A stretch of 64,000 nucleotides of DNA from a virus. The stretch lies in the IMG/VR virus record IMGVR_UViG_3300045970_000046, positions 11,120 through 75,119 of that record; one strand, 5' to 3'. The translations under genes were made by a program, and so were the position numbers. Of this stretch, positions 1-64,000 are shown piece after piece. The notes beneath the pieces were generated by a model. It was not told the origin of the DNA, did not search any database, and saw only the letters and a program-made list of their open reading frames with translations. Positions within the stretch are counted from its first letter, which is position 1, and each line of letters begins with the position of its first letter.

Positions 1-13
1 GCTGTGAACACAA

Positions 14-430
14 ATGGAGCTAACCATGGAAATCGTTCAGGATATTCCCCTAAGCCGTTTCGCAGATCTTCTCGTTTCTGCTTTTGAGGGAGGTTCGAAC
101 TACTGGTATAATATCGAGAGCTTTAAGAAGCCTGAGAAGTTCACAGAGTTGTGTGGTCACGAAACCGCGGAAGAGGCTGCGATGTACAGGCATATGTCCT
201 ATGCCGTTAATCCCGGAGGTGCGATTGTTGTAAGTGATCGTGTCGGTTGTGAGGAGGGTGATACTGTCACAAAGGCCGAACTTAATCTATCCGTTATCCG
301 GGTAGGGGCCATACTCATGGCAAAGCAGTATCCTCTTCACTGGGCTAACTTTGTCAGTGGGAATGACGACGCGGAGACTGGGGATGTATTCCTGCAGTGC
401 TGCGTATTTGGGAAGATTATCTATGGGTAA
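14..430 (+). CDS. hypothetical phage protein
   Basis: 138-aa ORF, first of a tightly coupled + strand cluster. Confidence 0.7.
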   Translation: MELTMEIVQDIPLSRFADLLVSAFEGGSNYWYNIESFKKPEKFTELCGHETAEEAAMYRHMSYAVNPGGAIVVSDRVGCEEGDTVTKAELNLSVIRVGAILMAKQYPLHWANFVSGNDDAETGDVFLQCCVFGKIIYG

Positions 431-629
431 ACGACAAGCGAAGATTAGGCACGAGAGGGTAGGCTTCTCCTGCGCGGACTGCGAAGGCCCCCTCGAACCA
501 TACTGGAATAATCAGGAAGGGCTAATGAAGATTAACCGAATGAATGAACCAGTCGAGGACAATGGGCGCTACACCTACTGCCCGCATTGTGGCCACAAAA
601 ATTGGTATCCGGTTCTCTTTGTGAGGTGA
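423..629 (+). CDS. small Zn-ribbon protein
   Basis: CADC...CPHC pairs; ATG at 423 overlaps the previous stop. Confidence 0.6.
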   Translation: MGKRQAKIRHERVGFSCADCEGPLEPYWNNQEGLMKINRMNEPVEDNGRYTYCPHCGHKNWYPVLFVR

Positions 630-631
630 TC

Positions 632-841
632 ATGTTAGATTTAGAGTACGACGGTGAGAGTGTTAGACGTATAACCGATACTAGTAATCCTAGAGTCGGA
701 TGGACCGAGTATCTTTGCCCGACCTGTAAGAAATGGAATGAATCCGATGATGTAATTTGGTACGACGAGACAATCGACGCCTACGTAATGGATACAGCTA
801 ACGCGAGGCCTTACTGTCAGGGTTGTGAACCCTCCGAATAA
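632..841 (+). CDS. small Zn-ribbon protein
   Basis: GAGGTG RBS before ATG 632; CPTC...CQGC. Confidence 0.6.
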   Translation: MLDLEYDGESVRRITDTSNPRVGWTEYLCPTCKKWNESDDVIWYDETIDAYVMDTANARPYCQGCEPSE

Positions 842-859
842 GTGAAAGGTTAGACTCCT

Positions 860-1105
860 ATGAATCCTCCTGATACGGAAACTAAAGCCGAAGAGCTTGT
901 GGGTACAAACATCCCAGAGTTCTTCGCCGCTGTAAGAGAGGCTGTTTCGCTAGCCCACGGCTACTACTGGAAGCCGATGACGATCTGGCGTAGTAGGTCG
1001 AATAAGCGGCGCTTCGTAGTGGTTAGAAAAGACTACGTAAATGTGGATAAGACGGAGTGGGAACGTATCACTACTATCACTCCACATGGAGGATTTTCTC
1101 GATGA
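860..1105 (+). CDS. hypothetical protein
   Basis: 81-aa ORF with AAAGG RBS. Confidence 0.55.
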   Translation: MNPPDTETKAEELVGTNIPEFFAAVREAVSLAHGYYWKPMTIWRSRSNKRRFVVVRKDYVNVDKTEWERITTITPHGGFSR

Positions 1106-1326
1106 GTTACCATCGGTTCAGATCTTCCGAAGGGGATGAGTATGGATCCTTCGAAGTCTTCTATGAAGATGGTTCGAACTCCGACTTTAGAGATGAGGAA
1201 GATCAGGCCCTACCTCCCGGCTGGTATTGGTGGCCGTGTTCTGTAGGATGTATGCCAGAATCTATGGCCTTCGGACCATTTGATTCAGAAGAACTAGCCC
1301 TAAACGATGCTCATAAGGATACCTAA
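1102..1326 (+). CDS. hypothetical acidic protein
   Basis: ATGA overlap with upstream ORF; GWYWWPC..GCMP..GPF motif. Confidence 0.6.
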   Translation: MSYHRFRSSEGDEYGSFEVFYEDGSNSDFRDEEDQALPPGWYWWPCSVGCMPESMAFGPFDSEELALNDAHKDT

Positions 1327-1577
1327 TGCCTATCCGTCCAAGGTATGTTAAGAATCCAAAGAAACTGTTTACCGGCTCGTGCCATGCAGCCTTAGTCGAA
1401 CTAAATATAGCTCTTAATAAGAGTAGCTACAATAACCCCATCAACGAACCGGAGATACGTAAAGTCCTCAAGGCGACATTTGGTTCAGAAGCCAAGGGGT
1501 TTGGTACTATCGTAGCTCTTCGTAACGCCCTACACGCCCTAGAGAAGGAACTTGTCAATGAACGACTTAAGTGGTAA
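1326..1577 (+). CDS. hypothetical protein
   Basis: TAATG coupling, AAGGA RBS. Confidence 0.55.
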   Translation: MPIRPRYVKNPKKLFTGSCHAALVELNIALNKSSYNNPINEPEIRKVLKATFGSEAKGFGTIVALRNALHALEKELVNERLKW

Positions 1578-1830
1578 GGACGCAGCTTACGCTCTAGAGA
1601 ATTTTATCAATAAGGCGTCTAAGGAAGACCTGGAAGAATTTACGTTATATATCGTAGATACTATGCACCGCACTCTTCAACAGAAATTGATGAGGGTGCT
1701 TGTAGTCTTAATTCGTCGCTGGGGTAAGATGCCGCCGGGTGGGTATGACCTTAGAAACGAATCGACTATTAAGCTTTGCCAGCGTCTTACCCTAACCTTA
1801 GCCGAGTCTAGCTATCTACCGTTTATCTAG
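1558..1830 (+). CDS. hypothetical protein
   Basis: AAGGA RBS; HRTLQQ...DLRNE motif. Confidence 0.6.
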   Translation: MNDLSGKDAAYALENFINKASKEDLEEFTLYIVDTMHRTLQQKLMRVLVVLIRRWGKMPPGGYDLRNESTIKLCQRLTLTLAESSYLPFI

Positions 1831-1838
1831 GAGATATC

Positions 1839-2042
1839 ATGAGTGTTATTCCGAAAAAGGTTTCGAAGGACGATCAGCTTGAAATGAATCAGATTACGGC
1901 TCGTATCCGTAAGCTGGTTAAGAAGCTTAAGGCGGAGGCTTACACGGGTGAGTTGAGTAAGGATGGAAAGTTTAGTGGAAAGATTAGATGGGCTACGCCG
2001 GTCATCACAGCTCAAGCCCTACCGGAAGTAGAGGACGATTAA
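1839..2042 (+). CDS. hypothetical basic protein
   Basis: AGGAG RBS, 67 aa. Confidence 0.55.
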   Translation: MSVIPKKVSKDDQLEMNQITARIRKLVKKLKAEAYTGELSKDGKFSGKIRWATPVITAQALPEVEDD

Positions 2043-2443
2043 TGCGTTGCCCTGACTGTAACAAGTTCGTTTCAATGGATCTGGCGGATCCAGAAGTCGA
2101 CGAATTTGAATTTAGTGTTGATGAGAAAGGTGTCCACATTGGTTGCGCGGTCCGTATCGTCCGGGTATGCTCCGACTGTGGCGTCGAGATGAAAGAAGCC
2201 AACGAGGAGGAGGGTATAGACCTCACTTGGGCGGATATGAAGTTACCCGGTAAGCCCGAGGGTGAGGAAGAAATCACCATCGAAGAGGATAGTGTAGACC
2301 AACTCGAGGAAAGTGGGGGTCGCTTCAAGAAGTCGTACTTTGGAGCAACCGTCAACTATAGCATCAAGCACGGTGACACGGTACTTCACACCGGGCAAAT
2401 CGAGCTAAAGGTAGCTGCTGGGGATATGGAAGAAATCGGTTAA
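2042..2443 (+). CDS. acidic Zn-finger protein
   Basis: TAATG coupling; MRCPDC...CSDC. Confidence 0.65.
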   Translation: MRCPDCNKFVSMDLADPEVDEFEFSVDEKGVHIGCAVRIVRVCSDCGVEMKEANEEEGIDLTWADMKLPGKPEGEEEITIEEDSVDQLEESGGRFKKSYFGATVNYSIKHGDTVLHTGQIELKVAAGDMEEIG

Positions 2444-2445
2444 AG

Positions 2446-2487
2446 AAAGCGGAGTTGGCACGAGTTGCACGCCAACTCCGCTTTTTT
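2446..2487. terminator. bidirectional intrinsic terminator
   Basis: 14-bp inverted repeat AAAGCGGAGTTGGC/GCCAACTCCGCTTT with a T-run, between convergent gene blocks. Confidence 0.85.
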
Positions 2488-2521
2488 AATGCCCACAATT
2501 TCCGGCTGAATGCAAGCTTTG

Positions 2522-2749
2522 CTAGAACGGGACGATAACCATCCAGTGCTCGCAGGCGTGTACAAGCACATCGGGTGGCGGTACTACATTGAATTTGTGA
2601 CACTTTTGTATCTTCATCTCTTGCCGTTCACAGCTATTATCTCCCCAATGTTCGCAATTTAGACAGCACTTCCAGTACGAGGTCTTAACCAAACCCTGCT
2701 GGAGTACACGCTGGAGATCGTTTATAGTAGAATTAGCTTTCAAACTCAT
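2522..2749 (-). CDS. small Cys-rich protein
   Basis: CCLNCEHW...C...C; overlaps helicase end. Confidence 0.65.
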   Translation of the reverse strand: MSLKANSTINDLQRVLQQGLVKTSYWKCCLNCEHWGDNSCERQEMKIQKCHKFNVVPPPDVLVHACEHWMVIVPF

Positions 2750-4502
2750 GGCCGGTTATCTCCGGATGGGGCCTATTTGTATGGATAAGAATCGAACTGG
2801 GTATGTTTATCTCACCATGACGACTAATAGCTTCTTCAACTGTCTCCGGGATACGTAACCCGTGTTTGACGTTAGGATCTTCTATACTGACCCCAGCCTG
2901 TAACTGTCCATGAGCCCATGTATAGGCCTTAGACATCTTCTTCCACCACTCCCTCGCCTTACGGCCCGGGAACCCTTCGTGTTCTAGACAAATCCATTCG
3001 TCAAAAGTACGTAATCCACAAAGATATGTCACACGTAGGACAGGGGGCCGATCTTCGATCGGAACCATCCCACCAGAATCCTTATCGAACCGCTGCTTAC
3101 GATGTTCCCGGAATGTAACCCGGGATACCTTCATCTTTTCGATCTTTGGAACATTCGTTTTAATGAGTTCATCAGTCGACGCAGTTTGCTGGAGTTTGAC
3201 ATGGATAGGGAACTCGACACGGCAATAGACACAGAATCTGACACTGGCGTGATTGTAGCATCCGCATGCTTCACATAGCTTGACAGGGGCAGCCCCACCG
3301 CCTCCGGCTCCTTTAGGTCTTGGTAGGACGGGGTCGTTGATTGGACCAAGTCGCCTAGTGTTCCCGGCGAAGTCCAAGACGAGGCAGTTCTTTTTAGGTC
3401 CGGCTTGCTGCGCGCCAATTCTTCCTGTAGCTGTTTCGAGATCGAATCCTTCGGCATATACGGGCCTCGTTCCTCTGCCGAGCATCTGCACCCACAAACC
3501 GGGTGAATTAGTCGGCCGTAGCATTACGATTAGATCGATTTCGGGAAAATCGAAACCTGTCGTTAAGATACCATTATTGACCATAGCCTTGTATCTACCA
3601 GCCTTAAAATCAGCTATGTTCTTATCCCGTTCCTTATCTGGCATCTTAGAATGTACACACGTCGCTGTAATTCCAAGTTCGTTAAGAGCGTCAGTGATAT
3701 GAAGTACGTGGTTGATACCCGAACCAAAGACCAACCAATGTTCGCGGTCAGTGGCGAGTTCTACCGCTTCCCGTAGCGTAGCACTTGTAATCTCGTTTTT
3801 ATCAACGGCTTCTTGTAGGTCCGACTGTACGTACTCCCCACCTTGGATCCTCACCCCTTCGACGGGTAATTCAGTGGATGTACGCTTAGGTATTAGGGGA
3901 CTAAGGTACCCTTCTGTGAGTAACCAGTTAAAGGAATCTAGTCTAGTAAGGTCGAAACATAGACCATCGAAAATACCTTCGCCTTCAGTTAACAAACCCT
4001 GACCAACACGATAATGCGTCGCGGTAAAACCTACGACTCGTAGATAAGGATTAATATCTTTAAGGTCGCCCAAAAAGCTCTGGTACATAGTACCCTGCTT
4101 CGGCGACAGTAGGTGGGCTTCATCGATGAGTACAATATCTATATGACCAAAGATACGGGCCTGTTTATAGACCGACGCTATACCCGCGAACGTTACAGGA
4201 AAACAAGCTTGTTTCTTACCTAAACCAGCTGAGTAGATACCAGCGGGGGCGTTAGGCCAAATCTTACGAAGAGTCTTATGGTTCTGTGCGATTAGTTCTT
4301 TAACGTGAGTTAACTTAATGATACGCTGACCCGGATAGGTTGTATAGGCCCGACGTATGAACTCACTTAAGACTAATGATTTACCTGTACCGGTAGGCAT
4401 CCCAACAAGCGGATTTCCACCCGGTCGACCATCCTTACCCCCGTGGGCGAAGTAATCGAAGATAGACTGTACCGCGGCGTTTTGATAATCTCTAAGTTTC
4501 AT
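2733..4502 (-). CDS. SF2 DExH helicase (RadD/YejH-like) with Zn finger
   Basis: LRDYQ Q-motif, PTGTGKS, DEAH, TAT, TTGFD, QMLGRGTR, CEAC/CVYC. Confidence 0.95.
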   Translation of the reverse strand: MKLRDYQNAAVQSIFDYFAHGGKDGRPGGNPLVGMPTGTGKSLVLSEFIRRAYTTYPGQRIIKLTHVKELIAQNHKTLRKIWPNAPAGIYSAGLGKKQACFPVTFAGIASVYKQARIFGHIDIVLIDEAHLLSPKQGTMYQSFLGDLKDINPYLRVVGFTATHYRVGQGLLTEGEGIFDGLCFDLTRLDSFNWLLTEGYLSPLIPKRTSTELPVEGVRIQGGEYVQSDLQEAVDKNEITSATLREAVELATDREHWLVFGSGINHVLHITDALNELGITATCVHSKMPDKERDKNIADFKAGRYKAMVNNGILTTGFDFPEIDLIVMLRPTNSPGLWVQMLGRGTRPVYAEGFDLETATGRIGAQQAGPKKNCLVLDFAGNTRRLGPINDPVLPRPKGAGGGGAAPVKLCEACGCYNHASVRFCVYCRVEFPIHVKLQQTASTDELIKTNVPKIEKMKVSRVTFREHRKQRFDKDSGGMVPIEDRPPVLRVTYLCGLRTFDEWICLEHEGFPGRKAREWWKKMSKAYTWAHGQLQAGVSIEDPNVKHGLRIPETVEEAISRHGEINIPSSILIHTNRPHPEITGHEFES

Positions 4503-4504
4503 AG

Positions 4505-5416
4505 TTACATCGGAATACCGATATAATCAGGGCAACCTTTAAGCTGGTCGGACTTAGTTAGAACGTTCTTATACAGTGAACAGGTCCACGTACCTCCACC
4601 GGTAGGAGACGAATACTGACACGTCCTACAATTCATCTGAGGCTTCTCGTTGTAGTGACACACCTTCTGAAAGTCGCAGAAGCGACACTTCCACCAGCCC
4701 GGACTATCGCTAACCTTGGGCGGGGCCTCTGTGGCCAATACGACCAACTGTGCGCGCTGACGATATTTATCTACCTGCTCTTTTTCGTAATAGATTATCT
4801 CACCGTATAGCTCATCGTCGTTCTTGTTTACGGCGAGGTATAGGGCAGCGGGTAGCTTATATCCATCCATGTATAACTGCATCTGGATGAAATGTTCATA
4901 CTTAGAAGAACGAACCCCCTCTTTGACTAACTTCGTAAAGGATTTATCGCCATGTGTCTTAAACTCACCCAGTATGGCCACATTGGGGTCGAAGTCTGGG
5001 CACCCGCGTAAGACGGCGTCGAGAGAACCACCGAAGTGTCCGTCCGCCCCAGTGATTCTGAATTGGTTACCCTTTTCGTCATGTTGCCATACCTTACAAC
5101 CAATCATCCTTAGTAGGGCGACAAACCTCGGTTCCTCGAGGTGTCCGCGGTTGAAGAGGCGTAGTAGTCTCCCGTGAGCACGTTTGGTGGTTGCCCATCT
5201 AAAGATGTACCAAAGCTCTCGGACACAGTCCCGACCTATCTGGGACGCCCCGAGGTGTGTACGCTCGGAGTTAGTTTCTTGCCTATAAGCGTCTTCCGCG
5301 AGGGGCATAGCCTCCCGTAGATAGTTCCTATAGAGGTTACCTTGATCTTGCTCTAGTAGGGCGTTTATACGAGCAATCGTATTAACCGCTAATCTAGGCT
5401 TTGTAAGAGTAAACAT
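4505..5416 (-). CDS. Cas4-like PD-(D/E)XK exonuclease
   Basis: GASQIG..C, GSLD, EFKT, QMQLYM, CRFCDFQKVC Fe-S cysteines. Confidence 0.88.
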   Translation of the reverse strand: MFTLTKPRLAVNTIARINALLEQDQGNLYRNYLREAMPLAEDAYRQETNSERTHLGASQIGRDCVRELWYIFRWATTKRAHGRLLRLFNRGHLEEPRFVALLRMIGCKVWQHDEKGNQFRITGADGHFGGSLDAVLRGCPDFDPNVAILGEFKTHGDKSFTKLVKEGVRSSKYEHFIQMQLYMDGYKLPAALYLAVNKNDDELYGEIIYYEKEQVDKYRQRAQLVVLATEAPPKVSDSPGWWKCRFCDFQKVCHYNEKPQMNCRTCQYSSPTGGGTWTCSLYKNVLTKSDQLKGCPDYIGIPM

Positions 5417-5802
5417 TAAGCCGCCAGTACCCGAATAACCTCAGCCATAGTTTCTACATGAGTTAAGGGTAGGTGGTAGAAGATATTCTTCATATGTCCG
5501 GTAATATCACGGGCACCTACGATAATGACAGGAATACCATATCCAAGGGCTGCACCAAATTCAGTTGCCATACCACGACCCCTATCGTCGTGAAGTACAA
5601 TTACGACCTCGGCGGTACGCACACCGTTCAGGTCTTTACGGGCAGCGTTAGCTAGATATAACGTTAGTTCGTTACCGGTACGATCTCCCGCGTCTTCGGG
5701 GGTCCAATCCATTGTAATAGTATGACCAGCCTTCTGTAGGAGGAACATAGCGCTACGGACTTGGTCTTTATTATGGAAGCTGGACGCTACGTAGACGCGC
5801 AT
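5416..5802 (-). CDS. nucleoside 2-deoxyribosyltransferase / N-glycosidase-like protein
   Basis: VYVAS, D...V..A.VV, GMATEFGAA...GIPV pattern. Confidence 0.75.
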   Translation of the reverse strand: MRVYVASSFHNKDQVRSAMFLLQKAGHTITMDWTPEDAGDRTGNELTLYLANAARKDLNGVRTAEVVIVLHDDRGRGMATEFGAALGYGIPVIIVGARDITGHMKNIFYHLPLTHVETMAEVIRVLAA

Positions 5803-5817
5803 TTATAACTCCGGATG

Positions 5818-5851
5818 AAAAGGGGTGGGACCAAGAATCGATCCCACCCCT
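5818..5851 (-). terminator. intrinsic terminator after the SSB gene
   Basis: 10-bp stem AGGGGTGGGA/TCCCACCCCT followed by TTTT on the minus strand. Confidence 0.7.
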
Positions 5852-5873
5852 CTATTTACTATTTGATTAACGA

Positions 5874-6638
5874 TTACCCTGCAGGACGAGCCCACGGCGG
5901 AACAGCGCTACCGGCCGGAGCGTCCGGAACACCCGGAGGCGGCGGGGGAGCAGCGGGAGCCGGGGGAGCCGGCGGAGGAGCTGCCGGAACCGGAACCCAT
6001 GCACCACCAGTCAGCCGGTGACCGTTAACGACGTCACCCTCCTTGTACGAAGGGGGAGCCGCCGGCGCCTGTACAACAGGGGGAGCAACGGGGGCCGCGA
6101 CCGGTGTAGGGGCGGGAGCAGCGGTGGTCTGAGCCGCCGCACTAGCCCACGGCGGAGCCGCCGGAGTAGCGGACGGGGCCTGGGTCGGAGCGTGACCCGG
6201 AGCCGCCACCGGGGCCGGACCCTTCCCATCAACAGCCTTGAAACCCTTCACCTCGTTCGACGGATCGTACGGCTGACCCGTAGTCGGATTGATCTGCCCA
6301 GACTTAATGCTGAGGCGAACCTGGAGGGGAAGACCGTGGAGCTGCTGGCTATCTTGAACCTGGATAACACCAATGGCGTGGCAGATAGCGGACAGCTGCT
6401 TCTGTGCGATCTCCACGGCCACGGGATTAGCGTTCTGAAGGTTCAGGTTGGTGAAAATCTTCCGGTTACGGTACTGGCCGTCGATAACCTCTAGGGTCAG
6501 CTTGAGGTACTGACCGTCGTTGTTCTTAGTCGCCTCCATAGACGACTCTTTGATCATTGCATTGTACCACCCGGCCGGTAGCGGTTCAAATGCATCGGCA
6601 GGCTGGACATTCGTCGCGTCGAAATTCAGATTAGCCAT
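5874..6638 (-). CDS. DUF669-like single-stranded DNA-binding protein with Pro/Ala-rich tail
   Basis: FDATNV..FEPLPAGWY, LSAICHA, NEVKGFK, C-terminal PPW; sits beside a Sak4-like ATPase. Confidence 0.85.
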   Translation of the reverse strand: MANLNFDATNVQPADAFEPLPAGWYNAMIKESSMEATKNNDGQYLKLTLEVIDGQYRNRKIFTNLNLQNANPVAVEIAQKQLSAICHAIGVIQVQDSQQLHGLPLQVRLSIKSGQINPTTGQPYDPSNEVKGFKAVDGKGPAPVAAPGHAPTQAPSATPAAPPWASAAAQTTAAPAPTPVAAPVAPPVVQAPAAPPSYKEGDVVNGHRLTGGAWVPVPAAPPPAPPAPAAPPPPPGVPDAPAGSAVPPWARPAG

Positions 6639-6647
6639 TACTACTCC

Positions 6648-7331
6648 TTACGGGGTGAGGATTTTGTTGAACAGCACTGTGAGGTTGGGTTCTTCTATCG
6701 GGTTCAGCGCACCACTACGGTCTTTGGATACATACTGAATATCCGGTTGAGTCTGGAGATAACGATACGTCTGATTACCACTACCTCCAATACGAAGGGC
6801 GAATACTTCGTCGAAGAAATACGGAAGGGCTGGACCAAGCTTAGCCCCCGGCATCGATGGTCCATACTGAATTACTCCCGTCATCTCGTCTTTGGCTGTC
6901 TCCATCTTAGCCGTAACACAGACGTGCTTACCGGGTAGGTCACGGAAGGCCCGAATTAACTCGGACATCTGAGGAATAATCTCCCCATACGCCTTTCGTG
7001 GATCCTTAGCACCAACTGTCTTAACTAGATTGGACAAGACCACCTCGGCCATCTCCGTAATAGAGTCGAGGCAGATAGTCCAGAACTGCTGTGCTTCCTT
7101 TGAAGACACACACCACTGATAGGCTTCGTACAGTTCGGTCAGTGTACGAATTTCGATCGCCGCAACCTTCTGTTTACGGAGTGAAAGTAACCCCTTTTCA
7201 GCTGATAGGATTACCGGGTTAGGTGCTGTAGAACAAAGAAACGTCTTACCGACACCGGAGCCTCCGAACACTAGACATTTAACACCACTAGAAGAAGAAA
7301 CCTGATCGGTCGAAGTGAGCTTAATGGTCAT
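6648..7331 (-). CDS. AAA_24 / Sak4-like ATPase recombinase
   Basis: GGSGVGKT, SAEKGLLSL, LDSITE, PYFFDEV, KDRSG. Confidence 0.88.
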   Translation of the reverse strand: MTIKLTSTDQVSSSSGVKCLVFGGSGVGKTFLCSTAPNPVILSAEKGLLSLRKQKVAAIEIRTLTELYEAYQWCVSSKEAQQFWTICLDSITEMAEVVLSNLVKTVGAKDPRKAYGEIIPQMSELIRAFRDLPGKHVCVTAKMETAKDEMTGVIQYGPSMPGAKLGPALPYFFDEVFALRIGGSGNQTYRYLQTQPDIQYVSKDRSGALNPIEEPNLTVLFNKILTP

Positions 7332-7346
7332 TTGGAGTACCGTATA

Positions 7347-7760
7347 CTACTTCACTTTGGGGGCGACTATCTCCAACGTTGGTGCTCCGTTTCGGATGAT
7401 GAGGCACTGATCGAAGATTAACCGAGCAGCGTCAGATAACTCGCGGTAGGCCTTTATGTTCACTTCAGGTACTTCGCGGATTAGTCCTTCCGTATTGAAC
7501 AACTGCTTCTGCATAGCCTCGATAACGGCTTGACGTGCAGCGGGATCAACCTTACGGTCTAACTTGTGTGTATACTTGAGGGTGTAACCTAGCGGCAAAG
7601 TAGTCTTATTGACACCTTCTTCCGGCTTAGGCCAGAAGGTAGAAGCTACCAGACGGCGTAACTCCATCTCCTGAGCAACAAGTGGCTCCATAGCCTGTTT
7701 CATAGCATCTAGGTCATTTCGGGCCGCGTACCACATATTCAATAGTTCATCATTCGTCAT
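7347..7760 (-). CDS. conserved hypothetical protein of the recombination module
   Basis: 137 aa, N-terminal coiled coil, adjacent to the ATPase. Confidence 0.65.
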   Translation of the reverse strand: MTNDELLNMWYAARNDLDAMKQAMEPLVAQEMELRRLVASTFWPKPEEGVNKTTLPLGYTLKYTHKLDRKVDPAARQAVIEAMQKQLFNTEGLIREVPEVNIKAYRELSDAARLIFDQCLIIRNGAPTLEIVAPKVK

Positions 7761-8141
7761 TTACTTCTCCAGATAAGCTATAGCTAGGCGTAAGATTGCG
7801 TGGTCTTCCTTGAAGAGCCCTAATCCACTATTGCAAGAATAACACAGAATGCCACGTATAGCCCCTGTTTTATGATTATGGTCTACACAAGTTTTTATTG
7901 TCGTGGAAATATCTTTTAAACAAAGGGCACATTTACTATCTTGTTGTATAATCATTCTTTCAACATCTTCAAGACTAATTCCGTAATTATACTTCAAGGC
8001 GTGACGTTTATGACGTTCTTTATTCTTAATAACCCATGATAGAGCCGCACACTTACCCGGGCAATATACGATATTGGACTTAGCCGCTTCAAATACCTCT
8101 TTACAGACAGGACACGTCTTTTTATAAATCTTCTTAACCAT
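7761..8141 (-). CDS. endonuclease VII-family HNH homing endonuclease
   Basis: YGIS...CALC...VDHNH.TG.IRGILC..CN.GLG; AT-rich; start probably MVKK at 8141. Confidence 0.88.
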   Translation of the reverse strand: MVKKIYKKTCPVCKEVFEAAKSNIVYCPGKCAALSWVIKNKERHKRHALKYNYGISLEDVERMIIQQDSKCALCLKDISTTIKTCVDHNHKTGAIRGILCYSCNSGLGLFKEDHAILRLAIAYLEK

Positions 8142-8144
8142 TAG

Positions 8145-8182
8145 AAGCCCTATATTACTACAGCCGATTTTCTGTACAAGTG
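8145..8182 (-). promoter_or_regulatory. leftward sigma70-like promoter
   Basis: CACTTGTA-N17-TAATAT-AGGGCTTC on the minus strand. Confidence 0.55.
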
Positions 8183-8242
8183 ATATTTTGTGCGCCTTTG
8201 GATCCCCGTATTGTGGGTAACTGATCCGGGGGTTCACCTTTT

Positions 8243-8280
8243 CACTTGTAAGTAAATAGGGGTGACGTATAATGGGCTTC
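8243..8280 (+). promoter_or_regulatory. rightward sigma70-like promoter
   Basis: CACTTGTA-N17-TATAAT-GGGCTTC. Confidence 0.65.
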
Positions 8281-8305
8281 ACTCTTCATAGGGAGCTTAC
8301 GTTTT

Positions 8306-8542
8306 ATGGCCAGTAAAATCGGAACATTAATGGAGGAGACAATCAGTCTTCTTCGTGAGAGAACAAAAGCCTTTCCGCATATTGCACAGGAGACTGGTAT
8401 CTCGTTCTATTGGTTGCGTAAATTCGCATACCATGAGATCGATAATCCAAGCGTAAATACCGTTCAGCAACTGTACGAGTACCTAGCCGAGCGGAAGTTG
8501 GATGTCAAGGTGGAACGTACAGGACCACGGTATGCTGAATAA
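8306..8542 (+). CDS. Cro/XRE-like HTH regulator
   Basis: IAQETGISFYWL.KF...I.NPSVNTVQ.L. Confidence 0.8.
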   Translation: MASKIGTLMEETISLLRERTKAFPHIAQETGISFYWLRKFAYHEIDNPSVNTVQQLYEYLAERKLDVKVERTGPRYAE

Positions 8543-9230
8543 TCAAAATCCTGAAAAGGTAACTAAGGATGAAGAGGGTCGGCTAGATGTACATAGTATC
8601 TTTTACACTATACAGGGCGAGGGTCCGTTTGCTGGAACACCTTCGATCTTTGTTCGGTTAGCTGGATGTAATCTTCAGTGCCCTAAATGTGATACAGAGT
8701 ATACGGATAACCGTAAGTTAATGGCTATAGAAGCTATAGGCGCCCGGCTAAACGAACTGTGGCCGCGTAGGGCCGGACAGCTTATCGTCATTACTGGCGG
8801 TGAACCATTTAGGCAGACTAATTTAGGTAACTTTGTTACATATCTACGTTCGTTAGAGTATACTGTCCAGATTGAAACTAACGGGACACTCTATGTACCG
8901 GGTCCTTGGTCTGAAACAACTATCGTCTGTAGTCCTAAGACTTCAAAGATAAACGAGTTCCTTGGTAGGTATATCAAAGCTCTTAAGTATGTTGTAGATG
9001 TAGGTGGTATAGACTCTAGAGATGGTCTACCGTTACAGGTTATGGGTCACGATAGATTACAACCTGTAGCTCGTCCACCGGCGGGGTACACAGGATTAAT
9101 CTATCTACAACCTCTTGACGAACAAGACGAAGGCCGTAATCAGCGTAACAAAGAAATAGCTATCAAGAGCTGTCTCCTATATGGTCACAGGTTGTGTCTC
9201 CAACTCCATAAAATGCTGGATTTACCGTAG
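8532..9230 (+). CDS. queE: 7-carboxy-7-deazaguanine synthase (radical SAM)
   Basis: FYTIQGEG, RLAGCNLQCPKCDT, TGGEP, IETNGT, CSPK, QLHK. Confidence 0.95.
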   Translation: MLNNQNPEKVTKDEEGRLDVHSIFYTIQGEGPFAGTPSIFVRLAGCNLQCPKCDTEYTDNRKLMAIEAIGARLNELWPRRAGQLIVITGGEPFRQTNLGNFVTYLRSLEYTVQIETNGTLYVPGPWSETTIVCSPKTSKINEFLGRYIKALKYVVDVGGIDSRDGLPLQVMGHDRLQPVARPPAGYTGLIYLQPLDEQDEGRNQRNKEIAIKSCLLYGHRLCLQLHKMLDLP

Positions 9231-9243
9231 CGAGGTTAGATTA

Positions 9244-9417
9244 ATGGACAGAGAAATGCTTGTAAAGTTTCTTGAGTTACTTGTTGACAAGGAGCGCCGT
9301 CTAGAGAAGGGCGCCAAAGACGGATTTGTGGATACTATGACGCACGGGGACCTAATGGAGATCCGGCGCTTTAAGTATCAAGTTGAAGACCTTCTTTCAG
9401 GGCGTAGGGTGGCTTAA
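9244..9417 (+). CDS. hypothetical protein within the que cluster
   Basis: GAGG RBS, stop coupled to the queC start. Confidence 0.55.
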   Translation: MDREMLVKFLELLVDKERRLEKGAKDGFVDTMTHGDLMEIRRFKYQVEDLLSGRRVA

Positions 9418-10277
9418 TGGATAACGAACGTTCTAGGACACGGGAGCACGGTGAAATGCGCGCGGTAGTCGTTCTTTCTGGTGGACAGGATTCTACAACG
9501 TGCCTTTTCTGGGCGTTAGAAAATGGGATCGATAAGGTCTACCCTGTAACCTTCGACTATAACCAACGGCATAGCCGAGAGATCGACTCAGCGCGTACAA
9601 TTGTTGATCTCGCTCGTAGGTGGTACGGCTACAATAGGGTTATGGAACATGAAGTTGTAACTCTCGGTCCTGTCCTGAAGGGAGCGTCACCCCTTGTTTC
9701 TCAGAGTAATCTCGAGCAGTACAAAGATCCAGACTCTCTACCGGGTGGACTCGAAAAGACATTCGTTCCAATGCGTAACCAGTTATTCCTCACGTTGGCA
9801 GCCAATCGTGCTGCGGTACATGGCTGTGAGGCATTGGTTACTGGCGTATGTGAAGAGGATTATGGCGGTTATCCCGACTGTCGACAAACGTTTATCCATG
9901 CACTGCAGCATGCATGCAACTTGGGTACGTTCACTGGAGAAGACGGTGCACCACAGTCACTCGCCATTCTTACGCCGCTGATGAAACTCTCTAAGGCAGC
10001 TACCGTAGCCTTAGCTATGAATCTGAACGGGTGTTACGCAGCCTTAGCCTATAGCCACACCTCGTACGATGGTCAGTATCCCCCTACAGGTCACGACCAC
10101 GCAACCCTACTCCGTGAAAAGGGTTTCCGTGACGCTAATGTACCCGATCCTCTTGTCCTGCGGGCATATCTCGAAGGTTTGATGGACCTTCCGGAGTGGT
10201 ATAGGAAGATCGCTAACCTACGGAATTTCTTCGCTATGGCAAACCTTGACTACACTACTGTAGCGGAGAAACTCTAA
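9417..10277 (+). CDS. queC: 7-cyano-7-deazaguanine synthase, variant without Zn cysteines
   Basis: SGGQDS PP-loop, YNQRH, TFVPMRN, YPDCR. Confidence 0.93.
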   Translation: MDNERSRTREHGEMRAVVVLSGGQDSTTCLFWALENGIDKVYPVTFDYNQRHSREIDSARTIVDLARRWYGYNRVMEHEVVTLGPVLKGASPLVSQSNLEQYKDPDSLPGGLEKTFVPMRNQLFLTLAANRAAVHGCEALVTGVCEEDYGGYPDCRQTFIHALQHACNLGTFTGEDGAPQSLAILTPLMKLSKAATVALAMNLNGCYAALAYSHTSYDGQYPPTGHDHATLLREKGFRDANVPDPLVLRAYLEGLMDLPEWYRKIANLRNFFAMANLDYTTVAEKL

Positions 10278-10726
10278 TGGAGCCGACGTTCGTTTACGGT
10301 GGTTATCATACGGCTACGAGGTACCATGACATTTCGTGCGGACACAGAGTCGTCGGCCATGAAGGCAAGTGCCGGTTCCTACATGGTCATAATTATCGCG
10401 TGCATTTTACTTGCCGCGCTAGAAATCTGGACAGCGTTGGCCGGGTAGTAGACTTCGGTGTTATCAAAGAAGCCTTATGCATGTGGCTAGAGGTGCATTG
10501 GGACCATAAGATGTTACTATGGGACCAAGACCAAATGTGTGCTGCGTTCGAAGTTGAGGATGTAGACTATGTTCCGGTACCGTTTAATCCAACCGCCGAG
10601 AATATGGCCGAGTATTTAGTTCGGAACGTAGCACCCGCGCAGCTTGGCGACCTAGATGTAGAATGCTTCCGCGTTACTATCGAAGAAACCTCTAAGTGCT
10701 CCGCTACCTACGAGATTCAAAAATGA
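10277..10726 (+). CDS. queD: 6-carboxytetrahydropterin synthase
   Basis: C..LHGHNY, VDFG, DHK, NPTAEN, EET. Confidence 0.93.
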   Translation: MEPTFVYGGYHTATRYHDISCGHRVVGHEGKCRFLHGHNYRVHFTCRARNLDSVGRVVDFGVIKEALCMWLEVHWDHKMLLWDQDQMCAAFEVEDVDYVPVPFNPTAENMAEYLVRNVAPAQLGDLDVECFRVTIEETSKCSATYEIQK

Positions 10727-11604
10727 TCCGGAAGATTACCAACAGCGAAGTAAATCAATTTGCCTTTATGACGGCTGTAGACATTGGCCTTAATCATACA
10801 GCCCCAAAGGTCTACCCTATTCCTCGTGGTGGTATTCCGGCAGCCTATGCGGTTAAGACGCATATGTCAGGTATGACGGTTGTAGATAGTCCTGAAGAGG
10901 CCACTATCTTTATCGACGACCTTATCGACTCTGGGGCTACGCAGGATAAGTACGCCGCGCAGTATCCGGGTAAGCCATTCTACGCATTACTAGATAAACG
11001 AACACCGTCATGGAAGCAGGTGTGGATTGTCTGGCCTTGGGAAGAGACGGCTGAGTCTTCAATTGAGGATAATATTCTCCGACTACTTGAGTATGTTGGA
11101 GAGGACGTTAGTCGTGAAGGTCTTAAGGAGACTCCTAAACGTGTTGCTAAGGCGTGGAGGGAGTGGTGCTCTGGTTACTTCCAGAAGCCGGAAGATATCT
11201 TAAAAACCTTTATCGACGGAGCTGATGGTTGTGACGAGATGGTAATTCAGAAGGACATTCCCTTCTACTCGCACTGTGAACACCATCTAGCTCCGTTCTT
11301 CGGAACCGTAACTATCGCCTATATCCCGAGCGGTAAGATCGTAGGTCTGTCTAAGCTGGCTAGGTTGTCTGACATCTACGCCAAGCGGTTACAGGTTCAG
11401 GAACGGTATACCAATCAGATCGCCAACGCCCTAATGGATAATCTACAGCCTAAGGGTGTCGGAGTAGTCGTTAGGGCGCGCCACCTCTGCATCGAGTCCC
11501 GAGGTGTGGACAAGCAGGGTCACTACACAGTCACCAGTGCGTTACGCGGAGTAATGCGTAGCCTTCCGGAGGCTAGGGCCGAGTTTCTCTCCCTAGCGAG
11601 ATAG
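10723..11604 (+). CDS. folE: type I phosphoribosyltransferase - GTP cyclohydrolase I fusion
   Basis: N-terminal IPRGG, IDDLIDSGAT, WIVWPWE; C-terminal REGLKETPKRV, CEHH, GLSKL, RLQVQE, HLC..RG. Confidence 0.92.
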   Translation: MIRKITNSEVNQFAFMTAVDIGLNHTAPKVYPIPRGGIPAAYAVKTHMSGMTVVDSPEEATIFIDDLIDSGATQDKYAAQYPGKPFYALLDKRTPSWKQVWIVWPWEETAESSIEDNILRLLEYVGEDVSREGLKETPKRVAKAWREWCSGYFQKPEDILKTFIDGADGCDEMVIQKDIPFYSHCEHHLAPFFGTVTIAYIPSGKIVGLSKLARLSDIYAKRLQVQERYTNQIANALMDNLQPKGVGVVVRARHLCIESRGVDKQGHYTVTSALRGVMRSLPEARAEFLSLAR

Positions 11605-12611
11605 TGCGCCTATTCCTAGCTGCTTGTTATACTTCGAACTTCGGTAAAGTCGGTACGATTTATTCGAAGCTTACGGACGGTGAGAAGTATCACCGTGACA
11701 TCTATAAGAATATCCTCGAGTCGTATCACTATATCCACAAAGAGAGTTACGTCGAAAAGATTAAGACCGATAAGCAAACCGTGTTCCTAGACTCTGGTGC
11801 GTTCTCCGCCTTTACTAAGGGTGTCGAGATCGATATACCTGAGTATTGCGACTATGTAAAACGGAACAAGGATATTATCGAGGAGGTACCTGTAGACTTT
11901 CACGGGTGGAAGGGTAATGTTCAGCTCTTCTCCGTACTCGACTGTATTGGTGACAAAGAGAAGGGTGCCGGTACTCTCCGTAATCAACAGAAGATGGAGA
12001 AGCTCGGAGTATTCCCCCTACCCTGCTTCCACTACGGAGAAGATGAAAAGTATCTAGAACATTATATTAGAAACTATCCGTATATCACGTTAGGAGGTAT
12101 GGTTCCTATCACAACTAAACAGCTCTATCACTGGCTGGATAGGATGTGGGATAAGTACCTTACAGATGAGAACGGCGTTCCGAAGGTCAAGGTGCATGGG
12201 TTCGGCTTAACAACACTAGAACTAATGACGAGGTACCCTTGGTACTCCGTGGACTCGTCGTCGTGGGTACAGATAGCGGTTCACGGTAACATACTGATCC
12301 CCGACGGTCACCTAGACGGTGTACAGATTAACCCCAACGAGATCCACACACCCGGCGACAAAATTCTCGCGATATCGTCGGATAGTCCCCGCACCAAAGA
12401 ACAATGGGCACATTACGATACCTTACCCGAACAGATGCAACAGGCTGTTCTTAAGTGTATCAATAAGACTGGTTTCGAAGTTAACAGACTACGGACCAGT
12501 GCTTATTCCAGATGGGCGTGGAACTTCTTCGCCTTTAGAGAAATCGAAAAGCGGGTTAACGCTCACGATACTATTCATTTTAAACCCGAACAGAGATTAC
12601 TTTTCGGATGA
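11604..12611 (+). CDS. dpdA: DNA 7-deazaguanine transglycosylase (TGT fold)
   Basis: FLDSGAFS, LD.IG, P.FH.GE, LGG, HGFG, SVDSSSW; located in the que cluster. Confidence 0.85.
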   Translation: MRLFLAACYTSNFGKVGTIYSKLTDGEKYHRDIYKNILESYHYIHKESYVEKIKTDKQTVFLDSGAFSAFTKGVEIDIPEYCDYVKRNKDIIEEVPVDFHGWKGNVQLFSVLDCIGDKEKGAGTLRNQQKMEKLGVFPLPCFHYGEDEKYLEHYIRNYPYITLGGMVPITTKQLYHWLDRMWDKYLTDENGVPKVKVHGFGLTTLELMTRYPWYSVDSSSWVQIAVHGNILIPDGHLDGVQINPNEIHTPGDKILAISSDSPRTKEQWAHYDTLPEQMQQAVLKCINKTGFEVNRLRTSAYSRWAWNFFAFREIEKRVNAHDTIHFKPEQRLLFG

Positions 12612-13132
12612 TATCTTGGGACTACGAAGGTTCTGAAGGTATAGGTCCTGGTCAACAGGCTTTTTGTGCTATTCCATACTGTACACGGGCAACCGAACAG
12701 CGTGGTTTATGTAACTCATGCTTTCAGGCGTGGTACCGCTATGGAATGATTGGTTTGGAAAGACGGGCTCGTCGTGTAGAGTTAGGCCTCGGTACCCGAA
12801 TTATCGTTCCACTACAATTAGAGCCAGCCTTAGAGTTACTAACATCGACGTATGAAAAACTACTAGAATCTGAAGAAAACGATAGTGAATACCAGAAGAT
12901 AAGACAGTGCCTTATCAGGATATGTAAGGCAATTGGGACCATAGAACTTCGTAAAGAATATCGTCGCCAACAGAACCGTCGTAAACTTGAATATATCGCA
13001 CGTTATGGTCGAAAGGCATGGTTAAAGAAACAGAGTGATAGTCAACTAGCCTATAGGCAACGTAAGATAGCTAAGGGTTGGAAAAGAACAACAGTCGACG
13101 GTCGTCAAACTTGGATAAAAGCTAATGAATAA
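12608..13132 (+). CDS. hypothetical basic protein with a Cys cluster
   Basis: ATGA overlap; C..P.C...GLC..C. Confidence 0.6.
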   Translation: MISWDYEGSEGIGPGQQAFCAIPYCTRATEQRGLCNSCFQAWYRYGMIGLERRARRVELGLGTRIIVPLQLEPALELLTSTYEKLLESEENDSEYQKIRQCLIRICKAIGTIELRKEYRRQQNRRKLEYIARYGRKAWLKKQSDSQLAYRQRKIAKGWKRTTVDGRQTWIKANE

Positions 13133-13586
13133 CGATAGGCCTACATACTATTCTCGTAATCGAGAAAGATTACTAAAACAACAAAAAGAACACTACCATA
13201 GTGAGCAGGGTCAAGCCGTAAGAAAGGCTTATGTATCTAGTGATGACTTTAGGAAAAAAGACTCAGCTTACCATAAACTTTATCTGAAGACACCAAAAGG
13301 TAAGCTAATCGCTTATAAACGTGGGGCTAAATCTAGAGAACTTAGTTTTCTATTGACAGTAGAACAATTTAATAATCTGATAAGCCAGTCTTGCCATTAC
13401 TGCGGTGGAGAGGGAGGTGGAATCGATAGATTACATAGACATTTAGGCTATGAACTACGGAATTGTGTTCCAGCATGCTATAGATGTAATTTAAGTAAGC
13501 ATACAATGAACGAACAAGAATTTATGGAATGGATTACAAGAGTATATACACATATGGTAAGTAGTGGTAAGGTAAGGGTAGGTTAA
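13125..13586 (+). CDS. HNH homing endonuclease
   Basis: CHYCG..GIDR...GY...NCVPAC..CN..K; AT-rich. Confidence 0.85.
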   Translation: MNNDRPTYYSRNRERLLKQQKEHYHSEQGQAVRKAYVSSDDFRKKDSAYHKLYLKTPKGKLIAYKRGAKSRELSFLLTVEQFNNLISQSCHYCGGEGGGIDRLHRHLGYELRNCVPACYRCNLSKHTMNEQEFMEWITRVYTHMVSSGKVRVG

Positions 13587-13592
13587 TACTGT

Positions 13593-14588
13593 ATGAATTT
13601 AGAGGCCCTTACCTTTGCCCAAGGTGGCGTATCACGCAAAGATTTTGTTCCCTCTTTGCAGTTCTTTAACATAGCTGATGGCCGTATTCTTGGATTTAAC
13701 GGTAATATCGCAATGAGTAGCCCTATCGACGTAGGGATCTCTTGTAATCCAAAAGCCATCCAGTTCATTAAAGCTATTAAGACTTGTCGCGACCCTCAAG
13801 TTTCTATCTGGGTAACCGCGGGTAATCGCCTCGCTATTAAGAGTGGTGGGTTCACAGGATTTGTGGACTGTATCGAAGAACACGACTTTCCCGGTATCAA
13901 ACCCGAAGGTCAGATAATCGATTTACCTACTGACGAGAACGGTCAGGGTACGTTACTTAAATCTCTTGCTATACTAGCCCCCTTTATCGCAGCAGATGCT
14001 TCACGTTCATGGGCCCGTGGTATTCTATTTCGTGGTCGCTCTGCGTACGCGACCAACAATATTATCTTAATCGAACGCTGGTTAGATGTACCCTTCCCGG
14101 TCGAGATTAACATACCGGAAGATACGGTCTACGAATTACTCCGTATCCGTGAAGAGCCGATCAAGTTACAAATTTGTGAGAACTCGGCTACATTCCACTA
14201 TAGGAACGATAGGTGGCTGCGGACCTGTCTGTACGCTACATCTTGGCCTAACCTAACACCTATTCTGGATAAACCCTGTAATCCGACACCGATACCGTCT
14301 GGTATGCCGTATGCACTAGACGACCTTACAATCTTTACCGATGATCTACAACGTATTTACTTTCAGAAGAACAAGATGTCCACAAAGCCGGTCGTAACTG
14401 ATACGGGGGCCTTTTTCGAAGTTGAAGGTACACCTGACACCGGTTGCTACAATCTTTCTCAGTTGAAGTTACTAATGCAAGTTGCCCATACCGTAGATTG
14501 GACGTTATTCCCTGACTCTCCTTGCTTATTCTTTGGTGACCAACTTAGAGGCGCAATCGTTGGAATGCGTGAAGCTAATGAGCTGTAA
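13593..14588 (+). CDS. phage-encoded beta sliding clamp-like protein
   Basis: 331 aa; repeated clamp-like units (GILFRG..AYATN, P.LFFG..LRG.IVGMR), upstream of the polymerase. Confidence 0.75.
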   Translation: MNLEALTFAQGGVSRKDFVPSLQFFNIADGRILGFNGNIAMSSPIDVGISCNPKAIQFIKAIKTCRDPQVSIWVTAGNRLAIKSGGFTGFVDCIEEHDFPGIKPEGQIIDLPTDENGQGTLLKSLAILAPFIAADASRSWARGILFRGRSAYATNNIILIERWLDVPFPVEINIPEDTVYELLRIREEPIKLQICENSATFHYRNDRWLRTCLYATSWPNLTPILDKPCNPTPIPSGMPYALDDLTIFTDDLQRIYFQKNKMSTKPVVTDTGAFFEVEGTPDTGCYNLSQLKLLMQVAHTVDWTLFPDSPCLFFGDQLRGAIVGMREANEL

Positions 14589-14668
14589 ATTCGGGCATAT
14601 AAGCGGAAAAGCCCAGAATGGCGTACAATGGTGGAATGGTTAGACCTCAAACACAAGTTAGGAATCTA

Positions 14669-14893
14669 ATGATTAACGTTAATGATGCACAGCCACCGCC
14701 TACTGGAACAGGTAAGCCTGTCTGGCCTATTGTCGTAGCCGATATGATCGAACGTAATCAAATCGGTACGAAGAAGTACGGTACTCCACTCCGAGCCTAT
14801 AATGGTCGAGACGCACTTATGGACGCCTATCAGGAAGCCTTAGATCTTGTTGTGTATCTCCGGCAGTCTATTTATGAGAGGGATGGAAAGTGA
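14669..14893 (+). CDS. MazG-fold (d)NTP pyrophosphohydrolase-like protein
   Basis: R...G.KKYG..L...NGRD.L.DAYQE.LD..VY. Confidence 0.65.
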   Translation: MINVNDAQPPPTGTGKPVWPIVVADMIERNQIGTKKYGTPLRAYNGRDALMDAYQEALDLVVYLRQSIYERDGK

Positions 14894-15210
14894 GCACACT
14901 TAACGAGCTAGCTACAGCTATTAGGACCAACGCTATCAAGAAGGGGTTCTGGGACAAGGACCGTAACTTCGGTGAGATGATTGCACTAATTCACAGTGAG
15001 GCCTCGGAAGCCCTCGAGGAACACCGTGCCGGTAAGCCGGCACTATACGTAGGTGATCATGGTAAGCCTGAAGGTTGGGCTATCGAGATTATCGACGTTA
15101 TGATTCGGTGTTTAGACACGATTGGTCCTGGTCACGACATCGACACCCTAATGCGGGCTAAGATGGAGTACAATGCCACTCGACCCAAGATGCACGGTAA
15201 AGCCTACTAA
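14890..15210 (+). CDS. MazG-like nucleotide pyrophosphohydrolase
   Basis: LIHSE.SEALE, EIIDV.IR, KM.YN..R...HGK. Confidence 0.85.
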   Translation: MSTLNELATAIRTNAIKKGFWDKDRNFGEMIALIHSEASEALEEHRAGKPALYVGDHGKPEGWAIEIIDVMIRCLDTIGPGHDIDTLMRAKMEYNATRPKMHGKAY

Positions 15211-15381
15211 TCGTAAGAAGCTCTATGTAGCCCATATCGGCTACACTATACCAGACCATATCTTATACATTGGGGCTTACTCTAGAAAACAGGCTTGGGT
15301 CTTAGCCCCTAAGTATAGTTCTAATATGAACGTATTTTCGATTGAAGAAAAAGGCCCTCTGGTAGAACCATAGGAGTATCT

Positions 15382-17493
15382 TTGTCCCGTTTCGATAGCA
15401 TTGGGATGTTCTGGGAAGATGTTCGTGTCCGTAAACGTGGAGAAAGGGCCCCAAGACAGCTAGCAGAGATTCCTACAACGAACTGGAAGCATCCCACCGA
15501 ATTTCCCAATCTATCGGCAGCGCCTGCTATTTCGTTTGACTTGGAGACTTATGACCCGGAGCTACAAGATCATGGGCCCGGATGGGGTAGAGGAAGAGGT
15601 CACATCGTCGGGTTTTCTGTCGCTGTCGAAGGTGGACATCGATGGTACTACCCTATTCGACACACAGTTAGGCCGGAAGAAAATCACCCAAATCCAGAAG
15701 GATGCCTCCTCTGGTTACGAGATACACTCGGTCGCGCGTCTCAACCGAAGATTGGGGCGAACCTTCTCTACGACGTTGGTTGGTGCCGTCAAGAGGGTAT
15801 TGAGGTCGCTGGTGACCTTGTGGACATCCAATTTGGGGAAGCGCTCTTAGACGATAGGGCCCGCGTTAACTTAGATGCGATGGCGGGTAAGTGGCTCGGT
15901 GAGTCTAAGCAGACCGATCTACTTAAGAAGTGGATCATGGACTCGTACGCACCACCTAAGGACGAGTGGCGTGGTTGTATCCACAAATCGCCACCGTCGT
16001 TGACTGGTCCTTACGGCGAAATGGACGCTGATCTACCCCTACGGATTGCACCTAAGCTTTACGACGCCCTCTGGCGCCACGGTCTGATTAATCTCTTTAG
16101 GATTGAATGTGGTCTAATTCGTATCCTAGTTGAGATGAGGTTCCGTGGTGTCTCGGTAGATGTAAACAAGGCCCAGGAGCTAAACGATAAACTCGGTATT
16201 CGTATCTTGGATGAAACCGCACAGTTACGCGAAGCTACAGGTGTTGATGTCAACGTAAATGCTTCGGCTAGTATAGCTAAGGTCTTTGATAAGTTAGGTC
16301 TTAAGTATCCTAGAACAGCATCTTCGAAACAACACCCGAAGGGTCAACCAAGCTTCCGTAAAGAGTTCTTAGAAACAGTAGACCATCCGTCTATTGCCCT
16401 GATCCGTAACATCCGCCGTCTACATAAACTCAAAGATACTTTCATCGAGGGGTACATACTCAATGGACACGTCAACGGTAAGCTTTATTGTTCATTTCAT
16501 CCTCTCCGAGGAGAGGGTGGAGGTACTATCGTTGGACGGTTCTCGTCCTCCGACCCTAATCTGCAAAATATCCCAATTAGGGATAAAGAACTTGGTAAAC
16601 CGATACGTTCGATCTTTAAACCGGACGAAGGTCACAAGCAGTGGCGCAAATACGACTACTCGCAATTCCAGTTTAGGGCGCTCGTCCACTACGCCCAAGG
16701 CCCGGGGGCGGAAGAAGCGCGGATGAAGTATCGTAACGATCCCACAACCGACTATCACAACATGGTTAAGGCGACAGTCGACGCCATGACCGGTCAGACG
16801 TGGGATCGTAGACCTATCAAGAATCTTAACTTCGGTCTAGCCTTCGGAATGGGTAACGAGAAGGCTGGTCGTTCGACAGGCCTATCAGGTAAGAAGCTTG
16901 TAGAGTTTATTGCCGCGTACCACAAAGCTGTTCCATTCTCTAAACAGACAATGCGTTGGGTCATGGAACTAGCTGAAACCGATGGAATGGTTCCAACCAT
17001 CTTAGGTCGCCAGGCTAAATATGACTTATGGGAGAAAGATGTACCGTGGGGTCAAGGAGAAGAGCTTAATCCCAAGACAGGGAAGCCTTATCCTCCTCTA
17101 CCTTACGATTTGGCTATTCGCTCTTATGGGCGCGTTCGCCGAGCTTATCTTCACACGGCCCTAGCCAAACTACTCCAGGGTACGGAAGGAGATACAATTA
17201 AGTCGGCTATGTATAAGTGCTGGACAGAAGGTGTCTACGCCTATACGGGTGTCCCACGACTAATTGTACACGACGAAGAAGACTTCTCCGACCCGGGCGA
17301 CATTCCAGAAGATGCTTGGTCTCATATGAGGCATATCATGGAAACAGCCCTACCGTTGAAAGTTCCCGTGATGTGTGGGTGTGACATCGGACCTAACTGG
17401 GGTACGACCAAAGAAACGTGCCATACCTGTGGCCACTTCTTAGCGGACGGTGAAGAATTCTTCTGTGTGAACTGTAAACCCACGAAACAGTAA
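15382..17493 (+). CDS. family A DNA polymerase with 3'-5' exonuclease
   Basis: DLET/NLLYD/Y..D exonuclease motifs, GRFSS.DPNLQNIP, DYSQ, K..NFG, VHDE; AGGAG RBS with TTG start. Confidence 0.95.
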   Translation: MSRFDSIGMFWEDVRVRKRGERAPRQLAEIPTTNWKHPTEFPNLSAAPAISFDLETYDPELQDHGPGWGRGRGHIVGFSVAVEGGHRWYYPIRHTVRPEENHPNPEGCLLWLRDTLGRASQPKIGANLLYDVGWCRQEGIEVAGDLVDIQFGEALLDDRARVNLDAMAGKWLGESKQTDLLKKWIMDSYAPPKDEWRGCIHKSPPSLTGPYGEMDADLPLRIAPKLYDALWRHGLINLFRIECGLIRILVEMRFRGVSVDVNKAQELNDKLGIRILDETAQLREATGVDVNVNASASIAKVFDKLGLKYPRTASSKQHPKGQPSFRKEFLETVDHPSIALIRNIRRLHKLKDTFIEGYILNGHVNGKLYCSFHPLRGEGGGTIVGRFSSSDPNLQNIPIRDKELGKPIRSIFKPDEGHKQWRKYDYSQFQFRALVHYAQGPGAEEARMKYRNDPTTDYHNMVKATVDAMTGQTWDRRPIKNLNFGLAFGMGNEKAGRSTGLSGKKLVEFIAAYHKAVPFSKQTMRWVMELAETDGMVPTILGRQAKYDLWEKDVPWGQGEELNPKTGKPYPPLPYDLAIRSYGRVRRAYLHTALAKLLQGTEGDTIKSAMYKCWTEGVYAYTGVPRLIVHDEEDFSDPGDIPEDAWSHMRHIMETALPLKVPVMCGCDIGPNWGTTKETCHTCGHFLADGEEFFCVNCKPTKQ

Positions 17494-17536
17494 CTTAGAC
17501 ACTAAAAACACAACGCGCCGTCGTTTGCCAAACGGT

Positions 17537-17947
17537 TTAATTTAAAGCACTTGTACCAATATAGGGGGTGGATCTTTGGTGAGGTTCCCAGAAGATCCTT
17601 CCCTCAGTTGGAAGTAGGGCCATATAGGCCATAATTAGATTACGGGCTTGTACTTTCGTGCAGCATTTCAGGTATAACCAACTTGCAAGATAGCCCGAAC
17701 ATTCTTCTAGGCTGTCCCCCATGGCCACAGATACGGCGTAGGCCTCGGCTTCGGCCTGGAATCGCGCTTCAGGACTAAACAAATAGCGGAGGCGAAAACG
17801 CCATCCGCCATATTGTACTTGATCTAAATGAACCTTTTCGTGCTCTAGTACCCAACTCGGTAGACCGTCTTTCAACCATATATGATTTTTGGTTAAGAAC
17901 GTACTACCGGCCATTGGCATCCATTCTGGAAGCTTATGTAGTTTCAT
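17537..17947 (-). CDS. HExxH metallopeptidase-like protein
   Basis: LEHEKVH..Q, EAEAY; start probably MKLHK. Confidence 0.65.
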   Translation of the reverse strand: MKLHKLPEWMPMAGSTFLTKNHIWLKDGLPSWVLEHEKVHLDQVQYGGWRFRLRYLFSPEARFQAEAEAYAVSVAMGDSLEECSGYLASWLYLKCCTKVQARNLIMAYMALLPTEGRIFWEPHQRSTPYIGTSALN

Positions 17948-17963
17948 TAGGATCCCCCGACCC

Positions 17964-18464
17964 TTACCTAAGTGAACCAAGTCTATCCCCGATACGTGCA
18001 CGCCAAGTTTCTAGATCTTTAGTAATAGCTTCCAGACGCTTCAGAGTATCTTCTATAGCTACAAGGCGCGGCCCACGTTCGGCCATAATCGCATGTAATT
18101 CTTTTAGCGAAGCGTTTACGGTCTCGTAGAGAGCTCCAACACCTTCTATTTGAAATAAGGCTACTTCCAAGTTCTTCTTACTTTGAAACATCAGTGAACT
18201 ACCTAATTCCAACCTATCGGCACGTTCTACGTGTTCATGTTTAATAAAGCGCCGTGCCATAGTCCATTCGATAAAAGCTAGGACTATAAAAGTAATGGCC
18301 AAGGCGAGAATAACATCGGTATGTTCGTTTTCTCTACCTAGAAAGACGGCCCCGAAAAGAATGCTACCGGTACTACCCATGATAACAGCTACGGGACCAC
18401 CTAGAGCTAGAATCTTTAATGTACTCAGAGGTACAGCGGCTATAGCCTCTAGATTATACTTCAT
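17964..18464 (-). CDS. membrane protein (2 TM plus coiled coil), lysis region
   Basis: two hydrophobic segments, C-terminal heptads. Confidence 0.65.
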   Translation of the reverse strand: MKYNLEAIAAVPLSTLKILALGGPVAVIMGSTGSILFGAVFLGRENEHTDVILALAITFIVLAFIEWTMARRFIKHEHVERADRLELGSSLMFQSKKNLEVALFQIEGVGALYETVNASLKELHAIMAERGPRLVAIEDTLKRLEAITKDLETWRARIGDRLGSLR

Positions 18465-18859
18465 TTCTTTAGTTCCTTAACGACGGGCTTATCTTCGGGT
18501 AACGGGGCACCGATACGTGTGATTAGGATCGTAAGGGCGGTATGCGTATCCTCCGACGTTTCCTGAAGCTTTTCACTAAGTCTTTCGGTGACGGCTACCT
18601 GTTTAGCGAGTGTAACGTTAAACGCCGTAGCCTGCTTGTCCATGACATCTATACTGTAGTTGACAATACGGTAGATGCCGTACATTAGGAATAGGGCGAA
18701 AAATGTAGGAAGACCAAACCGATCTAGTGTACGATACCAGAGGGGAACGTCATTCCAACGTTTCCACTTACGCTCGTTCGGTGGCTTCGCCGCGTTAGAC
18801 AAAAGTTCATACCTTCCGGTTGTAGCCCCTTGCGGTTGCTCGTCGGCCATAGCCTTCAC
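18461..18859 (-). CDS. single-TM coiled-coil protein, holin-like
   Basis: FGLPTFFALFLMYGIY then a coiled coil. Confidence 0.55.
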   Translation of the reverse strand: MKAMADEQPQGATTGRYELLSNAAKPPNERKWKRWNDVPLWYRTLDRFGLPTFFALFLMYGIYRIVNYSIDVMDKQATAFNVTLAKQVAVTERLSEKLQETSEDTHTALTILITRIGAPLPEDKPVVKELKK

Positions 18860-18967
18860 CTCCAGGGGATCAAATTAAGTCAAAAAAAGGGGGGACTAAG
18901 ACAACCAGTATAACCTCAAGCAGCGACACCCCTAGCGTAATAAAAGATACAATTTAGAGGCTGGGTC

Positions 18968-19198
18968 TTATTTTACCGGCTCTGGGTTAACAACACTCGG
19001 TGGAGCTAACCACCATCCCCTCGAGGCCCGGATTTTACATCTCGTCCAAGAAACATCTTCAGGACCGTGGCACCAGATTTCTAAGTCGGCATCGCTAGCT
19101 ATCTGGTGGACCTGACCTTCATCCGGGAGGACGATCCTTTTCGGGCAACCCACGGATAGCAGCACCAACCCGAGCAAACCGAGCTTTTTGATCTTCAT
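18968..19198 (-). CDS. lipoprotein, o-spanin candidate
   Basis: MKIKK, hydrophobic core, LSVGC lipobox; two further Cys. Confidence 0.7.
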   Translation of the reverse strand: MKIKKLGLLGLVLLSVGCPKRIVLPDEGQVHQIASDADLEIWCHGPEDVSWTRCKIRASRGWWLAPPSVVNPEPVK

Positions 19199-19295
19199 CG
19201 GGACGTAACTCCCTTGTTGCAGATTCGTACCTTGCTCGAGTCGTCCAGTAGGCGACCCAAAACGACTCGAACAAGGCAGCGAAAAATTCGGTCAC
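19119..19295 (-). CDS. 58-aa i-spanin candidate (not in ORF track)
   Basis: GTG start overlapping the holin stop; MTEFFAALFESFWVAYW...; overlaps the lipoprotein gene in another frame. Confidence 0.5.
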   Translation of the reverse strand: MTEFFAALFESFWVAYWTTRARYESATRELRPDEDQKARFARVGAAIRGLPEKDRPPG

Positions 19296-19516
19296 GGGGC
19301 AGGGGGAGCAGGAACCTTATTCTGTTCCTTGTAGAACATCAGTAGGCCGCCAACGATAGTGGCCACAGTGCTGATGATCTTATTCGGCGACGGGGCATAG
19401 ACTTCGACGAAGTAGCCCACCACCATAACAACTAATCCGATGAGGGACGACTTGTAAGAGAGGATAATGCGCTGCCAGAGGGTAAGCATGATGCCTTTGA
19501 AACCGGTGTTTTCCAT
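19292..19516 (-). CDS. holin candidate (2 TM)
   Basis: AGGAGG RBS; two TM segments; follows the endolysin. Confidence 0.7.
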   Translation of the reverse strand: MENTGFKGIMLTLWQRIILSYKSSLIGLVVMVVGYFVEVYAPSPNKIISTVATIVGGLLMFYKEQNKVPAPPAP

Positions 19517-19524
19517 GAGGCCTC

Positions 19525-19893
19525 CTATTTAGGGTCAAACTCAATATGGATATGAGGCCCAGTAGACTTACTGGACGGATTACGGCTGGGCCGTTCATCA
19601 ACAACGTCGTATTGTCCACCTCCCGACTTTCCAAGTACAGCATTTATTTGAGCATAGATGACATCTACATCGCGATCCGGTAGGAGGGATCCATGTAATG
19701 TCCTTACGGAAAGATCTATTGCGCAACCTGTACCATGGAGTAGAACTTCATCCCATGTACCATTTCGCACAGCCGAAGTAAGAATACAGTCATAACCTAA
19801 CGTCCCATAGGCTGTATCTGCTACCATAAGGGCTACAATCATTTGAGGTTGTATACCCTTAAGATTAACTCCCGGCATGATATGTATACCCAT
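19525..19893 (-). CDS. endolysin, peptidase M15-like
   Basis: TS..R, H..G.A.D, PHIHIE Zn motifs. Confidence 0.8.
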   Translation of the reverse strand: MGIHIMPGVNLKGIQPQMIVALMVADTAYGTLGYDCILTSAVRNGTWDEVLLHGTGCAIDLSVRTLHGSLLPDRDVDVIYAQINAVLGKSGGGQYDVVDERPSRNPSSKSTGPHIHIEFDPK

Positions 19894-19917
19894 TGTACTC
19901 CTTAGCTTGAAATTAAA

Positions 19918-22900
19918 TTAGGGAAGATCACCAGTATCTACACGCTTGGCGTTGTGACTCAATAGACCATTTGTCTGGTAGGTTGAGGCTGTTTCAACGG
20001 TAATACGGACTACCGGAATTTCACCTACAGATTGTACGCTCGCAACAACGCCCGGTCTGTCGCCATCGATACGCGCCCCCGGGATCAGATTCTGCACCTC
20101 TACCCATCCACCGTCGCTAAACACACGATGGTTACTAGACATCTCTAGTATCCGACCATCTACCAAGGTTAGGCGTGAGGCTACGTTGGTTTCGTTACTG
20201 ACGGCGGACACCCGGTTGAACGTACCACCATCTTGTGTTAACCCGTCTGAAAGCTCACGCCAGGTCCAAACAAAGTCACCCACCTTAATATCACCCGCGG
20301 GTTTATCGTAATGTAGTGGCGAAACGTGAGGTACACCCACGGAGATGGGTACCCACGGGGCAGGGCAGTTACCGCCACCAATGGCGCCGCTACCGCCGCC
20401 GGGATCAGGAGCAGGAGGCGAATTGTTCCATGAACCGGGAAAACTAGTTCCATCAGTAGCCATTGTCTCGTAATCATCAGCTGGTCTGTATGAGGAGGTA
20501 AGTTGACTCCATATCAACTGAGTATAGTAGCACCCCATAGCTGACTGTCCGAAGGCATTATGTAACGTGACAGTAAGCGCTGGGTAGCCACCGGTCACAT
20601 ACGGACAGAAGATGGTGAAGTCGGCGATAACATGGTTATTTCCGGAATTATCTGTGTAAGGATCCACAAATTTCCTATCCGGTAGCGTGACGAAAGCCGA
20701 TTCCTGCCATTGCAGTGCGGCCTGGGCACCTATACCAGCCGCCGACTGCTGGTATAGGGTGAGAGCGGCGTAACGCATAGCCTCATAGTTGTCTGACACA
20801 GCATTAACCATGAGAACTAAGTATCCTGAGAACATCTTTCTACTAGAGTCCCAGCGGCGACGAGCAATACTTAGATTATAGATGTTAGGGGCACCGTTCC
20901 GGGCTGCACTCGATAAATCGATATTACCTTTATACCAAACTCGATTGGTACCTCCACCTTCGACGGAGGTACCCCACAAGGCGTTGATACTACGGAAGAA
21001 CGAATCGCGTATAGTGTAAGCCCCGATCTTTAAGTTATTCGCCGCAACCTTAATGGCATCGCCCTCCGTAGCGAGCTTAGCTCCAAAGATGGGATCTCCA
21101 ACGGCGTACTCGGGGTGCGCGGCGACGTAGGCTGAGTTGGCTTCTTGGTATCCTGTGGTCTTGATTGTATCAGTGGTTATCATCCCACCGTTAATCGTAG
21201 TCTTTCCGGCCGATAGATATGTCGCCTTATCTAGTGACTTTCCGGCTATAACCTGTAAATCCCCATCAGAAATAGTACCGAAAACACCAACAGCTATCCA
21301 ATCTACGTAGATAACGGCTAACATGGAATTACATAGGTCTAACCGTAGACCCTGAATGGTACCACCTGAGATATAATCCGTACCGCTAGTAAGAGAGCGC
21401 ATATCCCAAACGACTGTCACCCATTCGCCGATAGGTGGAGCTGCTACAGTCTTCTGGTTTGTCTCTGTAAAGGTATGCCCTGCATTTGCAAAGTAGCACG
21501 TACCCTGCCATGCACCTGACACAAGCTTTAGTCTAGCTGCCACAATATGGTTGGATGCCGGACTTAGGCTTAGACCCTGTAGAGTTAGTATCGGATCGGT
21601 TGTAAAAGCCGTAAATCGCGTATACGTATTATCGATTGTGGCTATAGCGTTATTACTAGATACCCACCCAGCCGGCAACGTGGCTGTTGTAAAATCATAG
21701 AAACTAGTAGGTTTTACAGTCTGGGAGGCTAGTTGCTGGGCAACTAAAACAGCAGCAGCAGCTCTATCTATAGACGCCTGGACTGATTCTTTTGTACGTG
21801 GATCTACACTATCGTTTGTAAACTCCGTATTTCCGTCGATACTAATCTTATCTCCGGTTATACGCATACCTTCGGTACTAGCCTTAATCGAAGCTATAAC
21901 CTTACCTTCTAGTGGTCCAGTAGAACTAGATGTTACAGGATAGAAATCGAGTTGGTATGTACCGATAGAACCTTCAACGAGTAAATTACCATCCATCATA
22001 CGGCGGACATATAAAGCATCCGCGTAGAACGAGGCTCTAGCACTAAGGAGTACGGACTGTATCTCCAATGTAAAGTGAGCCGTTACAGCACCGCTAGGGG
22101 CCGTGGCATGTAGCTGGCGTAGATTCCATCCAGCCTCTGTTAAGGCTAGAATCTCATATGAAACTGTTCCGTTATTAATAACTGAATTATCTTTGTCTTT
22201 GAAACGGATTGTTAGATTACCGGTACCATTCGTATCTAACCTATAAATTTGAGCCGCGAAATAATAGATCTCACCGGGAGAGCATGGAATTTTAAGCTCA
22301 GGGAAGTCGGACTGTATGTAGACGTTACCGGCGCTTCTAGACATCCATATAGAGCGGACCCAGTTACCAGAGAAAGAAGCCGCGTCCGCTTTATATCTGG
22401 CAGACCACTGAGGCTCCTCGCTTGTCGGTGTATACTCAGAGGGTGGTAGATCTTCACTATTAGCGTTTGGCCACAGGTTATCGAAATTGACCAGTGTAAG
22501 CTGCTTCGCTGTAATAGAGCCGGCTACAATCTTAGAAGCCGTTATAGAACCATCAACAATAAGACTAGCACCGATACGCCGTCTAACTAGGATATTCCTA
22601 AAGTAAGCTGTTCCAAAACCTCCGGAGGCGTTAATCTGTGTCCAAATGCGGGCATATGTAACGCCAAGTGGAACAACTAAGCGGCCTGTTAGAAGCTGCT
22701 TACCCGTTATAGAAGGGCTACCGGATATACCGCTCCATATACACGAATTATCGGCTACCTTTTCATCGTGGAAGATAAATCCGACTTGTATTGGATTAGG
22801 ACAATCTCTGGTATAACCGACGTAATCGATCCAGAACTCATCGCCAGGCTTTACAGAGAACCATTCACCAAGATAGTTATCCCGAACCGACTGAGCTATA

Positions 22901-25200
22901 GCCCAACTACCCGTGGGTAATGAGTTATCTACTAGTGTTTGGGCGTCTACGGCCGTGGCGGCTGTAGAGCTACTTACGGCATACGTTGAAGTATCGTGTA
23001 GTTCGCCGTTAGGATCGAGGCATAAATTCGTAAAATCTGTTAAGACAAGTTCCCGTGTTGTAATAGAACGGGCTACAAGTTTTTCTCCTGTAATGGTATC
23101 GGCCGCGATACGATCCGCCCCTAGATAACCGGTTGTAATCTGTTCTGCAGCTAGCGTACCTATGTAGCCTACTTGGGCCCCGAGTGTACCTGTTGTAAGC
23201 TTGGAGGCATCAATCGTACCGGCTGTAAAGCTATCGGCATGTAATCTATCCGCGTGAATATACCCGGCTGTAATCTGAGACGCGGTTATAGAACCGATAT
23301 AGGCGACCAAAGCCCCAAGTGAACCGGTGACAATCTTACCAGCATCGATAAGACCGGCCGTTATAGAGGCGGCATTTAGACGAGCAGCATCTAGTACACC
23401 GACTGTAATATGGGCTGCATCTAAACCGTCTACATTAACCTGAGCGGCCGTAAGGGTGTTCGTGTAGATATAGTCAGAGGCTATCTGTTCAGCTGTTATC
23501 GTATGTGCGGCTAGGTGTCCTGCCGTTACGGTACCTGCCGCAATCAGATTAATCCAACCAGTACCATTCCAAGCCCGGATAACTGTAGGACTAACACTAG
23601 TATCGTTCCAGATATCACCGCCTGTAGGATTAGACGGTGCTGTAATGCCGGTTGTAATCTTGTTCTCGTTTTGTGTAATCCACCCTGTACCGTTCCAAAC
23701 TTTGAAAAGATTACTACCTCCGGTAGTATCACACCAAATATCACCGTTTTTAGGCGTAGACGGCGCGGTTATACCGGTCGTAACACCGACACCGGGGGTA
23801 ACGGCAGGGGTAACCGAGATCCAACCTGTTCCAGATTCGTAACGGTAACAACGGCTATTCTCACTGGCCACAAAGCAGAGGTCACCGGTAGCTAGACCGG
23901 TTAAGGCATCGCGGGCCGTAATGTCTGCGGCGTAGAATGTCTTAGAACCACTAGTTGCGGTACTCGTGGCATTTACCCAACGTGAACCAGAAGCCTGTGT
24001 ACTATCAAAACGATATACTCGGTAGTTATCGTTAGTATCGAACCAGAGGTCACCTGTTAAACGACCAGTTTCACTAGGGGCACTATCCTGGTAGAACGTA
24101 GATAGACCGCTAACGGTAGTCGTAACATCTACCCATCTAGAACCGGGAGCCTGCAGGGCGTCGAATCTATAAAGACGATTATTATTGTCTACATCGAACC
24201 AGAGGTCCCCGGTAATACGGCCTTCTTCCGAAGGGGCTGTAGCCGTATAGAAGGTGCTGTTACCCCCGGATGCCGATGTACCTGTGGCTAGAACCCACTT
24301 AGAACCATCAGGCTGTGTAGCGTCAAAACGGTAGAGTTTGTAGTTATCGTCGGTATCAAACCAGAGATCACCAGTAACACGGCCAATCTCACTTGGTGCG
24401 TCTGGTTGAAAATATGTCCCCGCCTTAGCCGCTGTAAGATTACCGAGAGCTTGAATATCTATACCAGCCTGAGTAGCTTTATGATCCGCCTCTTCGGCTA
24501 GGAGGGCCGCGTCCTCTGCGGCCTGCTGGGCTAGGCCCGCCAGATTAACGGCGTTAAGTCCAAGGGCATAGGCTAAGGCGGCATTATTAATCGCTAGGTC
24601 CGCTAGGATTTTAGCTTTTTCATAAATAGCGGTAAGTAGGATTTGACGTGTATCGTAAACCGCTGCGAAACGAGCTTCGAAGGTACTGGCGACAATAATG
24701 GTCCGACCAAGTGTAGAATCCCAATTAGTCGGTGAAGTAAGTGTCGCTAGGTAGCTTGTTAGATCGGCTATAGCGGTCTGATAGTTAGCTGTTTGGATGG
24801 TAAGATTATACGAATTACCTTGAATAAGTAAGCGAGTTTGTTCTCCAATTAACGTATTATAATCTCGGATTACAATCCGTTTCTCTAGAGGTACTAAAAT
24901 ACCGTCGGCAGCTATAGCTCCTAGTTCATCCTGGGCTAAGGCGGCCTGCTCTGCGGCGTCTATAGCGGCCTGATGGGCTAATTGGGCCTTACTTAAAGCT
25001 TCAGAGGCATTGCCTAGAGCTAGACCGATATCCCCTACACGAGCAGACATACCGCTAATAGCATGGGCTAACGTCTCGATGGTACGGCCTGTCCTGGTAG
25101 TGACTATACTACCAAGACCAGACTCAGGACCATTGACAACATCGGCTAGGGATTGAGCATCCAACCCCGCGATTTCAAAAGTATCAGCGGATATAGTCAT
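19918..25200 (-). CDS. multidomain tail fibre with C-terminal Hint domain
   Basis: coiled coil, GDLWFD repeats, ITAxxI beta-helix repeats, CBM-like modules, C...HN Hint. Confidence 0.85.
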   Translation of the reverse strand: MTISADTFEIAGLDAQSLADVVNGPESGLGSIVTTRTGRTIETLAHAISGMSARVGDIGLALGNASEALSKAQLAHQAAIDAAEQAALAQDELGAIAADGILVPLEKRIVIRDYNTLIGEQTRLLIQGNSYNLTIQTANYQTAIADLTSYLATLTSPTNWDSTLGRTIIVASTFEARFAAVYDTRQILLTAIYEKAKILADLAINNAALAYALGLNAVNLAGLAQQAAEDAALLAEEADHKATQAGIDIQALGNLTAAKAGTYFQPDAPSEIGRVTGDLWFDTDDNYKLYRFDATQPDGSKWVLATGTSASGGNSTFYTATAPSEEGRITGDLWFDVDNNNRLYRFDALQAPGSRWVDVTTTVSGLSTFYQDSAPSETGRLTGDLWFDTNDNYRVYRFDSTQASGSRWVNATSTATSGSKTFYAADITARDALTGLATGDLCFVASENSRCYRYESGTGWISVTPAVTPGVGVTTGITAPSTPKNGDIWCDTTGGSNLFKVWNGTGWITQNENKITTGITAPSNPTGGDIWNDTSVSPTVIRAWNGTGWINLIAAGTVTAGHLAAHTITAEQIASDYIYTNTLTAAQVNVDGLDAAHITVGVLDAARLNAASITAGLIDAGKIVTGSLGALVAYIGSITASQITAGYIHADRLHADSFTAGTIDASKLTTGTLGAQVGYIGTLAAEQITTGYLGADRIAADTITGEKLVARSITTRELVLTDFTNLCLDPNGELHDTSTYAVSSSTAATAVDAQTLVDNSLPTGSWAIAQSVRDNYLGEWFSVKPGDEFWIDYVGYTRDCPNPIQVGFIFHDEKVADNSCIWSGISGSPSITGKQLLTGRLVVPLGVTYARIWTQINASGGFGTAYFRNILVRRRIGASLIVDGSITASKIVAGSITAKQLTLVNFDNLWPNANSEDLPPSEYTPTSEEPQWSARYKADAASFSGNWVRSIWMSRSAGNVYIQSDFPELKIPCSPGEIYYFAAQIYRLDTNGTGNLTIRFKDKDNSVINNGTVSYEILALTEAGWNLRQLHATAPSGAVTAHFTLEIQSVLLSARASFYADALYVRRMMDGNLLVEGSIGTYQLDFYPVTSSSTGPLEGKVIASIKASTEGMRITGDKISIDGNTEFTNDSVDPRTKESVQASIDRAAAAVLVAQQLASQTVKPTSFYDFTTATLPAGWVSSNNAIATIDNTYTRFTAFTTDPILTLQGLSLSPASNHIVAARLKLVSGAWQGTCYFANAGHTFTETNQKTVAAPPIGEWVTVVWDMRSLTSGTDYISGGTIQGLRLDLCNSMLAVIYVDWIAVGVFGTISDGDLQVIAGKSLDKATYLSAGKTTINGGMITTDTIKTTGYQEANSAYVAAHPEYAVGDPIFGAKLATEGDAIKVAANNLKIGAYTIRDSFFRSINALWGTSVEGGGTNRVWYKGNIDLSSAARNGAPNIYNLSIARRRWDSSRKMFSGYLVLMVNAVSDNYEAMRYAALTLYQQSAAGIGAQAALQWQESAFVTLPDRKFVDPYTDNSGNNHVIADFTIFCPYVTGGYPALTVTLHNAFGQSAMGCYYTQLIWSQLTSSYRPADDYETMATDGTSFPGSWNNSPPAPDPGGGSGAIGGGNCPAPWVPISVGVPHVSPLHYDKPAGDIKVGDFVWTWRELSDGLTQDGGTFNRVSAVSNETNVASRLTLVDGRILEMSSNHRVFSDGGWVEVQNLIPGARIDGDRPGVVASVQSVGEIPVVRITVETASTYQTNGLLSHNAKRVDTGDLP
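23560..24420 (-). repeat. tandem GD(L/I)W.D fibre repeats
   Basis: three near-identical ~55-aa units TFY...APSE.GR.TGDLWFD..NY..YRFD..Q..GS.WV plus degenerate copies. Confidence 0.85.
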
Positions 25201-25202
25201 AG

Positions 25203-28124
25203 TTAGACAAGCTCACCATATTCGTCTACGACGTTATTTAGATGATCGCTGTCGTTCCGGTAGTAACGATCATCATAGTTTACAGCACGTAAGGTCGTCG
25301 TGTAATTATCTTTTGGATCCTTTTCCGAAACCAAGAAGGCTTTTTCACGTGAACTAATATTGTCTACGATATGATAGACAGCCCTAGCATATAGGTCTTG
25401 ATTTAAAGCTAGCGGTAACCGAGGAGCATGGTCTAGAAATACACTGCTTTCGGTCGAACCGTTACTAGCAACGAAACTCTCAATAGAACCATCGATATGT
25501 TGGATAAAGATTGTATACGTATGACCCGCAAGTAGCGTTACGGTCTGGGATAATTCTACTTCTAGTACGTTCTGGCCGATAACCTCACCGTCCTGTGTTC
25601 CAGTACGAGTATTATCGGCTACGAGGATTCTATCTTGTACAACAAGGATCTCGGCTTCTTGTGTAGCTTCAAATTCAACGGAAACGTTTTGGTATTGGAT
25701 CCTATTCCAGGCCCTTCTAGCAAGAAGATAAGCATGTAATTTACTGCGGATACCAAGACCTTCGATCTTACGTGGATTTATAGAGCCGTATTGTGGAATA
25801 CGGTATGTTAGAGGGGCCTCATCCTCAGGATCAACATAAGTTAGTTCAACACCGTCATAATTCTCGAGTGTACCGAAAGATATAGTCCGTGTTTCTGAAC
25901 CAGGAAGCTTATTACGGTGGTTGAATAGTAGGATACTATCGTTTGTCTGTTTTTCAAACGATAGCATTATTAAGCTACCTCTCCGGTAAGCCATACAGAA
26001 TACTGCCGTGGCTATAACCGTTATCATCTCTTCAAAAGACTCATTATCCTGATCGAACGCATGACCGAATTCAGATGCGTGGTATGTACCGAAATAAGGC
26101 TCAATTAGAGCTATAGTCTCGTATATATTCGATACATCTAGTTCACTTATAGCCCTACGACCAATATGCAGATCTAAACAGGCAGCACAGATCATATCTG
26201 CTACATTCTGTGTAGGAGATAGGGTAGTTGTGAAAGTATTCGTTGATCCTATACGAGTAGGTAGCTTCCTCGTAGTTAACATATTGATCTTACGCTCTTT
26301 AACACTCGTTGCCGAAAGAGTCGCGTATGTTGACACATAGGCTGTAGTCACATCCCCAAAATCTACCGTAGCTGGAACTTCAACCAACGAATAAAGATCA
26401 CGCCATTTAACCGTATCTACGACAGAAGTAGATCCCGTCGTTATCCGTTCATGGGCCGTATCGTTAACTGTAGTACGCCTAACACGAATTTGAACCCTAT
26501 GTCCAAAGAGCGAAGTTCCTACAATAGGGATATACATCGAAATAGCACATTGGGATCTTGTAGAGGCCGAACCAATTAATGTTGAAGTACGGAGAATAGT
26601 ATCCGTAAGGATTGGTTCGTCGGCGTTATCTAAAGGTGTAAGCTCTACTTCGACATCTACCGCTAAACGTCGTTGATGATTCTCTCTATTCGTATAATAT
26701 ATACCGGATGGAGCAATAAAGTTTAACTGATAGGCTGTGGCTGTTTTATCATCGATAGTCACCGCCTTTATCCAGTTTGGTCCTACAGAACTGATAACTG
26801 GACTAAGGTAACCAGTCTTACCGGGAATACTAGCCCAACCTGGATTAATTGAATTAGGTGAATCTAGAACTATAGAGTCATAACTAACGGCTAGAATCGT
26901 ATAGGTACCGTTTAGATTTATACCTCCTGATCCAATAGTCGTGTTAAAGCATTCAAGTACACCGTTAGATCCTATGGTCGTCTGTAAACTAACTTCATCG
27001 TATTCGTAATAGTTAGTCTGGAGTAGAGTTTCAAAAGCTCCACTAATTACCGGATAATCTTGAGTATTATAGGGGTAGCTACAGATAATAGCGTTAGGCG
27101 TACGGGCTAGTACCGTATATCCATAATCGAAGCACACGAAGCTCCGAACGTTACTAAACGCCGCACTAATCTGTAGTATGTCGCCCCCGTTAAGTGGAGG
27201 AGCGTCGTTATTTGGGAAGTGGACTGTAATAGGCCAATCCATAAAATCCGCCGTAAAATAGATATACGTGCCGGCTGTCGGTGGATTGATAATCACGTTT
27301 GATATATAAACCGACTGGCCAGCTACAAAGAGAGCGGCGAAATCTTCTTCCGGAGCCCCTATTAAATCTAGTTGTCCGGCTGCAGAAAATTGGACGTTAG
27401 CTATACCTCTAAAGACATTCGAGTTCTCAACTACTAGTTCCTGACCGTTAACAGACGAGTAGCGTTGTGTTGTATAGAGTGGTTCACCGATTAAGGACCC
27501 GGTTAATTGGTCTGGTTCAGAGCTATTAGGCTGCTTACCCGGACCGTAGATTTCAGCGGACAGACCTGTTATATCCGTGATTAATGTACTACCGTCTTTA
27601 ATATCACCAATCTCGTAAGAACCACGACCGATACATAGGTACGAAAATTCTACTTCCTGGTTATTAATAAATCTAGAACGCGGTACAGATATTAAATCTG
27701 GAGTACACCGTACAGTACCTAAGATATCCGGTATACGACCGTAAAGGCGCTCTCTATTCTGTCTACCCGATAGATCGTTTGTTGAAGAACGAGGGATCCT
27801 TTCCTTGTCCGGTTTAAATAGAATAGCCATCGTAATAACGGCTGCGATAGCTATGATAGATATGACAAGGGCGGTCACACCCATGTCGGCCGGATAGATA
27901 ACAACGATAAACGAACCTTCTAGTGTCTTCAGGTGCTCTGTAGAGGCTTCGTCCTTGGGAGTAACATCATGGGTATTGGCCACATGGTTATGGTAGATCC
28001 GGCCACCCTTTGGAAAAGACTCGTAATGCTCTTGTAAAAAATCTACAAGACTTTCATGTTCGTATGCAATCCACGAACTAGGTTCAAACGGATTCTCCGC
28101 TAATAGGATAGTTTTTAAGGACAT
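25203..28124 (-). CDS. central tail tip / lambda gpJ-like protein
   Basis: RIPDI.G.V...PDL, YDGVEL.Y.DP, AVNYD.RYY; follows NlpC/P60. Confidence 0.85.
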   Translation of the reverse strand: MSLKTILLAENPFEPSSWIAYEHESLVDFLQEHYESFPKGGRIYHNHVANTHDVTPKDEASTEHLKTLEGSFIVVIYPADMGVTALVISIIAIAAVITMAILFKPDKERIPRSSTNDLSGRQNRERLYGRIPDILGTVRCTPDLISVPRSRFINNQEVEFSYLCIGRGSYEIGDIKDGSTLITDITGLSAEIYGPGKQPNSSEPDQLTGSLIGEPLYTTQRYSSVNGQELVVENSNVFRGIANVQFSAAGQLDLIGAPEEDFAALFVAGQSVYISNVIINPPTAGTYIYFTADFMDWPITVHFPNNDAPPLNGGDILQISAAFSNVRSFVCFDYGYTVLARTPNAIICSYPYNTQDYPVISGAFETLLQTNYYEYDEVSLQTTIGSNGVLECFNTTIGSGGINLNGTYTILAVSYDSIVLDSPNSINPGWASIPGKTGYLSPVISSVGPNWIKAVTIDDKTATAYQLNFIAPSGIYYTNRENHQRRLAVDVEVELTPLDNADEPILTDTILRTSTLIGSASTRSQCAISMYIPIVGTSLFGHRVQIRVRRTTVNDTAHERITTGSTSVVDTVKWRDLYSLVEVPATVDFGDVTTAYVSTYATLSATSVKERKINMLTTRKLPTRIGSTNTFTTTLSPTQNVADMICAACLDLHIGRRAISELDVSNIYETIALIEPYFGTYHASEFGHAFDQDNESFEEMITVIATAVFCMAYRRGSLIMLSFEKQTNDSILLFNHRNKLPGSETRTISFGTLENYDGVELTYVDPEDEAPLTYRIPQYGSINPRKIEGLGIRSKLHAYLLARRAWNRIQYQNVSVEFEATQEAEILVVQDRILVADNTRTGTQDGEVIGQNVLEVELSQTVTLLAGHTYTIFIQHIDGSIESFVASNGSTESSVFLDHAPRLPLALNQDLYARAVYHIVDNISSREKAFLVSEKDPKDNYTTTLRAVNYDDRYYRNDSDHLNNVVDEYGELV

Positions 28125-28471
28125 ATGTAGAACCTAATGTCGGGATAAATTCCGCGAAGTGTATCTAAGGACTCGTACTTAGCACCTGTTCCGGTAAGAT
28201 GCAAGACGCGCCTACGGAGATAGACGCCCATATGTGGAGTGTCGCTCTTATTTCGCATAAGTACAAAGCACGGATCCACAGGTTGGGGTACACGGCTAAA
28301 CTTTTTCACCGTATTTTTAGTAAGAAGTCCGTGTTTTGGGGGTAGGATCTCGGTAAACACGGGGGTCACGTTAGTCCCGGTAAGATCCTCCCAAACGTCA
28401 CAAGCGAAATGTAGGCAGGTATAGGAGTTAATTTCATAGATACGCGAAAGATAGGGATCTACAGAGGTCAT
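28115..28471 (-). CDS. NlpC/P60 tail assembly protein (gpK-like)
   Basis: Y.CLHF, HMGVY...VLHL. Confidence 0.85.
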   Translation of the reverse strand: MTSVDPYLSRIYEINSYTCLHFACDVWEDLTGTNVTPVFTEILPPKHGLLTKNTVKKFSRVPQPVDPCFVLMRNKSDTPHMGVYLRRRVLHLTGTGAKYESLDTLRGIYPDIRFYICP

Positions 28472-29004
28472 AAGAAACCCCTTAACATAGGGAATCTATC
28501 AACCGTATAGTATTCCCCGATACGATTAACGTTTAGTCTAGGTAGGCGGGCTTCGAAAGAAGAGCCTTCCCTTTTAAAGTTGAAACTATCTACCTCTAGG
28601 TTAATAGGACCGAGAATACGTTCTAGAGTATCCGAACGATATATCCTATAAACTACGCGGGGCTTTTCAGCGTATCCACTACCAGGAGTCTGAGTTTCTG
28701 AGTCACGCGGAACCTGAGGAGAAGAAGCTATAGCGTCTAGTTCCTTCGGAAGAACCTCGCCAAGATCCCCTAGATCGATCTGGAAACCACCATCCAGATC
28801 GGCCTTAGATTTAATAGGCGTAATCCTAAGTGGATAGTAGTCAAAATGAAAGGTAGTAGCATCCTCTAGGACGACGGTTATACCTTCTATAGCGTTACGA
28901 ACTATACGATAGGTACGAGTAAAGTTCGGATGACTAATCTCTAGTAGCTCTAGGGCTACTACATCTGATTGTGAATTTAAGAAAAATTCAGTATATAGAC
29001 TCAT
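28468..29004 (-). CDS. tail tip protein (DUF1833 / gpL-like)
   Basis: LEISHP.F...YR.VRN, C-terminal RFP.LRGF. Confidence 0.8.
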   Translation of the reverse strand: MSLYTEFFLNSQSDVVALELLEISHPNFTRTYRIVRNAIEGITVVLEDATTFHFDYYPLRITPIKSKADLDGGFQIDLGDLGEVLPKELDAIASSPQVPRDSETQTPGSGYAEKPRVVYRIYRSDTLERILGPINLEVDSFNFKREGSSFEARLPRLNVNRIGEYYTVDRFPMLRGFL

Positions 29005-29005
29005 A

Positions 29006-30322
29006 TTAACCCGGGAGTAAACCAGGAAGCTGATTATTAATCAGGAAGTTCAAGGCGTCAATAGTAGCTTGGTCTGTAGTACCATTCAGGACTATAGCAG
29101 CGTATTCGCTAATAGCCTTACGTGTCTGGAAAACTTCCATTGTTGCCTGAATCGTAATATACTGCCCTATCTTACTTGCAACCTGAACACTCCCTGGAAG
29201 GAAACGAGCCGTACATTCAGAAGGAGTGGAAGAATCTAGTATTAGATCAACCTGGAACGGTAGAGAACAATCTCGAAGTCTACCGTAGAGTAACCAGAAA
29301 ATTTTATAGTCTGTGGGATTTAGCTTCCATTTAGCCGTTACAATAGACGAGGAATTTTGGATACCGGGACTATACCGACTTAGACCAATTCCATATTCGA
29401 TACTGATAACTTCGTCGTCTTTATCGGTAACGGTATATCCGTCCTGCAGTGGAACAAGGTATAGCTTCCGTGCCGGAGAATCCGTAGCTACTGAAGCATG
29501 ACCCGAAGCTGAACCACCTAGACCAACAGGCCCGTAGGTTCGAATATCGTCTTTAGTGGAAGCATGACCCGCGGCTGTACCTGTAAGGTCTACGGTACGA
29601 GATGTATGAGGTAAGGCCGTAGCTCCGGCATGACCTCCGGCGGTACCTCCCAAAGGAACAGGACCGGTAGTCTCTCCGGTTACATCCGCATGTCCGCCAG
29701 ACGTACCCCCTAGTAGAACGTCGGTCTGTAGCCCTGTGGCCACAGCACCCGCGTGACCAGAAGCTACCCCTGAAAGTGGAATACTGCTTGGGTTCGTCCC
29801 GAAATAACCGGTAGGTACAATTTGAATGGCAGCTGTACCTCCGTCTGTACCTACGAAGTGGATAGGTGCTAGTTTAAGTGAAACCGTTGAATTATCAGTG
29901 CTAGTAAACGAGAGTAATGTACCAGAGGTATCTAGTACATCGGCCGTAGCCGTTATATCTACTACTGTACTATGACCGGAGGCTGTACCGGATAGCCGTG
30001 TAGGTACAGTATACGAGAGTACGGACGTTAAAGCACCGCGACCACCAGCGGTACCGGCTAGTGAAGTAGGCCCTGTACTCGTCACACCGGCTGTTCCGGA
30101 ACCATGACCGGCAGACACACCACCTAATGACGTCGCTGTTGGAAGTTGAGTTGTTACCGTAGGACTAGATACAGTCGCCTGTCCGGAAGCGGTCCCGGAA
30201 AGCGGTATACGTATAGATTCTACCGTCACGTCATTAACAGTAATGGCTCCAGATCCGGGTACTACCCGTAAGGATAGAGTTGCATTACCTAGCGGTAACG
30301 TGAGGGTAGTTATAACCTTCAT
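29006..30322 (-). CDS. repeat stalk protein fused to a C-terminal Dit/gpM-like domain
   Basis: about nine xxL(S/G)G(T/V/S)(A/S)xGH repeats; C-terminal domain resembles ORF 37800-38162. Confidence 0.75.
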   Translation of the reverse strand: MKVITTLTLPLGNATLSLRVVPGSGAITVNDVTVESIRIPLSGTASGQATVSSPTVTTQLPTATSLGGVSAGHGSGTAGVTSTGPTSLAGTAGGRGALTSVLSYTVPTRLSGTASGHSTVVDITATADVLDTSGTLLSFTSTDNSTVSLKLAPIHFVGTDGGTAAIQIVPTGYFGTNPSSIPLSGVASGHAGAVATGLQTDVLLGGTSGGHADVTGETTGPVPLGGTAGGHAGATALPHTSRTVDLTGTAAGHASTKDDIRTYGPVGLGGSASGHASVATDSPARKLYLVPLQDGYTVTDKDDEVISIEYGIGLSRYSPGIQNSSSIVTAKWKLNPTDYKIFWLLYGRLRDCSLPFQVDLILDSSTPSECTARFLPGSVQVASKIGQYITIQATMEVFQTRKAISEYAAIVLNGTTDQATIDALNFLINNQLPGLLPG

Positions 30323-31941
30323 GGAGTAGCCGGAAGTGTAAGTGTATCTACTACAACACCGTTAACTAGAACTTCCACCTGACCACCTGTCGGAGAAGTG
30401 GCGTCAAGCTGCAACTGTAGGGGACGAGTCAGAGAATTCACAGTTTGAATATCCAGACCGGTGTCAGGGTTTAACGGTGCATTCAATGATATGGTACCAC
30501 CGTCTACCACAATACAATGCTGATTTGAAACCACCCCTACCTGAGAATCAACATCGGCCAGGTAGTCTCTAGTTCCAACCAGACCACCTACAGTTCTGGC
30601 TACTACGCGTACCTGCCAGTAATCGTCACCCCATGAGGTTAATTGATAGGCGTTATCGGTCCATCTGGAAACAGGTGGACCCTGATATACGCGTGTACCG
30701 TTAAGCCATAGCTCCACTTGGTTTACTGTATCGGAAGAACAGAAAGCTCCGAGGTCAACACTTACAGTACCACGAACTTTTATATGAAGCAACCCTTCGG
30801 AATGCGTATCTTCGATCCCAATATCGTTATGAGCAACATTGTACCAGTCATCTGTATGCGTCTCCCCACGCCCCTTGAGGCGTAGATACGGAAAGACTTT
30901 ATTGCTATTTCCTGGGAGCGTTGATTCAGCCTTCAGTACGGCGAGTTCTGCGTCAACTACACCGACCCCTGCGGCAGTATTGTAAAACATATCTACTTTC
31001 CATCCCTTTTTAGGTCTGGTAGCTGTCGAGATTAGTATATTTCTAACCTGTTCATTTGTTAGTGAGGGATTTTTCGCCCACACAAGTTGAGCAACACCAC
31101 CAACCACAGAGGCGATATTAATCAGATTTGGGTTCCAAAAACCTACTGTTCCAGGAAAGGGAAACTTACCGTTTTCGTGAATAGCCGAAATTCCCATATG
31201 GATCTGAGAGGCCAGTATGTCTACACGAGGTCCGTACTGGCCTCGGTAGGTGGATCCGGGATGCAGCATACTAAAGACACACCGGGCCTCATCGTCAATC
31301 CTAACTCCTCCAACACATAGAACGTGCGGGGCATCACTAGGGCTGTAGGCGGTAGCTGTTGGATTAGCTATAAATGTTTCATCGTCTCCAATATAAGAAA
31401 CGACTAGGCATCCAGCCGACCACGCATTGGCAACGGCAAGGGCTACAGCCGAGCCGGTAACGGTAGGACCAGCCGGGGCTGTTGGATGGACGGTGACGAT
31501 TACACGAGCGCCTGATGCAACGAGAAAATCTATCCCAGCTGCCATCGCCGAGGCACTTACACCCATGGCGAGCTGAATCCCATCTACTGCCGTCGCTAGA
31601 GTAGCTTCCGGGGCAACACCGTATAACCGTCCGGTTCCACCCTTACCTACAAGAGTAACAGCCGGATTGATAGAGTAGCTACCTCCACCACGGCCACTAT
31701 TGATATTAGTCCCGCCGGTGGAGATATTCCGAGCAGCTATAACCTTACCTGTTAGTTCAGGGGTGTTGGGAAAGAAGTTAGGGTAGGATCCAGCCTCGCC
31801 AGGATATTCAGCACATATAAGTCCAATAGGAAAGGTTGCCGCTCCCGTACCTATTGTCCACGCCTCGTATACATGGGACCGCTGGAACGTATGCTGCCTA
31901 CCAAACAAGGTGCTCTGATATGGGAGCTTATACCGGATCAT
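30319..31941 (-). CDS. catalytically degenerate S8 subtilase
   Basis: YGVAPEA, GPRVDILA, GVAQLVW.KNP.LT.EQVR.IL..TA kept; D, H and S motifs lost; start MIRYK at 31941 after GAAGGAGGAG. Confidence 0.8.
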   Translation of the reverse strand: MIRYKLPYQSTLFGRQHTFQRSHVYEAWTIGTGAATFPIGLICAEYPGEAGSYPNFFPNTPELTGKVIAARNISTGGTNINSGRGGGSYSINPAVTLVGKGGTGRLYGVAPEATLATAVDGIQLAMGVSASAMAAGIDFLVASGARVIVTVHPTAPAGPTVTGSAVALAVANAWSAGCLVVSYIGDDETFIANPTATAYSPSDAPHVLCVGGVRIDDEARCVFSMLHPGSTYRGQYGPRVDILASQIHMGISAIHENGKFPFPGTVGFWNPNLINIASVVGGVAQLVWAKNPSLTNEQVRNILISTATRPKKGWKVDMFYNTAAGVGVVDAELAVLKAESTLPGNSNKVFPYLRLKGRGETHTDDWYNVAHNDIGIEDTHSEGLLHIKVRGTVSVDLGAFCSSDTVNQVELWLNGTRVYQGPPVSRWTDNAYQLTSWGDDYWQVRVVARTVGGLVGTRDYLADVDSQVGVVSNQHCIVVDGGTISLNAPLNPDTGLDIQTVNSLTRPLQLQLDATSPTGGQVEVLVNGVVVDTLTLPATP

Positions 31942-34354
31942 AAACTCCTCCTTCAATGTTACCGGAGATATCAATCCCGTAGAATTGTAGCTTTCCCGAC
32001 TGGGGCGTAAGCGGAGCAAGATACGTGCTCCACGCTCCAGAACCCCACCGGTACCTAATTGTTACAGGAGCATTCTCACTAACAGACGACAGTATGATAG
32101 TACCACGGGTGGCGGTAGGCCACGAAACCGTGGTAAGTGGAGCAGCAGCTGCAGAGGTGTGACCAATAACGTCGACATACTCCTGCTCGACGGTAAGCGT
32201 AGAGGTTCTAGCAACTAATTTTAGAAGATTCCCAGCTAGAAGTCCGGAGTTCAAAGGGATTAGCGAGTCCCATGTAGTTCTAGCCCCTCCTTGGTAAACC
32301 ATTGTAGATCCGGCCCATAATTCCAAGGAGGTAATAGGATCCGAAGAATAGGCTATGAGCTCTACATATATAGTTCCATGGAGATGAACGGTAGGAACCC
32401 CCGAGCTCCAAACTACAGCATCACTGATAAGAATGGGAATATACCGCCCCATGATATCTCTTTTAAAGAAATTGCAGTAAGGAAAGATATGTCCTGCAAA
32501 CTCCGGGACTAATGACAGCGCCTTGCTAACGGCCTTTCCTGCATTCCAAATACCCGGTAACTCAGGAAATAATGTTGTAAAATCTGGATTCTGAGGCTTA
32601 TCCCAAGTATCTTTAGCTATCTGACAGATCTGAAGCCCCGTTAAATCCATGTTAGCTGAACCGATTAGGGCACAAATTCCCACTGAAAAGGGGGTAGCAG
32701 AAGACGTACCGTTAAAATAGGTGTAGTCCACTAGAGCGTTGTTTGGATTAGAAGGAGTGAACCACTCGAAATCGCTATCTATAGCTCCGGACGTTGCGAT
32801 CCCAGTTCCAGCCTGGTGGTAGACAGAGGCTAGAATCTGATGTCCATGAGCCACCGCATTAACCTTAGGACCGTAATTTGAATAGCAAGCACGCTCGTCA
32901 AGCCGGGTGGTCTCTAGACATCCAACAGACAAAAATCCATATTCCTTACAAAGATTTCCGGGACTTCCCGACATGCCCGTAGAGTAATTACACGCGGCAA
33001 ATAGGGCTGCGTCGCCGCGATCTCGGAGCAGGTCGAATGTTGTCCTATACTCCGCCAATAATCCACCGGTAGAAGTGTACGCAGAGCCCCAGGAATTATT
33101 CGAAATTTTAGCCCCCAACAGGGAACCCATTATCAGGCCCTCTGTTAGAGCCACAATGGTGACATAAGTTTCTCCCGGGGCTAGTTCCGTCCGCCAAGAG
33201 AAACCATTACAGCTAAACAAGGAGCATTCAGGAGCGACGCCAACAGGCCCGGCCTTTAGAGGTGAGGATCCTACGTAGTCCGGTTTGTTAGCGTTAGCCA
33301 AAATGACACCGGAGCAGCAGGTCCCGTGAGTTGCGGATCCAGCCGAATTATCCGTGCTGGGCCCGAATACCCCCTTACCGGGATTAAAACGGATTACTTT
33401 CTTTCCGGCAAACGCAGGCCACTGCTCTGCCGCAGTTGGGTAAAGGGGGCCTCCAGGGACTCCTAGGGTCGGATCACTAGCGGGACCCGTAAATGTAGAG
33501 TTAATTATTAATCCAGAATCATTTACCGTGACTAAGAAATCCGGGTGCCCCATCGTATACTTCCACGCCGAAAAGACATCCGACCGTAAGTGAGAATACT
33601 GTCTGGGAAGAGCCGCATCGCTGGCCCCATGGTATTTGCGTTTGGAAGTTTGATAGTTAGGGAGCCTAACATTAGTCGTAGTAGCCGAAGCGTGGGCTGT
33701 ATCTACAGATGTTCTTGGCCCAGAGGAGGAAGCCCGCAGCGAAATATAACGGCCTTGTTTGGTACCTTCTACAGAAATTGTAGATGAGGGAACAGGCCCT
33801 GCACTCGGTTGCACCATACTCCATATACCTAACCCGTGGTTGAGTGCGTCAGGTCCTAACAAAATATCTGTAGATAGCGGAGGACCTACAGGCGTAGTCC
33901 ACCACGTACTCAGAGTATCATAGTCATAACTAAACTCGTAATTATGGGCTAATAACAGAACAAGGCTGTTCTGCCCTAAAGTCGTAATTGAAGGAACAAC
34001 TAGATCCGTGTATACAGTGATGTCGGGACTTGTGGCCGTAGCGAGCGAACCCACAACCTCTATCGGGGCTGTGGGATCACAATCTCTATAGGCCGCCATA
34101 ATAATATAGCCTGTACTATGGGCTATGTCGACGTTTTCATCAGTTAATACTTTGTAGCAAATAGCGAAGAAAGTTGAAGTTCCTCCCGCAGAATTTGAAG
34201 CTCCTGGGACTAGGGTCCAACCTGTAGGAGCCGAGCTAGTTCCGGTGATGAAGGCTATAACTACATCACCAGCTTCGAGACCCGAGGGTACACCTTCCTT
34301 AGTGGGATCATCCCCACGGTACTTCCCTGTACTTACAAGATATGGGATTCTCAT
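31928..34354 (-). CDS. S8 subtilisin-like serine protease with tail-protein N-domain
   Basis: VNDSG, HGTCCSG, GVAPE, NNSWG, AACN, GTSSATP. Confidence 0.9.
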   Translation of the reverse strand: MRIPYLVSTGKYRGDDPTKEGVPSGLEAGDVVIAFITGTSSAPTGWTLVPGASNSAGGTSTFFAICYKVLTDENVDIAHSTGYIIMAAYRDCDPTAPIEVVGSLATATSPDITVYTDLVVPSITTLGQNSLVLLLAHNYEFSYDYDTLSTWWTTPVGPPLSTDILLGPDALNHGLGIWSMVQPSAGPVPSSTISVEGTKQGRYISLRASSSGPRTSVDTAHASATTTNVRLPNYQTSKRKYHGASDAALPRQYSHLRSDVFSAWKYTMGHPDFLVTVNDSGLIINSTFTGPASDPTLGVPGGPLYPTAAEQWPAFAGKKVIRFNPGKGVFGPSTDNSAGSATHGTCCSGVILANANKPDYVGSSPLKAGPVGVAPECSLFSCNGFSWRTELAPGETYVTIVALTEGLIMGSLLGAKISNNSWGSAYTSTGGLLAEYRTTFDLLRDRGDAALFAACNYSTGMSGSPGNLCKEYGFLSVGCLETTRLDERACYSNYGPKVNAVAHGHQILASVYHQAGTGIATSGAIDSDFEWFTPSNPNNALVDYTYFNGTSSATPFSVGICALIGSANMDLTGLQICQIAKDTWDKPQNPDFTTLFPELPGIWNAGKAVSKALSLVPEFAGHIFPYCNFFKRDIMGRYIPILISDAVVWSSGVPTVHLHGTIYVELIAYSSDPITSLELWAGSTMVYQGGARTTWDSLIPLNSGLLAGNLLKLVARTSTLTVEQEYVDVIGHTSAAAAPLTTVSWPTATRGTIILSSVSENAPVTIRYRWGSGAWSTYLAPLTPQSGKLQFYGIDISGNIEGGVYDPV

Positions 34355-34752
34355 TAGGTGAACCGAAAAGACGGATTAGATACTCGTAAGATATCTCCAG
34401 TATCACTCATCAGCCTTGTCTTATGGCCTAGTTCTAAAATGGCGATTAAGGCTCCGGAGGTTCCGGAGGCAACCGTGACAAGTCCGATATACCGGATAGG
34501 TACGGCGGCTGTAAATCCAGTAAATTCAAAGTTCCCCGAGCACGTAAACTGGCCTGCAACAACAGTCATATTCAACTGTGGACAATTAATTCGAGAGTAT
34601 GTCCCAGTTACGGCAGTAACTTCCGCCATATTCGCCAACGTGGTAGTATCGGATCTATCCGTTAGAGCCGCTAAATAAATACCGCCCGGCAAGGACGCGA
34701 TAAGTGCAAGACTTAGGGCCTGAGAACCCTCGATAGGAATTACAACGGCCAT
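34354..34752 (-). CDS. fibre/appendage subunit, paralogue of 37200-37772 and 51051-51434
   Basis: YL.....AEVT..GTYSR...F......IGL....SG.LIA. Confidence 0.65.
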   Translation of the reverse strand: MAVVIPIEGSQALSLALIASLPGGIYLAALTDRSDTTTLANMAEVTAVTGTYSRINCPQLNMTVVAGQFTCSGNFEFTGFTAAVPIRYIGLVTVASGTSGALIAILELGHKTRLMSDTGDILRVSNPSFRFT

Positions 34753-34991
34753 TATTGTGTCTCCACTAATGACTCGAACCAGACATTGGCCACAGCAGGG
34801 TGGGCTTCATAACGAAGGATTGCCGTGGATACGTTTGCGGTACCGACAAAAACCTCTAACACCATCGCGTTCGGATACATATTTAGCGTACGTCCCCCAC
34901 ACTCCTGAACTACACATAGACCTAGATCCTGGTCCCAATACTTCAGTCGTACCATCAATCTATCTAGTAGTATAGGGAGGGCCATATCCAT
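34752..34991 (-). CDS. hypothetical protein
   Basis: 79 aa, tightly packed in the operon. Confidence 0.55.
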   Translation of the reverse strand: MDMALPILLDRLMVRLKYWDQDLGLCVVQECGGRTLNMYPNAMVLEVFVGTANVSTAILRYEAHPAVANVWFESLVETQ

Positions 34992-34993
34992 AC

Positions 34994-35989
34994 CTAGTAT
35001 GATAAGCCACCTAGTTTAATGTCGTAAATTAGTCCGGATCCGAAGAGGTATAAGAACGTGCTCGCCGGAGTAGGCCAAGCACCAGCCGTATTTAAGGTTA
35101 CGTTTTGAATCCCATCTATGAAAGATAAAGTAGCACTCGTTCCCAGTCGGAATTCTATCCTGTATAGTTTATTTACCAACGGAGTTGGAACTAGATTAAT
35201 TTGTTCTAAACCACCAGCTACACTAATACCAGACCAAGTCCCTAGCTCAGAGTCGTACCCAGCAGAGAATCCGTTTGTATTGGATAATAGAGTCTGCAAG
35301 CTTGCGGCGGTAGTATAAGTGCTTCCAGACAGCAAGGAAAATAGTCCGGAGCCATTGATACTATTCGTGGTCCTAGCGGCGCACCTAAATTCGAGATACC
35401 AAGGAGCGTCCTGCATTCCGGTAATACTAGCCTTAATAACGTCCGCGCCAGCCATGGTGACTATACCAGCCGAAACCGTAGGGGCACCTGCTACAATAGA
35501 GAACTGACCTAGAGTATTGGATGCAAAATCTTCATAGAGGACAACGCTGGGAGTGGTTTGAATAGTTAGAGTACGAGGACTCGCGAATAAGGCCGAAATA
35601 TTACCAGCCGCGTCTTTGGCCCATGGGTAGAACGTTACGGATCCACGACCCTCCGCAATCCAGGAAGTTGGCACAGTAGCTACCCACTTAGGATCTGCGG
35701 GGGACGGTTTAGTAGCGGATTCTGTAATTAAGTATCCTGCTATACCGCCAGCATGCGTTGCGTTAAGATTGTTAATCAGAATACGAGCCCCGAGATGGGC
35801 TGTGTCATTGGCGTAGAGATTAAACGCATTCATTGAGGGAAGAGTATCTTCCACCGTAAAGGACCTACCGGAGACTACCACCGTACCGTTTACTTTCATA
35901 TCAACAGACTGAGCACCCCCGGCCATAGCTACATCCGGAATGGACCAATTTCCTGCCCCGTCAGCCGTAGTGGACCCAAGTAAAGCCAT
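34994..35989 (-). CDS. Ig-like / lectin-like appendage protein
   Basis: LLGSTTADGAGNWS half-Ig; GYLITESATKP...WAKDAAGN Ig module; C-terminal beta-sandwich. Confidence 0.7.
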   Translation of the reverse strand: MALLGSTTADGAGNWSIPDVAMAGGAQSVDMKVNGTVVVSGRSFTVEDTLPSMNAFNLYANDTAHLGARILINNLNATHAGGIAGYLITESATKPSPADPKWVATVPTSWIAEGRGSVTFYPWAKDAAGNISALFASPRTLTIQTTPSVVLYEDFASNTLGQFSIVAGAPTVSAGIVTMAGADVIKASITGMQDAPWYLEFRCAARTTNSINGSGLFSLLSGSTYTTAASLQTLLSNTNGFSAGYDSELGTWSGISVAGGLEQINLVPTPLVNKLYRIEFRLGTSATLSFIDGIQNVTLNTAGAWPTPASTFLYLFGSGLIYDIKLGGLSY

Positions 35990-35991
35990 AG

Positions 35992-36993
35992 CTATGTCCC
36001 CGTATCGTAAATAGTAACAGTTGATCCGGCCGCCGCGGTACCCGAGAACGTAACGGAGGCCGATGTAGTCTGACCAGCGGTCGGTGTTGCAAGTGTGTTC
36101 GAAACCGAACCACCTGAAATACTGACGGTTGAGGTTGCCCCCGCAATCCCAGCTCCGCTTCCCGCGATAGGCGCCGGAGCCCCCGTCTGGGTTCCGCTGC
36201 CACCAGAGCCAAGGCCTCCAGCCGAACCACCAAGAGATACTGTAGTAGCTGGTGCACTGGTAGTATCGGCCTGACCACCGGCAGCCCCGGAGAGGGCCGA
36301 GTCTACGATAACCGCACCGGCCGAATGTATCTCAATCGTCGCGTTAGGAACGACGACGCCGCTGAATGTAACCAAGGCCCCAACAGTAGACCCTTCAACC
36401 GGGAATTCCATAGACGCATCGGAGCCCGTCGATAGAGTCCCAAAAGATCCAGCCTGACCAGCGGCGGTACCACCCTGTGGACCAGAAGTTGCCGCGGTTC
36501 CCTGTCCACCGGCGTGCCCCACGGAGGTCCCAGAGAGAGGAACAACCTGAGACAACGGGGCCGTAGCACCGGCCCGACCACCAGCCGTAGCTTGTAACGG
36601 AGTTTGACCCGGTGTTGTTGTAGATATCGGACCTAGTTCGTTACCGTGGCCACCCGCTGTACCACCTAGGCCAGTAGAAACACCAAGAGCGGCGGTGGTT
36701 CCCCCTAAACCACCTGCCGCGCCTGTTGTTTTCCGTTCAGTGGATAGAATCCCACTTACATCTGCGTGACCCGACGTTGTTCCACCAGCTCCACCAGTGT
36801 CTAGTTGAGCACTAACGGTGGCCCTACCCGCAGCCGTTGCTTCTAGTATAAGTCCGAAGGGTAAAGGTGATTCCCAATAACCTGAACTGTTGGCCTGAAC
36901 AGGAGTAAGAGCCTGGCCGGCGACGGTAGGCGTCACAAAAGCGTTTGGAGTGGTTGAACCCCAAACCTTTACTCCACCAATCTGAACAGGCAC
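35992..36993 (-). CDS. Gly/Thr/Ala repeat protein with partial Ig domains
   Basis: about ten LxGT(A/S)xG(H/Q/R)A repeats; ends SGTAAAGSTVTIYD; GGAGG RBS with GTG start. Confidence 0.75.
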   Translation of the reverse strand: MPVQIGGVKVWGSTTPNAFVTPTVAGQALTPVQANSSGYWESPLPFGLILEATAAGRATVSAQLDTGGAGGTTSGHADVSGILSTERKTTGAAGGLGGTTAALGVSTGLGGTAGGHGNELGPISTTTPGQTPLQATAGGRAGATAPLSQVVPLSGTSVGHAGGQGTAATSGPQGGTAAGQAGSFGTLSTGSDASMEFPVEGSTVGALVTFSGVVVPNATIEIHSAGAVIVDSALSGAAGGQADTTSAPATTVSLGGSAGGLGSGGSGTQTGAPAPIAGSGAGIAGATSTVSISGGSVSNTLATPTAGQTTSASVTFSGTAAAGSTVTIYDTGT

Positions 36994-37008
36994 GAAAACC
37001 TCCGGAAA

Positions 37009-37188
37009 CTACTTCGTACCGGTAGAACTAGCCGCGCGGGCCGTACCAGATAACGGAGTAACTTTTCCGGTAGTCTTCTCCTTCTGACCTGCGTTACTGG
37101 CCCCCTTAGCATCACCGCTTAACTTAGTGGGAGGAGTTTGAACACATGAACAAAGGACGACTACTAGAGCCACTAGAAGGATCTTCAT
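37009..37188 (-). CDS. 59-aa lipoprotein carrying two stalk repeats (not in ORF track)
   Basis: MKILLVALVVVLCSC lipobox, then TKLSGDAKGAS and TPLSGTARAAS. Confidence 0.65.
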   Translation of the reverse strand: MKILLVALVVVLCSCVQTPPTKLSGDAKGASNAGQKEKTTGKVTPLSGTARAASSTGTK

Positions 37189-37199
37189 AGTGGCACCGA

Positions 37200-37772
37200 T
37201 TACTGCTCTGTAACGTGAAGCGCCCCTGCCGTAAACGACGCCGTCGAGTTCTGCGTAACGGCTACAGGGGCGTTATTCACAGCACCCCAGTAGAGTAGGT
37301 TACCGGCGGTAGCTGCATCGTAAATCCCAAAGCACTGAACGGACCACGAAGTACCGCTGCTGTTAGTCCAGGCGGCGCTACCGGAAATGGAACCGGCATT
37401 AACGTACTCGTCGGTATTCGTGTAGGTATTGCAGTTACCGGTACCGGAACCAGTGCAGCAGGTAAACGGCGCCTGGCTAGTGGTGCACGCACCGTTGGTC
37501 GCGTGTGTCCAACCGGTACCATTAGCGATAGCCGCCGAACGAGTAGTATATCCGGGTTGCGAACCGCTATTAAATTCAACTCCGGCGGTACCAGCCGCAG
37601 GGCACGTCGAGAATAACCCGACATAGGTATTGACCGGAGCCGAGAACGCCGTATTACCGAAAATCTCACCAAGCACCTTAGCCGAAAGATACGAATACTT
37701 CCCACCGGCCACGGCTAACAGCGGAAGAACTAGGGCGAGGGCAACAACTGCGAACTTCTTATTAAACTTCAT
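37200..37772 (-). CDS. fibre/appendage subunit with signal peptide and Cys-rich insert
   Basis: GAAGGAG RBS; MKFNKKFAVVALALVLPLLAVA; YVGLF...FGIYDAATAGNLLYWG..F.AGAL.V. Confidence 0.75.
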   Translation of the reverse strand: MKFNKKFAVVALALVLPLLAVAGGKYSYLSAKVLGEIFGNTAFSAPVNTYVGLFSTCPAAGTAGVEFNSGSQPGYTTRSAAIANGTGWTHATNGACTTSQAPFTCCTGSGTGNCNTYTNTDEYVNAGSISGSAAWTNSSGTSWSVQCFGIYDAATAGNLLYWGAVNNAPVAVTQNSTASFTAGALHVTEQ

Positions 37773-37799
37773 CGGATACTCCTTCAAGCGGTGGAACAG

Positions 37800-38162
37800 T
37801 TAGGAAACGATAGCTAAAGTAGCCTTAACAAGATACTGATCTCCGTGAATCTCCGCCAACTTCATCGTACCTTTTACGAATTGTACAGTATGCTCAGATA
37901 TTGTAGGATCGTCTACCAATAAATTGATCCGAAAAGCTGATGCCGTAAACTGGACTAACCTATAAAACGCACGAATATAATCGTATTCTTGAGCATTACA
38001 ATACCATGTAACGTCAATATGAGGCAATGTTTTATTTATAGGCTTAATTGAAGCCCTCCGGAATTTAGAGAAGCCTCCTTCAACAGCGAACTTTATTACA
38101 TCAGCCTCAAATGTAATCCTATAACCTGATTCTTCCGGTGTAAGGTCTAGGGCTATAGACAT
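37800..38162 (-). CDS. distal tail (Dit / gpM-like) protein
   Basis: directly after the tape measure; GY...GG.S.FRR...V.W...F.I.L. Confidence 0.7.
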   Translation of the reverse strand: MSIALDLTPEESGYRITFEADVIKFAVEGGFSKFRRASIKPINKTLPHIDVTWYCNAQEYDYIRAFYRLVQFTASAFRINLLVDDPTISEHTVQFVKGTMKLAEIHGDQYLVKATLAIVS

Positions 38163-41100
38163 TAGCGCTTCCGTCCAGTCGTAGTATGCGACGAGAGGGC
38201 CTTACTGACTCGACTATTAGCGTTTATAATATCTCTGGCCACAATGCTAGGTGTATGCGTCTGGACGGCGGCCAGGGCCTCTTCGCGGGCGATAATCCGA
38301 ATATCGTTCCCATTACGTTCAACACTGATATTGGAAGGTGTGTAATTCTCAATTTTCACGTTAACTTGGGTTCCGCTGGCGCCCGCCTTACCGGGGGATC
38401 CCCCACCACCCGCACCAGAGGACCCCCTATTTAGAGCCTCTAGCATTGGACGGTAGCGCCGGGTAGCCTCGGCATTAACAACATACTCCTGCCCATGGAC
38501 TAGTCCAGCTACTTCACCTGTAGGACCATCACCGGTGTAGCCACCGACCATATAACCGGTAGAGATAAGATCACGCTTTACCGTAGAAGTTGTATCTAGA
38601 GCTTGGTAAGTAGACTTATTCTGGAATGTCGAATTAGTAGACGAGCTATACGACCTGAACATCTCGGGTGTAATGGTCTTGCCCTTGTTTAGATCTTCTA
38701 AGAGAGGGCGGTTCTTTTTAGTAGCGGTGGCGTTAAGTACATACTCCTGACCGTGATAGAAGCCCGCTACACTATTAACGGGACTATCACCGGTGTAACC
38801 GCCAGACTTCATTCCAGCCCCACCGATAGCTGCTGCGATAGCCGCGGTAGAGAGCATCGATGCGTCAGCCGCTAGACCAGCCGCGCCGAAGGTCGCGATA
38901 CTCACAAGAGCTGCCGGTCCTGCCCACATGGCCCCCGTTTCGGCGGCCATGGTAGCTCCGGCTGCCGTTGCGGTCGCCATACCCATAGTGGCTATAGCCC
39001 TGTTAACGAGGAATTGTAGGCCAATCTTAATTAAGGAGCTAAGTAATTCGGCTAGGATATTACGAGATATATCACCTAACGTCTTTTCTAGGTTTTCACC
39101 GAATACAATAGCTCTTGCGAACGCCGTACCAATACCATCTATTAACTGTGTGACGGGTTTCGCAAAGGTGGAGCCTAACTGACGGGCGAAGTCAGTGGTA
39201 CGTCGGCTAAGTAGGTCGATCTGTTTAAGCATACCGTCGAAGAAGGTACCTTCTCCGGACTGTATATTAGCTTCCGCTTGTAAATCGCGGAGGTCCATCT
39301 TAACACTCTGTATCCCAGATTCCACCGCTCCCCAATCCGTTTGACCAAAGATTGGAGTAGCATACGTATTTCCGGTTTCCCAGTCGCTAACCGGATTCAC
39401 GTGACCAATTACAGGGGTGTTATCTTTAATCAACTGAGCTGTAGACTTCTCTAACACTTCTTTGTTAACCTGTTCTTGGACCTTAGGCTTTTCGGCACGA
39501 CGATTAATCGTACTATAGAGACGGTCTACTTCCTGTGCTATACGCTTATACTCGGCCCTCTCTTCCTGTAGTTTATTAATACGAGACTGGGCTGCAAGCT
39601 CATTAGTTGTAGGTACGTGGCCAAGCTCCCGTTTAAGTTTAAGCTCATCCTCCATAGCTTGAAGTAAGCCCTTACGGGCTGCGGAGGACCCCTTGTAAAT
39701 ACTAATCTCGCGTTCAAGAGCGGCTTCTAATGTCTCAAGTGGGAATAGGGCTTCCTTAGAATGTTCCACATAAGCGGCGAGTAACCTGTTACGCTCTGCC
39801 ATCGTAATAAGCGTCTCTTGTGTAACAGTACCGTCAGGTTGCACAACAGGGGCGGCGACCGGCAGGGCTGCAGAGGCGTCTAATAATCCCTTAGCTTGGT
39901 CTAGGCGGATCTGAGCTGCAAAGACAGGACTCATCTGTTTCTGAATCTCTTCTAGGCCGCGCTTGTATTCTTCAATCTTGCCTTTGTCTAAAGCAAAGAT
40001 GGGTTTCTTGGCATCTTTACTGATATCGTCCTTAGTCCCCTTATTAGCGGCGTCTGTACGGGCTTTAGCCGTCTCCCGGAACTTAGAAATAAGCCCATCT
40101 AACTGGGACATTACGCCATCGGTCCAATCCCCAATACGATCACCACTGAAGGACCAAGTCTTTAACTTCTCCATATCAGCTAAGAGTTTATCGAACGAAC
40201 CCTTAGCATTATTTTCTACTTCAAACTTAACTGGAGTAATGGTTGCCGTAGTGCCAAAGAGTTTCTTAAAGATAGCACTTTGGGCTACAGAGTTTAGCCC
40301 ATCTATAAGTGTATTTATGATAGGAGCGGCTAACTGGGCTAGGCCGCTAAGAGCTTGTGAGAAGATATCCGTGAGTACACTAGGTATGCTACGGAGTAGT
40401 AGAGGAATAAGATTAGCTACATAGTCTACACTACCCAGAATACCATTCAGGATCCCCTTAAAGATTGTTATCGTCGCCTTTGTAATCCATTCAAAGAGGC
40501 TATAAATCTTACGTTCAATAAAGACGAGTAGTTTATCCCAACCGCTCAAGGCCTCTATAGGATCGATACCCTGAGGCTTATGCGACGACATACTAGATGT
40601 TACAGAAGAGGCCTGAGGAGAAGAGGCTAGTGAAGCTCCGCTGCCCGGGGCCTGTCCTTGGACTAGAGTAGATTGTACCGTCTTAGCTATTGTATTCTGA
40701 AGAGTAGAACCGCTCGTAGGACTAGTATTATCCTTGAAAACGTCAGTCTTATAACCGGCCCTCTTATTTAGATCGCGTGTAATTAAGGCGATATAAAGCT
40801 TAGTTTCATCGGCTAATTGATCGAAGACGGTAGTTAGATCCTTAGTCTTATCTAAGAGTTTTCCACCGTTAACTTTATCGGCCCGGTTAGGTCCGCCGTT
40901 ATAACCAGCTAGGGCTTTCTCTACACTACCATCGAATTTATTTAATAGCTCACGGAGGTAAGACGTACCTCCTTCGATATTATTCTTTGGAACATTTGGG
41001 TTAACACCCAAATCCGCAGCAGTCTTTGGCATCAGCTGCATTAAGCCAATCGCTCCAACAGGTGAAAGAGCGTTTGGATTATTATTAGACTCCTGCTTCA

Positions 41101-44100
41101 TTACGGCCGCTATAAGATGTACGCTTACATCGAACTGCTTAGCCGCATCGATAATATCCTTACCGTAAGGATGACTCGTCATCGAGGCGTCGTCTTTAGG
41201 ATTATAGCCCCAAGCTACTCCCTCTTCAGAACGCGGAACAACCGACGGTACCTGTAACGCGGTGGCCACAGGCTCCGGGGCGCCGAATCCGAGCTTCTGT
41301 AAGAAGGGGAACGTATCGGATACAATCTTACCGAGTGTCCTAAATACGTCACCTAGTGTAATCCCGGCTACTTCGATATTATCCCTAAAGAGGTATAGAC
41401 CTGCGGTCAAAGCCGCTAAAGCAGCTACACTAACACCTAGCGGGTTAGCGGACATAAAGCCAAGCATACCGGAACCGACGGCTCCACCGGCTGCAGCCCC
41501 CACCGCCCCTCTAGTCGCGACTCCACCAGCCGCTGTAAGCGGTGTAACGCCCCATGCCGGTAGAGCAGAAACGGCAGCACCCTGCGCTGTTTGACCAATC
41601 AGTTTAGATATACCAGAAAGGGCCGCGGGAATGGCTAATGCGGCTAGTGCGGCGGCTACCGTACCTAGACTGGCCGCTAGTTTATCGAGGTTACCGCCTA
41701 ACCAATCGATCATCGTATTAAACTTATCGGAAATCTTATAAGCTTCGTTAATCTCTCCTACGAATTTAGTAACATTCGTAGATAGGTTGTTAAAGCCTTG
41801 AGCGAACGATCTCTGAACGGTGTCGACTTCTTTATCAAGTTGACTTGTATCTGCCAAGAAAGCCTTAAACACTACCGACGAATCGATAGTTTCTTCTTCC
41901 TTACCCTTAATAAGCTGCTTCCAGTTTAGACCACCACCACGACGATTCTGTTCTTCTACGGCCTTACGAAACATCACAATAGACTTACTACCACCCTGTA
42001 GATGATCGGCTATACCCTTTAAGATTCTAGGTGTATTTTCTGAAATCGAGTTAAACTCCTGCATACGAATCTTACCCATACCTAGCATCTGACCTAACTG
42101 TAAGAGGGAACCTCTCGCAGCGTCAGCACTGGTACCTTGAATGAGTAAGGCTTTACCGACGTTCTCTACAAATTGGATGGCCGTAGCTTGTGAAGCGCCA
42201 ACGGTTAGGGAGGCCATAGAGATACGACGGTAGAGTGTAACGACGTCGTCAAACGGTTGACGAGTACGTAAAGCGACTTGGACTAGTTCTTCCTGGACAG
42301 CCGTAGCCTCTTTAACACTTGAGGTTGAAAGTCGGACGCTGTTACTGGCGTTAATCCAACCGTCAGCCGATTGCTTTAACTCACGAATCATTAGGAAGCC
42401 CGCAAACATTTCGGCCGCCATCCGGATATACCAGAGTTGGCGAACGAAATGAGCGGCAGAACTAGTGGCCTGCTGGGCGGCCCTGGCATGAGAGTTGTAT
42501 CCGGCAGTCGTCGAAGCTAATGCCCGGCCTGTTCCGTAGATCGCGTTATTATACTGCTGGGCTGTGATTGTACCTTCCCGGTATAGACGGTTAGCGGCTT
42601 CCTGGCGAGCCGTACTAACTCCCGGCGCCGGAGAATTGTACAACGAGTTCAACTTAGCCATCTCGGCATTTAAGGCTACAACGGCCTGTCGCTCTTCGAC
42701 ACGGCTCCTAACAAGTTCCCGATTAGTATTGTTGAGAGGTTGAACTGCCTGACCCGGGGCTGTTGTAGCTTCAGCGACACGGGTATAAGCCCCTTCCATC
42801 TGGACACTACGTTGATATTCCTTATGGGAGGCTACCCCCTTAGCTAGAGCGTCACCTTCCTTATTCAAGGCGGCTACTTCACGATCTAGTTGAGCAATGT
42901 AAGCGTCGATAGAGGTAGTCGTCGCCTGTATCTCGTTTGAAAGCTTACCAGTACCGCTCATTGTAGCTTGTCCGAGTTTACCAGCCGCCGTACCAGCCCT
43001 ATCGAAATCAAGGGTTAGTTGGCCTACACCAGCAGAGGCTAGTTTGGCCGCGGTAGAGATAGTCTTAACTTCGGTGGCCACAGTACCGGCGCGAGAAGCG
43101 GCCTCTTGTAGGAAACGTTCCTGCCGGGCGGAGTCTTCCAACCATGTTACGCCGGTCGACTTATCTGTAAAGTCAAGTTGACGGGTAGTAAGTTCTTCTT
43201 TAGTCTGACCCTTCAAAGCTTGCTTATCAGCACCGGGAGCCGTCAGATTAAGACTCATCTGGGCTTTAGTTTGCGCCGCGGCTAGTTCTTCAGTAGCCTT
43301 CGTCTTCTCACGTAAGGCCCGAGCTTCCGCTAGGATACGTTGTTCCTCGATCGGAGAACCGGCAAACGCCCTACGACCAACATCACGGGAAGCTAGTTCG
43401 TCCTTAATCTCCTGATTTACATCTTTGGGCTTAGTTCCAGGGATCGTCGGAGTAGTGGGTGCGAGTCTACCACCTTGTAGATTCAACGTAAGTTGTTGAA
43501 TGTTCTCGGCAGCTTCTTTAGCCTTAAGGGCAGTACCTCCTAATTGAGCTTCCATTAGAGGCATGAAGCCTAGAGACTGTTGACCTACAGTTCCAAGCTG
43601 ACGCAGCTTAACCGAAAGTATCTCAGCCTCGTCCGTCATCCGCTTAATAGCGAAGCCACGGGAATTACGGTCTACCTCTTCGTTCCAAGGAACACCACCC
43701 GTAGCGAATTCACGCTGGGGTGGGCGCATGGCGTTAGTTGTGGCTAATTCAACTTCACGTTGCCTAACAACATCTTGATAGTGTGCTTTTGTATCCGGAG
43801 GATGAACTACTTCGGGCCGGGCAAACATATCCATTTGCCCAGTAGTACCTAAATCTTTATTAGCGACCTTTAACTGTGCCAGTAGGTCTAACTGCTTCTT
43901 AGTCTTATCCCCAAGCTGGACTAACTGGTTAGAGCACTCAGTAATAAGTGTCCTTGGTTCAACCTTAAGTAATTCCGCACGGATCTGATTTATCTTAGCT
44001 TCGTACTCCGCCATTCCTTTGTCTTTAGGAATAGGCGGAGGCTCGTCCCAAGGATCGGGAAGCTTAGGCCGAGGAACATTCGGTAGGGGTAGTTGAACAG

Positions 44101-44542
44101 GCGGTGGTACAATGACCGGGGCAGGCGCCATCTTAGCACCGAACATCTCACCCTGTTCACCCACAGCCCCCTTAAGAGTAGGGGCGGCCATCGAAGCCAG
44201 CACAGATTTAAACTGTGTGGCTAACCCCATCACACTTTCAAATTCTTTCGCCAGGCCTTCCAGGTCCTTAGTGATCTCTCCGGGGGCCTTACCCCGTAGG
44301 GAATTTAATTGATCCCGTAGTTTTCCAACCGCCGTCGAACTGGTACCTACTTGACTTGTAAGGTCGGTAAACTGTTTTCCCAGTTCCGAACCGGGCTTAA
44401 ACGAAAGGTTTTTTAGATCTCCCTGCAACTCCGATATAACCGACTGGGCCTTTTCGGCAGACTTAGCCACATCCTCGAAACTCCGCGCAACTACACGCGA
44501 ACCAGTTTCGGATATGGATATAAGAATTGTTTCGTCGGCCAT
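38162..44542 (-). CDS. tape measure protein with SLT lytic transglycosylase domain
   Basis: LLQLGQ...EFNSI.EN.P tape-measure motif; QES...SPVGAIGLMQLMP..A, YNGGP; duplicated GGYTGD...HGQEYV. Confidence 0.95.
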   Translation of the reverse strand: MADETILISISETGSRVVARSFEDVAKSAEKAQSVISELQGDLKNLSFKPGSELGKQFTDLTSQVGTSSTAVGKLRDQLNSLRGKAPGEITKDLEGLAKEFESVMGLATQFKSVLASMAAPTLKGAVGEQGEMFGAKMAPAPVIVPPPVQLPLPNVPRPKLPDPWDEPPPIPKDKGMAEYEAKINQIRAELLKVEPRTLITECSNQLVQLGDKTKKQLDLLAQLKVANKDLGTTGQMDMFARPEVVHPPDTKAHYQDVVRQREVELATTNAMRPPQREFATGGVPWNEEVDRNSRGFAIKRMTDEAEILSVKLRQLGTVGQQSLGFMPLMEAQLGGTALKAKEAAENIQQLTLNLQGGRLAPTTPTIPGTKPKDVNQEIKDELASRDVGRRAFAGSPIEEQRILAEARALREKTKATEELAAAQTKAQMSLNLTAPGADKQALKGQTKEELTTRQLDFTDKSTGVTWLEDSARQERFLQEAASRAGTVATEVKTISTAAKLASAGVGQLTLDFDRAGTAAGKLGQATMSGTGKLSNEIQATTTSIDAYIAQLDREVAALNKEGDALAKGVASHKEYQRSVQMEGAYTRVAEATTAPGQAVQPLNNTNRELVRSRVEERQAVVALNAEMAKLNSLYNSPAPGVSTARQEAANRLYREGTITAQQYNNAIYGTGRALASTTAGYNSHARAAQQATSSAAHFVRQLWYIRMAAEMFAGFLMIRELKQSADGWINASNSVRLSTSSVKEATAVQEELVQVALRTRQPFDDVVTLYRRISMASLTVGASQATAIQFVENVGKALLIQGTSADAARGSLLQLGQMLGMGKIRMQEFNSISENTPRILKGIADHLQGGSKSIVMFRKAVEEQNRRGGGLNWKQLIKGKEEETIDSSVVFKAFLADTSQLDKEVDTVQRSFAQGFNNLSTNVTKFVGEINEAYKISDKFNTMIDWLGGNLDKLAASLGTVAAALAALAIPAALSGISKLIGQTAQGAAVSALPAWGVTPLTAAGGVATRGAVGAAAGGAVGSGMLGFMSANPLGVSVAALAALTAGLYLFRDNIEVAGITLGDVFRTLGKIVSDTFPFLQKLGFGAPEPVATALQVPSVVPRSEEGVAWGYNPKDDASMTSHPYGKDIIDAAKQFDVSVHLIAAVMKQESNNNPNALSPVGAIGLMQLMPKTAADLGVNPNVPKNNIEGGTSYLRELLNKFDGSVEKALAGYNGGPNRADKVNGGKLLDKTKDLTTVFDQLADETKLYIALITRDLNKRAGYKTDVFKDNTSPTSGSTLQNTIAKTVQSTLVQGQAPGSGASLASSPQASSVTSSMSSHKPQGIDPIEALSGWDKLLVFIERKIYSLFEWITKATITIFKGILNGILGSVDYVANLIPLLLRSIPSVLTDIFSQALSGLAQLAAPIINTLIDGLNSVAQSAIFKKLFGTTATITPVKFEVENNAKGSFDKLLADMEKLKTWSFSGDRIGDWTDGVMSQLDGLISKFRETAKARTDAANKGTKDDISKDAKKPIFALDKGKIEEYKRGLEEIQKQMSPVFAAQIRLDQAKGLLDASAALPVAAPVVQPDGTVTQETLITMAERNRLLAAYVEHSKEALFPLETLEAALEREISIYKGSSAARKGLLQAMEDELKLKRELGHVPTTNELAAQSRINKLQEERAEYKRIAQEVDRLYSTINRRAEKPKVQEQVNKEVLEKSTAQLIKDNTPVIGHVNPVSDWETGNTYATPIFGQTDWGAVESGIQSVKMDLRDLQAEANIQSGEGTFFDGMLKQIDLLSRRTTDFARQLGSTFAKPVTQLIDGIGTAFARAIVFGENLEKTLGDISRNILAELLSSLIKIGLQFLVNRAIATMGMATATAAGATMAAETGAMWAGPAALVSIATFGAAGLAADASMLSTAAIAAAIGGAGMKSGGYTGDSPVNSVAGFYHGQEYVLNATATKKNRPLLEDLNKGKTITPEMFRSYSSSTNSTFQNKSTYQALDTTSTVKRDLISTGYMVGGYTGDGPTGEVAGLVHGQEYVVNAEATRRYRPMLEALNRGSSGAGGGGSPGKAGASGTQVNVKIENYTPSNISVERNGNDIRIIAREEALAAVQTHTPSIVARDIINANSRVSKALSSHTTTGRKR

Positions 44543-44552
44543 TCAAACTCCC

Positions 44553-45101
44553 TTAACGGCGGCCGCGTTTGCGGCTCGATGCTTTCGTCGGAGGCTTTAA
44601 GCCGAGGGCTTGGATAGGCGCGTCAGCTCCAAGACGTTCCGCACCGACACCCATGATCAAACTGCTCTGGCCCTTCTTACGACTACGAATAGCTTCACGG
44701 GCGTTCATCATCGCCGATTCTATGAAACCTGGAGGAGCTTGTGCTGAAGGTCTATTCGTATTAAGGTATTTGATATAGGGAGCATTATTCGTAATATAGA
44801 GTATACCGAAGCCTACGTATTTCGCAATGGTGCTATAACCCTCACTTAGAGCCTCAGAACCTCCCGCAGAACGAGAAGCTGGCTTTAAGGGCTTAGGATA
44901 TTTATACTGAGTCGGTATACTACCGAGACCAACCTGCCAGTTAGATTTAGCTCGGCTGGTGTCAACCGGTGTAGCCGTGACTAGTGTTGTAAGAACAGTT
45001 CGAGCTACGTCCTTGGTAACAGAGTCACCAAAGCGCTCGGCCCCCTTAGCATACATACGGAGCTTCTTTGCATAGTCACCAAAAGTTAGCTTATTAGCCA
45101 T
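44553..45101 (-). CDS. HK97 gp10-like tail completion protein
   Basis: TPVDT.RAK.NW, ITNNAPYI..LN, SAQAP.GF. Confidence 0.85.
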   Translation of the reverse strand: MANKLTFGDYAKKLRMYAKGAERFGDSVTKDVARTVLTTLVTATPVDTSRAKSNWQVGLGSIPTQYKYPKPLKPASRSAGGSEALSEGYSTIAKYVGFGILYITNNAPYIKYLNTNRPSAQAPPGFIESAMMNAREAIRSRKKGQSSLIMGVGAERLGADAPIQALGLKPPTKASSRKRGRR

Positions 45102-45104
45102 GAC

Positions 45105-45856
45105 CTATGCTTTAGACTCCGTCTGCTGATTCTGCCACTCGAGGTATACACCGTCTAAATGCTGGACATGAAAACTTAGATCCGCTAACTGGTCTAAATC
45201 TATATCGTAGACTTCAGCGTAACGTACGACAGCTAGCCACGGGATTGGTCCCATTCCAAACCCAATGCTACGGCAAGAAGAAAGCTCCAAGAAGGCCGTG
45301 TAGAAAAACTCTAAGCCTTCAAGGAGCTCTGGTGCATTTTTAATTCTGTCGGGTATAGGCTGCCGTGACCTATAGCACTGATCTAGTATTACTTTTTCTC
45401 TAGGTCCTAACTCAAGGGAGTAAAGGAGGACCTCGGCTAGTTTTTTGCGTCAGCCTCGAGGGCGTCAGCACGGAACAGGGCGACCTTAGCCGCACACTCG
45501 CGGATATCGGTAAATAGGTCAGGTAGATCGGTTAAGACCTTGATAATGTTCTCTTCCGTAAAGGGAAGAGCCACATTCTTACTATCCTCAACGTTTTCCC
45601 AAGCGAGGATAATAGACTTAGCGTACACCCGGCGTTGAATAGCCTGGCCAGTCTCCTCATCTAGAGTCTCCGTTTGAATCTGACGACGGAAAGCCTTAGT
45701 CTCCTTCTCGAGCACCTTAGAGAACCTGGCATTGGAACCACCGGCCCGTGCAATCTTAATACGGATCGGAAGACCCTTGCTGTTCTTACCGTACTCGAGG
45801 AAGATACCGTCCTTCTCCTGATTCTCACTGGTAGCGAATTGCTTATACAGCGACAT
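45105..45856 (-). CDS. tail assembly chaperone G/GT (short form 45437-45856; -1 frameshift extends to 45105)
   Basis: A AAA AAC slippery site at 45440-45446 before TAG; -1 frame open into GPIPW..V..YA. Confidence 0.88.
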
Positions 45857-45910
45857 TATAGTAACCGTCCGATCTCGTCAAGGTTTAGGGTGGGACTACA
45901 GTGCAGCTTG

Positions 45911-45941
45911 AAAATAGGGAGGCCCATTACCCGGGGCCTCC
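45911..45941 (-). terminator. terminator after the tail tube gene
   Basis: GGAGGCCC/GGGCCTCC stem followed by CTATTTT. Confidence 0.55.
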
Positions 45942-45959
45942 TTCGGGTTCGTACGTGTA

Positions 45960-47477
45960 CTAGCCGGCCACAGACGGAAGATACGCGAACGAAGTCATTA
46001 GGAACGTGTGGAGCAGCACGGGGTGCTGAGCCGCAGTCATGTCCAGGGGCAGTTCGATCGGCTTGTCCTGAACAACCTGCAGTTCACCGTTACCTAGAGA
46101 AATCAGCGGTAAGTCGAACACATAACCGGCGTTCTTCTTAACCATGCAGATATCGAGGGTCACGTCGGCGTTGTTACGAACCGCCTGTACACCGGCGACA
46201 TCCGCGAAGTAGGCGGTAATCTTACCGTCTACAACGAAGTTACCAGCCACGGTATCGAAACCACCTAGAGTACCGATAGCCTTAACATCCGTCACGCTGT
46301 TCGAGAGCTTGATGCTAATGTCCGTTGCGTACGCGAACAGCGCCGTAGGTGCCGGGTCGGTCGAGCTAACAAGGGCCATCTTGATACGGCTGAAGTCGCT
46401 CGAAGTGTTGAACGGATCGCTACCGCTCAGGGGCGGCCGGATACCGACCTTGATACCAGTCGTACCGTTACGCTGCTCGTTATCGAGGGCCACAAAGGCC
46501 ATCTCGGCGGTCACCTTATCGGCGGTCTTAACGTTTAGGGTGAATTCGTTAGCGCAGGCCCCGATGAGGTATTCCGACATGACGCCAATGGCGTCCGCGC
46601 CTAGGGTACGTTCGATCTGGTAGGTACGACGCTTGATTAGGTTCGGATCCGCTTCGTTCTTAACAGTCGTTCCGAAGTAAAGCTGGATGGTCTTACCGGT
46701 ACCGGCATCGCCAGTCGCAACCCAGTCGGTCTTATCTAATTCAAGGTACGCCGCGGTAATATTACGGATACGGGCGAAGCCACCACCGCTCGAGAAAGTG
46801 GTCGAGGCAATATCACCACCGATGTAGATCCACTCCCCAACAGTCAGCCGTAGATTCGACATCGTGACCGAAGCGCTAGTGACACGCGGAAGACCACCGG
46901 CCATGACAATGCTTAGGTCCCCGCTAACGAACTGGTGACCGACACACGTAACCTTAGCAGCAGCAGGAGCGTCAGCCTCGTCCGAAAGTCCGGCCGAAAC
47001 AGTAAGTAGACCACTCGCTACCGCGGTTACCGAGTGTAGACCATTATTACCGGCCACACTGAAGCCTTCGAAGAATACAAGGTCCCCAACAGTAAAGACA
47101 TCAAGACCGGACGAAGCGGCTACGGTGTGAGCGGCCCCGTTGATGGAACCTAAGTCCACGGCCGTAGTATTCAGCGGCATCGTGGTGGCCTTCTCATGGG
47201 CATCCGCGAACAGGAAGCCCTGCATAAGGCGCAGCGTGTTCAGCTGGGTAAGGTCCTGCTCGAAAGCGCCAGAAGCCGTAAGGTCGGTCACAGTACCCTT
47301 TTGCTGCTGGCGGGACTGGGAGATCGGCTTACGGGCGATGGTGGTCAACTTACCACCGAAGTTAGTGTACTTGTTCGGCTCGAGCGGGAACCAGACAGGC
47401 GACCCGGGCAGAACCTTTAAGGTAGATTCTTCGGCGTACCGAAGACCTGTAACGTTTGAATCGATTTTGACGGCCAT
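45960..47477 (-). CDS. major tail tube protein
   Basis: SNVTGLRYAEE, R.PI..SRQ..KG..TDL.ASG; upstream of the chaperone. Confidence 0.88.
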   Translation of the reverse strand: MAVKIDSNVTGLRYAEESTLKVLPGSPVWFPLEPNKYTNFGGKLTTIARKPISQSRQQQKGTVTDLTASGAFEQDLTQLNTLRLMQGFLFADAHEKATTMPLNTTAVDLGSINGAAHTVAASSGLDVFTVGDLVFFEGFSVAGNNGLHSVTAVASGLLTVSAGLSDEADAPAAAKVTCVGHQFVSGDLSIVMAGGLPRVTSASVTMSNLRLTVGEWIYIGGDIASTTFSSGGGFARIRNITAAYLELDKTDWVATGDAGTGKTIQLYFGTTVKNEADPNLIKRRTYQIERTLGADAIGVMSEYLIGACANEFTLNVKTADKVTAEMAFVALDNEQRNGTTGIKVGIRPPLSGSDPFNTSSDFSRIKMALVSSTDPAPTALFAYATDISIKLSNSVTDVKAIGTLGGFDTVAGNFVVDGKITAYFADVAGVQAVRNNADVTLDICMVKKNAGYVFDLPLISLGNGELQVVQDKPIELPLDMTAAQHPVLLHTFLMTSFAYLPSVAG

Positions 47478-47478
47478 G

Positions 47479-47931
47479 TTATTTCACCTCTGAGTAGGAA
47501 AAACCGGCTTCCGCATTCATCTGAAACCAACCATTTTCTGGACCTATCTCTACGACGTGACAATTACGGAACCAGATGCCATTTGGTGAAGCCTTTCCTT
47601 CAAAGGCATCTTTGGCTATAGTAGCTAAACCTTCAGCAATTGTCAAACTTTTTCCGCTCCCTGATGGACCGAAACACTGCACATAAAGGATCCCTTGATA
47701 TTCGTAAAGTCGGCTACCAACCGGTCCTAACGCAACCTGCCTACCAGACGTATGAATCAGTAGAGCTTTCGCGTAGGGGATACCAGCCGGTGGAGTATTG
47801 GTATATTCTACACCCTGCCAGTAGATCTCGGGAGCAATAGATTGATGCGGTAGGTTAAACGGTGGGGCATATAGCTCCCAGTCTAACTTAAGCATCGTAA
47901 AGATTTCGTCACGGGCCTCAGCCGACGTCAT
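47479..47931 (-). CDS. tail terminator
   Basis: G.L.VQ.FGP.G.G, WFRN...EIG...GWFQ.N. Confidence 0.82.
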   Translation of the reverse strand: MTSAEARDEIFTMLKLDWELYAPPFNLPHQSIAPEIYWQGVEYTNTPPAGIPYAKALLIHTSGRQVALGPVGSRLYEYQGILYVQCFGPSGSGKSLTIAEGLATIAKDAFEGKASPNGIWFRNCHVVEIGPENGWFQMNAEAGFSYSEVK

Positions 47932-50081
47932 TGCCGTACCTGTAGAATATAGATAATAGCGTTACCGTCAGGGGCTACTTCCTGAATCGAAACAATAGTC
48001 CAAATAGATTCGGCCGATTCTCTAATCTGGGCTTGAATATTAGGTGTGGCCGTTAAACCCTGGGCCGCGATTAATAGGCGCTTTTCTTTGGTTGGTAGAA
48101 GTTCATTAAAATCAGGCTGCCTATAATCGGCTGCTCCACCGTCTTTATTCTTACGGGAAGTAAGCCAGACACCCTTCACAGTCTGACTCATCGTACCGAT
48201 ACTTTCGATACGCCAAGGCCTAGCGACTTCAGCTAGTTGATCTACAAAGACAACGAGCTCGATATTGGCCCCAAATTTCGCGATAAGGCGTTTAGCTGTC
48301 TGCATAGCCTTTTCTATTACTTCACTAGGTATCTGAAGATAACCGAGGTGCGGCGCGGTTCCGCTGGCTGTAGATAGTAGACTTAGGCTTACAAGATCAT
48401 AAGCTAAACCTACTACAGAACGTTCACCGGTAGCCGCTGCAACACTAGAAGCTAAACCTAGTATAACATCGCCTGTTACATCGCGTAACCCTTCTAATAC
48501 ACCATATGTTGAAGCTGAAGTTATTCCCTCAGCTGGGCCTAAAGCTTCTATAGTTTCCGTACCGGTTAGTAGTCCTAGGGCTGATCCCGACGCTATACCT
48601 AAGACTTCACCGCTTACATTACGTACTCCCAGTACGAGAGTACAAGCGGAACCCTCCGAGATACCACTAGGCGTACCAGATACACTTCTATACCCACTTA
48701 AGCTAGTAGTTCCAGAACTTGAAACTAAAGAAGATACACTAGTGGATATACTTCTCGTACCTACTAGAGTTAGGGCTGTAGTAGATACAAGACTAGAAGC
48801 CGTTCCCGGTACCGCCCTACTCGCAAGAGGTATACCGAGTGTAGAGGAGGACGTAGTAGCTAGACCCGAGCCAGATCTTACCTCTAGACTGTAGGAACTA
48901 CCTGTAGCAGCCCCTACACTTGATGTAGAAACTAAGCCCGGGACTACCGCTGTGATCGCTCTAGTACCCGTAGAACCGGATAAGACCGACACCGAGGTAA
49001 CTGTGGCCACAGAGCTTACGTTTCGAGCTCCAGTGCCGGTACCTAAAGCGGATGTAGAAGTTACGCTACCGACCGTGGTTGTTAAGGAACGTGAGCCAGT
49101 CGATGTAAGGGTAGAGGTAGAAGTAAGAGTAGCTACCGCGGAGCTGACCGAGCGTGTGCCTGTAGCTACTGAAATAGCTGATGTAGACGGATAGGTAAGT
49201 GTATCCGTGATATTACGTGAACCTGTACCGGTACCTATGCTCGATGTAGAACTTATACTTCCGGCCGTGGTTGTTATTCCACGAGTACCAGTGCTAACCT
49301 CAGTGCTAGTAGAGGAGATACTACCGGCTGTAGTGACTATGGCCCTTGTGCCGGTTGGTGCACCTAGGCTAGATACAGAACTACATGCCAAACCCGTACC
49401 AGAAGCAGCCACAGAGGCGGATCCGGTAGCTATACCAAGGGCTGAGGTAGATTGTACGCTAGCGGGCGTCGCCGTTACAGCCCGCGTACCTGTAGAGGCT
49501 GTAATAGTCGAACTAGAACTGAGACTAGTAGAACTAGCTACATCACGGGAGCCTGTAGAGTTACCCGCCGTCGATGACGACGACGTAGCCAGTGCTGTAT
49601 TAGTCCCCTGCCGTGTATTGGTAGTAGAACCTAGAACAGAAGTAGAAGAGAGTCCACCGGCGGTAGAACTAATACTACGAGAACCTGTACTAGAACCGAG
49701 GGACGAAGAAGAAGAGACATCTACCCCAGTTCCACTTCTAGATTCGCTAACGGTAGCGAAACCGGTAGAGACTGAATAGGCGCTAGACGATGTAAGAGCG
49801 CCAGCCGCTACAGATACAGCTCTAGCCCCGGTAGAATTATTAAGAGCGGAACTAGAGCTTGCGGTAGAGCCTGTACCTGTAGCATTACGGGAACCAGTAG
49901 AAGAACCTAAAGCGGAAGTTGAAGAGATCCCACTAGGTACAGAGCTAACACTACGTGTGCCGGTACTAGTACCGATGGTCGATGTAGACGAAGTGTCTAC
50001 CCCGGTACCACTTCGGGCTTCACCCGTAGCTCCAGCGTCGAAAACGCCGGTGTCGAAGATATTAGGGTCGAAGACCGCCAC
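47928..50081 (-). CDS. head-closure protein with a ~560-aa Ser/Thr repeat extension
   Basis: C-terminal TAKRLIAKFG...PDG..I.Y.LQVR; N-terminal FDxxxFDxxxFD, then TG(T/S)R repeats. Confidence 0.78.
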   Translation of the reverse strand: MAVFDPNIFDTGVFDAGATGEARSGTGVDTSSTSTIGTSTGTRSVSSVPSGISSTSALGSSTGSRNATGTGSTASSSSALNNSTGARAVSVAAGALTSSSAYSVSTGFATVSESRSGTGVDVSSSSSLGSSTGSRSISSTAGGLSSTSVLGSTTNTRQGTNTALATSSSSTAGNSTGSRDVASSTSLSSSSTITASTGTRAVTATPASVQSTSALGIATGSASVAASGTGLACSSVSSLGAPTGTRAIVTTAGSISSTSTEVSTGTRGITTTAGSISSTSSIGTGTGSRNITDTLTYPSTSAISVATGTRSVSSAVATLTSTSTLTSTGSRSLTTTVGSVTSTSALGTGTGARNVSSVATVTSVSVLSGSTGTRAITAVVPGLVSTSSVGAATGSSYSLEVRSGSGLATTSSSTLGIPLASRAVPGTASSLVSTTALTLVGTRSISTSVSSLVSSSGTTSLSGYRSVSGTPSGISEGSACTLVLGVRNVSGEVLGIASGSALGLLTGTETIEALGPAEGITSASTYGVLEGLRDVTGDVILGLASSVAAATGERSVVGLAYDLVSLSLLSTASGTAPHLGYLQIPSEVIEKAMQTAKRLIAKFGANIELVVFVDQLAEVARPWRIESIGTMSQTVKGVWLTSRKNKDGGAADYRQPDFNELLPTKEKRLLIAAQGLTATPNIQAQIRESAESIWTIVSIQEVAPDGNAIIYILQVRQ
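48360..50020 (-). repeat. ~21-22-aa Ser/Thr-rich protein repeats
   Basis: recurring SSTS.LG..TG(T/S)R(S/A/N)(V/I) units. Confidence 0.85.
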
Positions 50082-50101
50082 GGGCTAACCCCCTAGAACG
50101 G

Positions 50102-51037
50102 TCAGAAATCGCTTTCGACGTACAACCGAACCATAGCCATATTATGAGCTGCGGCTAGTGCACCGTTACGGACTTGAAAGCGAGGTCCGAGTAATGTCGT
50201 AGCCGCCGGGACGTTAGTCGTATAGCTAGTGTTGAGCAGGTCCGTTCCAACACCGCTGTTAGCGATCTGCTGCACGCGCACGAACAACTCCGTAGTGCCC
50301 GGCTTCACATACATCGTCAGGTCGAAGACTTGTTCGGCAGCCGCAGCTACCAACGCGGAAGACCGGGTTGCAGCCGCCGTACCGGCGCGGACGCAGAAGT
50401 ACCAAGAAGCGTCCGCGGCGTTTAGGTGCATTCCACAGAAGTCGTTGATTGTGCTGGAGGGGTCACCGGCCAGAGCAACGATGGTGCTACCCACCCCCAC
50501 GCACTTCTGGACCCCTGTAGTGTGGAGCGTGCCCTGCGTGAAGCGGCAGTAGAAGAACCAGCCGCCGGGGGTGTTGGCGCTGCCACCAAACATCGAGGCA
50601 CGAGGGGCCCACGCCCCTGCTGCGTTACCTGCCGTGGTGCTAGTAGCGAACTGTACCTTGTCGAGCGACGTACTCAGGTTCGTCAGAGCATTGGTGGGGT
50701 GCGAGAGCGTAGCGCCCGTGGTAGGCGTCATACCCTGCGAACCCATAGCGGTGGCCGTACCCGGCCCCCAAAGAATGACGCGATTCGTAAATAGCGACGT
50801 CTGGAGCATCGAATCTACTCCAGAGGGACCCTTAATCTTCGGCATAGCCCGGCCGGCGATAAGCTTAGCGTATAGGCTCATCTTACCGGCGGCCGGTGTA
50901 GCCGGGTCGGTGGTACCCGCGGTCATTAAGATACCATCGGCGTCTGGAACGTGGTCAGCGTTCCATTCGTCTTTACTAGCCACAGTACCGTCGGCGCCCT
51001 GTGCCTTGGCGCTAACGAAGGTATGCTTGAGCGCCAT
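50102..51037 (-). CDS. virion appendage tip-like protein
   Basis: KH.FVS......WNADH N-terminus; beta-sandwich C-terminus. Confidence 0.6.
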   Translation of the reverse strand: MALKHTFVSAKAQGADGTVASKDEWNADHVPDADGILMTAGTTDPATPAAGKMSLYAKLIAGRAMPKIKGPSGVDSMLQTSLFTNRVILWGPGTATAMGSQGMTPTTGATLSHPTNALTNLSTSLDKVQFATSTTAGNAAGAWAPRASMFGGSANTPGGWFFYCRFTQGTLHTTGVQKCVGVGSTIVALAGDPSSTINDFCGMHLNAADASWYFCVRAGTAAATRSSALVAAAAEQVFDLTMYVKPGTTELFVRVQQIANSGVGTDLLNTSYTTNVPAATTLLGPRFQVRNGALAAAHNMAMVRLYVESDF

Positions 51038-51050
51038 GTTTAAGCCGGAC

Positions 51051-51434
51051 TTACGTGATGGAGATAGTTAGGGCGCTGACCGTGTAAGTGCCGTTAGAGC
51101 CGTAAGCACCTTCAGCCGCCGAAAGAGCTCCAGAGCCACAGAAGTCGGCGGCTACACCAGCCGCAGCGATACGCCACAGGCCGTAATGACTGAAGGCGTC
51201 ACCGGCCTGGACGGAGATAACGGCACTTGCCCCAAGACCCTTGCTACCAGCCGCAGCCGCAGCCATATTTAACTGGACGCGGGCATACGGGGCTCCGGAC
51301 ATCTCGTTAGCCGACGCTGTCGCGAACACACCGGCCGGATCGGCACTGTGTAACGAGATATAGGTACCGGAGGAAGCACCCGTACCATAGCGCTGATCGA
51401 GTTCGTAGTTACGGGCATCTACTGACTGGGGCAT
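51051..51434 (-). CDS. fibre/appendage subunit
   Basis: YISLHSADP...ANE.SG..YAR, HYGLW, GTYTV..LTI. Confidence 0.7.
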   Translation of the reverse strand: MPQSVDARNYELDQRYGTGASSGTYISLHSADPAGVFATASANEMSGAPYARVQLNMAAAAAGSKGLGASAVISVQAGDAFSHYGLWRIAAAGVAADFCGSGALSAAEGAYGSNGTYTVSALTISIT

Positions 51435-51442
51435 AAGTTCTC

Positions 51443-52276
51443 CTAGATACGAATAAGTTGCAGTCGGTTACCGAACCGGAAAAGTGGAGTAAGTAGAGCT
51501 TCTACTTTTGTGAGTTTGGGTAAGGGTGAATAGGTACCTTCGCCTACAGCGTACTCTGTTTCAATAACGTCTACCTTCTCCTTTTTAACAGGAGAGGCTA
51601 AACGTGTAGGGAGTAGATCATCGGTTGTAAGTAATTCAATAGCTAACTGGCACTGGGCGTCTTTTAATAGCTGAGGAATTACATCTATAGCTATATCAAA
51701 AGAGTCTACCTGTACGTCTATCCTAGGCCATTGAAGGGCTTGTGTACCGGAAACTTTGGTACCACGATAACGATCCCGAACCTGCTCGAGATAATCAATA
51801 GCCTTAGTAAGTAGTATCTCGAGGGCGGGTTCATTCACGCCGGCGTCAATACCACCCGTAAACAAGATAGGTGACGACCAGGCCATATCCGCGGTCAGTA
51901 TCCGGGACGATGTACCCGGAGTAACTATATTAAACTCGGCTGTGAGGGCGTTATCTACATCGGCTACTGTAGAAACATCTACCTCATAATGAACTTGTAC
52001 AGCATTCGCAAGAATAGTAACAGTAACGCCAGCTGCAGGAACTGAATCACCGCTAAGTTGAAGGCTGGTTTCGTTTCCATTGAGACCGGCCACTTTTGCT
52101 TCAAGAATACTGTTATAACCAGAAGGAAGACCAGAAAGTGTAGCTCGGCTAGCAGGATAGGATGTTCCAGAAACGAAAGTAACACCTCGCTTAGCGGCAT
52201 AGGTCCTAGCCTCCCCTGTCGTTACGTAGGAGTTGGCCCCCGCCACGAGTGTACCATCTTCGATGACGAGGGCCAT
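51443..52276 (-). CDS. head-tail adaptor (DnaT-like family) with internal insertion
   Basis: LVIEDGT...ANSYV, A.DYLE, QALQWPR, KEKVDVIETEY. Confidence 0.85.
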   Translation of the reverse strand: MALVIEDGTLVAGANSYVTTGEARTYAAKRGVTFVSGTSYPASRATLSGLPSGYNSILEAKVAGLNGNETSLQLSGDSVPAAGVTVTILANAVQVHYEVDVSTVADVDNALTAEFNIVTPGTSSRILTADMAWSSPILFTGGIDAGVNEPALEILLTKAIDYLEQVRDRYRGTKVSGTQALQWPRIDVQVDSFDIAIDVIPQLLKDAQCQLAIELLTTDDLLPTRLASPVKKEKVDVIETEYAVGEGTYSPLPKLTKVEALLTPLFRFGNRLQLIRI

Positions 52277-52288
52277 TCCTAGTTCTCC

Positions 52289-52498
52289 TTACGTGGTAGC
52301 GATCGAGCGCCAGGCCGTACCGTTCCAGACAGACAGAACGTTAGTGCCGACTAAGAGGCACATAAAGCCAGACGGCGGAGTACCATTAGCCGTGACCCAA
52401 GCGGTACGGGCAGTAGCATCGGCAACAGAGAGAATCTTAATAGCCCCGGGATCCTTGTAACCAGACGAATCGTGACCCGGGAATGAATTCTTAGCCAT
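52289..52498 (-). CDS. small virion protein
   Basis: AAGGAG RBS context; ADATAR...VWNGTAW. Confidence 0.6.
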   Translation of the reverse strand: MAKNSFPGHDSSGYKDPGAIKILSVADATARTAWVTANGTPPSGFMCLLVGTNVLSVWNGTAWRSIATT

Positions 52499-52501
52499 GG
52501 C

Positions 52502-52810
52502 TTACTTCTCCTTAGCGGCAGGGGCTGCAGGGGGAGGCGGAGGTACGGCCTTAGGAGGAGCAACCACTTCGGCCGGCGGAGCAGGTAGGGCACGCTTCTG
52601 CACGGCCTTAACAATCTCCTTATACTTCTCAACGTACGCGGCAGGTGGGTCGCCGGCAACACCATCGCAATGCTCGATAGAGTCACCGTCGCCGAAGTGC
52701 TGCTTGTTACGGAACATAGAGGTACCGAGATCCCAGGCCTCGTCAATTTGGGCCTGAGTTGGAACAGGACCGTCGATAAAGTAGAGGATTTTCCGCTTTG
52801 AGGTCTGCAT
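52502..52810 (-). CDS. hypothetical protein after the capsid gene
   Basis: AAGGAG RBS; KILYF..GPVPT, CDGVAG. Confidence 0.7.
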   Translation of the reverse strand: MQTSKRKILYFIDGPVPTQAQIDEAWDLGTSMFRNKQHFGDGDSIEHCDGVAGDPPAAYVEKYKEIVKAVQKRALPAPPAEVVAPPKAVPPPPPAAPAAKEK

Positions 52811-52833
52811 TATTTCTCCTTGGTAGTTTTAGG

Positions 52834-52864
52834 AAGAACGAGGGGAGTCTAACCCCTCGTTCTT
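52834..52864 (-). terminator. hairpin after the major capsid gene
   Basis: 12-bp stem AAGAACGAGGGG/CCCCTCGTTCTT. Confidence 0.65.
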
Positions 52865-52895
52865 AGCCCGTGGAACCTTGACGAGGACCGCAGGC

Positions 52896-53852
52896 TTACA
52901 GCGACTTCAGAACCACGCCTGCGAGATCCTTGAACGACGTCGAGGTCTTATCCCAGTTAGTCGCCGTACCTAAGGCGGTGTTCGTGGGCGAACGACCACC
53001 ATTGGTCATGTCCCAAGTGAACCCCTTAAGGGCGAGGTTGTAGCTCCATTCAGCCTGGTACGTCCGGACGATGTTCTCGTTACCGTTAATCGTCTGAACG
53101 TTGTCCTGGAAGTCGGTGTTCTGATCAATCACGACACCGGCGGGGGTAAGACCGCAGGTGTAGTAGTTGTTCGGAGCAGCAGTAACGACCAAGGACGCGC
53201 TGTCGGTCACAACGAACGGAACGCCGAAACCATCGTGCGTAACGCGGATGTTACCGAAGCTGAACAGGATGTTCGAGTTCGCGAGAGCCGCCCCGTAGAT
53301 ATCAAAGAGGCACTTGCTGTGGATAACCCAGCACACAACTTCCTCAGACCGGTCACCCAGCTTCGCCTTCGTGGTGGTCAGTGCCGACAGGCTGGCGTTA
53401 CCGGCTGTCCCGTCGTAGTAGTTAGTAGCCTGAGCCGCAACAGCCGCGTTGTAGCAGAGTAACCCGGTATTCAGCATTTCACCCATGTTGTCGCCGGCCA
53501 TCTGGCGACCGATAACGGCACCGGCCTCCTCAGGCGACTTCTGGATCCACTTCAGCATGCTGGGGTCGATACGAACCGGAGCGATACCGGCAGCCACCTT
53601 GACCGAAGCGGCCGCGAGCTGAGTCAGAACCTTTTCCGACACAGCGCTCGAACCGTAAGCGTCACGACGACGAACCAGGCCGCTAATCTTCGCCCAGAAG
53701 GCTTCCACAGAGTAGTCACCCTGATGGGCCGCCGACCGAAGGACTAACCCACCACGCGAAGCCTCGTTGAAGAGGTTCACGTTGTAGGCCAGGACTTCCG
53801 TCATGGTCGAATACGCATACTCCTGGAAAACCTGCAGATCACTAAGAGCCAT
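52896..53852 (-). CDS. major capsid protein
   Basis: MALSDL.VF, FNEASRG, G.ENI....QAEW.YN...KG..WD; follows the scaffold. Confidence 0.92.
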   Translation of the reverse strand: MALSDLQVFQEYAYSTMTEVLAYNVNLFNEASRGGLVLRSAAHQGDYSVEAFWAKISGLVRRRDAYGSSAVSEKVLTQLAAASVKVAAGIAPVRIDPSMLKWIQKSPEEAGAVIGRQMAGDNMGEMLNTGLLCYNAAVAAQATNYYDGTAGNASLSALTTTKAKLGDRSEEVVCWVIHSKCLFDIYGAALANSNILFSFGNIRVTHDGFGVPFVVTDSASLVVTAAPNNYYTCGLTPAGVVIDQNTDFQDNVQTINGNENIVRTYQAEWSYNLALKGFTWDMTNGGRSPTNTALGTATNWDKTSTSFKDLAGVVLKSL

Positions 53853-53856
53853 TTAA

Positions 53857-54633
53857 TTATCCTCCGGTGCCCGCCCGAGAGCGGGCCTCTTTCTGTGCTT
53901 TTTGGTATGCGACGAGCTCCATCGGAGTCGCCTTGTTGGGATCAAACGGTTTCGACAGATCGATAGTGGGCGAAGCACCGCTTCTACCCTTGCCACCACC
54001 ACTACCATCGCCGGAGGCACCGCCGCCCGACGCTTTGCTGCCTTTGATAATAAGGGAGAAACGCTTGTCTGCGGTAATTTCTTTTTGAAGCTCTTCGATG
54101 CCAAGTGCCGAGGGCTTACCATCCTTGTCGAGCACCCTCGTTACATATTCACCATCATTCAGTTCAGTAGTAAGGCGAGCCTTAATGTGTGGAAGGATAA
54201 GGTCGGGAGCCGCACTAATCTCTCCGGCCATCTTATTGGCGATATTCTCAACAAGGATACGTTGCAGAGTCTTATCACGGGCCTGGATTTGTGTATCGCG
54301 GTCAACAACCGCCTTATCCATCTTCTCTTTCCACGACTTCTCTAACTTCTCTACATCACCCTTGGGGATGTTTCCACGGCGCATCTCATCGATCTCTTCT
54401 TGGAGGCTAAGGAGCTTAGTATCGGATTCCTTAGCCTTTTTCTCGGCGTCCTGCCGGGCCTTCTTCTCGTAGTTTTTAGCATTCTTCAAAGCGTCGATAG
54501 GCTCGTCCGAAACATAGGCCCCGTCGAGGTCAAGGATATAATGCTTCTTATCACCCTCTACGACTTCCTTGTATTCCTTAGCTACCGGTTCAGCCAAACC
54601 CTCTAACGTTTCCAGCTTGTGCTTTAATGCCAT
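53857..54633 (-). CDS. scaffold protein
   Basis: charged coiled coil, LILPHI..RL, KASGGGA. Confidence 0.85.
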   Translation of the reverse strand: MALKHKLETLEGLAEPVAKEYKEVVEGDKKHYILDLDGAYVSDEPIDALKNAKNYEKKARQDAEKKAKESDTKLLSLQEEIDEMRRGNIPKGDVEKLEKSWKEKMDKAVVDRDTQIQARDKTLQRILVENIANKMAGEISAAPDLILPHIKARLTTELNDGEYVTRVLDKDGKPSALGIEELQKEITADKRFSLIIKGSKASGGGASGDGSGGGKGRSGASPTIDLSKPFDPNKATPMELVAYQKAQKEARSRAGTGG

Positions 54634-54634
54634 G

Positions 54635-56239
54635 TTATTCTACCTCTTCCGGGCCACCGGCCCCTTTTTGTGTTTTACCGTCTTGCTTCGGAGCTACCCG
54701 CCCCGAATTAGGATCAGCGTTTGGATCTACTTTTTCTTTTTCAGGTACACGTAACTCATCTTCTTCAGCTTCCACTTTCGCTTCTTCGTCAGTCTGTGTG
54801 GCCACACCGGCCTTACGGAGTCTGGAGCGCATTTCCGTGTAGGAGATAGCACCTGCGACCCATTCAGCTACTAGCTGAGCCCTTTCGGACGGTGTCATCT
54901 GCGCTGCGATAAAGTCTGTATTTAAATCGTACCGAACAGCAGAGGTATCTACGCCGTGATATTGGGCGCACCACTTAAGACACTGAGAATACGCGGTACC
55001 GACGTTTTTTGCAACGCTTGCTAAAATAGAAACTTGCGCCGCTTCTTTCTGTTGGGCTTCACCTAGTGTCTGGGCAACACTACTCTGTTCAACAAGCCTG
55101 GCACCTAACGCCACCATCTGGCGTTCTTTCTGGTCCATAGCTTCTTTGGGTAGGCTGTTAGGATTGACCTGTAATAACCCAGCCTGTCCACCTACCGGGA
55201 GGGGTATGATAGAGCGCGAACCAATGGAGACGGCGCCGCCCATGACCTCTTTAACCCACGACTCGGTTAATCCAGACGCGTAGACCGTGGGCTGACCGAC
55301 AATAAAGCACGACTCTTCATAGTCAGCAGAGTTACGGTAATGAGCGATATTAAGAATAGACAGATCGTAGAGTGGTGCGGGATCAACAATGCTGTCGTTA
55401 TTTAAAGATCCCACAAAGACGAAGGGGATCTGATCCATAGGCTTACCACTAGCATCTAAAGGCGTGTATGACTGGATAGGTAGGGTCTGAGTCTGACCCG
55501 GGGAACCATTGATAGGAATATCGCGCCAAATCTCTACACGATATTCATGCTGTGTACCGGGTGGAAGTTGTTCCCCCTCATAAATCTTATCCGTAGGTAC
55601 TAGCTTTAAAACACGCCACTGATATTGATAGTAGGGTTGGAACCCATCGTCAGCTGAAAGGAACGACTCCTGTAAGACTACAAGAGAAAGTAGTCTACGA
55701 GCTCCGATTACAACCGTACGCCAATTAAGAACACTCTCTGGAGCGTAAGATAGAATGACAGGCCGTACATAACCAGCTTCCTGCTGGGCCTTGGTTACCG
55801 TTCCGTCAGTCGGTGGATAGTCTACGAATAACCCAACACGGCCGAAGCTAACAGTATCGGCTAGGGTCTTCTTAGACTGTTCGTGTAAGCCGATACCAGC
55901 TCCGTCGACATCACCCATTAAGAACTTAAGACTTTCAGGAATCTCCTGAGTTGGGTCGCGGAGGTAAACCTGTCCAACTAAACCATCTAGAGTCCGCTTA
56001 GTGGCGTTGTAGAAAACAGCCCGCTGAACGTAGGCTTGATAACGAGCTTTATTCTCGGAGGATTTATCTTCCGCGTTAGGCCGAGGTAGGTATAATTCGG
56101 CCGAAGCTTTAACAGCCTCTTCACCCGCTAAGCAATCACGGATAAGGCGCCACTTTGGAAGTTCCGCTCTTAGCTCAGCCCGTAAGAAACGAACGTTAGG
56201 AGGCTGTACCGTAGCTCCGGGAGTAGTTAGCGGTTCCAT
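54635..56239 (-). CDS. portal protein (DUF4055-like)
   Basis: YLP.P, Y..RA.FYN...RT, PL.DL..LNIAHYRNSADYE. Confidence 0.92.
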   Translation of the reverse strand: MEPLTTPGATVQPPNVRFLRAELRAELPKWRLIRDCLAGEEAVKASAELYLPRPNAEDKSSENKARYQAYVQRAVFYNATKRTLDGLVGQVYLRDPTQEIPESLKFLMGDVDGAGIGLHEQSKKTLADTVSFGRVGLFVDYPPTDGTVTKAQQEAGYVRPVILSYAPESVLNWRTVVIGARRLLSLVVLQESFLSADDGFQPYYQYQWRVLKLVPTDKIYEGEQLPPGTQHEYRVEIWRDIPINGSPGQTQTLPIQSYTPLDASGKPMDQIPFVFVGSLNNDSIVDPAPLYDLSILNIAHYRNSADYEESCFIVGQPTVYASGLTESWVKEVMGGAVSIGSRSIIPLPVGGQAGLLQVNPNSLPKEAMDQKERQMVALGARLVEQSSVAQTLGEAQQKEAAQVSILASVAKNVGTAYSQCLKWCAQYHGVDTSAVRYDLNTDFIAAQMTPSERAQLVAEWVAGAISYTEMRSRLRKAGVATQTDEEAKVEAEEDELRVPEKEKVDPNADPNSGRVAPKQDGKTQKGAGGPEEVE

Positions 56240-56246
56240 AGATATA

Positions 56247-57758
56247 TCACCTGGCGAACTTAACCTTTAGGACCTTAGCGTAACGGACGTTACCGGCTAG
56301 GACGCGGTACCGTGTATCGTCGTAGATGTGGTCTTCAGCCGAAGTATCAACATCGTCTGGATCATCTTCGTCACGGGGGAGCACGGGTACCGTAGAGAGA
56401 AACGCTTGGCAGTGAGCCATCACGTATAATCCCGGTCTTTCGTTATGATGGCTAGCACTTAATCGATCCCGTATTAATTCTAACCCTGTCTTGCGGGATC
56501 CCGATCCCTTATCGCTACGGGTCCAACGGATACCCTGATCTTCCATCTTCTTAGCGATAGAGTCGGTATCCCTTTCGCGTACATCCCAAATCTGGTTATC
56601 GGCTGGTCCCGGTTCGGGTGTAGTAAAGATCCATTCGTCTTTTATGAGTTTCTCTTCGATAACTTTAATACGCCTAGCGATCTCGGTAGACGATAGTTTA
56701 AGACCGATATTGGTTCCGATCTCTTTGGTACCGTACCACTCATGGAACCTAATTAAAGATCCCTTAACTGGGCACCAAGAAGTTCCTTGGTCATCAAGTA
56801 GTGCTTCTTCCCCGTTGGCCTCCGCCCACCAACCGATTGCGAACGGGTGAGATGAACCCCAGTCCATAGATCGATTAATCTTCCACCTGAACGGGATCTT
56901 AAATCGAGGCTTAACACAAAGTAGATCGTCCCATACGTCGTCGAGGGCACCACCGGCTATAATATCCCAGTCCCCGTAAAGCCAAGCTCTACGCTTGTTA
57001 ATATCTTTGATAGACTCTAGTTCCGCAACATATTTTGGATCTAAAAACTTATTTTCTTTATATGAACCGAAGATTCTCGTCTGTGTTGTAGTTAGCGGTT
57101 CACGTTGCTGTGTCTGAGGATTAAAGACGTCTATCGTCTTCTTAACGATAACACCTGGCGGCGCCGCGTCGATAAACCGACGCTTAACCCAGTTGTGACC
57201 AGCACCGTATGGGTTCGTTGTCGAAAAGATAACTAATGGAATCTTCGGTAAGAGGTCACCGTTCTTCTGAGGGTAGTCTTCAGGACGGAATGAAGAACGG
57301 TTGCACGACATAAGCATGTCGTACAATTCAGATGTTGGATACTTGGATAGTTCGTTCCAGCCGATAAAAGGAAACTCTTGACCGTGGTAACCCCAGTAGT
57401 CGGAGAGCTTCTTTACTTGGCGGAAGAGAAGTTCTTCTCCGGTCGGCCACGTCCAACGATAGTCAGCTTTGGAGGCATGGAACTTAGCTCCATCGTCAAA
57501 CCGTGGAAACCATCGTTGTGACTTACTAACTAAGTCGTCGAGGTTCTTATACTCACGGTCGAAGATAACGCCACGCCAGAACTGGCCGTAGCCAGCTCCT
57601 ACATGCTTACGGAAGAACATCAACTGCGTATCTGTCTTACCCGGCCCACGTGAACCTTCATATAGAATATGGTCACAGGGACACGACATCGCCATAGCCT
57701 GAGAACCCTCGAGGGGTTGCCAGATAATGCGAGGTTTCTGGGGTTCGACGACCGCCAT
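56247..57758 (-). CDS. terminase large subunit
   Basis: GSRGPGKT, TTNP.G.GH.WVK, DWG, EDH..D..RY. Confidence 0.95.
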   Translation of the reverse strand: MAVVEPQKPRIIWQPLEGSQAMAMSCPCDHILYEGSRGPGKTDTQLMFFRKHVGAGYGQFWRGVIFDREYKNLDDLVSKSQRWFPRFDDGAKFHASKADYRWTWPTGEELLFRQVKKLSDYWGYHGQEFPFIGWNELSKYPTSELYDMLMSCNRSSFRPEDYPQKNGDLLPKIPLVIFSTTNPYGAGHNWVKRRFIDAAPPGVIVKKTIDVFNPQTQQREPLTTTQTRIFGSYKENKFLDPKYVAELESIKDINKRRAWLYGDWDIIAGGALDDVWDDLLCVKPRFKIPFRWKINRSMDWGSSHPFAIGWWAEANGEEALLDDQGTSWCPVKGSLIRFHEWYGTKEIGTNIGLKLSSTEIARRIKVIEEKLIKDEWIFTTPEPGPADNQIWDVRERDTDSIAKKMEDQGIRWTRSDKGSGSRKTGLELIRDRLSASHHNERPGLYVMAHCQAFLSTVPVLPRDEDDPDDVDTSAEDHIYDDTRYRVLAGNVRYAKVLKVKFAR

Positions 57759-58342
57759 TACTTCCGAACATCTTCCTTAAGCAATTTCTGTGAATTAGAA
57801 GCAAGCTGTTCCCATTGATCAGAACTAGGCATAACGGGAACGATCATCACACCGCCACGGACGTTGTGATTAATATCACCACTAACAACAGTCTTCTCCA
57901 TACCCTTAATTTGGGCTAGCGTCTTCCAGGCTGTAACACGAGCACCGTGTGAAGCTCCGATACCACAGAAGCGGGCTTCCTTAATCAGCCCCATCAAGAT
58001 AACCTTATTATCGATAAGGTCTACCTCTGCCATAGCCTTTACAACTTCCTGTAGTCGGGCAAGAACATAAGGTTCGTGTAGGTACTCCCACGATTGCTTG
58101 GCGGCCGTAGTGCAGGGACCACCAGCCCGAATAAAGGCTCCCGTCGAATCGAAATCTCGGATATATTCGGAAATAAATCTATCTCGACGGGCCTTCAATT
58201 TTGGACGCGTAGAAAAATATTCGTCGTCCTTTTTCCGAACGCGGGCCAGTGTCTTAGAGATTGGCTTGCCCGCCTCAGGATGGACTAATTTAATGACGTT
58301 GACTTCGGAATCCTCAGGAGGATCATCTGGGATATCGGCCAT
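57758..58342 (-). CDS. terminase small subunit
   Basis: F..EY..DF..T.A..RAG, ARV.A...LA; coupled to terL; start MADIP. Confidence 0.8.
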   Translation of the reverse strand: MADIPDDPPEDSEVNVIKLVHPEAGKPISKTLARVRKKDDEYFSTRPKLKARRDRFISEYIRDFDSTGAFIRAGGPCTTAAKQSWEYLHEPYVLARLQEVVKAMAEVDLIDNKVILMGLIKEARFCGIGASHGARVTAWKTLAQIKGMEKTVVSGDINHNVRGGVMIVPVMPSSDQWEQLASNSQKLLKEDVRK

Positions 58343-58346
58343 AGAA

Positions 58347-58379
58347 CCGTTATAACGGAAGCGTACACTTGACGTCAAG
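58347..58379 (-). promoter_or_regulatory. promoter of the packaging/virion operon with two palindromes
   Basis: TTGACG-N18-TATAAC, 6 nt before the ATG. Confidence 0.6.
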
Positions 58380-58415
58380 GGAGAGTAAAGATCCTCTTTA
58401 ATAGGGATCTCAAAT

Positions 58416-58451
58416 AAAAATACGGTGTATCCATGAAGGATACACCGTATT
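58416..58451 (-). terminator. intrinsic terminator
   Basis: 14-bp stem AATACGGTGTATCC/GGATACACCGTATT plus a T-run. Confidence 0.85.
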
Positions 58452-58480
58452 GGGTCCGAGCTAGTTGTACAGTATAGAAC

Positions 58481-58738
58481 TTATCTACGAAGTCCTTTAG
58501 TATATCGGCTAGAGATTTCTACCGTGGTCTTTAACGTAATATCCTCGACAAAACCATTACTATCTATTTGCCTTAGACCTAGAAACGTATGGAAGAGATT
58601 AGCGATAGCTAACCGTTCTGAGGATGCTAGCCACAGAGCCTTATGCTCCTTACAGAGAGGAAGCATAACGTTTCGGTCGATTACCATGAAGCCTTGTTCA
58701 AGGCACGAAGAGACAGAGCACGGAGTCGGGATGGCCAT
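58481..58738 (-). CDS. hypothetical Cys/His protein
   Basis: C...C...LC..H. Confidence 0.55.
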   Translation of the reverse strand: MAIPTPCSVSSCLEQGFMVIDRNVMLPLCKEHKALWLASSERLAIANLFHTFLGLRQIDSNGFVEDITLKTTVEISSRYTKGLRR

Positions 58739-58739
58739 G

Positions 58740-59156
58740 TTAGTTCCGACTATTCTGGTCTAGTGTTATAATTCTAGAAGGCTCGGTAACGTCTACGGTG
58801 GAAGCGTCTCTAACGAGTCCCGCTTCTTTAGCTTCCTTTAGTTCTCGGGAACATAAGAAATCGGCTGACGTTGTATGCCACCGATGTACTTCCGTTAGAG
58901 CCTGTTCGATATGGTTAGCTACACCGTCCGTATGACGCTCACGGTGCTTCATAACAAGTAGGGCTAGACGTTGCTTAACTTCATTAACACCACGAGTCTC
59001 GCCCATAATTAGCATCTTCTCAAGGCGCTCTATAATCTCTTCTTTAATATCCCCAACTAGGCCGAATAGAATAGAGAGGTCTTTGGCGATACCCTCAGCA
59101 GCTTCGCGGCGTACATCAACATGGGTACGTTGGACAGGCACCACAGGGTCGTTCAT
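58740..59156 (-). CDS. hypothetical protein
   Basis: 138 aa, coupled in the operon. Confidence 0.6.
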   Translation of the reverse strand: MNDPVVPVQRTHVDVRREAAEGIAKDLSILFGLVGDIKEEIIERLEKMLIMGETRGVNEVKQRLALLVMKHRERHTDGVANHIEQALTEVHRWHTTSADFLCSRELKEAKEAGLVRDASTVDVTEPSRIITLDQNSRN

Positions 59157-59482
59157 GTAATCTCTTTCTTAGTAGGTGTATTGAATGGAGTTTCTGTTAC
59201 AAGCCAGACGGGAGGTTGATTAGTACCTAATACTCCGAGCCACACCACACCGCCGAATAAAAGACGAAGTCTTTCCCTAAAAGAAGGTTTGAAGCACGAT
59301 ACAATTATAGGGAAACCCTCTTCATCATATGTACGAAGTGCGTGCAAGGAACCACATTGTTCTTCTGTCATACCAGTAGGCCGACGGAATTCAGTTGTAG
59401 AACCGGGAAATCTAACTGGTAACATAGGATCTTTGACTCCTTTCGCCGTTGGTAGTTTGATCCTACCCCTACTAGTACCCAA
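59153..59482 (-). CDS. conserved hypothetical phage protein
   Basis: P..M.EEQC.SL...SC.KPS.RER...G.VWL.V....QPPV. Confidence 0.65.
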   Translation of the reverse strand: MGTSRGRIKLPTAKGVKDPMLPVRFPGSTTEFRRPTGMTEEQCGSLHALRTYDEEGFPIIVSCFKPSFRERLRLLFGGVVWLGVLGTNQPPVWLVTETPFNTPTKKEIT

Positions 59483-59540
59483 ACCCCTGTTTTTAAACCG
59501 TTTGGCGTACGCCGGCGCCGTACCAAAACCGGGTAAACCC

Positions 59541-59762
59541 CTATTGACGTACCCATTCTATGTAACTGGGAACCCGCAGGTCAAATGAATTTTCAGTTTC
59601 AGGACAAATGGCATGATAGAAGTAAGGTAGCCAAGGTTTCAACCAACGTGGACGAAAGAATTTATAGACATGAAACACTCCGCAGTGCGGACATTGGCGG
59701 CTAACGATAATCGGAGATTGTGCCATCCGGGGTAGGATAATGTAGCATAACCTCTTTTGCAA
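59541..59762 (-). CDS. small Zn-ribbon-like protein
   Basis: CPHC...H..CP. Confidence 0.45.
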   Translation of the reverse strand: MQKRLCYIILPRMAQSPIIVSRQCPHCGVFHVYKFFRPRWLKPWLPYFYHAICPETENSFDLRVPSYIEWVRQ

Positions 59763-59777
59763 GAAGCCAAACTGAGG

Positions 59778-60338
59778 CTAACCCCATTGTTCCGCCATAG
59801 CCCTTCCAATACCTTCAAAAGATATAGACCTATTACGTTCTTTGTTACTAATCCACTTAGGAATACGATTACCACCGTGGACAACAATCTCGCCTGTGTC
59901 CACAATCTGGGTTGGGATCAGGCACGGTAGATTCGTCAACCAAAGACAGGTAGCCTTTTGATAGCTGTCACCAAAGTGGTAGGGATGAATAATCTGACTA
60001 GGTATACGAATCTGCGTACTGATTATACCAACTGGATTTTCGATACAAATCTTCGGTATAGGGGCGTCCATAAGAAGTCGAACAAAGTCTAAGGCTTGTT
60101 TCTGTACATCTTCCTTCTCACTAAACCAACGAGCTCCACTCGAAGCCAGATGTGTGCAGGGTGGATGGGCTATAAGCATATCCCATCTACTATCTAAAAC
60201 ACTCTTTGCGTGGCCTATGATATGGTAGGGTGATTTATCCTTAGCAGGAATCATATCGCAAGACCAAGCGTTATGACCTCTATCTCTAAAGGCCTGACGT
60301 ACTACGCCAGAGAATTCACACGCTACTAGGACGTTCAC
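59778..60338 (-). CDS. DNA cytosine methyltransferase-like protein
   Basis: VLVACEFSG, SCD, AHPPCT, IENP, K.TCLW, AMAEQWG. Confidence 0.8.
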   Translation of the reverse strand: MNVLVACEFSGVVRQAFRDRGHNAWSCDMIPAKDKSPYHIIGHAKSVLDSRWDMLIAHPPCTHLASSGARWFSEKEDVQKQALDFVRLLMDAPIPKICIENPVGIISTQIRIPSQIIHPYHFGDSYQKATCLWLTNLPCLIPTQIVDTGEIVVHGGNRIPKWISNKERNRSISFEGIGRAMAEQWG

Positions 60339-60556
60339 GCCTTATCGTCCACTTCTTTTCTGTACATACGGACAGTAGAAGCTGAACCAGCTAGGGCAAG
60401 GGCTATCTTCATACGCTTCTTATCGGTTGTACGGTCGGCGTATATCATCATAGCCTGATAAAGAACTTCTTGTATTTCTTGATTACTAACTGTGAGTATA
60501 TCCTGTCTCTCACGAGTTAAGAACCGTATATCAAGCTTATTCACTACGAGTGGCAT
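60335..60556 (-). CDS. hypothetical protein
   Basis: AAGGAG RBS. Confidence 0.6.
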   Translation of the reverse strand: MPLVVNKLDIRFLTRERQDILTVSNQEIQEVLYQAMMIYADRTTDKKRMKIALALAGSASTVRMYRKEVDDKA

Positions 60557-60568
60557 ATATCACTCCTT

Positions 60569-60615
60569 AAAAATGTAGCGACCCCCAAGCCAGGTAGACA
60601 AGGGGGTCGCTATGT
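60569..60615 (-). terminator. intrinsic terminator
   Basis: TAGCGACCCCC/GGGGGTCGCTA stem with a T-run on the minus strand. Confidence 0.75.
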
Positions 60616-60849
60616 TTAGACCGGGAAGCCGTTGATACGGGTAAAGAGGTACGACTTAAACGCCGCCTGATCTACGTCATAAACATCGAGTATCCAGGAT
60701 TTAGGATCATCAGGTGTCTGCGTATGCCGGATACTAATTGGGATTACATTCCTAATCCGGCGTTCACCCCGCTTACTAGTGTAATCGACTTTTGTAATCA
60801 GGTGTTTATACTGAGCGGTGTTTTTAGCGTAGTCAGGTATCTGAGGCAT
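60616..60849 (-). CDS. standalone WYL-like domain protein
   Basis: Y.SKRGE...R.V.P.SI...W.L..YD......Y...RI. Confidence 0.65.
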   Translation of the reverse strand: MPQIPDYAKNTAQYKHLITKVDYTSKRGERRIRNVIPISIRHTQTPDDPKSWILDVYDVDQAAFKSYLFTRINGFPV

Positions 60850-61134
60850 CTATGCAAGTCCTTCCTTTACTAAACGACCATTTACGAGTATATCCGCTTG
60901 ACAGTTACACTCAACGCCCAGGTCCGATAGGCACTGGCTACTATGACGGATTTCGACCTGATCAACGTTTGGACGAATTAAGCCCATATCGTAAAAGCGG
61001 GACAGCTTCGTCAGGTAATTACCAAGAATAACGTGGGGGGTTGGACTATCGGTCTGCGGCTCTTGGATAACAACGTTAAGTGTACCGTCGGCTTTAAAGC
61101 TCACTGAGTTCGTTCCCCCCGTTAGAGTTTCCAT
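60850..61134 (-). CDS. hypothetical protein
   Basis: H...C.....CNC motif. Confidence 0.55.
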   Translation of the reverse strand: METLTGGTNSVSFKADGTLNVVIQEPQTDSPTPHVILGNYLTKLSRFYDMGLIRPNVDQVEIRHSSQCLSDLGVECNCQADILVNGRLVKEGLA

Positions 61135-61189
61135 AGTCTTCGGGGGACTATGGAAACTAAGTGAATAGCGCCCTACCCCGTTCGAGTAA

Positions 61190-61468
61190 TTACAGCAACT
61201 GACCAGAGATAACTACCGTACCGGAGAAATCCAAACGAGCATTTCCCCAACTAGCAACAGCATACTTCCGCCACGGTCCTTCACCCCGGGCACTATCGGG
61301 GTCGTACAGTTTCGAGCCGATAAAATCGTAAAGCTCACTATCCATATCGGCTCCACCATACGTACCGTGTAGACTTAGGACTTTGGTGAGTTCATCACCT
61401 TCTAAGTCTAAACGGTATACTTCTGTATCCTCTGGAATGTTCTGCCAGAGAAGAAGGACCTGTGCCAT
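61190..61468 (-). CDS. hypothetical protein
   Basis: GGAGG RBS before MAQV. Confidence 0.6.
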   Translation of the reverse strand: MAQVLLLWQNIPEDTEVYRLDLEGDELTKVLSLHGTYGGADMDSELYDFIGSKLYDPDSARGEGPWRKYAVASWGNARLDFSGTVVISGQLL

Positions 61469-61761
61469 CAGTCCTCCCACTTAATCAGATCGTCGATAAC
61501 GCCAACAAACCTAGCCTCCGAGGAACCGTCCAGTCCAGCCGAACCGAACGGATATACCGTCCTCAGAGCAACGAGAGCTTGGCGATAAGTGTTGCGCTGA
61601 GTAGTAACCATACCCAATGTAGAGTCAGATAGTTTACGAAGATCGCCAAGGGTTTGCTCCAGTTCTCGAATACGTAGGATTAGATCGTCGCGACGTTCGT
61701 CCTTACACGTATCACACTTACTGGTAGAAAGTACCTCACATACCTCAGAACGCTTGTTCAT
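61468..61761 (-). CDS. hypothetical coiled-coil protein
   Basis: CDTC then heptads. Confidence 0.55.
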   Translation of the reverse strand: MNKRSEVCEVLSTSKCDTCKDERRDDLILRIRELEQTLGDLRKLSDSTLGMVTTQRNTYRQALVALRTVYPFGSAGLDGSSEARFVGVIDDLIKWED

Positions 61762-61762
61762 A

Positions 61763-62047
61763 CTACACACCGGGAGCTGGAGGCGGGGGCGGGGGAGCGG
61801 CCTTGGGGTCCTCTACGACCTTAAATGCCGCCTGTGCACCACTGGAACCGGGAGCCGACGAACCAAGCAAGGAGATACCCATCTGCAGCTTACCCGAGGC
61901 TGCGGCCTCAAGGAAGGCGTCAATCGCCATACGCAGGAGGGTCGCCCGGGGAACGTGGGTACGGTACGAAATCGAGTCCATAGCCTCGATCTTAGAAACC
62001 TCAAGCTGAAGTTGAACAACTTTAGAACCAACAGAAGGTGACGGCAT
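61763..62047 (-). CDS. ribbon-helix-helix DNA-binding protein
   Basis: VQLQL strand, VPRATLLRMAIDAFL. Confidence 0.75.
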   Translation of the reverse strand: MPSPSVGSKVVQLQLEVSKIEAMDSISYRTHVPRATLLRMAIDAFLEAAASGKLQMGISLLGSSAPGSSGAQAAFKVVEDPKAAPPPPPPAPGV

Positions 62048-62197
62048 AGTATGTGCTCCTTAGAGTACGATATGATGACGGTTAAAGATCCATTTACAGG
62101 GGTAACCGTCCCCACCCCTGTAACCACCACCCTACACCACCCGGACCACCCCCTACAAGGGAAAAACAACAACCCCATAGGGTAGGGATCTTAAAAA

Positions 62198-62386
62198 TCA
62201 AGGTTGAGTCGGATCATAGAGTCCAATTTTCAGCTTTCCAGCTCTCGCCTCCTCCAGAAACCGCTGGATAGCTACTCGTACAAGGACAATCCTCGGAATA
62301 GACGTCTTAGCGTACAGAGCATCGAGTTCGTCCAGTATCTCATCCTCAAGTTGAAACTTTACACTCCTCATTCCACTAGTTGCCAC
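62198..62386 (-). CDS. ribbon-helix-helix DNA-binding protein (paralogue)
   Basis: SVKFQL strand, IPRIVLVRVAIQRFL. Confidence 0.75.
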   Translation of the reverse strand: MATSGMRSVKFQLEDEILDELDALYAKTSIPRIVLVRVAIQRFLEEARAGKLKIGLYDPTQP

Positions 62387-63368
62387 AGAGCCCCCACCTT
62401 ACGCAACCGTCTTCGTTATCTTCAAAGTCTGTAGATCTATTCATAGTCTGGGACCAAGCTACAACATCATCAATCGCCATAAAGGGAGTGCTCCCCTTAC
62501 GGTGTTTTAGAGGAGATTGGAAGAAAGTGGGTGTGTAGCTAGGATCGGCGTTAGCTTGAACCTTCTTCTCCAATTCCCTAATTAGATCGATACGAGCTGG
62601 ATTTATTTTTGCGATTAACTTAATGTTAGCCTTATTCGCAAAGACACAAGGCCAGCACCCAACGCGACGTGCACCCTTGAGATAAAGTGGATTAGGCTTA
62701 AGGCCGTGCTTGTTGTGGATATCGATTACCTGTTGTTCGGTCCAATCGATAAGCGGGCGCCAGACCTCGGCGTCTAAACCTTCAGACCACTCCCACTCCC
62801 CAAGCATAGAACGGTTCTTACTCTCATCACGTCTAATACCAACAGAATTGACCCAGTCTTCACCGGATGTATCTACCACGTGATTCATATAGGCGTAAAG
62901 AGGCTTCATCTTCAGCTCTTCCGTACAAAACCTACGCTGCGTAGAAGGAAACATACCCTTCTTTAGAACAAGGTCGGCGAGTCCCTCATACCGTGTATTC
63001 TTGATAGTAGTAATAGGACCAAGCTTAGTCTTTAACTCACCGTGAATATAGTCGTATGTCTCTTGGGCTTCCCAACCTGTGTCCATAAAGACACGCTCGT
63101 GTTCGATACCCAGTTCGGTCAGGTATAAGGACATGGCAGCGGAGTCCTTACCACCCGATATAGAGCACATTACTCGACGTTTAGCTAAGTGCTCTAACGA
63201 GTTAGCTAGTACAACAGGTTCGAGGGTAGGCAGGTAGTCTTGTCTACCAACATAAGAACTAACATAATACTCAAAACCCCTACCCATCAAATAGGCAAAG
63301 GGATCTTCTAGTTCAGTGAATACAATATACTCTGAATCCTTTTTCCAAACATGGTACTGAGGCATCAC
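62376..63368 (-). CDS. PAPS reductase-family (PP-loop) protein
   Basis: SGGKDS, DTGWE, RFCT.ELK, GIRRDES..R, RVGCWPC, C-terminal Cys. Confidence 0.85.
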   Translation of the reverse strand: MMPQYHVWKKDSEYIVFTELEDPFAYLMGRGFEYYVSSYVGRQDYLPTLEPVVLANSLEHLAKRRVMCSISGGKDSAAMSLYLTELGIEHERVFMDTGWEAQETYDYIHGELKTKLGPITTIKNTRYEGLADLVLKKGMFPSTQRRFCTEELKMKPLYAYMNHVVDTSGEDWVNSVGIRRDESKNRSMLGEWEWSEGLDAEVWRPLIDWTEQQVIDIHNKHGLKPNPLYLKGARRVGCWPCVFANKANIKLIAKINPARIDLIRELEKKVQANADPSYTPTFFQSPLKHRKGSTPFMAIDDVVAWSQTMNRSTDFEDNEDGCVRWGLCGN

Positions 63369-63829
63369 TCCTCCCCGGGGAGAGCGAGGGCGGCGCGGAG
63401 CAGCGGCTCCACATTCTTGAACCGGGTCTTACTCAACTCGGCGCGCAACCAGCACTCAAGCTGGATCTTCGCCGCCTCGCTGCGGGCGGTCACCGCGGAG
63501 AGCGCGGACTCGGCCTTGCGCCCACGGGTCAACCAGACCTCGTAGTTGACTTGCACCTCGTCCCTCTCATCGTTAATGGTCACCTGATAATACTCTTTAA
63601 CCAAGAGTAGTAGCCTATGAGAGGCCTTACCCAGCTTTTCGAGGGAGGCTTCAGTTCGCTCTAGTTTGACTAGTAGTCTATCACGGTCAATCTGTAAGAT
63701 CGGCGTCAACCCACGCATAATAGCTATTTCCTCTCGGGCCCTAGCCAACTCGGCTCGGAGGAAAATTACCTCGTCCTCGGGTGTGATTAATCCCGGCCCG
63801 ATGAACTCATATTTAGAAACGTCACTCAT
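63365..63829 (-). CDS. coiled-coil hypothetical protein
   Basis: 154 aa, heptad-rich. Confidence 0.6.
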   Translation of the reverse strand: MSDVSKYEFIGPGLITPEDEVIFLRAELARAREEIAIMRGLTPILQIDRDRLLVKLERTEASLEKLGKASHRLLLLVKEYYQVTINDERDEVQVNYEVWLTRGRKAESALSAVTARSEAAKIQLECWLRAELSKTRFKNVEPLLRAALALPGEE

Positions 63830-63963
63830 TAGCTAATCCTAAAATTAAGTTCTTGTTCACGCATAAGGCGTTGGTGTCTACGTTCCATACGTCGATCTAC
63901 AATCCATAAAGCTACACAAGCCCCAACTATCGAACCAAGCGTGGAAGCAATAAAGATAGCCAT
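63829..63963 (-). CDS. 44-aa single-TM protein (not in ORF track)
   Basis: AGGAG RBS; MAIFIASTLGSIVGACVALWIV; TAATG coupling. Confidence 0.55.
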   Translation of the reverse strand: MAIFIASTLGSIVGACVALWIVDRRMERRHQRLMREQELNFRIS

Positions 63964-64000
63964 CTTAGTCTCCTAATAAAGCTCGTCGAGCGATCTCTTC

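Follow-up and report, generated by a model that had tools for sequence, protein, structure and literature searches.

Probable rope-and-bead fibre parts between two distal tail protein genes in the tail operon of an uncultured siphovirus

An interrupted tail gene order

Why would a block of open reading frames (ORFs) stand between the tape measure and the genes that usually follow it in a lambda-like tail operon, and what would these ORFs build? The question is raised by an uncultured pond phage, a siphovirus with a lambda-like tail, known from the IMG/VR virus record IMGVR_UViG_3300045970_000046 (75,119 bp, completeness rating 100%), of which a window of 64,000 nucleotides (positions 11,120 to 75,119 of the record) was analysed. 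All the genes discussed lie on the minus strand, and their positions are those of the window:

38162-44542, minus strand: tape measure gene
37800..38162, minus strand: 120-aa distal tail protein (DTP) paralogue, gpM-like (phrog_384), shortened and without C-terminal helices, directly after the tape measure gene
37200..37772, minus strand: 190-aa bead protein of the Gp80 family, with a Sec-type signal peptide (read by eye) and a Cys-rich insert (6 Cys)
37009..37188, minus strand: 59-aa lipoprotein-like ORF, with a lipobox-like ...LCSC and two LSG-type rope-like units
35992..36993, minus strand: 333-aa second rope, with a Big-like N-terminal domain, repeats and the first half of an Ig-like domain at its end
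34994..35989, minus strand: 331-aa protein, with the second Ig-like half, a further beta domain and a ConA/LamG-like domain
34752..34991, minus strand: 79-aa ORF, role not assigned from families
34354..34752, minus strand: 132-aa protein, probable divergent Gp80-like bead without signal peptide
31928..34354, minus strand: 808-aa protein, with a 230-aa N-terminal beta domain, an S8 subtilase domain and C-terminal beta domains
30319..31941, minus strand: 540-aa S8-like paralogue without the Asp, His and Ser motifs
29006..30322, minus strand: 438-aa rope-DTP fusion, with N-terminal rope repeats and a C-terminal DTP domain
28468-29004, minus strand: gpL-like minor tail protein (DUF1833; PF08875 and phrog_396), 3' border of the cassette
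28115-28471, minus strand: gpK-like gene
25203-28124, minus strand: gpJ-like gene

The interruption of the tail gene order noticed in the first-pass annotation is real, although it comprises nine ORFs rather than eight once the 59-aa ORF is counted, all inserted between the tape measure and 120-aa DTP genes on one side and the gpL/gpK/gpJ-like genes on the other. The cassette ORFs abut or overlap, terminator-like sites are not in excess, and the DNA sequence is the same in two independent assemblies (depths 132x and 16x). The cassette had no megablast match among 50,697 phage records, and IMG/VR, scanned with the 438-aa, 190-aa and 808-aa proteins one at a time, gave no match either. Searches of NCBIfam returned mycosin similarity only, far below the cutoff, and the 79-aa ORF matched no family in Pfam, PHROG or NCBIfam and is unlike the Gp80 profile.

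Chain-like (beads-on-a-rope) fibres, in which dimers of the Gp80 fold dock on the tandem repeats of a rope by beta augmentation, have had their structures determined only lately, for a small number of phages with short or contractile tails (GP4, A1002, Bas63 and Sf14); the rope is in some of them a protein of its own and in others joined to a structural ring protein (PMC13730344, PMC12609058). The cassette probably encodes parts of such a rope-and-bead fibre, placed between two copies of a DTP gene. The first-pass annotation had proposed an undescribed system in which repeat strands template the assembly of subunits and set their length: this mechanism is the architecture of the solved fibres and is plausible here by analogy, but the system is not undescribed, because the 190-aa protein belongs to Pfam family Gp80, the bead of these fibres. 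What is new is the setting, namely a siphovirus in which a rope extends a DTP at its N-terminus, next to a bead and a lipoprotein-like mini-rope that look exported and to a pair of S8 proteins.

A rope fused to a distal tail protein

The two DTP genes frame the cassette, the 120-aa gene following the tape measure and the 438-aa gene preceding the DUF1833 gene. The 438-aa protein is composed of a small N-terminal beta domain, four repeats, a 50-aa mid-domain, five further repeats, and a DTP domain with C-terminal helices. That it ends in a second Dit-like domain, as had been suspected, is borne out by similarity of its residues 287-397 to the 120-aa protein (BLASTP E 3e-10), by matches of both proteins to the same profile positions of phrog_384, and by its predicted fold. 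An AF2 model of the monomer predicts disorder for the rope and a confident, DTP-like C-terminal domain (pLDDT mostly 86-98 over residues 280-438), and Foldseek matched this domain to the Sf11 DTP (9occ_D, E 1.2e-5), lambda gpM (8iyk_E, TM 0.70 over the target) and the T1 tail tip (9l9p_H). By sequence, the DTP profile had no match in the PDB or Pfam, and a word-based search for longer proteins bearing the DTP domain found none.

Rope and DTP-fold domain thus belong to one reading frame, and the same fusion is found in one of the 61 relatives compared, L088, the only one to share the layout of a rope-DTP fusion within a DTP frame. Its frame is made of a 120-aa DTP, 50% identical to that of the present phage, a cassette that includes a Gp80-family gene, and a 583-aa counterpart of the 438-aa protein with at least 18 phased repeats; the DUF1833 gpL-like proteins of the two phages are 66% identical, and the cassette cargo differs. 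In a tree, the two DTP paralogues are kept as separate clades, and the 120-aa proteins of this phage and L088 form a clade of their own (support 100). In 38 of the 61 relatives, the gap between the tape measure and gpL genes is 470-520 nt, which fits a single DTP gene. The suggestion that the appendage is anchored on the Dit ring is supported at the level of genes by this fusion and its conservation in L088, which point to a structural virion ring as the anchor of the rope.

The same junction between the tape measure, DTP and gpL genes is an insertion hotspot in relatives, which carry unrelated signal-peptide genes or a phosphoesterase there, and some of the cassette genes may therefore be non-structural.

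Rope repeats

The repeats follow a strict spacing of 21-22 residues around a core (hydrophobic-x-G-x-A-x-G-x-A) conserved across distant proteins. Three proteins had been said to share a repeat of about 22 residues, and this holds for two of them: the 438-aa protein, with nine units of period 22, and the 333-aa protein, with about 8-10 Gly/Ala units of the same period and a repeat-HMM score of 13.5 bits (maximum of -7.6 among shuffled copies), both scoring above shuffles, whereas the score of the 59-aa ORF is not significant alone. The rope part of the 438-aa protein is related to the metagenomic proteins P0041, P0113 and P0151, which have the same repeats and mid-domain, and to a 654-aa protein of L009, encoded 2.4 kb from a Gp80-like gene. 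Outside this group, the repeat HMM had no significant match to the protein encoded beside the Gp80 gene of the GP4-like phage JC1, which is a candidate homologue of the GP4 rope and itself lacks PDB or Pfam matches, nor do the cassette repeats significantly resemble the KPP25/A1002 rope in sequence.

The 333-aa protein resembles the rope proteins P0113 and P0041, and L009 has the layout of this rope region in a single ORF. The 331-aa protein is probably the head of the 333-aa rope. Its features in a protein atlas are like those of Big_7 proteins, and its structure matches of ConA type are modest (TM 0.44-0.47); of the Ig- and CBM-like modules announced at first pass, the Ig- and ConA-like ones of this protein are thus weakly supported. 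A sequencing error is an unlikely cause of the split between the 333-aa and 331-aa ORFs, which is real in the DNA since two assemblies agree. Read-through of the TAG codon joining the 59-aa and 333-aa ORFs is also unlikely, because TAG ends 26 of the 106 ORFs and a suppressor tRNA is absent.

The same genome holds another set of comparable genes outside the cassette:

47928..51434, minus strand: neck-module set, comprising a 127-aa Gp80-like gene, a 311-aa ORF and a 717-aa repeat protein

The 127-aa protein matches PF23140 with an E of 5.5e-5, below the Pfam cutoff (17.5 bits with an HMM built in this analysis), and the 717-aa protein bears about 26 Ser/Thr-rich repeats of 22 aa, as estimated by count and autocorrelation. 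Together with the cassette, the genome thus encodes three Gp80-like proteins and three to four proteins with repeats.

Beads, signal peptides and cysteines

The 190-aa protein is a clear member of Gp80 (PF23140, 62.6 bits, E 6e-17, for a curated cutoff of 27 bits) and matches GP4 gp80 in the PDB (8jou_a, E 6e-7). The first-pass annotation had paired it with the 132-aa protein as two paralogous small subunits; the 190-aa bead stands, and the 132-aa protein is a weaker case, a probable divergent bead. The latter has no Pfam match, BLASTP and hhalign are negative, and a word-based search found no homologues. A broader HMM nevertheless aligns to it collinearly, as a weak match (6.7 bits), and PF23140 is found on 27 of its 30 nearest clusters in the protein atlas. 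Its AF2 model (pTM 0.63) matches 8jou_a with a VIA-align Z of 9.8, but was built on a Gp80 alignment, so that the fold match is circular and not an independent test; Foldseek found no match for this model, VIA-align alone giving one.

Sec and lipobox signals were read by eye (n-h-c regions with an AxA site; lipobox before Cys). On this basis, both the bead of 190 aa and the ORF of 59 aa with its two repeats appear to be exported, and no signal peptide was seen on the 333-, 331-, 132-, 808- and 540-aa proteins. The signal-like N-terminus of the 190-aa bead is conserved in P0002, L008, L047 and L088, and all signal-peptide Gp80 homologues have two or six cysteines, compared with none or one in the 62 others (p 2e-7). 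This association lends the signals read by eye some indirect support. The Sec-type signal and six cysteines of the 190-aa protein, the one secure Gp80 member of the cassette, fit export rather than cytoplasmic assembly. In L088, Sec-type or lipobox-type N-termini occur on four or five cassette proteins; its signal-peptide Gp80, the only recognisable bead for a rope of at least 18 repeats, is adjoined by an 82-aa counterpart of the 59-aa ORF with a lipobox and two units. In L008, at another genome position, a signal-peptide Gp80 is paired with a lipoprotein made of rope repeats and a large enzyme-like domain.

A pair of S8 proteins

The cassette was thought to encode an active and an inactive subtilase, a reading with which the motifs agree. 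The 808-aa protein (PF00082, 68.7 bits, E 7e-19) keeps HGT, NSWG and GTSxAxP when aligned to mirolase (8ehe), and an NDSG motif read from its sequence completes the D/H/N/S set, so that it is apparently an active S8 protease. Its paralogue of 540 aa (E 3e-11 between the two) matches PF00082 with 32.4 bits (E 8e-8), has other residues at the aligned Asp, His and Ser positions, and is probably a member of the S8 fold that is not an enzyme. No relatives of the 808-aa protein were found in the 50,697 phage records or in IMG/VR, and an HMM gave no support to the idea that its N-terminal 230 aa correspond to the N-domain of the rope proteins P0151 and L009_654. Glycosidases stand in place of the proteases in sister modules, and the proteinaceous host layer first suggested as the target is conjecture.

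Relation to solved fibres and distal tail proteins

How far do the solved fibres resemble the one proposed here? To the extent that GP4 Fiber I (Ralstonia podophage; PDB 8JOU; Zheng et al. 2023, J Mol Biol 435:168258) is described in the papers citing it, it shares with the cassette the bead family of the 190-aa protein and tandem short repeats, presumably each docking one dimer. Its rope is described there as a separate protein with five dimers, held by an Ig-like neck collar, whereas here the rope is fused to a DTP, would belong to the tail tip and has nine repeats; these descriptions do not mention signal-peptide beads, a lipoprotein or proteases, and the two rope sequences, compared through the candidate JC1 neighbour, have no detectable similarity. 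The Pseudomonas podophage A1002 has a similar organization: the C-terminal domain of its nozzle-rope gp39 lies in a structural ring completed by a truncated partner, the rope carries dimers of gp40 and gp41, two bead types as is probable here, and a small Ig-like domain is found at its distal end (PMC13730344). It differs by its anchor, a podophage nozzle instead of a siphophage DTP, and by its 11 docking sites occupied by 11 dimers (PMC13730344), and the A1002-type beads and rope of KPP25 (ORF005-007) have negligible sequence similarity to the cassette proteins. In the collar/whisker of the myophages Bas63 and Sf14, Gp80-fold dimers likewise bind a rope that extends a ring protein at its N-terminus, but at the neck of a contractile-tailed phage and with only two dimers per rope (PMC12609058); the Sf14 neck chain 9c39_K matches the 132-aa model, itself based on a Gp80 alignment, with a VIA-align Z of 8.7.

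Side fibres or spikes usually dock on the DTP ring, as for Sf11 gp17, T5 pb9 and lambda gpM, and known additions to DTPs are C-terminal domains or adaptor helices (PMC12724387). The DTP of the cassette, in contrast, is extended at its N-terminus by a repeat rope predicted to be disordered, and a whole cassette separates two copies of the DTP gene.

A probable tail-tip fibre and its alternatives

We favour, with a probability of roughly 0.6, the reading that the block encodes a tail-tip version of the chain-like fibre. The 438-aa protein is a DTP with an N-terminal rope of nine repeats of 22 residues, which would serve for docking, and would form, with its 120-aa paralogue, a ring under the tail tube. 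As the tip is threefold and tandem double-DTP proteins occur in other phages, this ring may be a 3+3 hetero-hexamer, and each virion would then carry three ropes. If docking follows the pattern of the solved fibres, one dimer of Gp80-fold beads would bind to every repeat by beta-sheet augmentation, in which case the number of repeats would set the length of the arm (9 here, at least 18 in L088). The likeliest cytoplasmic bead would be the 132-aa protein, the 333-aa rope and the 331-aa Ig/ConA-like protein may form a lectin-headed arm, and the two S8 proteins would be putative cargo, the protease counterpart of the glycosidases of sister modules. The 190-aa signal-peptide bead and the 59-aa lipoprotein mini-rope would probably be a parallel exported pair, whose exported look the earlier model of a single arm left unexplained.

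Are all these proteins virion parts? It is conceivable, though we think it somewhat improbable, that the virion incorporates just the DTP pair with its fused rope, the remainder being accessory cargo at the hotspot: bead and mini-rope would then assemble in the infected cell's envelope and, for instance, mask or modify the receptor (superinfection exclusion, protection of progeny from debris), and the S8 proteins would be soluble enzymes freed at lysis. The export-type N-termini in both phages, the link of signal peptides with paired cysteines, the L008 pair at its different position and the unrelated genes found at the junction in relatives all agree with such a division, but it has to face the tight placement of the cassette inside the tail operon between two conserved structural paralogues, the L088 virion rope whose only recognisable bead has a signal peptide, and five proteins without a visible one. 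We give hardly any credence to the notion that the repeats are flexible low-complexity linkers that dock nothing, next to which Gp80 genes occur by coincidence. They are indeed compositionally simple, predicted to be disordered and without a Pfam family, yet their strict period and conserved core, the phased copies of L088, scores far above those of composition-matched shuffles and the several Gp80-like and repeat genes of a single genome speak against it.

Both the signal-peptide/cysteine correlation and the rope-DTP fusion would be accommodated if beads were exported, oxidised in the periplasm, held there by the strand of the mini-rope, and passed to the virion ropes at lysis; the two-repeat lipoprotein adjoins the signal-peptide bead in both phages, as such a holder might. 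This decoration after lysis is nevertheless very unlikely in our view: it is entirely inferential, the KPP25 homologue of A1002 gp41 (a protein whose N-terminus is absent from the map) has no signal peptide, and we know of no precedent for tail appendages completed after lysis. An unlikely but broader idea is that the rope-and-bead principle operates in two compartments, with cytoplasmic ropes at the tail tip and a disulfide-bonded bead on a lipoprotein mini-rope in the envelope, the envelope pair being either a strand-donating holder that hands beads over at lysis or a version of the fibre that is anchored in the envelope and masks receptors.

What the locus would mean for siphoviruses

If the tail-tip reading is right, the version fused to a DTP would put chain-like fibres on a third tail type, and at the end that contacts the host. 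It would also show that the number of repeats (9 here, at least 18 in L088) and the cargo (proteases here, elsewhere glycosidases or others) are swapped within a two-DTP frame, and this fixed frame would lend itself naturally, as a plug-in site, to the engineering of host range. That the beads with signal peptides are those with paired cysteines is a new hint of some parts working outside the cytoplasm, and, were the two-compartment idea true, parts of chain-like fibres would be used outside the virion.

An interrupted tail operon

The 75,119-bp IMG/VR record, most of which is covered by the window, is rated complete by CheckV and is present in two pond-metagenome runs. Its tail operon follows a lambda-like order on the minus strand, running from a 2126-aa tape measure through a 120-aa protein, nine ORFs, a DUF1833/gpL-like and a gpK-like gene to a gpJ-like protein of 973 aa and a fibre of 1760 aa. 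The features concerned are:

38162-44542, minus strand: tape measure
37800-38162, minus strand: 120-aa distal tail protein (DTP)
29006-37772, minus strand: cassette of nine ORFs, named by length (190, 59, 333, 331, 79, 132, 808, 540 and 438 aa, in gene order)

The nearest annotated phages are Acinetobacter HD01, Klebsiella Kmi2C and Erwinia AH03, and in the annotated regions of HD01 and Kmi2C a single 162-167-aa protein follows the tape measure, then gpL, gpK and gpJ homologues, with no intervening genes. Distant relatives of the tail genes hint at a gammaproteobacterial host for this pond-water phage. Among 61 uncultured contigs with a gpL homologue, the gap between tape measure and gpL is 470-520 nt in 38, which fits one gene, and only one further contig has a large insertion in this interval. 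The interruption of the usual gene order proposed in the first-pass annotation is thus real and unusual, although the block counts nine ORFs after the 120-aa gene rather than eight. Three lineage relatives (L132, L107, L136) carry unrelated inserts at the junction between tape measure, DTP and gpL, namely a 311-aa protein with a signal peptide, another of 199 aa accompanied by an HTH protein, and a metallophosphoesterase, which marks this site as an insertion hotspot.

Visual reading of the tape measure itself suggests a motif of the lytic-transglycosylase type (E-S ... GLMQ) in its middle part. Beyond the window, at C1:1607-7344 of the genome, ARAGORN predicts one tmRNA-like element along with five tRNA genes (Ile-tat, Glu, Leu-tag, Gln, Leu-taa), and its calls on the genome include no suppressor tRNA.

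Duplicated distal tail proteins and a conserved frame

The 120-aa protein aligns with residues 287-397 of the 438-aa protein (29006-30322; E 3e-10), and both match phrog_384 at identical profile positions. Residues 280-438 are confident in the AlphaFold2 model of the latter, whose C-terminal part is matched by Foldseek to the Sf11 distal tail protein, lambda gpM and the equivalent T1 chain, confirming the second Dit-like domain suspected there. HMMER, run in full against 1.84 billion representatives, yielded 361 relatives of this DTP family, most of them 120-170 aa long with one domain and many of the rest ~290 aa long with two in tandem; profile comparison with PDB and Pfam gave neither a Pfam model nor a PDB sequence match.

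The same layout is found in L088, a 26.8-kb IMG/VR contig sharing 66% identity in gpL, 50% in gpJ, and 50% and 45% in the two DTP domains. After its tape measure come a 120-aa DTP, a cassette, a 583-aa rope-DTP protein, then gpL, gpK and gpJ, the DTP gene and cassette occupying the 6.5 kb between tape measure and gpL. In the 583-aa protein the DTP domain is preceded by at least 18 very regular repeats of 21-22 residues, and the cassette includes a Gp80-family gene (PF23140, E 2.6e-26) and no subtilase; the frame is therefore conserved between the two phages, while repeat number and cargo vary. Since the 120-aa protein and its L088 counterpart share a long separate branch in the tree, and given the DTP matches of the 438-aa protein, it is the latter that carries the canonical DTP domain, the 120-aa protein being an additional copy that has diverged and become shorter. 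Our phage and L088 split only after this duplication.

Tandem gpM-like DTP domains occur in many phages, either within one ~290-aa protein (P0016, P0024 and ~30 others) or as adjacent ORFs (L109, L122, L124), an arrangement compatible with a trimer mimicking a hexameric ring.

Rope and bead proteins

Chain-like fibres of this type, with Gp80 as their bead, have already been described. GP4 carries five gp80 dimers on a separately encoded rope protein (PMC13730344; PMC12609058). The A1002 fibre has eleven dimers, drawn from two bead types, that join the fibre-dock repeats of a nozzle-rope protein in augmented beta sheets; the C-terminal domains of this rope protein are part of the nozzle, beside a truncated partner (PMC13730344). 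In Bas63 and Sf14 the collar protein is extended at its N-terminus by a rope that holds whisker dimers (PMC12609058). The idea of repeat strands as a template that also fixes the length of the subunit assembly thus holds in principle, but the mechanism is not undescribed, as these published fibres already use rope repeats.

In the cassette, the 190-aa protein is a member of the Pfam Gp80 family (E 6e-17) and also matches PDB 8JOU chain a. The 132-aa protein scores 6.7 bits against a broader Gp80 HMM, collinearly over nearly its whole length, and keeps the hallmark positions of the family alignment; BLASTP and hhalign are negative. By its protein-language-model features it groups with PF23140 clusters, with a low recognition value from the tool itself. 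Its AF2 model (pTM 0.63), circular in this respect as it was built on a Gp80 alignment, aligns by VIA-align with 8jou_a (Z 9.8) and, at Z 8.7, with a neck chain of Sf14, and finds no match with Foldseek. Of the two paralogous small subunits initially proposed, one is accordingly a clear Gp80 bead and the other probably a divergent one.

The same model aligns with chains from two further phages, one of 105 aa from the tail tip of mycobacteriophage Bxb1 (9d93_Ra, Z 6.8) and one of 139 aa from a tail fibre of Agrobacterium phage 7-7-1 (Z 5.5); some solved siphophage tips may thus already contain Gp80-like folds. In Sporosarcina phage Lietuvens (L007, 8986-9372), a contractile-tailed phage of Gram-positive hosts, a strong Gp80-family gene (E 4e-51) is flanked by the baseplate J-like and DUF2313 genes.

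The rope part of the 438-aa protein consists of nine units (core hydrophobic-x-L-(S/G)-G-x-(A/S)-x-G-(H/Q/R)) spaced 20-25 residues apart, four and five of them flanking a 50-residue beta domain. It is predicted to be disordered in the AF2 monomer model, compatible with a segment that would fold only upon binding. An HMM of these units finds ~8 in the 333-aa protein (13.5 bits; the best of 50 composition-matched shuffles reaches -7.6), and scores the 59-aa ORF no better than its own shuffles. Repeats and mid-domain motif recur in three metagenomic proteins (P0041, P0113, P0151) and in a 654-aa protein of locus L009, 2.4 kb from a Gp80-like gene with 37% identity to ours. No sequence similarity is detectable between the ropes here and either the protein adjoining the Gp80 gene in the GP4-like JC1 or the rope of the A1002 congener KPP25; the putative link of the cassette to the solved fibres rests on bead family and repeat architecture.

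A probable lectin-like head and two subtilase-type proteins

The 333-aa ORF ends in the middle of an Ig-like domain that resumes two bases on in the 331-aa ORF, and a -1 slip on a four-G run there (CGGGGAC) would join the two frames into a product of roughly 70 kDa. An assembly error is ruled out by the identical sequence in two assemblies (132x and 16x). Because L009 encodes a Big domain, a rope and a ConA-like domain within a single ORF, this analogy suggests that the 333- and 331-aa ORFs function together, either through frameshifting or as two separate chains. The C-terminal half of the 331-aa protein weakly resembles ConA/LamG-type folds (TM 0.44-0.47).

The suggested pair of active and inactive subtilases is borne out by motif content: the 808-aa S8 protein has all four catalytic motifs and is predicted to be active, its 540-aa paralogue having lost them. 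Neither has relatives in 50,697 phage records or IMG/VR. Other enzymes are associated with such loci (a GH10 glycosidase in L009, a large domain behind a chitobiase-type module in L008), and enzymes do travel with rope and bead cassettes, their attachment to the rope being putative. A protease-armed arm with a proteinaceous target is conjecture.

Probably exported beads and mini-ropes

As read by eye, the 190-aa bead has a typical Sec-type signal at its N-terminus, and the 59-aa ORF a lipobox-like signal. Among the Gp80-like proteins collected, the mature part of all five that bear such a signal (L008, L047, L088, P0002 and window 37200-37772) contains 2 or 6 cysteines, versus 0 or 1 in 62/62 signal-less ones (Mann-Whitney p 2e-7; distinct proteins, the five not all being independent lineages). 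A small lipoprotein-like ORF with two rope-like units adjoins the signal-peptide bead in our phage and in L088, whose cassette encodes one of 82 aa plus three further proteins with signal-like N-termini; in L008 the signal-peptide bead is likewise followed by a lipoprotein with rope-like units. The first 30 residues of A1002 gp41 are absent from the map, but its KPP25 homologue has no signal peptide, and the A1002 structure is therefore no precedent for exported beads.

These signals and their link to cysteines argue against the single modular arm first envisaged: the cassette is probably a virion part coexisting with an exported pair. The virion part would comprise a cytoplasmic bead together with two ropes, the one fused to the DTP and the second one bearing the head, and the exported pair the predicted signal-peptide 190-aa bead and the 59-aa lipoprotein-like mini-rope.

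A further set in the neck module

A third Gp80-like gene lies in the head/neck module:

51051-51434, minus strand: 127-aa Gp80-like gene (PF23140 E 5.5e-5, just below the Pfam cutoff)
47928-51434, minus strand: neck set of this gene, then a 311-aa ORF and a 717-aa repeat protein

The 717-aa protein has ~26 Ser/Thr-rich 22-residue repeats and a ~140-aa C-terminal domain. With a Gp80-like gene beside it, the phage seems to build a GP4-style neck rope-and-bead fibre as well.

What the locus adds

The initial interpretation is right in principle, but the fibre type was already known. What is new here is a rope fused to a DTP and placed between duplicated DTP genes, variable cargo within a conserved frame, cysteine-paired beads, predicted to be exported, with mini-rope lipoproteins, and the presence of an S8 pair in such a cassette.

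Follow-up and report, generated by a model that had tools for sequence, protein, structure and literature searches.

The tail-tip genes of an uncultured pond-metagenome phage enclose a cassette that encodes an apparently working protease of the subtilase (S8) family, S8-A, together with a dead relative, S8-B, and a small separate protein, gp79, that is homologous to subtilase prodomains. The cassette spans approximately positions 29006 to 37800 (8.8 kb) of the window, by which we mean the whole 64,000-nucleotide stretch of DNA that was analyzed, and the genes given with coordinates below all lie on its minus strand. The combination of a separate prodomain, a dead twin, and a protease suggests that the particle may be equipped with a controlled tool for cutting proteins. 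The reading that we favor, and to which we give about an even chance, is that of a tail-tip appendage in which a prodomain-controlled protease would be accompanied by a dead structural or binding partner.

The tail-module setting had been recognized in the initial annotation and is real. A tape measure gene lies upstream of the cassette (phrog_3336, 2.4e-93), its product bearing a transglycosylase domain, and genes resembling gpL (phrog_396, 5.4e-32), gpK, and gpJ (phrog_469, 4.7e-185) lie downstream, all identified through PHROG matches. This is the gene order of Acinetobacter phage HD01, which is without the cassette. The protease genes are thus encoded within the tail-tip block, as are those of phage virion-associated enzymes, and the cassette is inserted downstream of the tape measure between duplicated Dit-like domains. 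Its upstream border is gp120 (37800..38162), a second Dit/gpM-like domain copy directly after the tape measure that matches phrog_384 at 5.3e-9. The downstream border is gp438 (29006..30322), in which a Gly/Ala/His-rich repeat stalk (residues 1 to 284) is joined to a Dit/gpM-like domain (residues 285 to 397). Residues 288 to 433 of gp438 match phrog_384, the protein is 30% identical to the 167-aa protein that follows the tape measure in HD01 (5e-14), and residues 287 to 397 are 25% identical to gp120 (3e-10). From gp331 through the gpJ-like gene, adjacent genes abut or overlap by 1 to 14 nt, a sign of tight translational coupling; the stop of gp132 overlaps the start of S8-A (TAATG), S8-B and the end of S8-A share 14 nt, and the S8-B stop overlaps the ATG of gp438 (ATGA). 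Promoter and terminator scans of the region stayed at background level. A sequencing-run lookup found the region in two pond-metagenome DNA runs, probably its source, and listed no RNA runs containing it.

S8-A (31928-34354) is an 808-aa protein with a subtilase domain at residues 236 to 615 (32510..33649). It contains the motifs VNDSG (residues 277-281), HGTCCSG (343-349), AACN (453-456), and GTSSATP (549-555), which supply D279 (codon 33518-33520), H343 (33326-33328), N456 (32987-32989), and S551 (32702-32704). The codons were verified, and these four residues fall in near-invariant alignment columns in D-H-S order with the oxyanion Asn. The near-invariant cleft residues S421, G423, G549, T550, and P555 are kept as well. 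Pfam Peptidase_S8 matches at 68.7 bits (E 6.9e-19, cut-off 21.8), and the S8 domain of the model superimposes on deseasin 3vv3 (Z 34.7, rmsd 2.0, 287 aligned) and thermitase 1tec (Z 34.3), so that both Pfam and the model place S8-A in the subtilisin alpha/beta fold. The initial description of an 808-aa protein with all S8 motifs and no signal peptide agrees with our coordinates, motifs, codons, and N-termini, and a hydrophobic N-terminal signal was found in neither S8-A nor S8-B. One feature that it did not mention is Cys455, next to the oxyanion Asn456, which is rare in that Gly occupies the position in 128 of approximately 140 sequences.

The remainder of S8-A is made up of domains that flank the protease. 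Its N-terminal domain (residues 1 to 235; 33650..34354) is a candidate for anchoring the protein to the virion or for a peripheral place in the tail. Over 177 aa it shares 30% identity with residues 136 to 305 of P0069 (pairwise E 1e-14), a protein whose N-terminus is a Mu Gp48/baseplate wedge domain (PF10076, 3.8e-22; phrog_203, 2.6e-42). AlphaFold pLDDT is below 50 across this domain, and its neighbors in the ESM Atlas reach a score of only 0.83. The C-terminal part (31931..32497) contains a family-specific beta-sandwich (residues 620 to 735) and a small Ig-like end domain (residues 738 to 808), both of which AlphaFold modeled confidently; P0024, which aligns with the end domain, gives a weak CHB_HEX_C_1 match (E 0.0015). 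Tyr241 is the conserved Tyr of the presumed pro/mature junction.

S8-B (30319-31941) is a 540-aa protein that starts at the ATG at 31941. A longer form of 566 aa from an upstream TTG, given in the mechanical ORF list, was rejected because the ATG is preceded by a strong Shine-Dalgarno sequence, GAAGGAGGAG. The subtilase domain (residues 1 to 345; 30907..31941) is recognized by Pfam S8 at 32.9 bits, and its model matches subtilisin by Foldseek (2sni_E, E 2.5e-14, TM by target 0.80), so the alpha/beta fold is retained. The catalytic residues are not. In three alignments, Asp is replaced by Cys43, His by Tyr89 (or Gly), and the oxyanion Asn by Asp186, while the Ser position is taken by Gly267, Ile274, or Asn depending on gap placement; the dead domain also has V151, and its nucleophile site is without Ser. 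The four residues D/H/N/S are kept in 117 of the 152 sequences of the family HMM alignment, and S8-B alone has lost all four. Also lost are the near-invariant active-site or cleft residues G281, S421, G423, G549, T550, and P555 (S8-A numbering). Lacking the Asp/His/Ser triad and the oxyanion Asn, S8-B is therefore a pseudoprotease with an S8 fold, in keeping with the earlier proposal that the segments ICAE (42-45), IGDD (184-187), and NPNLINIAS (270-278) at the catalytic positions mark a catalytically dead protein; sequence and predicted fold both lend good support to the pairing of an enzyme with a pseudo-enzyme. S8-B begins three residues ahead of the conserved junction Tyr (Y4) and in this respect resembles a processed, prodomain-less subtilase. 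The rest of the protein (30319..30906) consists of a beta-sandwich (residues 346 to 460), a region covered by the sandwich HMM match and by BLASTP to S8-A, and a C-terminal tail (residues 461 to 540) that is modeled poorly, with pLDDT below 50 for residues 462 to 517.

By sequence, S8-A and S8-B are members of one family defined by an S8 domain with a family-specific beta-sandwich. Residues 479 to 695 of S8-A and 209 to 427 of S8-B are 27% identical by BLASTP (E 4e-11), an alignment that takes in the common sandwich, and the sandwich HMM matches residues 348 to 455 of S8-B at 2.7e-11. They had been described as tandem paralogues, of which the shared family stands and a recent tandem duplication does not. 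The latter was rejected (AU p 0.003), as the tree pairs S8-A with P0006 as sisters (SH-aLRT 98), and the pair of phage proteins is ancient; its age was not part of the initial annotation. In three relatives (P0011, P0014, and P0022), two S8-sandwich units are fused in one chain, and both units keep the catalytic residues, so an active-plus-dead pairing is not a rule of the family. The sandwich HMM matches 44 family sequences. The family is rare and known only from metagenomes, with 32 matches at E<=1e-10 among 1.84 billion representative proteins and none in 50,697 GenBank phage records, and is therefore unexplored. Megablast and tblastn searches of these phage records with the region and S8-A gave no match at 1e-5, the sole match at E<=1 being a chance-level one to a Synechococcus phage subtilase, and word-index searches with the longer forms of S8-A, S8-B, and gp132 found no homologue. 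Classical S8 matches have signal peptides whereas members of this family do not, which is compatible with proteins that leave the cell through lysis or are carried by a particle.

The prodomain that S8-A and S8-B lack in cis appears to have a counterpart in gp79 (34752..34991), a stand-alone protein of 79 aa that we presume to be a folding chaperone and temporary inhibitor acting in trans. A pro-like domain of approximately 75 aa is present in cis in 28 of the 44 family sequences, directly N-terminal of the S8 domain, and gp79 is, as judged by its alignments, a homologue of these domains. It shares 40% identity over 73 aa with that of P0008, a fused relative (E 1.9e-9), and has further matches in the N-terminal domains of P0004, P0010, P0007, and P0020, with identities of 30 to 40% across all five. 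When aligned to these relatives, the C-terminus of gp79 stops 2 to 3 residues short of the conserved Tyr of the pro/mature junction. The connection to classical prodomains is more distant. Pfam gave no match for gp79 itself, the relatives' N-terminal domains score 20.6 (P0004), 15.6, and 14.9 bits on PF22148 (Fervidolysin_NPro-like) against a cut-off of 21, and hhalign of the pro-like domain with classical prodomains gives a weak probability of only 11%. In the ESM Atlas, the gp79 model has as its neighbors S8 peptidases with PF22148 (TM by query 0.73-0.79), which is a lead rather than an alignment, and the nearest clusters also include small stand-alone proteins with PF18492 (ORF_2_N). A PDB sequence search with gp79 returned nothing meaningful. 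One such protein may serve two subtilase-fold proteins. Between gp79 and S8-A lies gp132 (34354..34752), a small domain protein of 132 aa with no match in Pfam, PHROG, or PDB. Over 109 aa it shares 47% identity with residues 5 to 111 of P0006 (E 5e-29), the closest relative of S8-A, in which this counterpart is fused to the S8 domain. Neither the trans prodomain nor the gp132 fusion had been noted in the initial annotation.

These elements can be assembled into a mechanism for the appendage. The S8-A and S8-B genes would form the core of an accessory cassette that was inserted into the tail genes of a siphovirus, with one copy of the ring-forming Dit/gpM-like domain on either side. S8-A, a putative working subtilase without a signal peptide, would be made in the host cytoplasm, where gp79, the equivalent of a released prodomain on a gene of its own, would fold it and hold it inhibited in the manner of classical propeptides and the external chaperone of the ASP/ORF2 system. 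The gp132 protein and the 235-aa N-terminal domain of S8-A may act as docking modules. Without catalysis or a canonical peptide-binding cleft, S8-B would be a structural adaptor or binding subunit, possibly tying the protease to the gp438 stalk. We infer that the protease is borne on the virion, where it would cut a protein of the host surface or matrix and so give access to the receptor. Fusion (Rosetta-stone) links were counted for the appendage, namely gp132 with S8 in P0006, the double units, and the N-terminal domain of S8-A with the baseplate wedge protein P0069. Counted against it were Cys455, the weak hhalign comparison of prodomains, and the double-unit relatives in which both units are intact.

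Alternatively, S8-A may be an assembly or maturation protease that trims a component of the tail or appendage in the infected cell and has no function in the finished particle, with gp79 and S8-B as its regulators. Candidate substrates are the tape measure, fibre proteins encoded in the cassette, and the N-terminal domain of S8-A itself, cut at Tyr241. Such a role would suit cytoplasmic products that have no signal peptides and are co-translated with tail genes, and the conserved junction Tyr before the S8 domain would permit self-cleavage of the N-terminal domain. However, the beta-sandwich and Ig-like end domains of S8-A resemble those of surface enzymes, and its N-terminal domain recurs on a protein of the baseplate wedge. 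The related phage HD01 assembles this tail tip with no such protease, which is thus not needed for core tail assembly, and we know of no S8-family maturation protease in phages. This explanation is unlikely in our estimation.

Another explanation, improbable to a similar degree, is that neither protein is catalytic and that the subtilase fold serves as a receptor-binding or structural scaffold, the triad of S8-A being a relic. The rare G455C change beside the oxyanion Asn and the missing cis prodomain would fit a relic, homologues of CspA may retain the triad yet be inactive (PMC7200643), and S8-B shows the fold to be tolerant, in such surroundings, of a loss of function. S8-A, however, retains D, H, N, and S along with S421, G423, G549, T550, and P555, all of which S8-B has lost, showing what relaxed constraint looks like here, and a dedicated prodomain gene has been kept.

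The appendage might also work as a triggered switch at the tail tip, for which we see a small chance. In such a device, gp79 would remain on the protease of the virion and act as its safety catch until contact with the host surface, the dead paralogue would act as sensor or receptor-binding subunit, and release of the catch would confine proteolysis to the site of adsorption. The virus particle would then be reusing the protease/pseudoprotease signaling logic of the Csp proteins, and splitting off the prodomain would let one chaperone serve two subtilase-fold proteins. There is a slimmer chance that the cassette is cargo unrelated to the virion, i.e., a released or intracellular protease system that assists host takeover or lysis, frees nutrients, or counters defence and merely sits in the late operon. 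Morons are frequent in phage tail regions, and S8-A matches the generic PADLOC 'subtilase' model at 3.7e-9. Against cargo, a tail-ring domain in duplicate marks the two ends of the cassette, whose last gene, gp438, joins one copy to a repeat stalk, and the cassette genes are tightly coupled to tail genes; PADLOC finds no defence-system match for S8-B, gp79, or gp132. A defence-system reading was rejected, as PADLOC yields the generic subtilase model and nothing else. A relocated or non-canonical site that would make S8-B active, drawing on His152 in what was once the substrate-binding strand and on Ser278, a single turn along the nucleophile helix, is very improbable, as the usual His-bearing helix has no His, the Asp site has no acid, the nucleophile loop is rebuilt and modeled with low confidence, and ten near-invariant positions have been lost together.

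The tail-tip appendage remains our preferred reading. Phage particles are known to carry enzymes that cut sugars and cell walls, while a characterized tail protease is essentially undescribed, and a literature search turned up no publication in which an S8 protease is characterized as an enzyme of the tail. Should the cassette work as proposed, it would be a natural case of a subtilase prodomain split into its own gene approximately at the presumed processing site, and a separate prodomain would offer a route to building a broad protease safely in the cytoplasm. It would also provide a second, independent active/dead subtilase pair and would indicate that protein surface layers are barriers which phages clear away with enzymes.

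Several known systems share parts of this arrangement. With the classical pro-subtilisins (BPN'/E and fervidolysin; I9 and Fervidolysin_NPro-like prodomains), S8-A shares the S8 fold, the D-H-S order, and the oxyanion Asn. There is also a prodomain, with a Tyr that precedes the conserved Gln at the start of the mature protein by approximately 11 residues, as at the processing site of subtilisin BPN'. Unlike these enzymes, the phage-encoded S8-A has no signal peptide, its prodomain is in trans, and it carries extra N- and C-terminal domains. A parallel for a separate chaperone is ASP of Aeromonas sobria, which has no propeptide and needs the small, adjacently encoded ORF2 both as a folding aid and as a temporary block of the active site (PMC5638518). 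Structures matched by S8-A include 3wqb, the ASP/ORF2 complex, and ORF_2_N (PF18492) recurs among the Atlas neighbors of gp79. However, ASP is secreted by a bacterium as a kexin-like virulence protease, with orf2 just downstream, whereas the gp79 gene lies upstream with gp132 in between, and homology shows gp79 to be a cis prodomain of its own family that has been split off.

The pairing of an active S8 protein with dead S8 paralogues, either adjacent or fused, is also known from the Csp proteins of Clostridioides difficile (the CspBA fusion and CspC), where the dead members are regulators or partners. The prodomains of Csp proteins act as folding chaperones, and an intact triad is no guarantee of activity among them (PMC7200643). 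Structures of CspB, CspC, and CspA (4i0w, 6mw4, and 9pr9) are among the matches of S8-A, active and dead paralogues are encoded together here as well, and fused double units occur in both families. The Csp proteins, however, are regulators of spore germination in Firmicutes that each have a cis prodomain, whereas S8-A and S8-B have none and belong to a phage tail module with a separate prodomain gene, which makes Csp an analogue and not their family. S8-B furthermore lacks all four catalytic residues and the cleft, and a regulatory role for it would be by analogy. The sequence family, which has its own beta-sandwich and no signal peptide, is a different one as well. At the level of the genes, the cassette resembles virion-associated depolymerases and tail lysins, in which an enzyme domain is joined to tail-anchoring modules, here candidate ones, within the tail-tip gene block. 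Almost all of these known enzymes cleave glycan or peptidoglycan, whereas the enzyme domain of S8-A is that of a protease.

The 75,119-bp IMG/VR virus record, of which the window is bases 11120-75119, is complete according to CheckV, and the region is present in two pond metagenome runs. Its late operon lies on the minus strand and is tightly packed, with neighbouring genes that abut or overlap by 1-14 nt. Starting from the tape measure (2126 aa, 38162-44542, minus strand), which carries a transglycosylase domain, the genes run in order through gp120, a Dit/gpM-like protein of 120 aa, several proteins without a family match, gp79 (79 aa, 34752-34991, minus strand), gp132 (132 aa, 34354-34752, minus strand), the subtilase S8-A (808 aa, 31928-34354, minus strand), its relative S8-B (540 aa, 30319-31941, minus strand), and gp438 (438 aa). 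The operon ends, on the same strand, with gpL-like (DUF1833), gpK-like, and gpJ-like tip proteins and then a 1760-aa fibre-like protein. The placement of the S8 pair in a tail module, as proposed in the initial annotation, is thus borne out by the tape measure upstream and the gpL/gpK/gpJ-like genes downstream. Siphoviruses of Acinetobacter, Erwinia, and Klebsiella have tip proteins that share 35-41% identity with the gpJ-like protein. The tape measure of Acinetobacter phage HD01 is followed by a 167-aa protein and then by gpL-like, gpK-like, and gpJ-like proteins, with nothing intervening. Both this 167-aa protein (5e-14) and gp120 (3e-10) align with the domain at the C-terminus of gp438. Since gp120 and gp438 share one tail-ring domain and HD01 has no insert, the S8 genes belong to an inserted cassette of about 8.8 kb that is flanked by two copies of that domain. 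The whole record contains no S8 gene other than S8-A and S8-B.

Several neighbours have features of their own. Upstream of gp79, the same tightly packed cassette includes two proteins, each about 330 aa long (34994-36993, minus strand), for which Pfam, PHROG, and NCBIfam gave no match at the thresholds applied. In gp438, residues 1-284 (29471-30322, minus strand) form a Gly/Ala/His-rich repeat stalk with about eight copies of an L-x-G-T-A-x-G-H-A motif separated by Thr/Ser/Val-rich spacers, and this region could be a repeated docking stalk. The first strand of gp438, TTLTLP, resembles the last strand of S8-B, DTLTLP. In the tape measure, a lytic transglycosylase/endolysin-like domain spans residues 1122-1322 approximately (phrog_669, 1.3e-30; phrog_2013, 4.1e-27), and tape-measure models align mainly from residue ~430, mostly ~660, onward, leaving a long extension at the N-terminus. 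A 717-aa protein (47928-50081, minus strand) matches head closure protein Hc1 (phrog_161) over its last 124 residues only; its first roughly 590 residues are without a match.

The two subtilases differ in their catalytic residues. S8-A had been credited with the full S8 motif set, and this is upheld by a score of 68.7 bits against Pfam Peptidase_S8 and by D279, H343, N456, and S551, which occupy columns with the same residue in 123-142 of about 140 aligned sequences. The model of its catalytic domain aligns with deseasin and thermitase at Z of about 34-35. One reservation is Cys455 (32990-32992, minus strand), which replaces the Gly present in 128 of about 140 aligned sequences; in nearly all subtilases, the oxyanion Asn is preceded by Gly. 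Two neighbouring cysteines, Cys346 and Cys347, follow the catalytic His, and a redox or metal effect of the Cys residues on activity is conceivable. S8-B begins at ATG 31941, which has a GAAGGAGGAG Shine-Dalgarno sequence ahead of it, rather than at an upstream TTG. It scores above the Pfam S8 threshold (32.9 bits), and its model has a subtilisin fold (pTM 0.77; Foldseek E about 1e-14, TM by target about 0.8). Its catalytic positions are Cys43, Tyr89, and Asp186, with no Ser, and G281, S421, G423, G549, T550, and P555 are additionally missing. In the family-model alignment of 152 sequences, 117 keep D/H/N/S; S8-B alone lacks all four, so the loss of catalytic residues on a retained subtilisin fold, originally read from its motifs, stands.

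When 1.84 billion representatives were searched exhaustively with HMMER, 285 matched, 32 of them at E<=1e-10. The closest relatives are metagenomic proteins, about 600 aa long, with 35-39% identity across the S8 domain and the beta-sandwich that follows it. Defined by this combination, the family comprises 44 of the retrieved sequences, S8-A and S8-B included. A signal peptide is absent from every family member inspected, whereas classical subtilases among the same hits do carry one, and no relative was found in any GenBank phage record. A maximum-likelihood tree pairs S8-A with P0006, its closest relative, as sisters (SH-aLRT 98) within an eight-member clade (SH-aLRT 100); S8-B sits in another part of the family, on a very long branch. 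That S8-A and S8-B are exclusive sisters is rejected by an AU test (p 0.003). Together with their separate positions, this argues that the pair is old or was separately acquired rather than freshly duplicated. Three metagenomic relatives, P0011, P0014, and P0022, carry two complete S8-sandwich units per chain with no prodomain at the start, like S8-B, and correspond, in fused form, to the two-gene layout of this phage. The pairing of two subtilases therefore recurs in the family. Catalytic residues are kept in both fused units except for one Asn-to-Asp change, which makes the dead state of S8-B a derived peculiarity. Fusion also extends to other parts of the cassette: gp132 shares 47% identity (E 5e-29) with the first 110 residues of P0006, a segment that there forms one chain with the S8 domain. 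For the N-domain of S8-A (aa 16-189), the match is to the C-terminal part (30% identity, pairwise E 1e-14) of P0069, a 400-aa protein of NCBI source with a Mu Gp48/baseplate wedge domain at its N-terminus, which marks the N-domain as mobile among the tail proteins of different types of phage.

At the N-terminus of 28 of the 44 family sequences, some 75 aa form a domain immediately ahead of the S8 domain. In three relatives, this domain matches the Pfam model of the fervidolysin N-terminal prodomain at a borderline level, with 20.6 bits at most against a cut-off of 21, and profile comparison with classical prodomains is weak. Judged by sequence, gp79 is a homologue of this cis prodomain-like domain, with 40% identity to that of P0008 over 73 aa (E 1.9e-9) and four more matches below 1e-4. 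Structural neighbours of its ESM Atlas model are S8 peptidases carrying a fervidolysin-type prodomain (TM by query 0.73-0.79), and further neighbours are small stand-alone proteins with an ORF_2_N domain, a Pfam family that, from its name, we take to be built on ORF2, the external chaperone of Aeromonas ASP. gp79 ends 2-3 residues before a Tyr conserved in 11 of 11 aligned proteins; from this Tyr it is 11-12 residues to the Gln conserved at the mature N-terminus. The Tyr at the subtilisin BPN' processing site has the same spacing. S8-B starts three residues before the conserved Tyr, and S8-A retains it as Tyr241. The gene split thus coincides with the presumed autoprocessing site.

We infer activity, contacts, virion location, and substrate alike, and give about an even chance to a reading of S8-A, S8-B, and gp79 as a tail-tip appendage. 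S8-A would be its active protease, which gp79 would fold and keep inactive in the cytoplasm, as classical prodomains do for their subtilase (PMC7200643) and as the external chaperone ORF2 does for ASP (PMC5638518). S8-B would be a non-catalytic partner that either binds the target or tethers the enzyme to the stalk of gp438. One trans prodomain could serve both subtilase-fold proteins, which would explain why its gene was split off. S8-A might alternatively be a maturation protease, although this is unlikely. It is similarly doubtful that S8-A and S8-B are two non-catalytic scaffold proteins. That the S8 genes, set among tail genes, are cargo unconnected with the virion appears highly improbable. 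Activity of S8-B through a relocated active site is scarcely credible, as the helix that usually bears the His has none and the nucleophile loop is rebuilt.

The literature searched yielded no S8 protease characterised as tail-associated. The two closest known systems, the CspBA/CspC protease-pseudoprotease set of C. difficile and the ASP/ORF2 pair, are not from phages, and neither combines a protease-pseudoprotease set with an external chaperone.

Follow-up and report, generated by a model that had tools for sequence, protein, structure and literature searches.

A predicted Big_13-like Ig domain divided between two adjacent tail-module genes of a phage, with an apparent 11-base templated insertion at the break

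The DNA analyzed here (the window) is a stretch of 64,000 bases, positions 11,120 to 75,119 of the IMG/VR virus record IMGVR_UViG_3300045970_000046, and makes up most of that 75,119-base record, which CheckV rates as complete. Its minus strand carries a tail module that runs from an SLT-domain tape measure protein (38162-44542) through a 120-residue Dit-like protein and a 195-residue Gp80-like fiber protein to a small lipoprotein ORF, the two genes under study (encoding P0001 and P0002), proteins of 79 and 132 residues, and two S8-peptidase-like proteins. The module ends with a 438-residue stalk protein and lambda-type tip proteins up to a TipJ homolog (25203-28124). Genes of the operon are tightly packed, and their stops and starts overlap or nearly touch. 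The small ORF (37009-37188, minus strand; 59 residues) is flanked by the Gp80-like gene and P0001; its product, with a lipoprotein-type signal (MKILLVALVVVLCSC...), terminates in an LSGTA.A motif that recurs in P0001 and in the 438-residue protein.

P0001 comprises 333 residues and is encoded at 35992-36993 on the minus strand, with a GTG start, GGAGG 5 bases upstream of it, and a TAG stop. From the N terminus, it consists of a beta domain, Gly/Thr-rich repeats of about 22 residues, a Gly/Ser linker, and, at the end, two initial strands of a Big_13 Ig domain; we describe it as a "stalk" of Gly/Thr-rich repeats with small beta domains on either side. Nothing in Pfam or PHROG matched this protein. 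P0002 (34994-35989, minus strand) comprises 331 residues between an ATG start and a TAG stop, and the exact protein is recorded on two contigs. Its residues 50 to 146, approximately (35552-35842, minus strand), form a single copy of a repeat domain that is very common in bacteria (...GYLITES.T.P...YPWAKDAAGNIS) and for which Pfam gave no match. This domain returned 1693 representative matches and occurs in up to 26 copies per giant bacterial protein; many of the bacterial proteins that contain it also carry multiheme cytochrome or Big_13 domains. The C-terminal part (residues 147 to 331, approximately; 34997-35551, minus strand) is predicted to be a concanavalin-A-like, or LamG-type, jelly roll, on the basis of ESM Atlas structure matches with TM values of 0.67 to 0.78 to PF06439/Laminin_G clusters and phage clusters. 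The jelly roll is likely to be a glycan-binding head, and P0002 as a whole looks like such a head because it combines Ig strands, the repeat domain, and the ConA-like jelly roll.

A preliminary description of this DNA had placed the end of P0001 and the start of P0002 2 nucleotides apart and had treated the two as separate genes. The spacing is borne out by the junction letters on the minus strand, which read ATT TAC GAT ACG GGG ACA TAG CT ATG GCT TTA CTT GGG. P0001 ends in ...VTIYDTGT (in full, ...VTFSGTAAAGSTVTIYDTGT), and its TAG stop occupies 35992-35994 (minus strand). Two bases farther on lies the ATG of P0002 (35987-35989, minus strand), the N terminus of which is MALLGSTTADGAGNWS (MALLGSTTADGAGNWSIP), or ALLGSTTADGAGNWSIPDVAMAGGAQSVDMK once the Met has been removed. 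The P0002 frame is shifted by -1 (+2) relative to that of P0001. It remains open for 114 codons upstream of the ATG, where its translation is junk rich in W, R, and C, and the third frame at the junction is also nonsense; the coding frame therefore truly switches within a few bases of the stop. In Logan contigs from two pond-metagenome runs (two samples from two studies), the region from 35400 to 36600 was identical over 1201 bases and contained no indel. One of these contigs is 60.6 kb in length at a depth of 132, and the other is 40.9 kb at a depth of 16; their assembly was separate from that of the IMG/VR record, although the record may derive from these same samples. The cut allele was the sole allele seen in them. 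At this contig level, which hides minor alleles, no indel that would restore a single ORF was present in either run, and the two cistrons stand as such in the DNA. Given the identical junction in the contigs of two runs, it is not a one-off assembly error.

The preliminary description had also proposed that the two halves, when joined, match one bacterial Ig repeat. Comparison with P0044 upheld this, since the two halves correspond to neighboring stretches of the same uninterrupted Big_13 repeats. P0044, which came from proteins fetched for other reasons, is a bacterial protein of 1546 residues with eight Big_13 repeats (PF19077; 545 bits). The tail of P0001 (TFSGTAAAGSTVTIYD) matched the first part of six of these repeats (best E value, 3e-5; 75% identity), and the head of P0002 (LLGSTTADGAGNWS...) matched the adjoining next part of the same six (best E value, 2e-8). 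In five of the six repeats, exactly three residues (GAT) separate the two matches. The joined P0001-P0002 sequence aligned across the break to six P0044 repeats, with E values from 2e-11 to 1e-7. Pfam was queried with the read-through sequence (P0048), in which an X was placed at the break. This gave matches spanning the break to Big_6 (E value, 7.7e-4; 20.1 bits against a gathering cutoff of 27.6) and to Big_13 (PF19077; E value, 0.016; 16.1 bits against a gathering cutoff of 27), and neither half by itself matched an Ig family in Pfam. The score thus lies below the Big_13 gathering threshold, while collinear similarity to bona fide members extends over the whole domain. An AlphaFold2 model of the read-through, made from the single sequence, had a pLDDT of 35.7, too low to be informative; it did place strands on either side of the break. 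On three lines of evidence, all read from sequence, we assign the P0001 tail and the P0002 head to one predicted Ig domain. An Ig-domain paralog within the N terminus of P0001 was ruled out, there being no similarity between that region and the Ig domain.

By homology, the cut falls in the surface loop between the predicted second strand (...VTIYD) and third strand (LLGSTTA...). The first part of the Big_13-like domain (35995-36084, minus strand; P0001 residues 304 to 333) covers strands A and B and the three-residue loop TGT, and the second part (35843-35983, minus strand; P0002 residues 3 to 49) covers strands C to G; each aligns to P0044 repeats, the first to six of them. P0002 starts 2 residues ahead of strand C and has no strands A and B of the repeat, and the C terminus of P0001 is exactly this two-strand hairpin plus the loop. 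The pair therefore has the arrangement of a complementation joint, in which an Ig-like fold in one protein lacks strands and the missing strands lie at the end of the other.

Inspection of the break revealed 11 bases, TAGCTATGGCT (35984-35994, minus strand), that consist of the TAG stop, the CT spacer, and ATG GCT (Met-Ala). When they are omitted, both genes fall into one frame (...YDTGTLLG..., within ...TIYDTGTLLGSTTAD...). The resulting sequence aligned without gaps to five P0044 repeats, at best with 58.7% identity over 46 residues and an E value of 1e-13, and its loop TGT stood opposite GAT at the canonical length of 3 residues. A 1-base indel at the GGGG run was rejected as the origin of the frame change: with one base added, the sequence (...YDTGDIAMALLG...) still aligns only with a 4-residue gap. 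Ten of the 11 inserted bases are an exact copy of TAGCTATGGC, the presumed template, which lies 63 bases downstream (35922-35931, minus strand) inside the codons D-V-A-M-A; this 10-mer occurs twice in the 64-kb window, against 0.13 expected. Because the V-A-M-A encoded at the template site stands opposite the S-A-L-A conserved in contiguous repeats, the downstream copy appears to be native and the junction copy the newcomer. With 10 of 11 bases copied from so near, a short templated insertion would have provided the stop, the spacer, and the Met-Ala start at once. Moreover, since the stop and the in-frame start both lie inside the insertion, P0001 acquired no out-of-frame tail and P0002 gained Met-Ala alone. 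The junction thus has the appearance of a single short templated insertion, perhaps a recent one, which would suit a tolerated accident as well as a designed joint; the perfect 10-base identity to the template suggests a young event, perhaps not yet judged by selection.

Several other features of the junction letters were noted. Both P0001 (35992-35994) and P0002 (34994-34996) end in TAG, that of P0001 having arrived with the insertion; TAA is the stop codon in each of the five other large module genes checked. The junction of P0002 with the 79-residue gene, TAGGTATGG (34988-34996), resembles the inserted TAGCTATGG at 8 of 9 bases, probably by chance. As a recurring junction motif, TAGNTATGG was rejected; it is not enriched, with 4 occurrences in the window against 2.8 expected.

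The preliminary description had credited the downstream gene with its own ATG and a GGGA ribosome-binding site. The ATG stands; of the ribosome-binding site there remains a weak Shine-Dalgarno-like (SD-like) sequence, GGGGA (35997-36001, minus strand), located 7 bases ahead of the ATG. Some of the phage's other ribosome-binding sites look similar, with G-rich ones lying 6 to 8 bases upstream. We regard it as weak evidence, and perhaps a coincidence of the loop codons, because the same letters overlap the Thr-Gly-Thr codons of the loop and because GGGG is common in the P0001 gene (11 occurrences). A stop and a start 2 bases apart would permit termination-reinitiation coupling, which needs little of an SD sequence. 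In its layout, the junction is like other gene boundaries of the operon: the next one, from P0002 to the 79-residue gene, reads TAC TAG GT ATG and has the same stop-NN-ATG spacing. P0002 shares its Met-Ala start with about 40% of the listed starts of the phage (11 of 27). We also folded 151 bases of RNA around the site. The minimum free energy was -37.2 kcal/mol, compared with a mean of -42.5 for shuffled sequences (z, +1.36), and 187 of 200 shuffles folded at least as stably as the junction region. The region around the P0002 start is therefore without structure, which we count in favor of separate cistrons and against a frameshift.

We favor, with a probability of roughly 55%, a real gene fission into two coupled cistrons, the products of which rejoin by hairpin complementation. 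In this scheme, a single siphophage tail-appendage gene would have been cut by the 11-base templated insertion in the B-C loop of a Big_13 Ig-like domain, the insertion supplying the upstream-frame TAG, the 2-base spacer, and the downstream-frame ATG-GCT. P0001 and P0002 would be translated by coupling across the 2 bases between stop and start, with the weak SD-like GGGG 7 bases upstream. As one Ig domain is cut between two genes, the two proteins probably must rebuild it together: the C-terminal A-B hairpin of P0001 would re-form the Ig sandwich with the five N-terminal strands of P0002. The lectin-like head (Ig domain, repeat domain, and ConA-like jelly roll) thereby would be tied noncovalently to the P0001 stalk.

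Relatives of the locus were sought in several collections. Searches of IMG/VR gave no related loci for P0001, P0002, the 195-residue neighbor, or the 808-residue protease, and neither blastn nor tblastn found relatives among GenBank phages. A DNA pattern across the junction with a variable gap had no match. From JGI metagenomes, just two bacterial proteins were recovered, and these share the middle repeat domain of P0002. A homologous-protein search returned none for P0001 and none for the joined Ig region among proteins of 83 to 266 residues; in the full HMMER search with P0002 and the search of longer proteins, matches were confined to the repeat domain, which swamped both. Neither protein therefore had a relative in IMG/VR, among the phages of GenBank, in JGI metagenomes, or in the large protein sets that could speak for conservation of the cut.

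The absence of relatives that would demonstrate retention of the cut also leaves room for a serious rival, which we consider possible but on balance doubtful: a tolerated disabling mutation. Here the insertion would have broken a dispensable accessory fiber gene, P0001 would be truncated, P0002 would be poorly made or unattached, and the clean stop and start would be merely a by-product of the copied letters. A single small insertion with its template visible nearby, a copy that has not diverged from that template, and the weakness of the SD-like site all would fit such an event. So would precedent, since frameshifted side-fiber genes are established in viable phages, stf of laboratory lambda (PaPa) being an example. 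Relative to the contiguous repeats, the locus does carry the indel of a pseudogene. It shows neither decay, nor junk tails, nor loss of a start: out-of-frame junk is absent from both products, an in-frame ATG lies 2 bases past the stop in the layout found at the next gene boundary, and the downstream frame is intact over 331 codons, as are its domain motifs. The cut allele, moreover, was alone in both runs, in one of them at a depth of 132. These observations argue against a disabling mutation.

Recoding, by a -1 shift or a hop past the insertion that would make a fused protein of 660 residues beside the short one, is very improbable. Programmed frameshifting is known to add Ig-like domains to phage structural proteins (reviewed in PMC5009743), and here, as in those systems, an Ig-like domain in a phage structural module involves a change of reading frame. 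The downstream frame is indeed -1, and the GGGG run would in principle permit single-tRNA slippage. In the published systems, however, ribosomes shift at a slippery site ahead of the whole domain and the extension lacks a start codon, whereas here the frame changes within the domain, shift signals are absent, and an ATG of its own opens the downstream part. The zero frame (GAT ACG GGG ACA TAG) contains no X XXY YYZ heptamer; in it, the Gly tRNA on GGG would be the only one able to re-pair at -1, the A-site codon ACA being unable to do so. After a -1 slip at GGGG, the loop would exceed its proper length by 4 residues, and a hop would find no matching landing codon in the P0002 frame. Since there is no slippery site and, by the folding comparison above, no stable downstream RNA structure to stimulate a shift, programmed frameshifting is unlikely. 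Reading the TAG as a sense codon was likewise rejected, because in-frame read-through gives junk. A sequencing or assembly artifact in a gene that is really continuous is the least credible explanation: the genome is metagenome assembled and a 4-G run adjoins the break, but the two independent Logan contigs are identical there without an indel, and an 11-base templated insertion is unlike a homopolymer slip.

The completion of Ig-like folds by a hairpin or strand from another chain is known. In the baseplate tripod of Lactococcus phage Tuc2009, a C-terminal beta-hairpin of BppU (residues 296 to 321; 25 residues) completes a beta-sheet in domain 2 of BppA to give a composite similar to a titin Ig domain; a carbohydrate-binding module is also present in BppA (PMC4742702). 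The predicted P0001-P0002 joint shares with BppU-BppA a C-terminal two-strand hairpin of about 25 residues that would give part of an Ig-like sandwich to a neighboring accessory protein, a carbohydrate-binding-type module on that accessory protein, and a link that here, too, would be noncovalent. It differs in that the incomplete domain of Tuc2009 lies at the C terminus of BppA, so that the pieces are not collinear across the gene boundary. The pieces studied here are collinear and belong to a Big_13-like domain, and the DNA still shows the 11-base insertion from which the cut would have come. Binding in Tuc2009 was solved by crystallography, while that of P0001 to P0002 is deduced from the genes.

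In chaperone-usher pili (Fim, Pap, and Caf1), donor-strand complementation and exchange complete an Ig-like fold and chain the subunits. These pili resemble the arrangement proposed here in that the Ig-like fold is incomplete in one chain and strands come from another. In the pili, however, the donated strand is a single one (G) carried by an N-terminal extension, assembly depends on a chaperone and an usher, and identical folds are polymerized; P0001 would contribute two strands (A and B) from its C terminus, to one joint that links two unlike proteins in a virion assembled in the cytoplasm. A third comparison is with the contiguous Big_13 (PF19077) arrays of bacterial surface proteins such as P0044, to which the domain without the 11 bases is 59% identical over 46 residues and with which it shares the 3-residue loop. 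Unlike the phage domain, these arrays are encoded continuously in one giant protein. What appears to be new, in this one genome, is a predicted collinear Big_13 domain cut over two coupled cistrons, in which the mutation behind the cut can still be read.

A second candidate joint was noted in the same cassette. The genes for a 566-residue pseudoprotease (30319-32019, minus strand) and the 438-residue stalk protein (29006-30322, minus strand) overlap by ATGA at 30319-30322. The C terminus of the dead protease is ...VEVLVNGVVVDTLTLPATP, and the stalk protein begins with MKVITTLTLPLGNATLSLRVV. When the two were joined with an X, a beta-sandwich match to PF16967 (E-set like) extended across the junction with an E value of 0.003, and neither half by itself gave such a match. 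We take this junction as a weak independent pointer to split beta-sandwich joints. More tentatively, the extra tail appendage might consist of separate proteins locked together by split beta-sandwiches at no fewer than two joints (the Big_13 domain and an E-set/CBM-like domain at 30319-30322), with the P0001/P0002 joint a snapshot of how such a joint could originate in one step, through a templated insertion that places both stop and start in a surface loop.

If the halves do not reassemble, the pond phage, successful as it is, would merely carry a broken accessory gene. If they do, it would be a natural collinear split-Ig joint, in which one 11-base insertion turned a covalent link into a plug and socket. 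The pair, of about 30 and 47 residues, would then be a minimal natural tag-and-socket system for protein engineering, and for phages such insertions would be a simple route to making receptor-binding heads exchangeable.

Follow-up and report, generated by a model that had tools for sequence, protein, structure and literature searches.

A phage fibre bead with a Sec-type leader and an adjacent candidate lipoprotein bearing partial stalk repeats

In a 64,000-nt stretch of phage DNA (positions 11,120 to 75,119 of IMG/VR record IMGVR_UViG_3300045970_000046; hereafter the window), we found a fibre bead of 190 residues, A190, whose N-terminal Sec-type leader is strongly supported by sequence comparisons as genuine and selected, not a product of chance. 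The comparisons show that this type of bead has repeatedly gained a secretion signal together with disulfide cysteines, in about a dozen relatives from at least three lineages. Export and oxidation of A190 are very likely. The next gene encodes a putative 59-aa lipoprotein, B59, predicted to bind the bead. We tentatively prefer the view that the tethered A190-B59 complex works on the envelope of the infected cell. All features are listed in Table 1.

Table 1. Features of the A190-B59 locus and related genes in the window
Feature	Position	Strand	Basis
A190, 190-aa Gp80/whisker-type fibre bead precursor with N-terminal Sec signal peptide	37200..37772	(-)	PF23140
Signal peptide of A190, codons 1-22: basic n-region, hydrophobic core, AVA|G	37707..37772	(-)	sequence, alignments
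Shine-Dalgarno AAGGAG, 6-nt spacing 5' of the A190 ATG	37779..37784	(-)	read from sequence
GTG codon of V21, possible internal start giving a leaderless bead; without Shine-Dalgarno	37710..37712	(-)	sequence
Cys57, first of the conserved cysteine pair (S-T-C-P)	37602..37604	(-)	column comparison
Cys147, second of the conserved pair (V-Q-C-F-G)	37332..37334	(-)	alignment
A190-specific Cys-rich insert, residues 95-114 (Cys96, 105, 106, 114)	37431..37490	(-)	A190 only; low model confidence
B59, orphan 59-aa lipoprotein gene, proposed lipid-anchored mini-rope	37009..37188	(-)	codon usage, lipobox
Putative lipoprotein signal of B59: M-K, 10 hydrophobic residues, lipobox L12-C13-S14-C15 (VLCS|C15)	37144..37188	(-)	pattern screen
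B59 repeat 1, TKLSG, residues 21-25; core of the predicted bead-groove contact	37114..37128	(-)	HMM, complex model
B59 repeat 2, TPLSGTA, residues 44-50	37039..37059	(-)	HMM; DNA repeat D4 with 36584-36603
C333, Gly/Thr/Ala-rich stalk protein, 7 units [TV]PL[SG]GTA[SG]G[HQR]A; candidate virion rope	35992..36993	(-)	
E438, 9 stalk repeats and C-terminal Dit-like domain (phrog_384); distal cassette boundary	29006..30322	(-)	
120-aa Dit-like domain protein; proximal cassette boundary	37800..38162	(-)	phrog_384
132-aa leaderless ORF, same cassette, possibly a cytoplasmic Gp80-like bead	34354..34752	(-)	ESM-Atlas features only
127-aa leaderless remote Gp80 relative beside head-tail connector genes	51051..51434	(-)	PF23140, phrog_240, hhalign

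A190 belongs to PF23140, the fibre bead family of GP4 gp80 and the Bas63 whiskers. It passed the Pfam gathering threshold (62.7 bits against a cut-off of 27, E 5.8e-17), and a profile built from its relatives matched the GP4 fibre I bead 8jou_a at E 6e-21. The AF2 model (pLDDT 67), in which residues 1-20 are disordered, shows a helix (residues 27-38) and a beta-sandwich of 13 strands, in line with the family fold of an N-terminal helix followed by an incomplete beta-sandwich. Foldseek returned 8jou_a as the top hit for this model (E 1.2e-4, TMt 0.71), followed by the Bas63 whiskers (9mt4 chains).

The A190 leader and the B59 lipobox were judged by rules. Lys2, Lys5 and Lys6 provide the basic residues, Phe7 to Ala22 form a 16-residue hydrophobic core region, and cleavage is expected between A20-V21-A22 and G23; a Sec precursor combines a basic n-region, a hydrophobic h-region of 7-15 or more residues and small residues at -3 and -1. 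The leader is placed exactly ahead of the family's normal N-terminus, as leaderless relatives begin M-A-G-S-K at the position of A22-G-G-K. Initiation at the GTG codon of V21 would yield M-A-G-G-K, the family's usual N-terminus, and could leave the leader unused. Alternatively, the hydrophobic N-terminus might be a cytoplasmic assembly element; in either case A190 would be an ordinary bead and B59 untranslated. We regard this explanation as highly improbable. A strong AAGGAG motif serves the upstream ATG, which places the start ahead of the leader, whereas no Shine-Dalgarno sequence precedes the GTG; translation from downstream of the leader, which the initial annotation had named as an outcome that would refute its proposal, is thus unlikely.

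The leader is, moreover, conserved across divergent relatives. An exhaustive HMMER search yielded 4984 family members, and among the best 158 of these, from which leaders were counted, ten have Sec leaders; IMG/VR loci contributed three further leader-bearing beads (L046, L065 and L067). The initial annotation had recognised a Sec-type leader in the 190-aa subunit; the same design, with n-region, core and a junction comparable to AVA22|G23, recurs in 12 relatives (P0002, P0011, P0014, P0016, P0044, P0067, P0071, P0080 and P0118 as well as the three IMG/VR beads). Every leader junction is of the AxA type and lies exactly at the family's normal start. On a maximum-likelihood tree, the trait requires at least four changes (gains or losses), and the leader-bearing beads form three separate groups, among which the second cysteine occupies two different positions. 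P0003 is a nested leaderless revertant that has lost both cysteines. Elsewhere, leaderless beads prevailed: all 42 metagenome loci and 7 genome loci recovered with the family profile encode ordinary leaderless beads, and a viral-contig scan with P0080 returned leaderless beads only. Scans of viral contigs with A190, D331, a J-like protein, P0014 and P0044 gave no matches, and no close relative of the phage was found in the phage database.

Presence of the leader is strictly coupled to cysteine pairs. A cysteine in the Cys57 column occurs in 11 of the 12 leader-bearing members but in none of 55 leaderless ones (Fisher p 9e-12), and an even number of cysteines, at least two, is present in all 12 members with a leader and in none of the 55 leaderless single-domain members (p 2e-13). 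A190 itself has cysteines at positions 57, 96, 105, 106, 114 and 147; the Cys-rich insert between the conserved pair is lacking in all its close relatives according to the alignment. Because such pairs would be senseless in the reducing cytoplasm, we judge the leader to be used. The recurrence of the signal peptide and this coupling strongly support the earlier proposal that the subunit is exported and folds with disulfides.

B59 begins 11 nt past the A190 stop codon and ends 15 nt ahead of the next gene's start. Its codon-usage log-odds of 0.27 corresponds to the 71st percentile of real-gene windows and exceeds all 358 open off-frame windows, which strongly supports its status as a coding gene. 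The unannotated 59-aa ORF with a VLCSC motif was recovered as the initial annotation had described it, with the lipobox at C15. Translation of this ORF is very probable from the codon usage, but its conservation did not hold up, as we detected no homologue in 5.8 billion clusters and no matching Pfam or PHROG family. The lack of homologues and the weak Shine-Dalgarno sequence (GGTG, 5 nt upstream) would suit an untranslated ORF next to an unused leader; codon usage typical of the phage's genes argues against it.

The N-terminus of B59 consists of a short leader, basic and then hydrophobic, and a match to the lipobox pattern [LVI][ASTVI..][GAS]C, in which the Cys at -2 is atypical and Cys15 lies at the early limit. 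It also fits a PROSITE PS51257-style pattern. Among all window ORFs of at least 40 aa on both strands, an n/h-region together with a lipobox was detected only in B59 and ORF 18968-19198. With only two such ORFs in the window, the adjacency of A190 and B59 is more than expected by chance. B59 is probably a real lipoprotein and would then carry a lipid anchor.

The mature part of B59 had been described as mostly two copies of the stalk repeat, an approximately 22-aa unit present in 16 copies across the two neighbouring stalk proteins C333 (without a Pfam or PHROG match) and E438. An HMM of the 16 stalk units scored 10.0 bits against mature B59, above 99.9% of 2000 composition-preserving shuffles (p ~0.001), and the two half-copies lie 23 residues apart, which equals the stalk period. 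Thus, the period and the first half of the motif were confirmed, but the second half is unmatched. Plain BLASTP was not significant (E 0.12).

In complex predictions, B59 residues 17-37 occupied the groove of an A190 dimer with a median score of 0.61 versus 0.08 for the best control, a score that could stem from the model having memorised the bead-rope structures solved for GP4 and Bas63. Two of the three controls were unrelated peptides of similar length, and A190-B59 was ahead by 0.53; the mark that it reached was also reached by 58 of 80 solved complexes and by 2 of 110 mismatched pairs. The lowest-error contacts connected B59 residues 21-27 with A190 residues 145-148, 161-166 and 178-185. 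The runs shared at least 44% of contacts at a low partner pLDDT (at least 41), and only repeat 1 was placed confidently. Published beads are incomplete beta-sandwiches that are completed by a rope strand and dimerise via their N-termini, and bead and rope genes are adjacent in these systems (PMC12609058; PMC13730344). Together with these facts, the controlled prediction supports the idea that the subunit is held by the lipoprotein repeats, and we consider it somewhat more likely than not that A190 binds B59.

A quite unlikely alternative is that A190 and B59 are independent exported accessories, namely a soluble secreted or periplasmic glycan-binding protein and an unrelated small lipoprotein resembling Rz1/colicin lysis proteins or Cor/Llp. 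The repeat resemblance and the predicted contact would then be low-complexity artefacts, which the orphan status of B59, its Gly/Ser/Thr/Ala/Lys-rich composition, the match to only the first half of the motif and the BLASTP result would allow. Its ESM-Atlas neighbours are likewise generic small lipoproteins, all below 0.9 and hence a lead only, with Rz1 and colicin lysis proteins at 0.84-0.85, and in L065 no exported neighbour follows the leader-bearing bead. Such independence is, however, difficult to reconcile with the lead over all three controls, the result of the shuffles, the spacing of the half-repeats and the 11 nt between the two genes. Furthermore, no i-spanin-like partner is encoded nearby, and beads of the A190 fold require a completing strand (PMC12609058).

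The boundaries of the inserted cassette that contains the pair are related to each other: the 120-aa Dit-like protein shares 25% identity with E438 residues 287-397 (E 3e-10). The initial annotation had proposed two paralogues of A190 in the window, and alignments agree that both lack the leader and the Cys insert. The 127-aa ORF stood as a paralogue (PF23140 at 22 bits, below the cut-off; phrog_240; hhalign E 0.0034 over its full length). For the 132-aa ORF, 27 of the 30 nearest ESM-Atlas clusters belong to PF23140 (score 0.95), but hhalign against the bead family was negative; a homologue search found nothing, and the single-sequence fold was unusable (pLDDT 45). As a leaderless bead candidate, it could serve cytoplasmic ropes. 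The phage is apparently virulent, because it has a DNA polymerase, a helicase and 7-deazaguanine genes of its own. It is uncultured and known from a pond metagenome, and two pond-metagenome DNA runs, possibly its source, contain the 2.4-kb region without any difference; among public runs, no RNA run was listed as carrying the region. Promoter and terminator scans around A190-B59 gave counts no higher than in shuffles. The 17.5-19.9 kb region, considered as a lysis cassette, had no PHROG matches and was not confirmed.

We propose that A190 would be made with a Sec signal peptide and cut by signal peptidase I after AVA22, which would restore the canonical N-terminus of the family that is needed for dimerisation. 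In the periplasm, the conserved Cys57-Cys147 pair and two extra pairs in the A190-specific insert would be oxidised. Translationally coupled B59 would give rise to a 44-residue extended lipoprotein that serves as a short rope by means of its two half stalk repeats: its residues ~17-37 would thread the open groove of the bead dimer and complete the beta-sandwich, so that the dimer is anchored to one of the membranes of the infected Gram-negative host. On the envelope reading, which we hold with reservation, the pair would constitute a "lytic conversion" module that resembles Llp, is produced late and derives from fibre components of the phage itself. The complex might occupy or mask the envelope structure recognised by the virion beads, resulting in less superinfection and less progeny loss on debris.

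Several observations speak against this envelope function. The pair lies in the middle of an operon of fibre genes, promoter signals around it do not exceed chance, and the phage looks virulent; moreover, a surface glycan would be out of reach for a periplasmic complex whose lipoprotein is not exposed on the surface. In a possible, if more doubtful, explanation, A190 is a virion part that is exported only to acquire its disulfides, with B59 as a membrane-tethered placeholder rope. The half-motifs of B59 would bind weakly and keep the sandwiches soluble; once holin action and lysis merge the compartments, the oxidised dimers would move to the full-motif ropes C333 and/or E438 and form part of a chain-like tail appendage. 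Consistent with periplasmic maturation, the late fibre cassette, with two stalk proteins and 16 full repeats, has no clear PF23140 member besides A190, and cleavage would give precisely the N-terminus through which virion beads dimerise.

The other leader-bearing loci bear on both explanations. In the L065 and L067 proviruses (92% and 100% complete), the leader-bearing bead directly follows the lysis genes and is the sole PF23140 gene, which favours maturation of a virion part over an envelope device. The L067 bead, which is followed by a 110-aa signal-peptide protein, also has nearby a homologue (phrog_13925) of the 311-aa protein encoded after the leaderless 127-aa bead in the window, and this fits a virion role. 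In L046, in contrast, a 760-aa lipoprotein with a CHB_HEX_C_1 domain is encoded 5 nt downstream of the bead, within a BPP-1-like podophage's head module; a bead paired with such a large, exported and carbohydrate-binding lipoprotein resembles an accessory insert. Co-exported neighbours of the bead, as proposed for B59, are therefore also seen at L046 and L067. We know of no tailed phage in which a virion subunit reaches the particle from the periplasm. Loading would be inefficient because lysis dilutes the beads, a lipid anchor is odd for a chaperone and would hold beads on debris, and the cassette contains a second, leaderless bead candidate (132 aa). The broader notion that some tailed phages assemble in two compartments, with Sec-exported, DsbA-oxidised Gp80-type beads kept on a lipid-anchored placeholder rope and loaded at lysis, as a route that evolved several times within one bead family, is slightly more doubtful still.

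Bead-on-rope ("chain-like") fibres were recognised only in cryo-EM structures from 2023-2026 and have been described as assembled in the cytoplasm. The repeated gain of leader and cysteines leaves two outcomes. If periplasmic maturation were true, parts of a virion appendage would mature outside the cytoplasm, a new assembly route; if the envelope reading were true, a receptor-recognition module would have been recycled as an envelope device, a new class of lytic conversion or exclusion. The leader/cysteine signature offers a simple rule for finding further cases, and B59 illustrates that unannotated micro-ORFs may be the missing half of a structural module.

Among known systems, the Rz1-type o-spanins and colicin lysis lipoproteins resemble B59 in their very small size and their short, partly Pro-containing mature parts. 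Unlike Rz1, B59 has no adjacent or embedding i-spanin gene: one neighbour encodes a stalk protein, and the other a beta-sandwich bead instead of a type II membrane protein with a coiled coil, and the locus has no PF06085 or PHROG spanin match. Lambda Lom/Bor-type morons encode exported, envelope-directed proteins in late or lysis regions; they have unrelated folds and their own promoters and are expressed from the prophage. By analogy, A190 is a probably exported protein that interrupts the order of structural or lysis genes, but it is paralogous to a virion part, and the phage that encodes it appears virulent.

Llp of the lytic siphophage T5 is a lipoprotein whose gene adjoins receptor-binding genes; from the periplasmic side of the outer membrane, it blocks the receptor (PMC9586334). 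Like B59, it is a small lipoprotein encoded beside the receptor-recognition genes of a siphophage, and it contains a disulfide (PMC9586334); unlike B59, it has a folded 61-residue domain, binds FhuA directly and is made early. B59, in turn, is predicted to be extended and to bind a co-exported phage protein, and it belongs to a late operon. Cor of T1/phi80 is grouped with Llp among the small phage lipoproteins of lytic conversion and superinfection exclusion. As B59 showed no similarity to Llp or Cor (no Pfam/PHROG match, no homologue), this comparison is functional only.

The closest counterparts of A190 are the chain-like "beads on a string" fibres, namely GP4 fibre I (gp80) with its rope, the Bas63/Sf14 collar-whisker and A1002 gp40/gp41 on the nozzle-rope (PDB 8JOU, 9MT4). 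Gp41 of A1002, of which the first ~33 residues are not visible in the virion, was considered as a precedent for a cleaved leader and rejected, since the N-terminus of the KPP25 orthologue is acidic and non-hydrophobic. The described beads have no signal peptide and assemble in the cytoplasm onto virion proteins, whereas A190 has a Sec leader and three potential disulfides, and the closest candidate for its rope, a 59-aa lipoprotein, carries no more than two half-repeats. In common with these systems, A190 has the same Pfam family and fold, a predicted dimer with a partner strand in its groove, adjacent bead and putative rope genes, and repeat-bearing rope candidates nearby.

The window covers bases 11120-75119 of the 75,119-bp source record, which CheckV rates as complete. 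Its closest portal relatives are found in phages of Variovorax, Pseudomonas, and Stenotrophomonas, at about 53% identity, which points to a Gram-negative proteobacterium as the probable host. The replication module, with DNA polymerase, helicase, SSB, Sak4, and 7-deazaguanine genes, suggests a virulent lifestyle, and clustered genes for QueE-like, QueC-like, GTP cyclohydrolase, and queuine tRNA-ribosyltransferase-like proteins suggest that the phage DNA carries 7-deazaguanine modifications. On the minus strand lies a siphovirus late operon with genes for small and large terminase, portal, scaffold, major capsid protein, adaptor, tail terminator, major tail protein, chaperone, and a 2126-aa tape measure protein. 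An internal domain of the tape measure protein (residues ~1122-1322) is lytic transglycosylase/endolysin-like, its PHROG matches being to endolysin and lytic tail proteins. Nine genes placed after the tape measure gene interrupt the operon, which then resumes with DUF1833, a J-like tail protein, and a fibre of 1760 aa. This cassette encodes the 190-aa fibre bead A190, the 59-aa putative lipoprotein B59, the Gly/Thr/Ala-rich stalk proteins C333 and E438, small beta proteins, and a pair of S8-type proteins. Homologous Dit-like domains flank it on both sides, one in a 120-aa ORF and one in residues 287-397 of E438 (25% identity, E 3e-10), an arrangement that suggests insertion by duplication or recombination. 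The 2.4 kb around A190 and B59 were present without any difference in two pond-metagenome runs. Besides B59, a small ORF of 76 aa has a lipoprotein-type leader, ending in L-S-V-G-C, and may be a spanin; it lies among short ORFs downstream of the large fibre gene, for which a PHROG search gave no matches.

A190 belongs to Pfam family PF23140 (62.7 bits against a cut-off of 27), and a profile of its relatives matched GP4 fibre I in the PDB (E 6e-21). The AF2 model (pLDDT 67) consists of a disordered segment (residues 1-20), the N-terminal family helix (27-38), and a beta-sandwich; Foldseek ranked GP4 fibre I first (TMt 0.71), followed by Bas63 whisker chains. An AAGGAG motif 6 nt upstream of the ATG fixes the start of the protein. 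Residues 1-22 contain three lysines and a hydrophobic core of 16 residues and end in A-V-A ahead of G23. Ordinary family members start with M-A-G-S-K-S-D-Y-L-E, which aligns with A22-G-G-K-Y-S-Y-L-S of A190. Thus, the leader has been added cleanly in front of the canonical N-terminus, which is regained once the leader is removed. The initial annotation had claimed a Sec-type leader and a Cys insert, and both were confirmed: Sec-type leaders with AxA-like junctions recur in relatives, and the insert (residues 95-114, modelled with low confidence) brings four extra cysteines found in none of the aligned relatives.

An exhaustive HMMER search returned 4984 members of the PF23140 family. Leaders were scored among the best 158, ten of which carry a Sec-type leader whose AxA-like junction falls at the same place in the alignment; three further leader-bearing beads came from IMG/VR loci. 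This recurrence argues against a chance origin of the A190 leader. In the single-domain members of less than 200 aa, an even number of cysteines (at least two) was found in all 12 leader-bearing and in none of the 55 leaderless proteins (p 2e-13), and a Cys in the S-T-C-P column in 11 of 12 and 0 of 55, respectively (p 9e-12). Because relatedness inflates these tests, we inferred a tree from the mature domains. It requires at least four changes of the leader and contains three separate leader groups. The first Cys is paired with the V-N-C-F-G Cys in the A190 clade and with a Cys one strand later in the clade of P0118, L065, and L067, whereas P0071, the third group, has its cysteines at other positions. 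The leaderless P0003, nested in the A190 clade and starting with M-A-G-G-K, has lost both cysteines. Judged from these sequences, leader and cysteines have repeatedly been gained and lost together, the pattern characteristic of proteins that fold in an oxidising compartment; the alternative that the A190 leader goes unused fits poorly. Very probably, A190 is exported, its signal peptide being cut between A22 and G23, and is then oxidised outside the cytoplasm.

B59 takes up nearly the whole of the 206-nt gap that separates A190 from the following gene. Its start lies 11 nt past the A190 stop, with GGTG 5 nt upstream, and 15 nt, including the GGAGG of the following gene, separate its end from the start of that gene. 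Its codon-usage log-odds of 0.27 corresponds to the 71st percentile of 59-codon windows from real genes of this phage and is higher than in any off-frame window, 358 of which are free of stop codons. The initial annotation had made its proposal depend on this ORF being translated and conserved; the phage-like codon usage supports coding, whereas conservation was not seen, as 5.8 billion protein clusters contained neither a homologue nor B59 itself as a called gene. The N-terminus consists of M-K, ten hydrophobic residues, and L-C-S-C15, a lipobox with an atypical -2 residue, and only one other ORF in the window has a comparable pattern. The ESM-Atlas neighbours are generic small lipoproteins with sub-threshold scores. 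We consider B59 likely to be a real lipoprotein. A 9-bp hairpin with a weak U-tract behind it is located 43-66 nt downstream of the B59 stop, within the first codons of C333; terminator-like sites around A190 and B59 were no commoner than in shuffles.

Coordinates of the features in the window and in related loci
Feature	Record	Position	Strand	Remark
E438	window	29006-30322	minus	nine stalk repeat units
C333	window	35992-36993	minus	seven stalk repeat units
Inserted cassette	window	29006-38162		
A190	window	37200-37772	minus	
B59	window	37009-37188	minus	
ORF after C333	window	34994-35989	minus	
Ig-like junction	window	35987-35994		
Hairpin	window	36943-36966	minus	
132-aa ORF	window	34354-34752	minus	leaderless bead candidate
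Tape measure	window	38162-44542	minus	
76-aa ORF	window	18968-19198	minus	
Que-like cluster	window	8502-12611	plus	
127-aa bead	window	51051-51434	minus	leaderless
Bead and phrog_13925	window	50102-51434		
Bead and phrog_13925	L067	8013-9821		
110-aa protein	L067	8550-8882		
Bead and lipoprotein	L046	7953-10714		
Bead and rope-like protein	L076	1518-2459		
Bead and rope-like protein	L077	1300-2222		

The stalk proteins together contain sixteen units of the repeat [TV]PL[SG]GTA[SG]G[HQR]A, each ~22 aa long and spaced at ~20-25 residues. Gp80-type bead dimers may dock onto these units, and C333 and E438 may be siphovirus "rope" proteins. Two copies of the repeat had been assigned to B59, which has TKLSG at 21-25 and TPLSGTA at 44-50, 23 residues apart. 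BLASTP alone gave no significant match between B59 and the repeat; an HMM of the 16 units scored mature B59 at 10.0 bits, a value exceeded by 0.1% of 2000 shuffles. The assignment is thus upheld for the period and the first half-motif; the G[HQR]A half is absent. At the end of C333, an Ig-like domain is apparently split, continuing at the start of the next ORF, 2 nt later and in another frame. No indel was seen at this junction in either of two independent run assemblies (depth 132 and 16), so the split is not an obvious assembly error and could be a frameshift site or genuine.

Beads of this fold are incomplete sandwiches that dimerise via their N-terminal helices and first residues, and an extended rope segment threads the bead grooves and completes the sheets as "beads on a string" (PMC12609058, PMC13730344). 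GP4 has five bead dimers on a separate rope protein and Bas63 two on an N-terminal extension of the collar (PMC12609058); A1002 has eleven on a nozzle-rope protein (PMC13730344). As the beads need a completing strand, an exported bead should need an exported one. We predicted the complex of two mature A190 chains with mature B59. It scored 0.67, 0.58, and 0.61 (median 0.61), whereas three controls scored 0.08, 0.00, and 0.01. In calibration, 58 of 80 solved complexes and 2 of 110 mismatched pairs attained the mark applied. The runs had at least 44% of contacts in common, with a partner pLDDT of at least 41. Residues 17-37 of B59 were placed along residues 145-150, 161-166, and 170-190 of both A190 copies, beside their N-termini, with the lowest predicted error at T21-A27 (repeat 1). 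The proposed pairing reached the mark, but because similar complexes have already been solved, this shows likeness rather than demonstrated binding. On the strength of the model, a bead-rope contact between A190 and B59 is somewhat favoured. In L076 and L077, a leaderless bead gene is directly followed by the gene of a 176-182-aa Thr/Ser/Ala/Val-rich rope-like protein, consistent with a general order in which beads are encoded ahead of their ropes.

L046 is a fragment of a BPP-1-like podophage in which the genes of a leader-bearing bead and a lipoprotein are inserted between portal/Bbp19 and scaffold genes. The lipoprotein, encoded 5 nt past the bead, has 760 aa, an L-A-A-C lipobox, and a CHB_HEX_C_1 domain of the chitobiase/hexosaminidase C-terminal type. 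In the proviruses L065 and L067 (92% and 100% complete), the leader-bearing bead is located after lysis genes and before fibre-like genes. The gene following it in L067 codes for a protein of 110 aa that has a signal peptide of its own and a Cys-rich motif, C-P-x-T-G…C-P-G-W-x-I-D-H, which by eye resembles HNH; Pfam and PHROG searches gave no match. Including L067, L046, and A190, three of four leader-bearing beads with known context thus have a co-exported neighbour. The next L067 gene encodes a phrog_13925 protein homologous to the 311-aa protein that comes after the 127-aa bead in the window (28% identity, E 2e-18), both with an N-terminal K-H...W-N-x-D-H motif. In this conserved neighbourhood, the Gp80-like bead is leaderless in the window and leader-bearing in L067.

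As to the destination of the pair, we slightly prefer a complex residing on the envelope, where A190-B59 would act in masking or lytic conversion after the model of Llp (PMC9586334). This preference is based on the lipid tether, the carbohydrate-binding lipoprotein of L046, and the 132-aa ORF as a possible leaderless bead for cytoplasmic ropes. Only a little less likely, A190 matures in the periplasm and is loaded at lysis onto virion ropes with the full motif. A further alternative, independent functions for A190 and B59, fits the data poorly. The operon position of the pair and the stalk motif common to B59 and the virion rope candidates speak for such loading, as do the proviruses: the leader-bearing bead is the only PF23140 gene in L065 and likewise in L067, which keeps a virion role alive. 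With the envelope-resident complex preferred and virion loading close behind, there is a realistic chance that the locus reveals either a new type of exclusion device or a two-compartment route of virion assembly.

Our literature search found no description of leader-bearing PF23140-family members or of a lipoprotein rope. The N-terminus of A1002 gp41 was considered as a precedent for the leader and rejected, as it is not a signal peptide. The bead-on-rope fibre module itself is known, and the leader-bearing bead with its proposed lipoprotein rope appears to be new.
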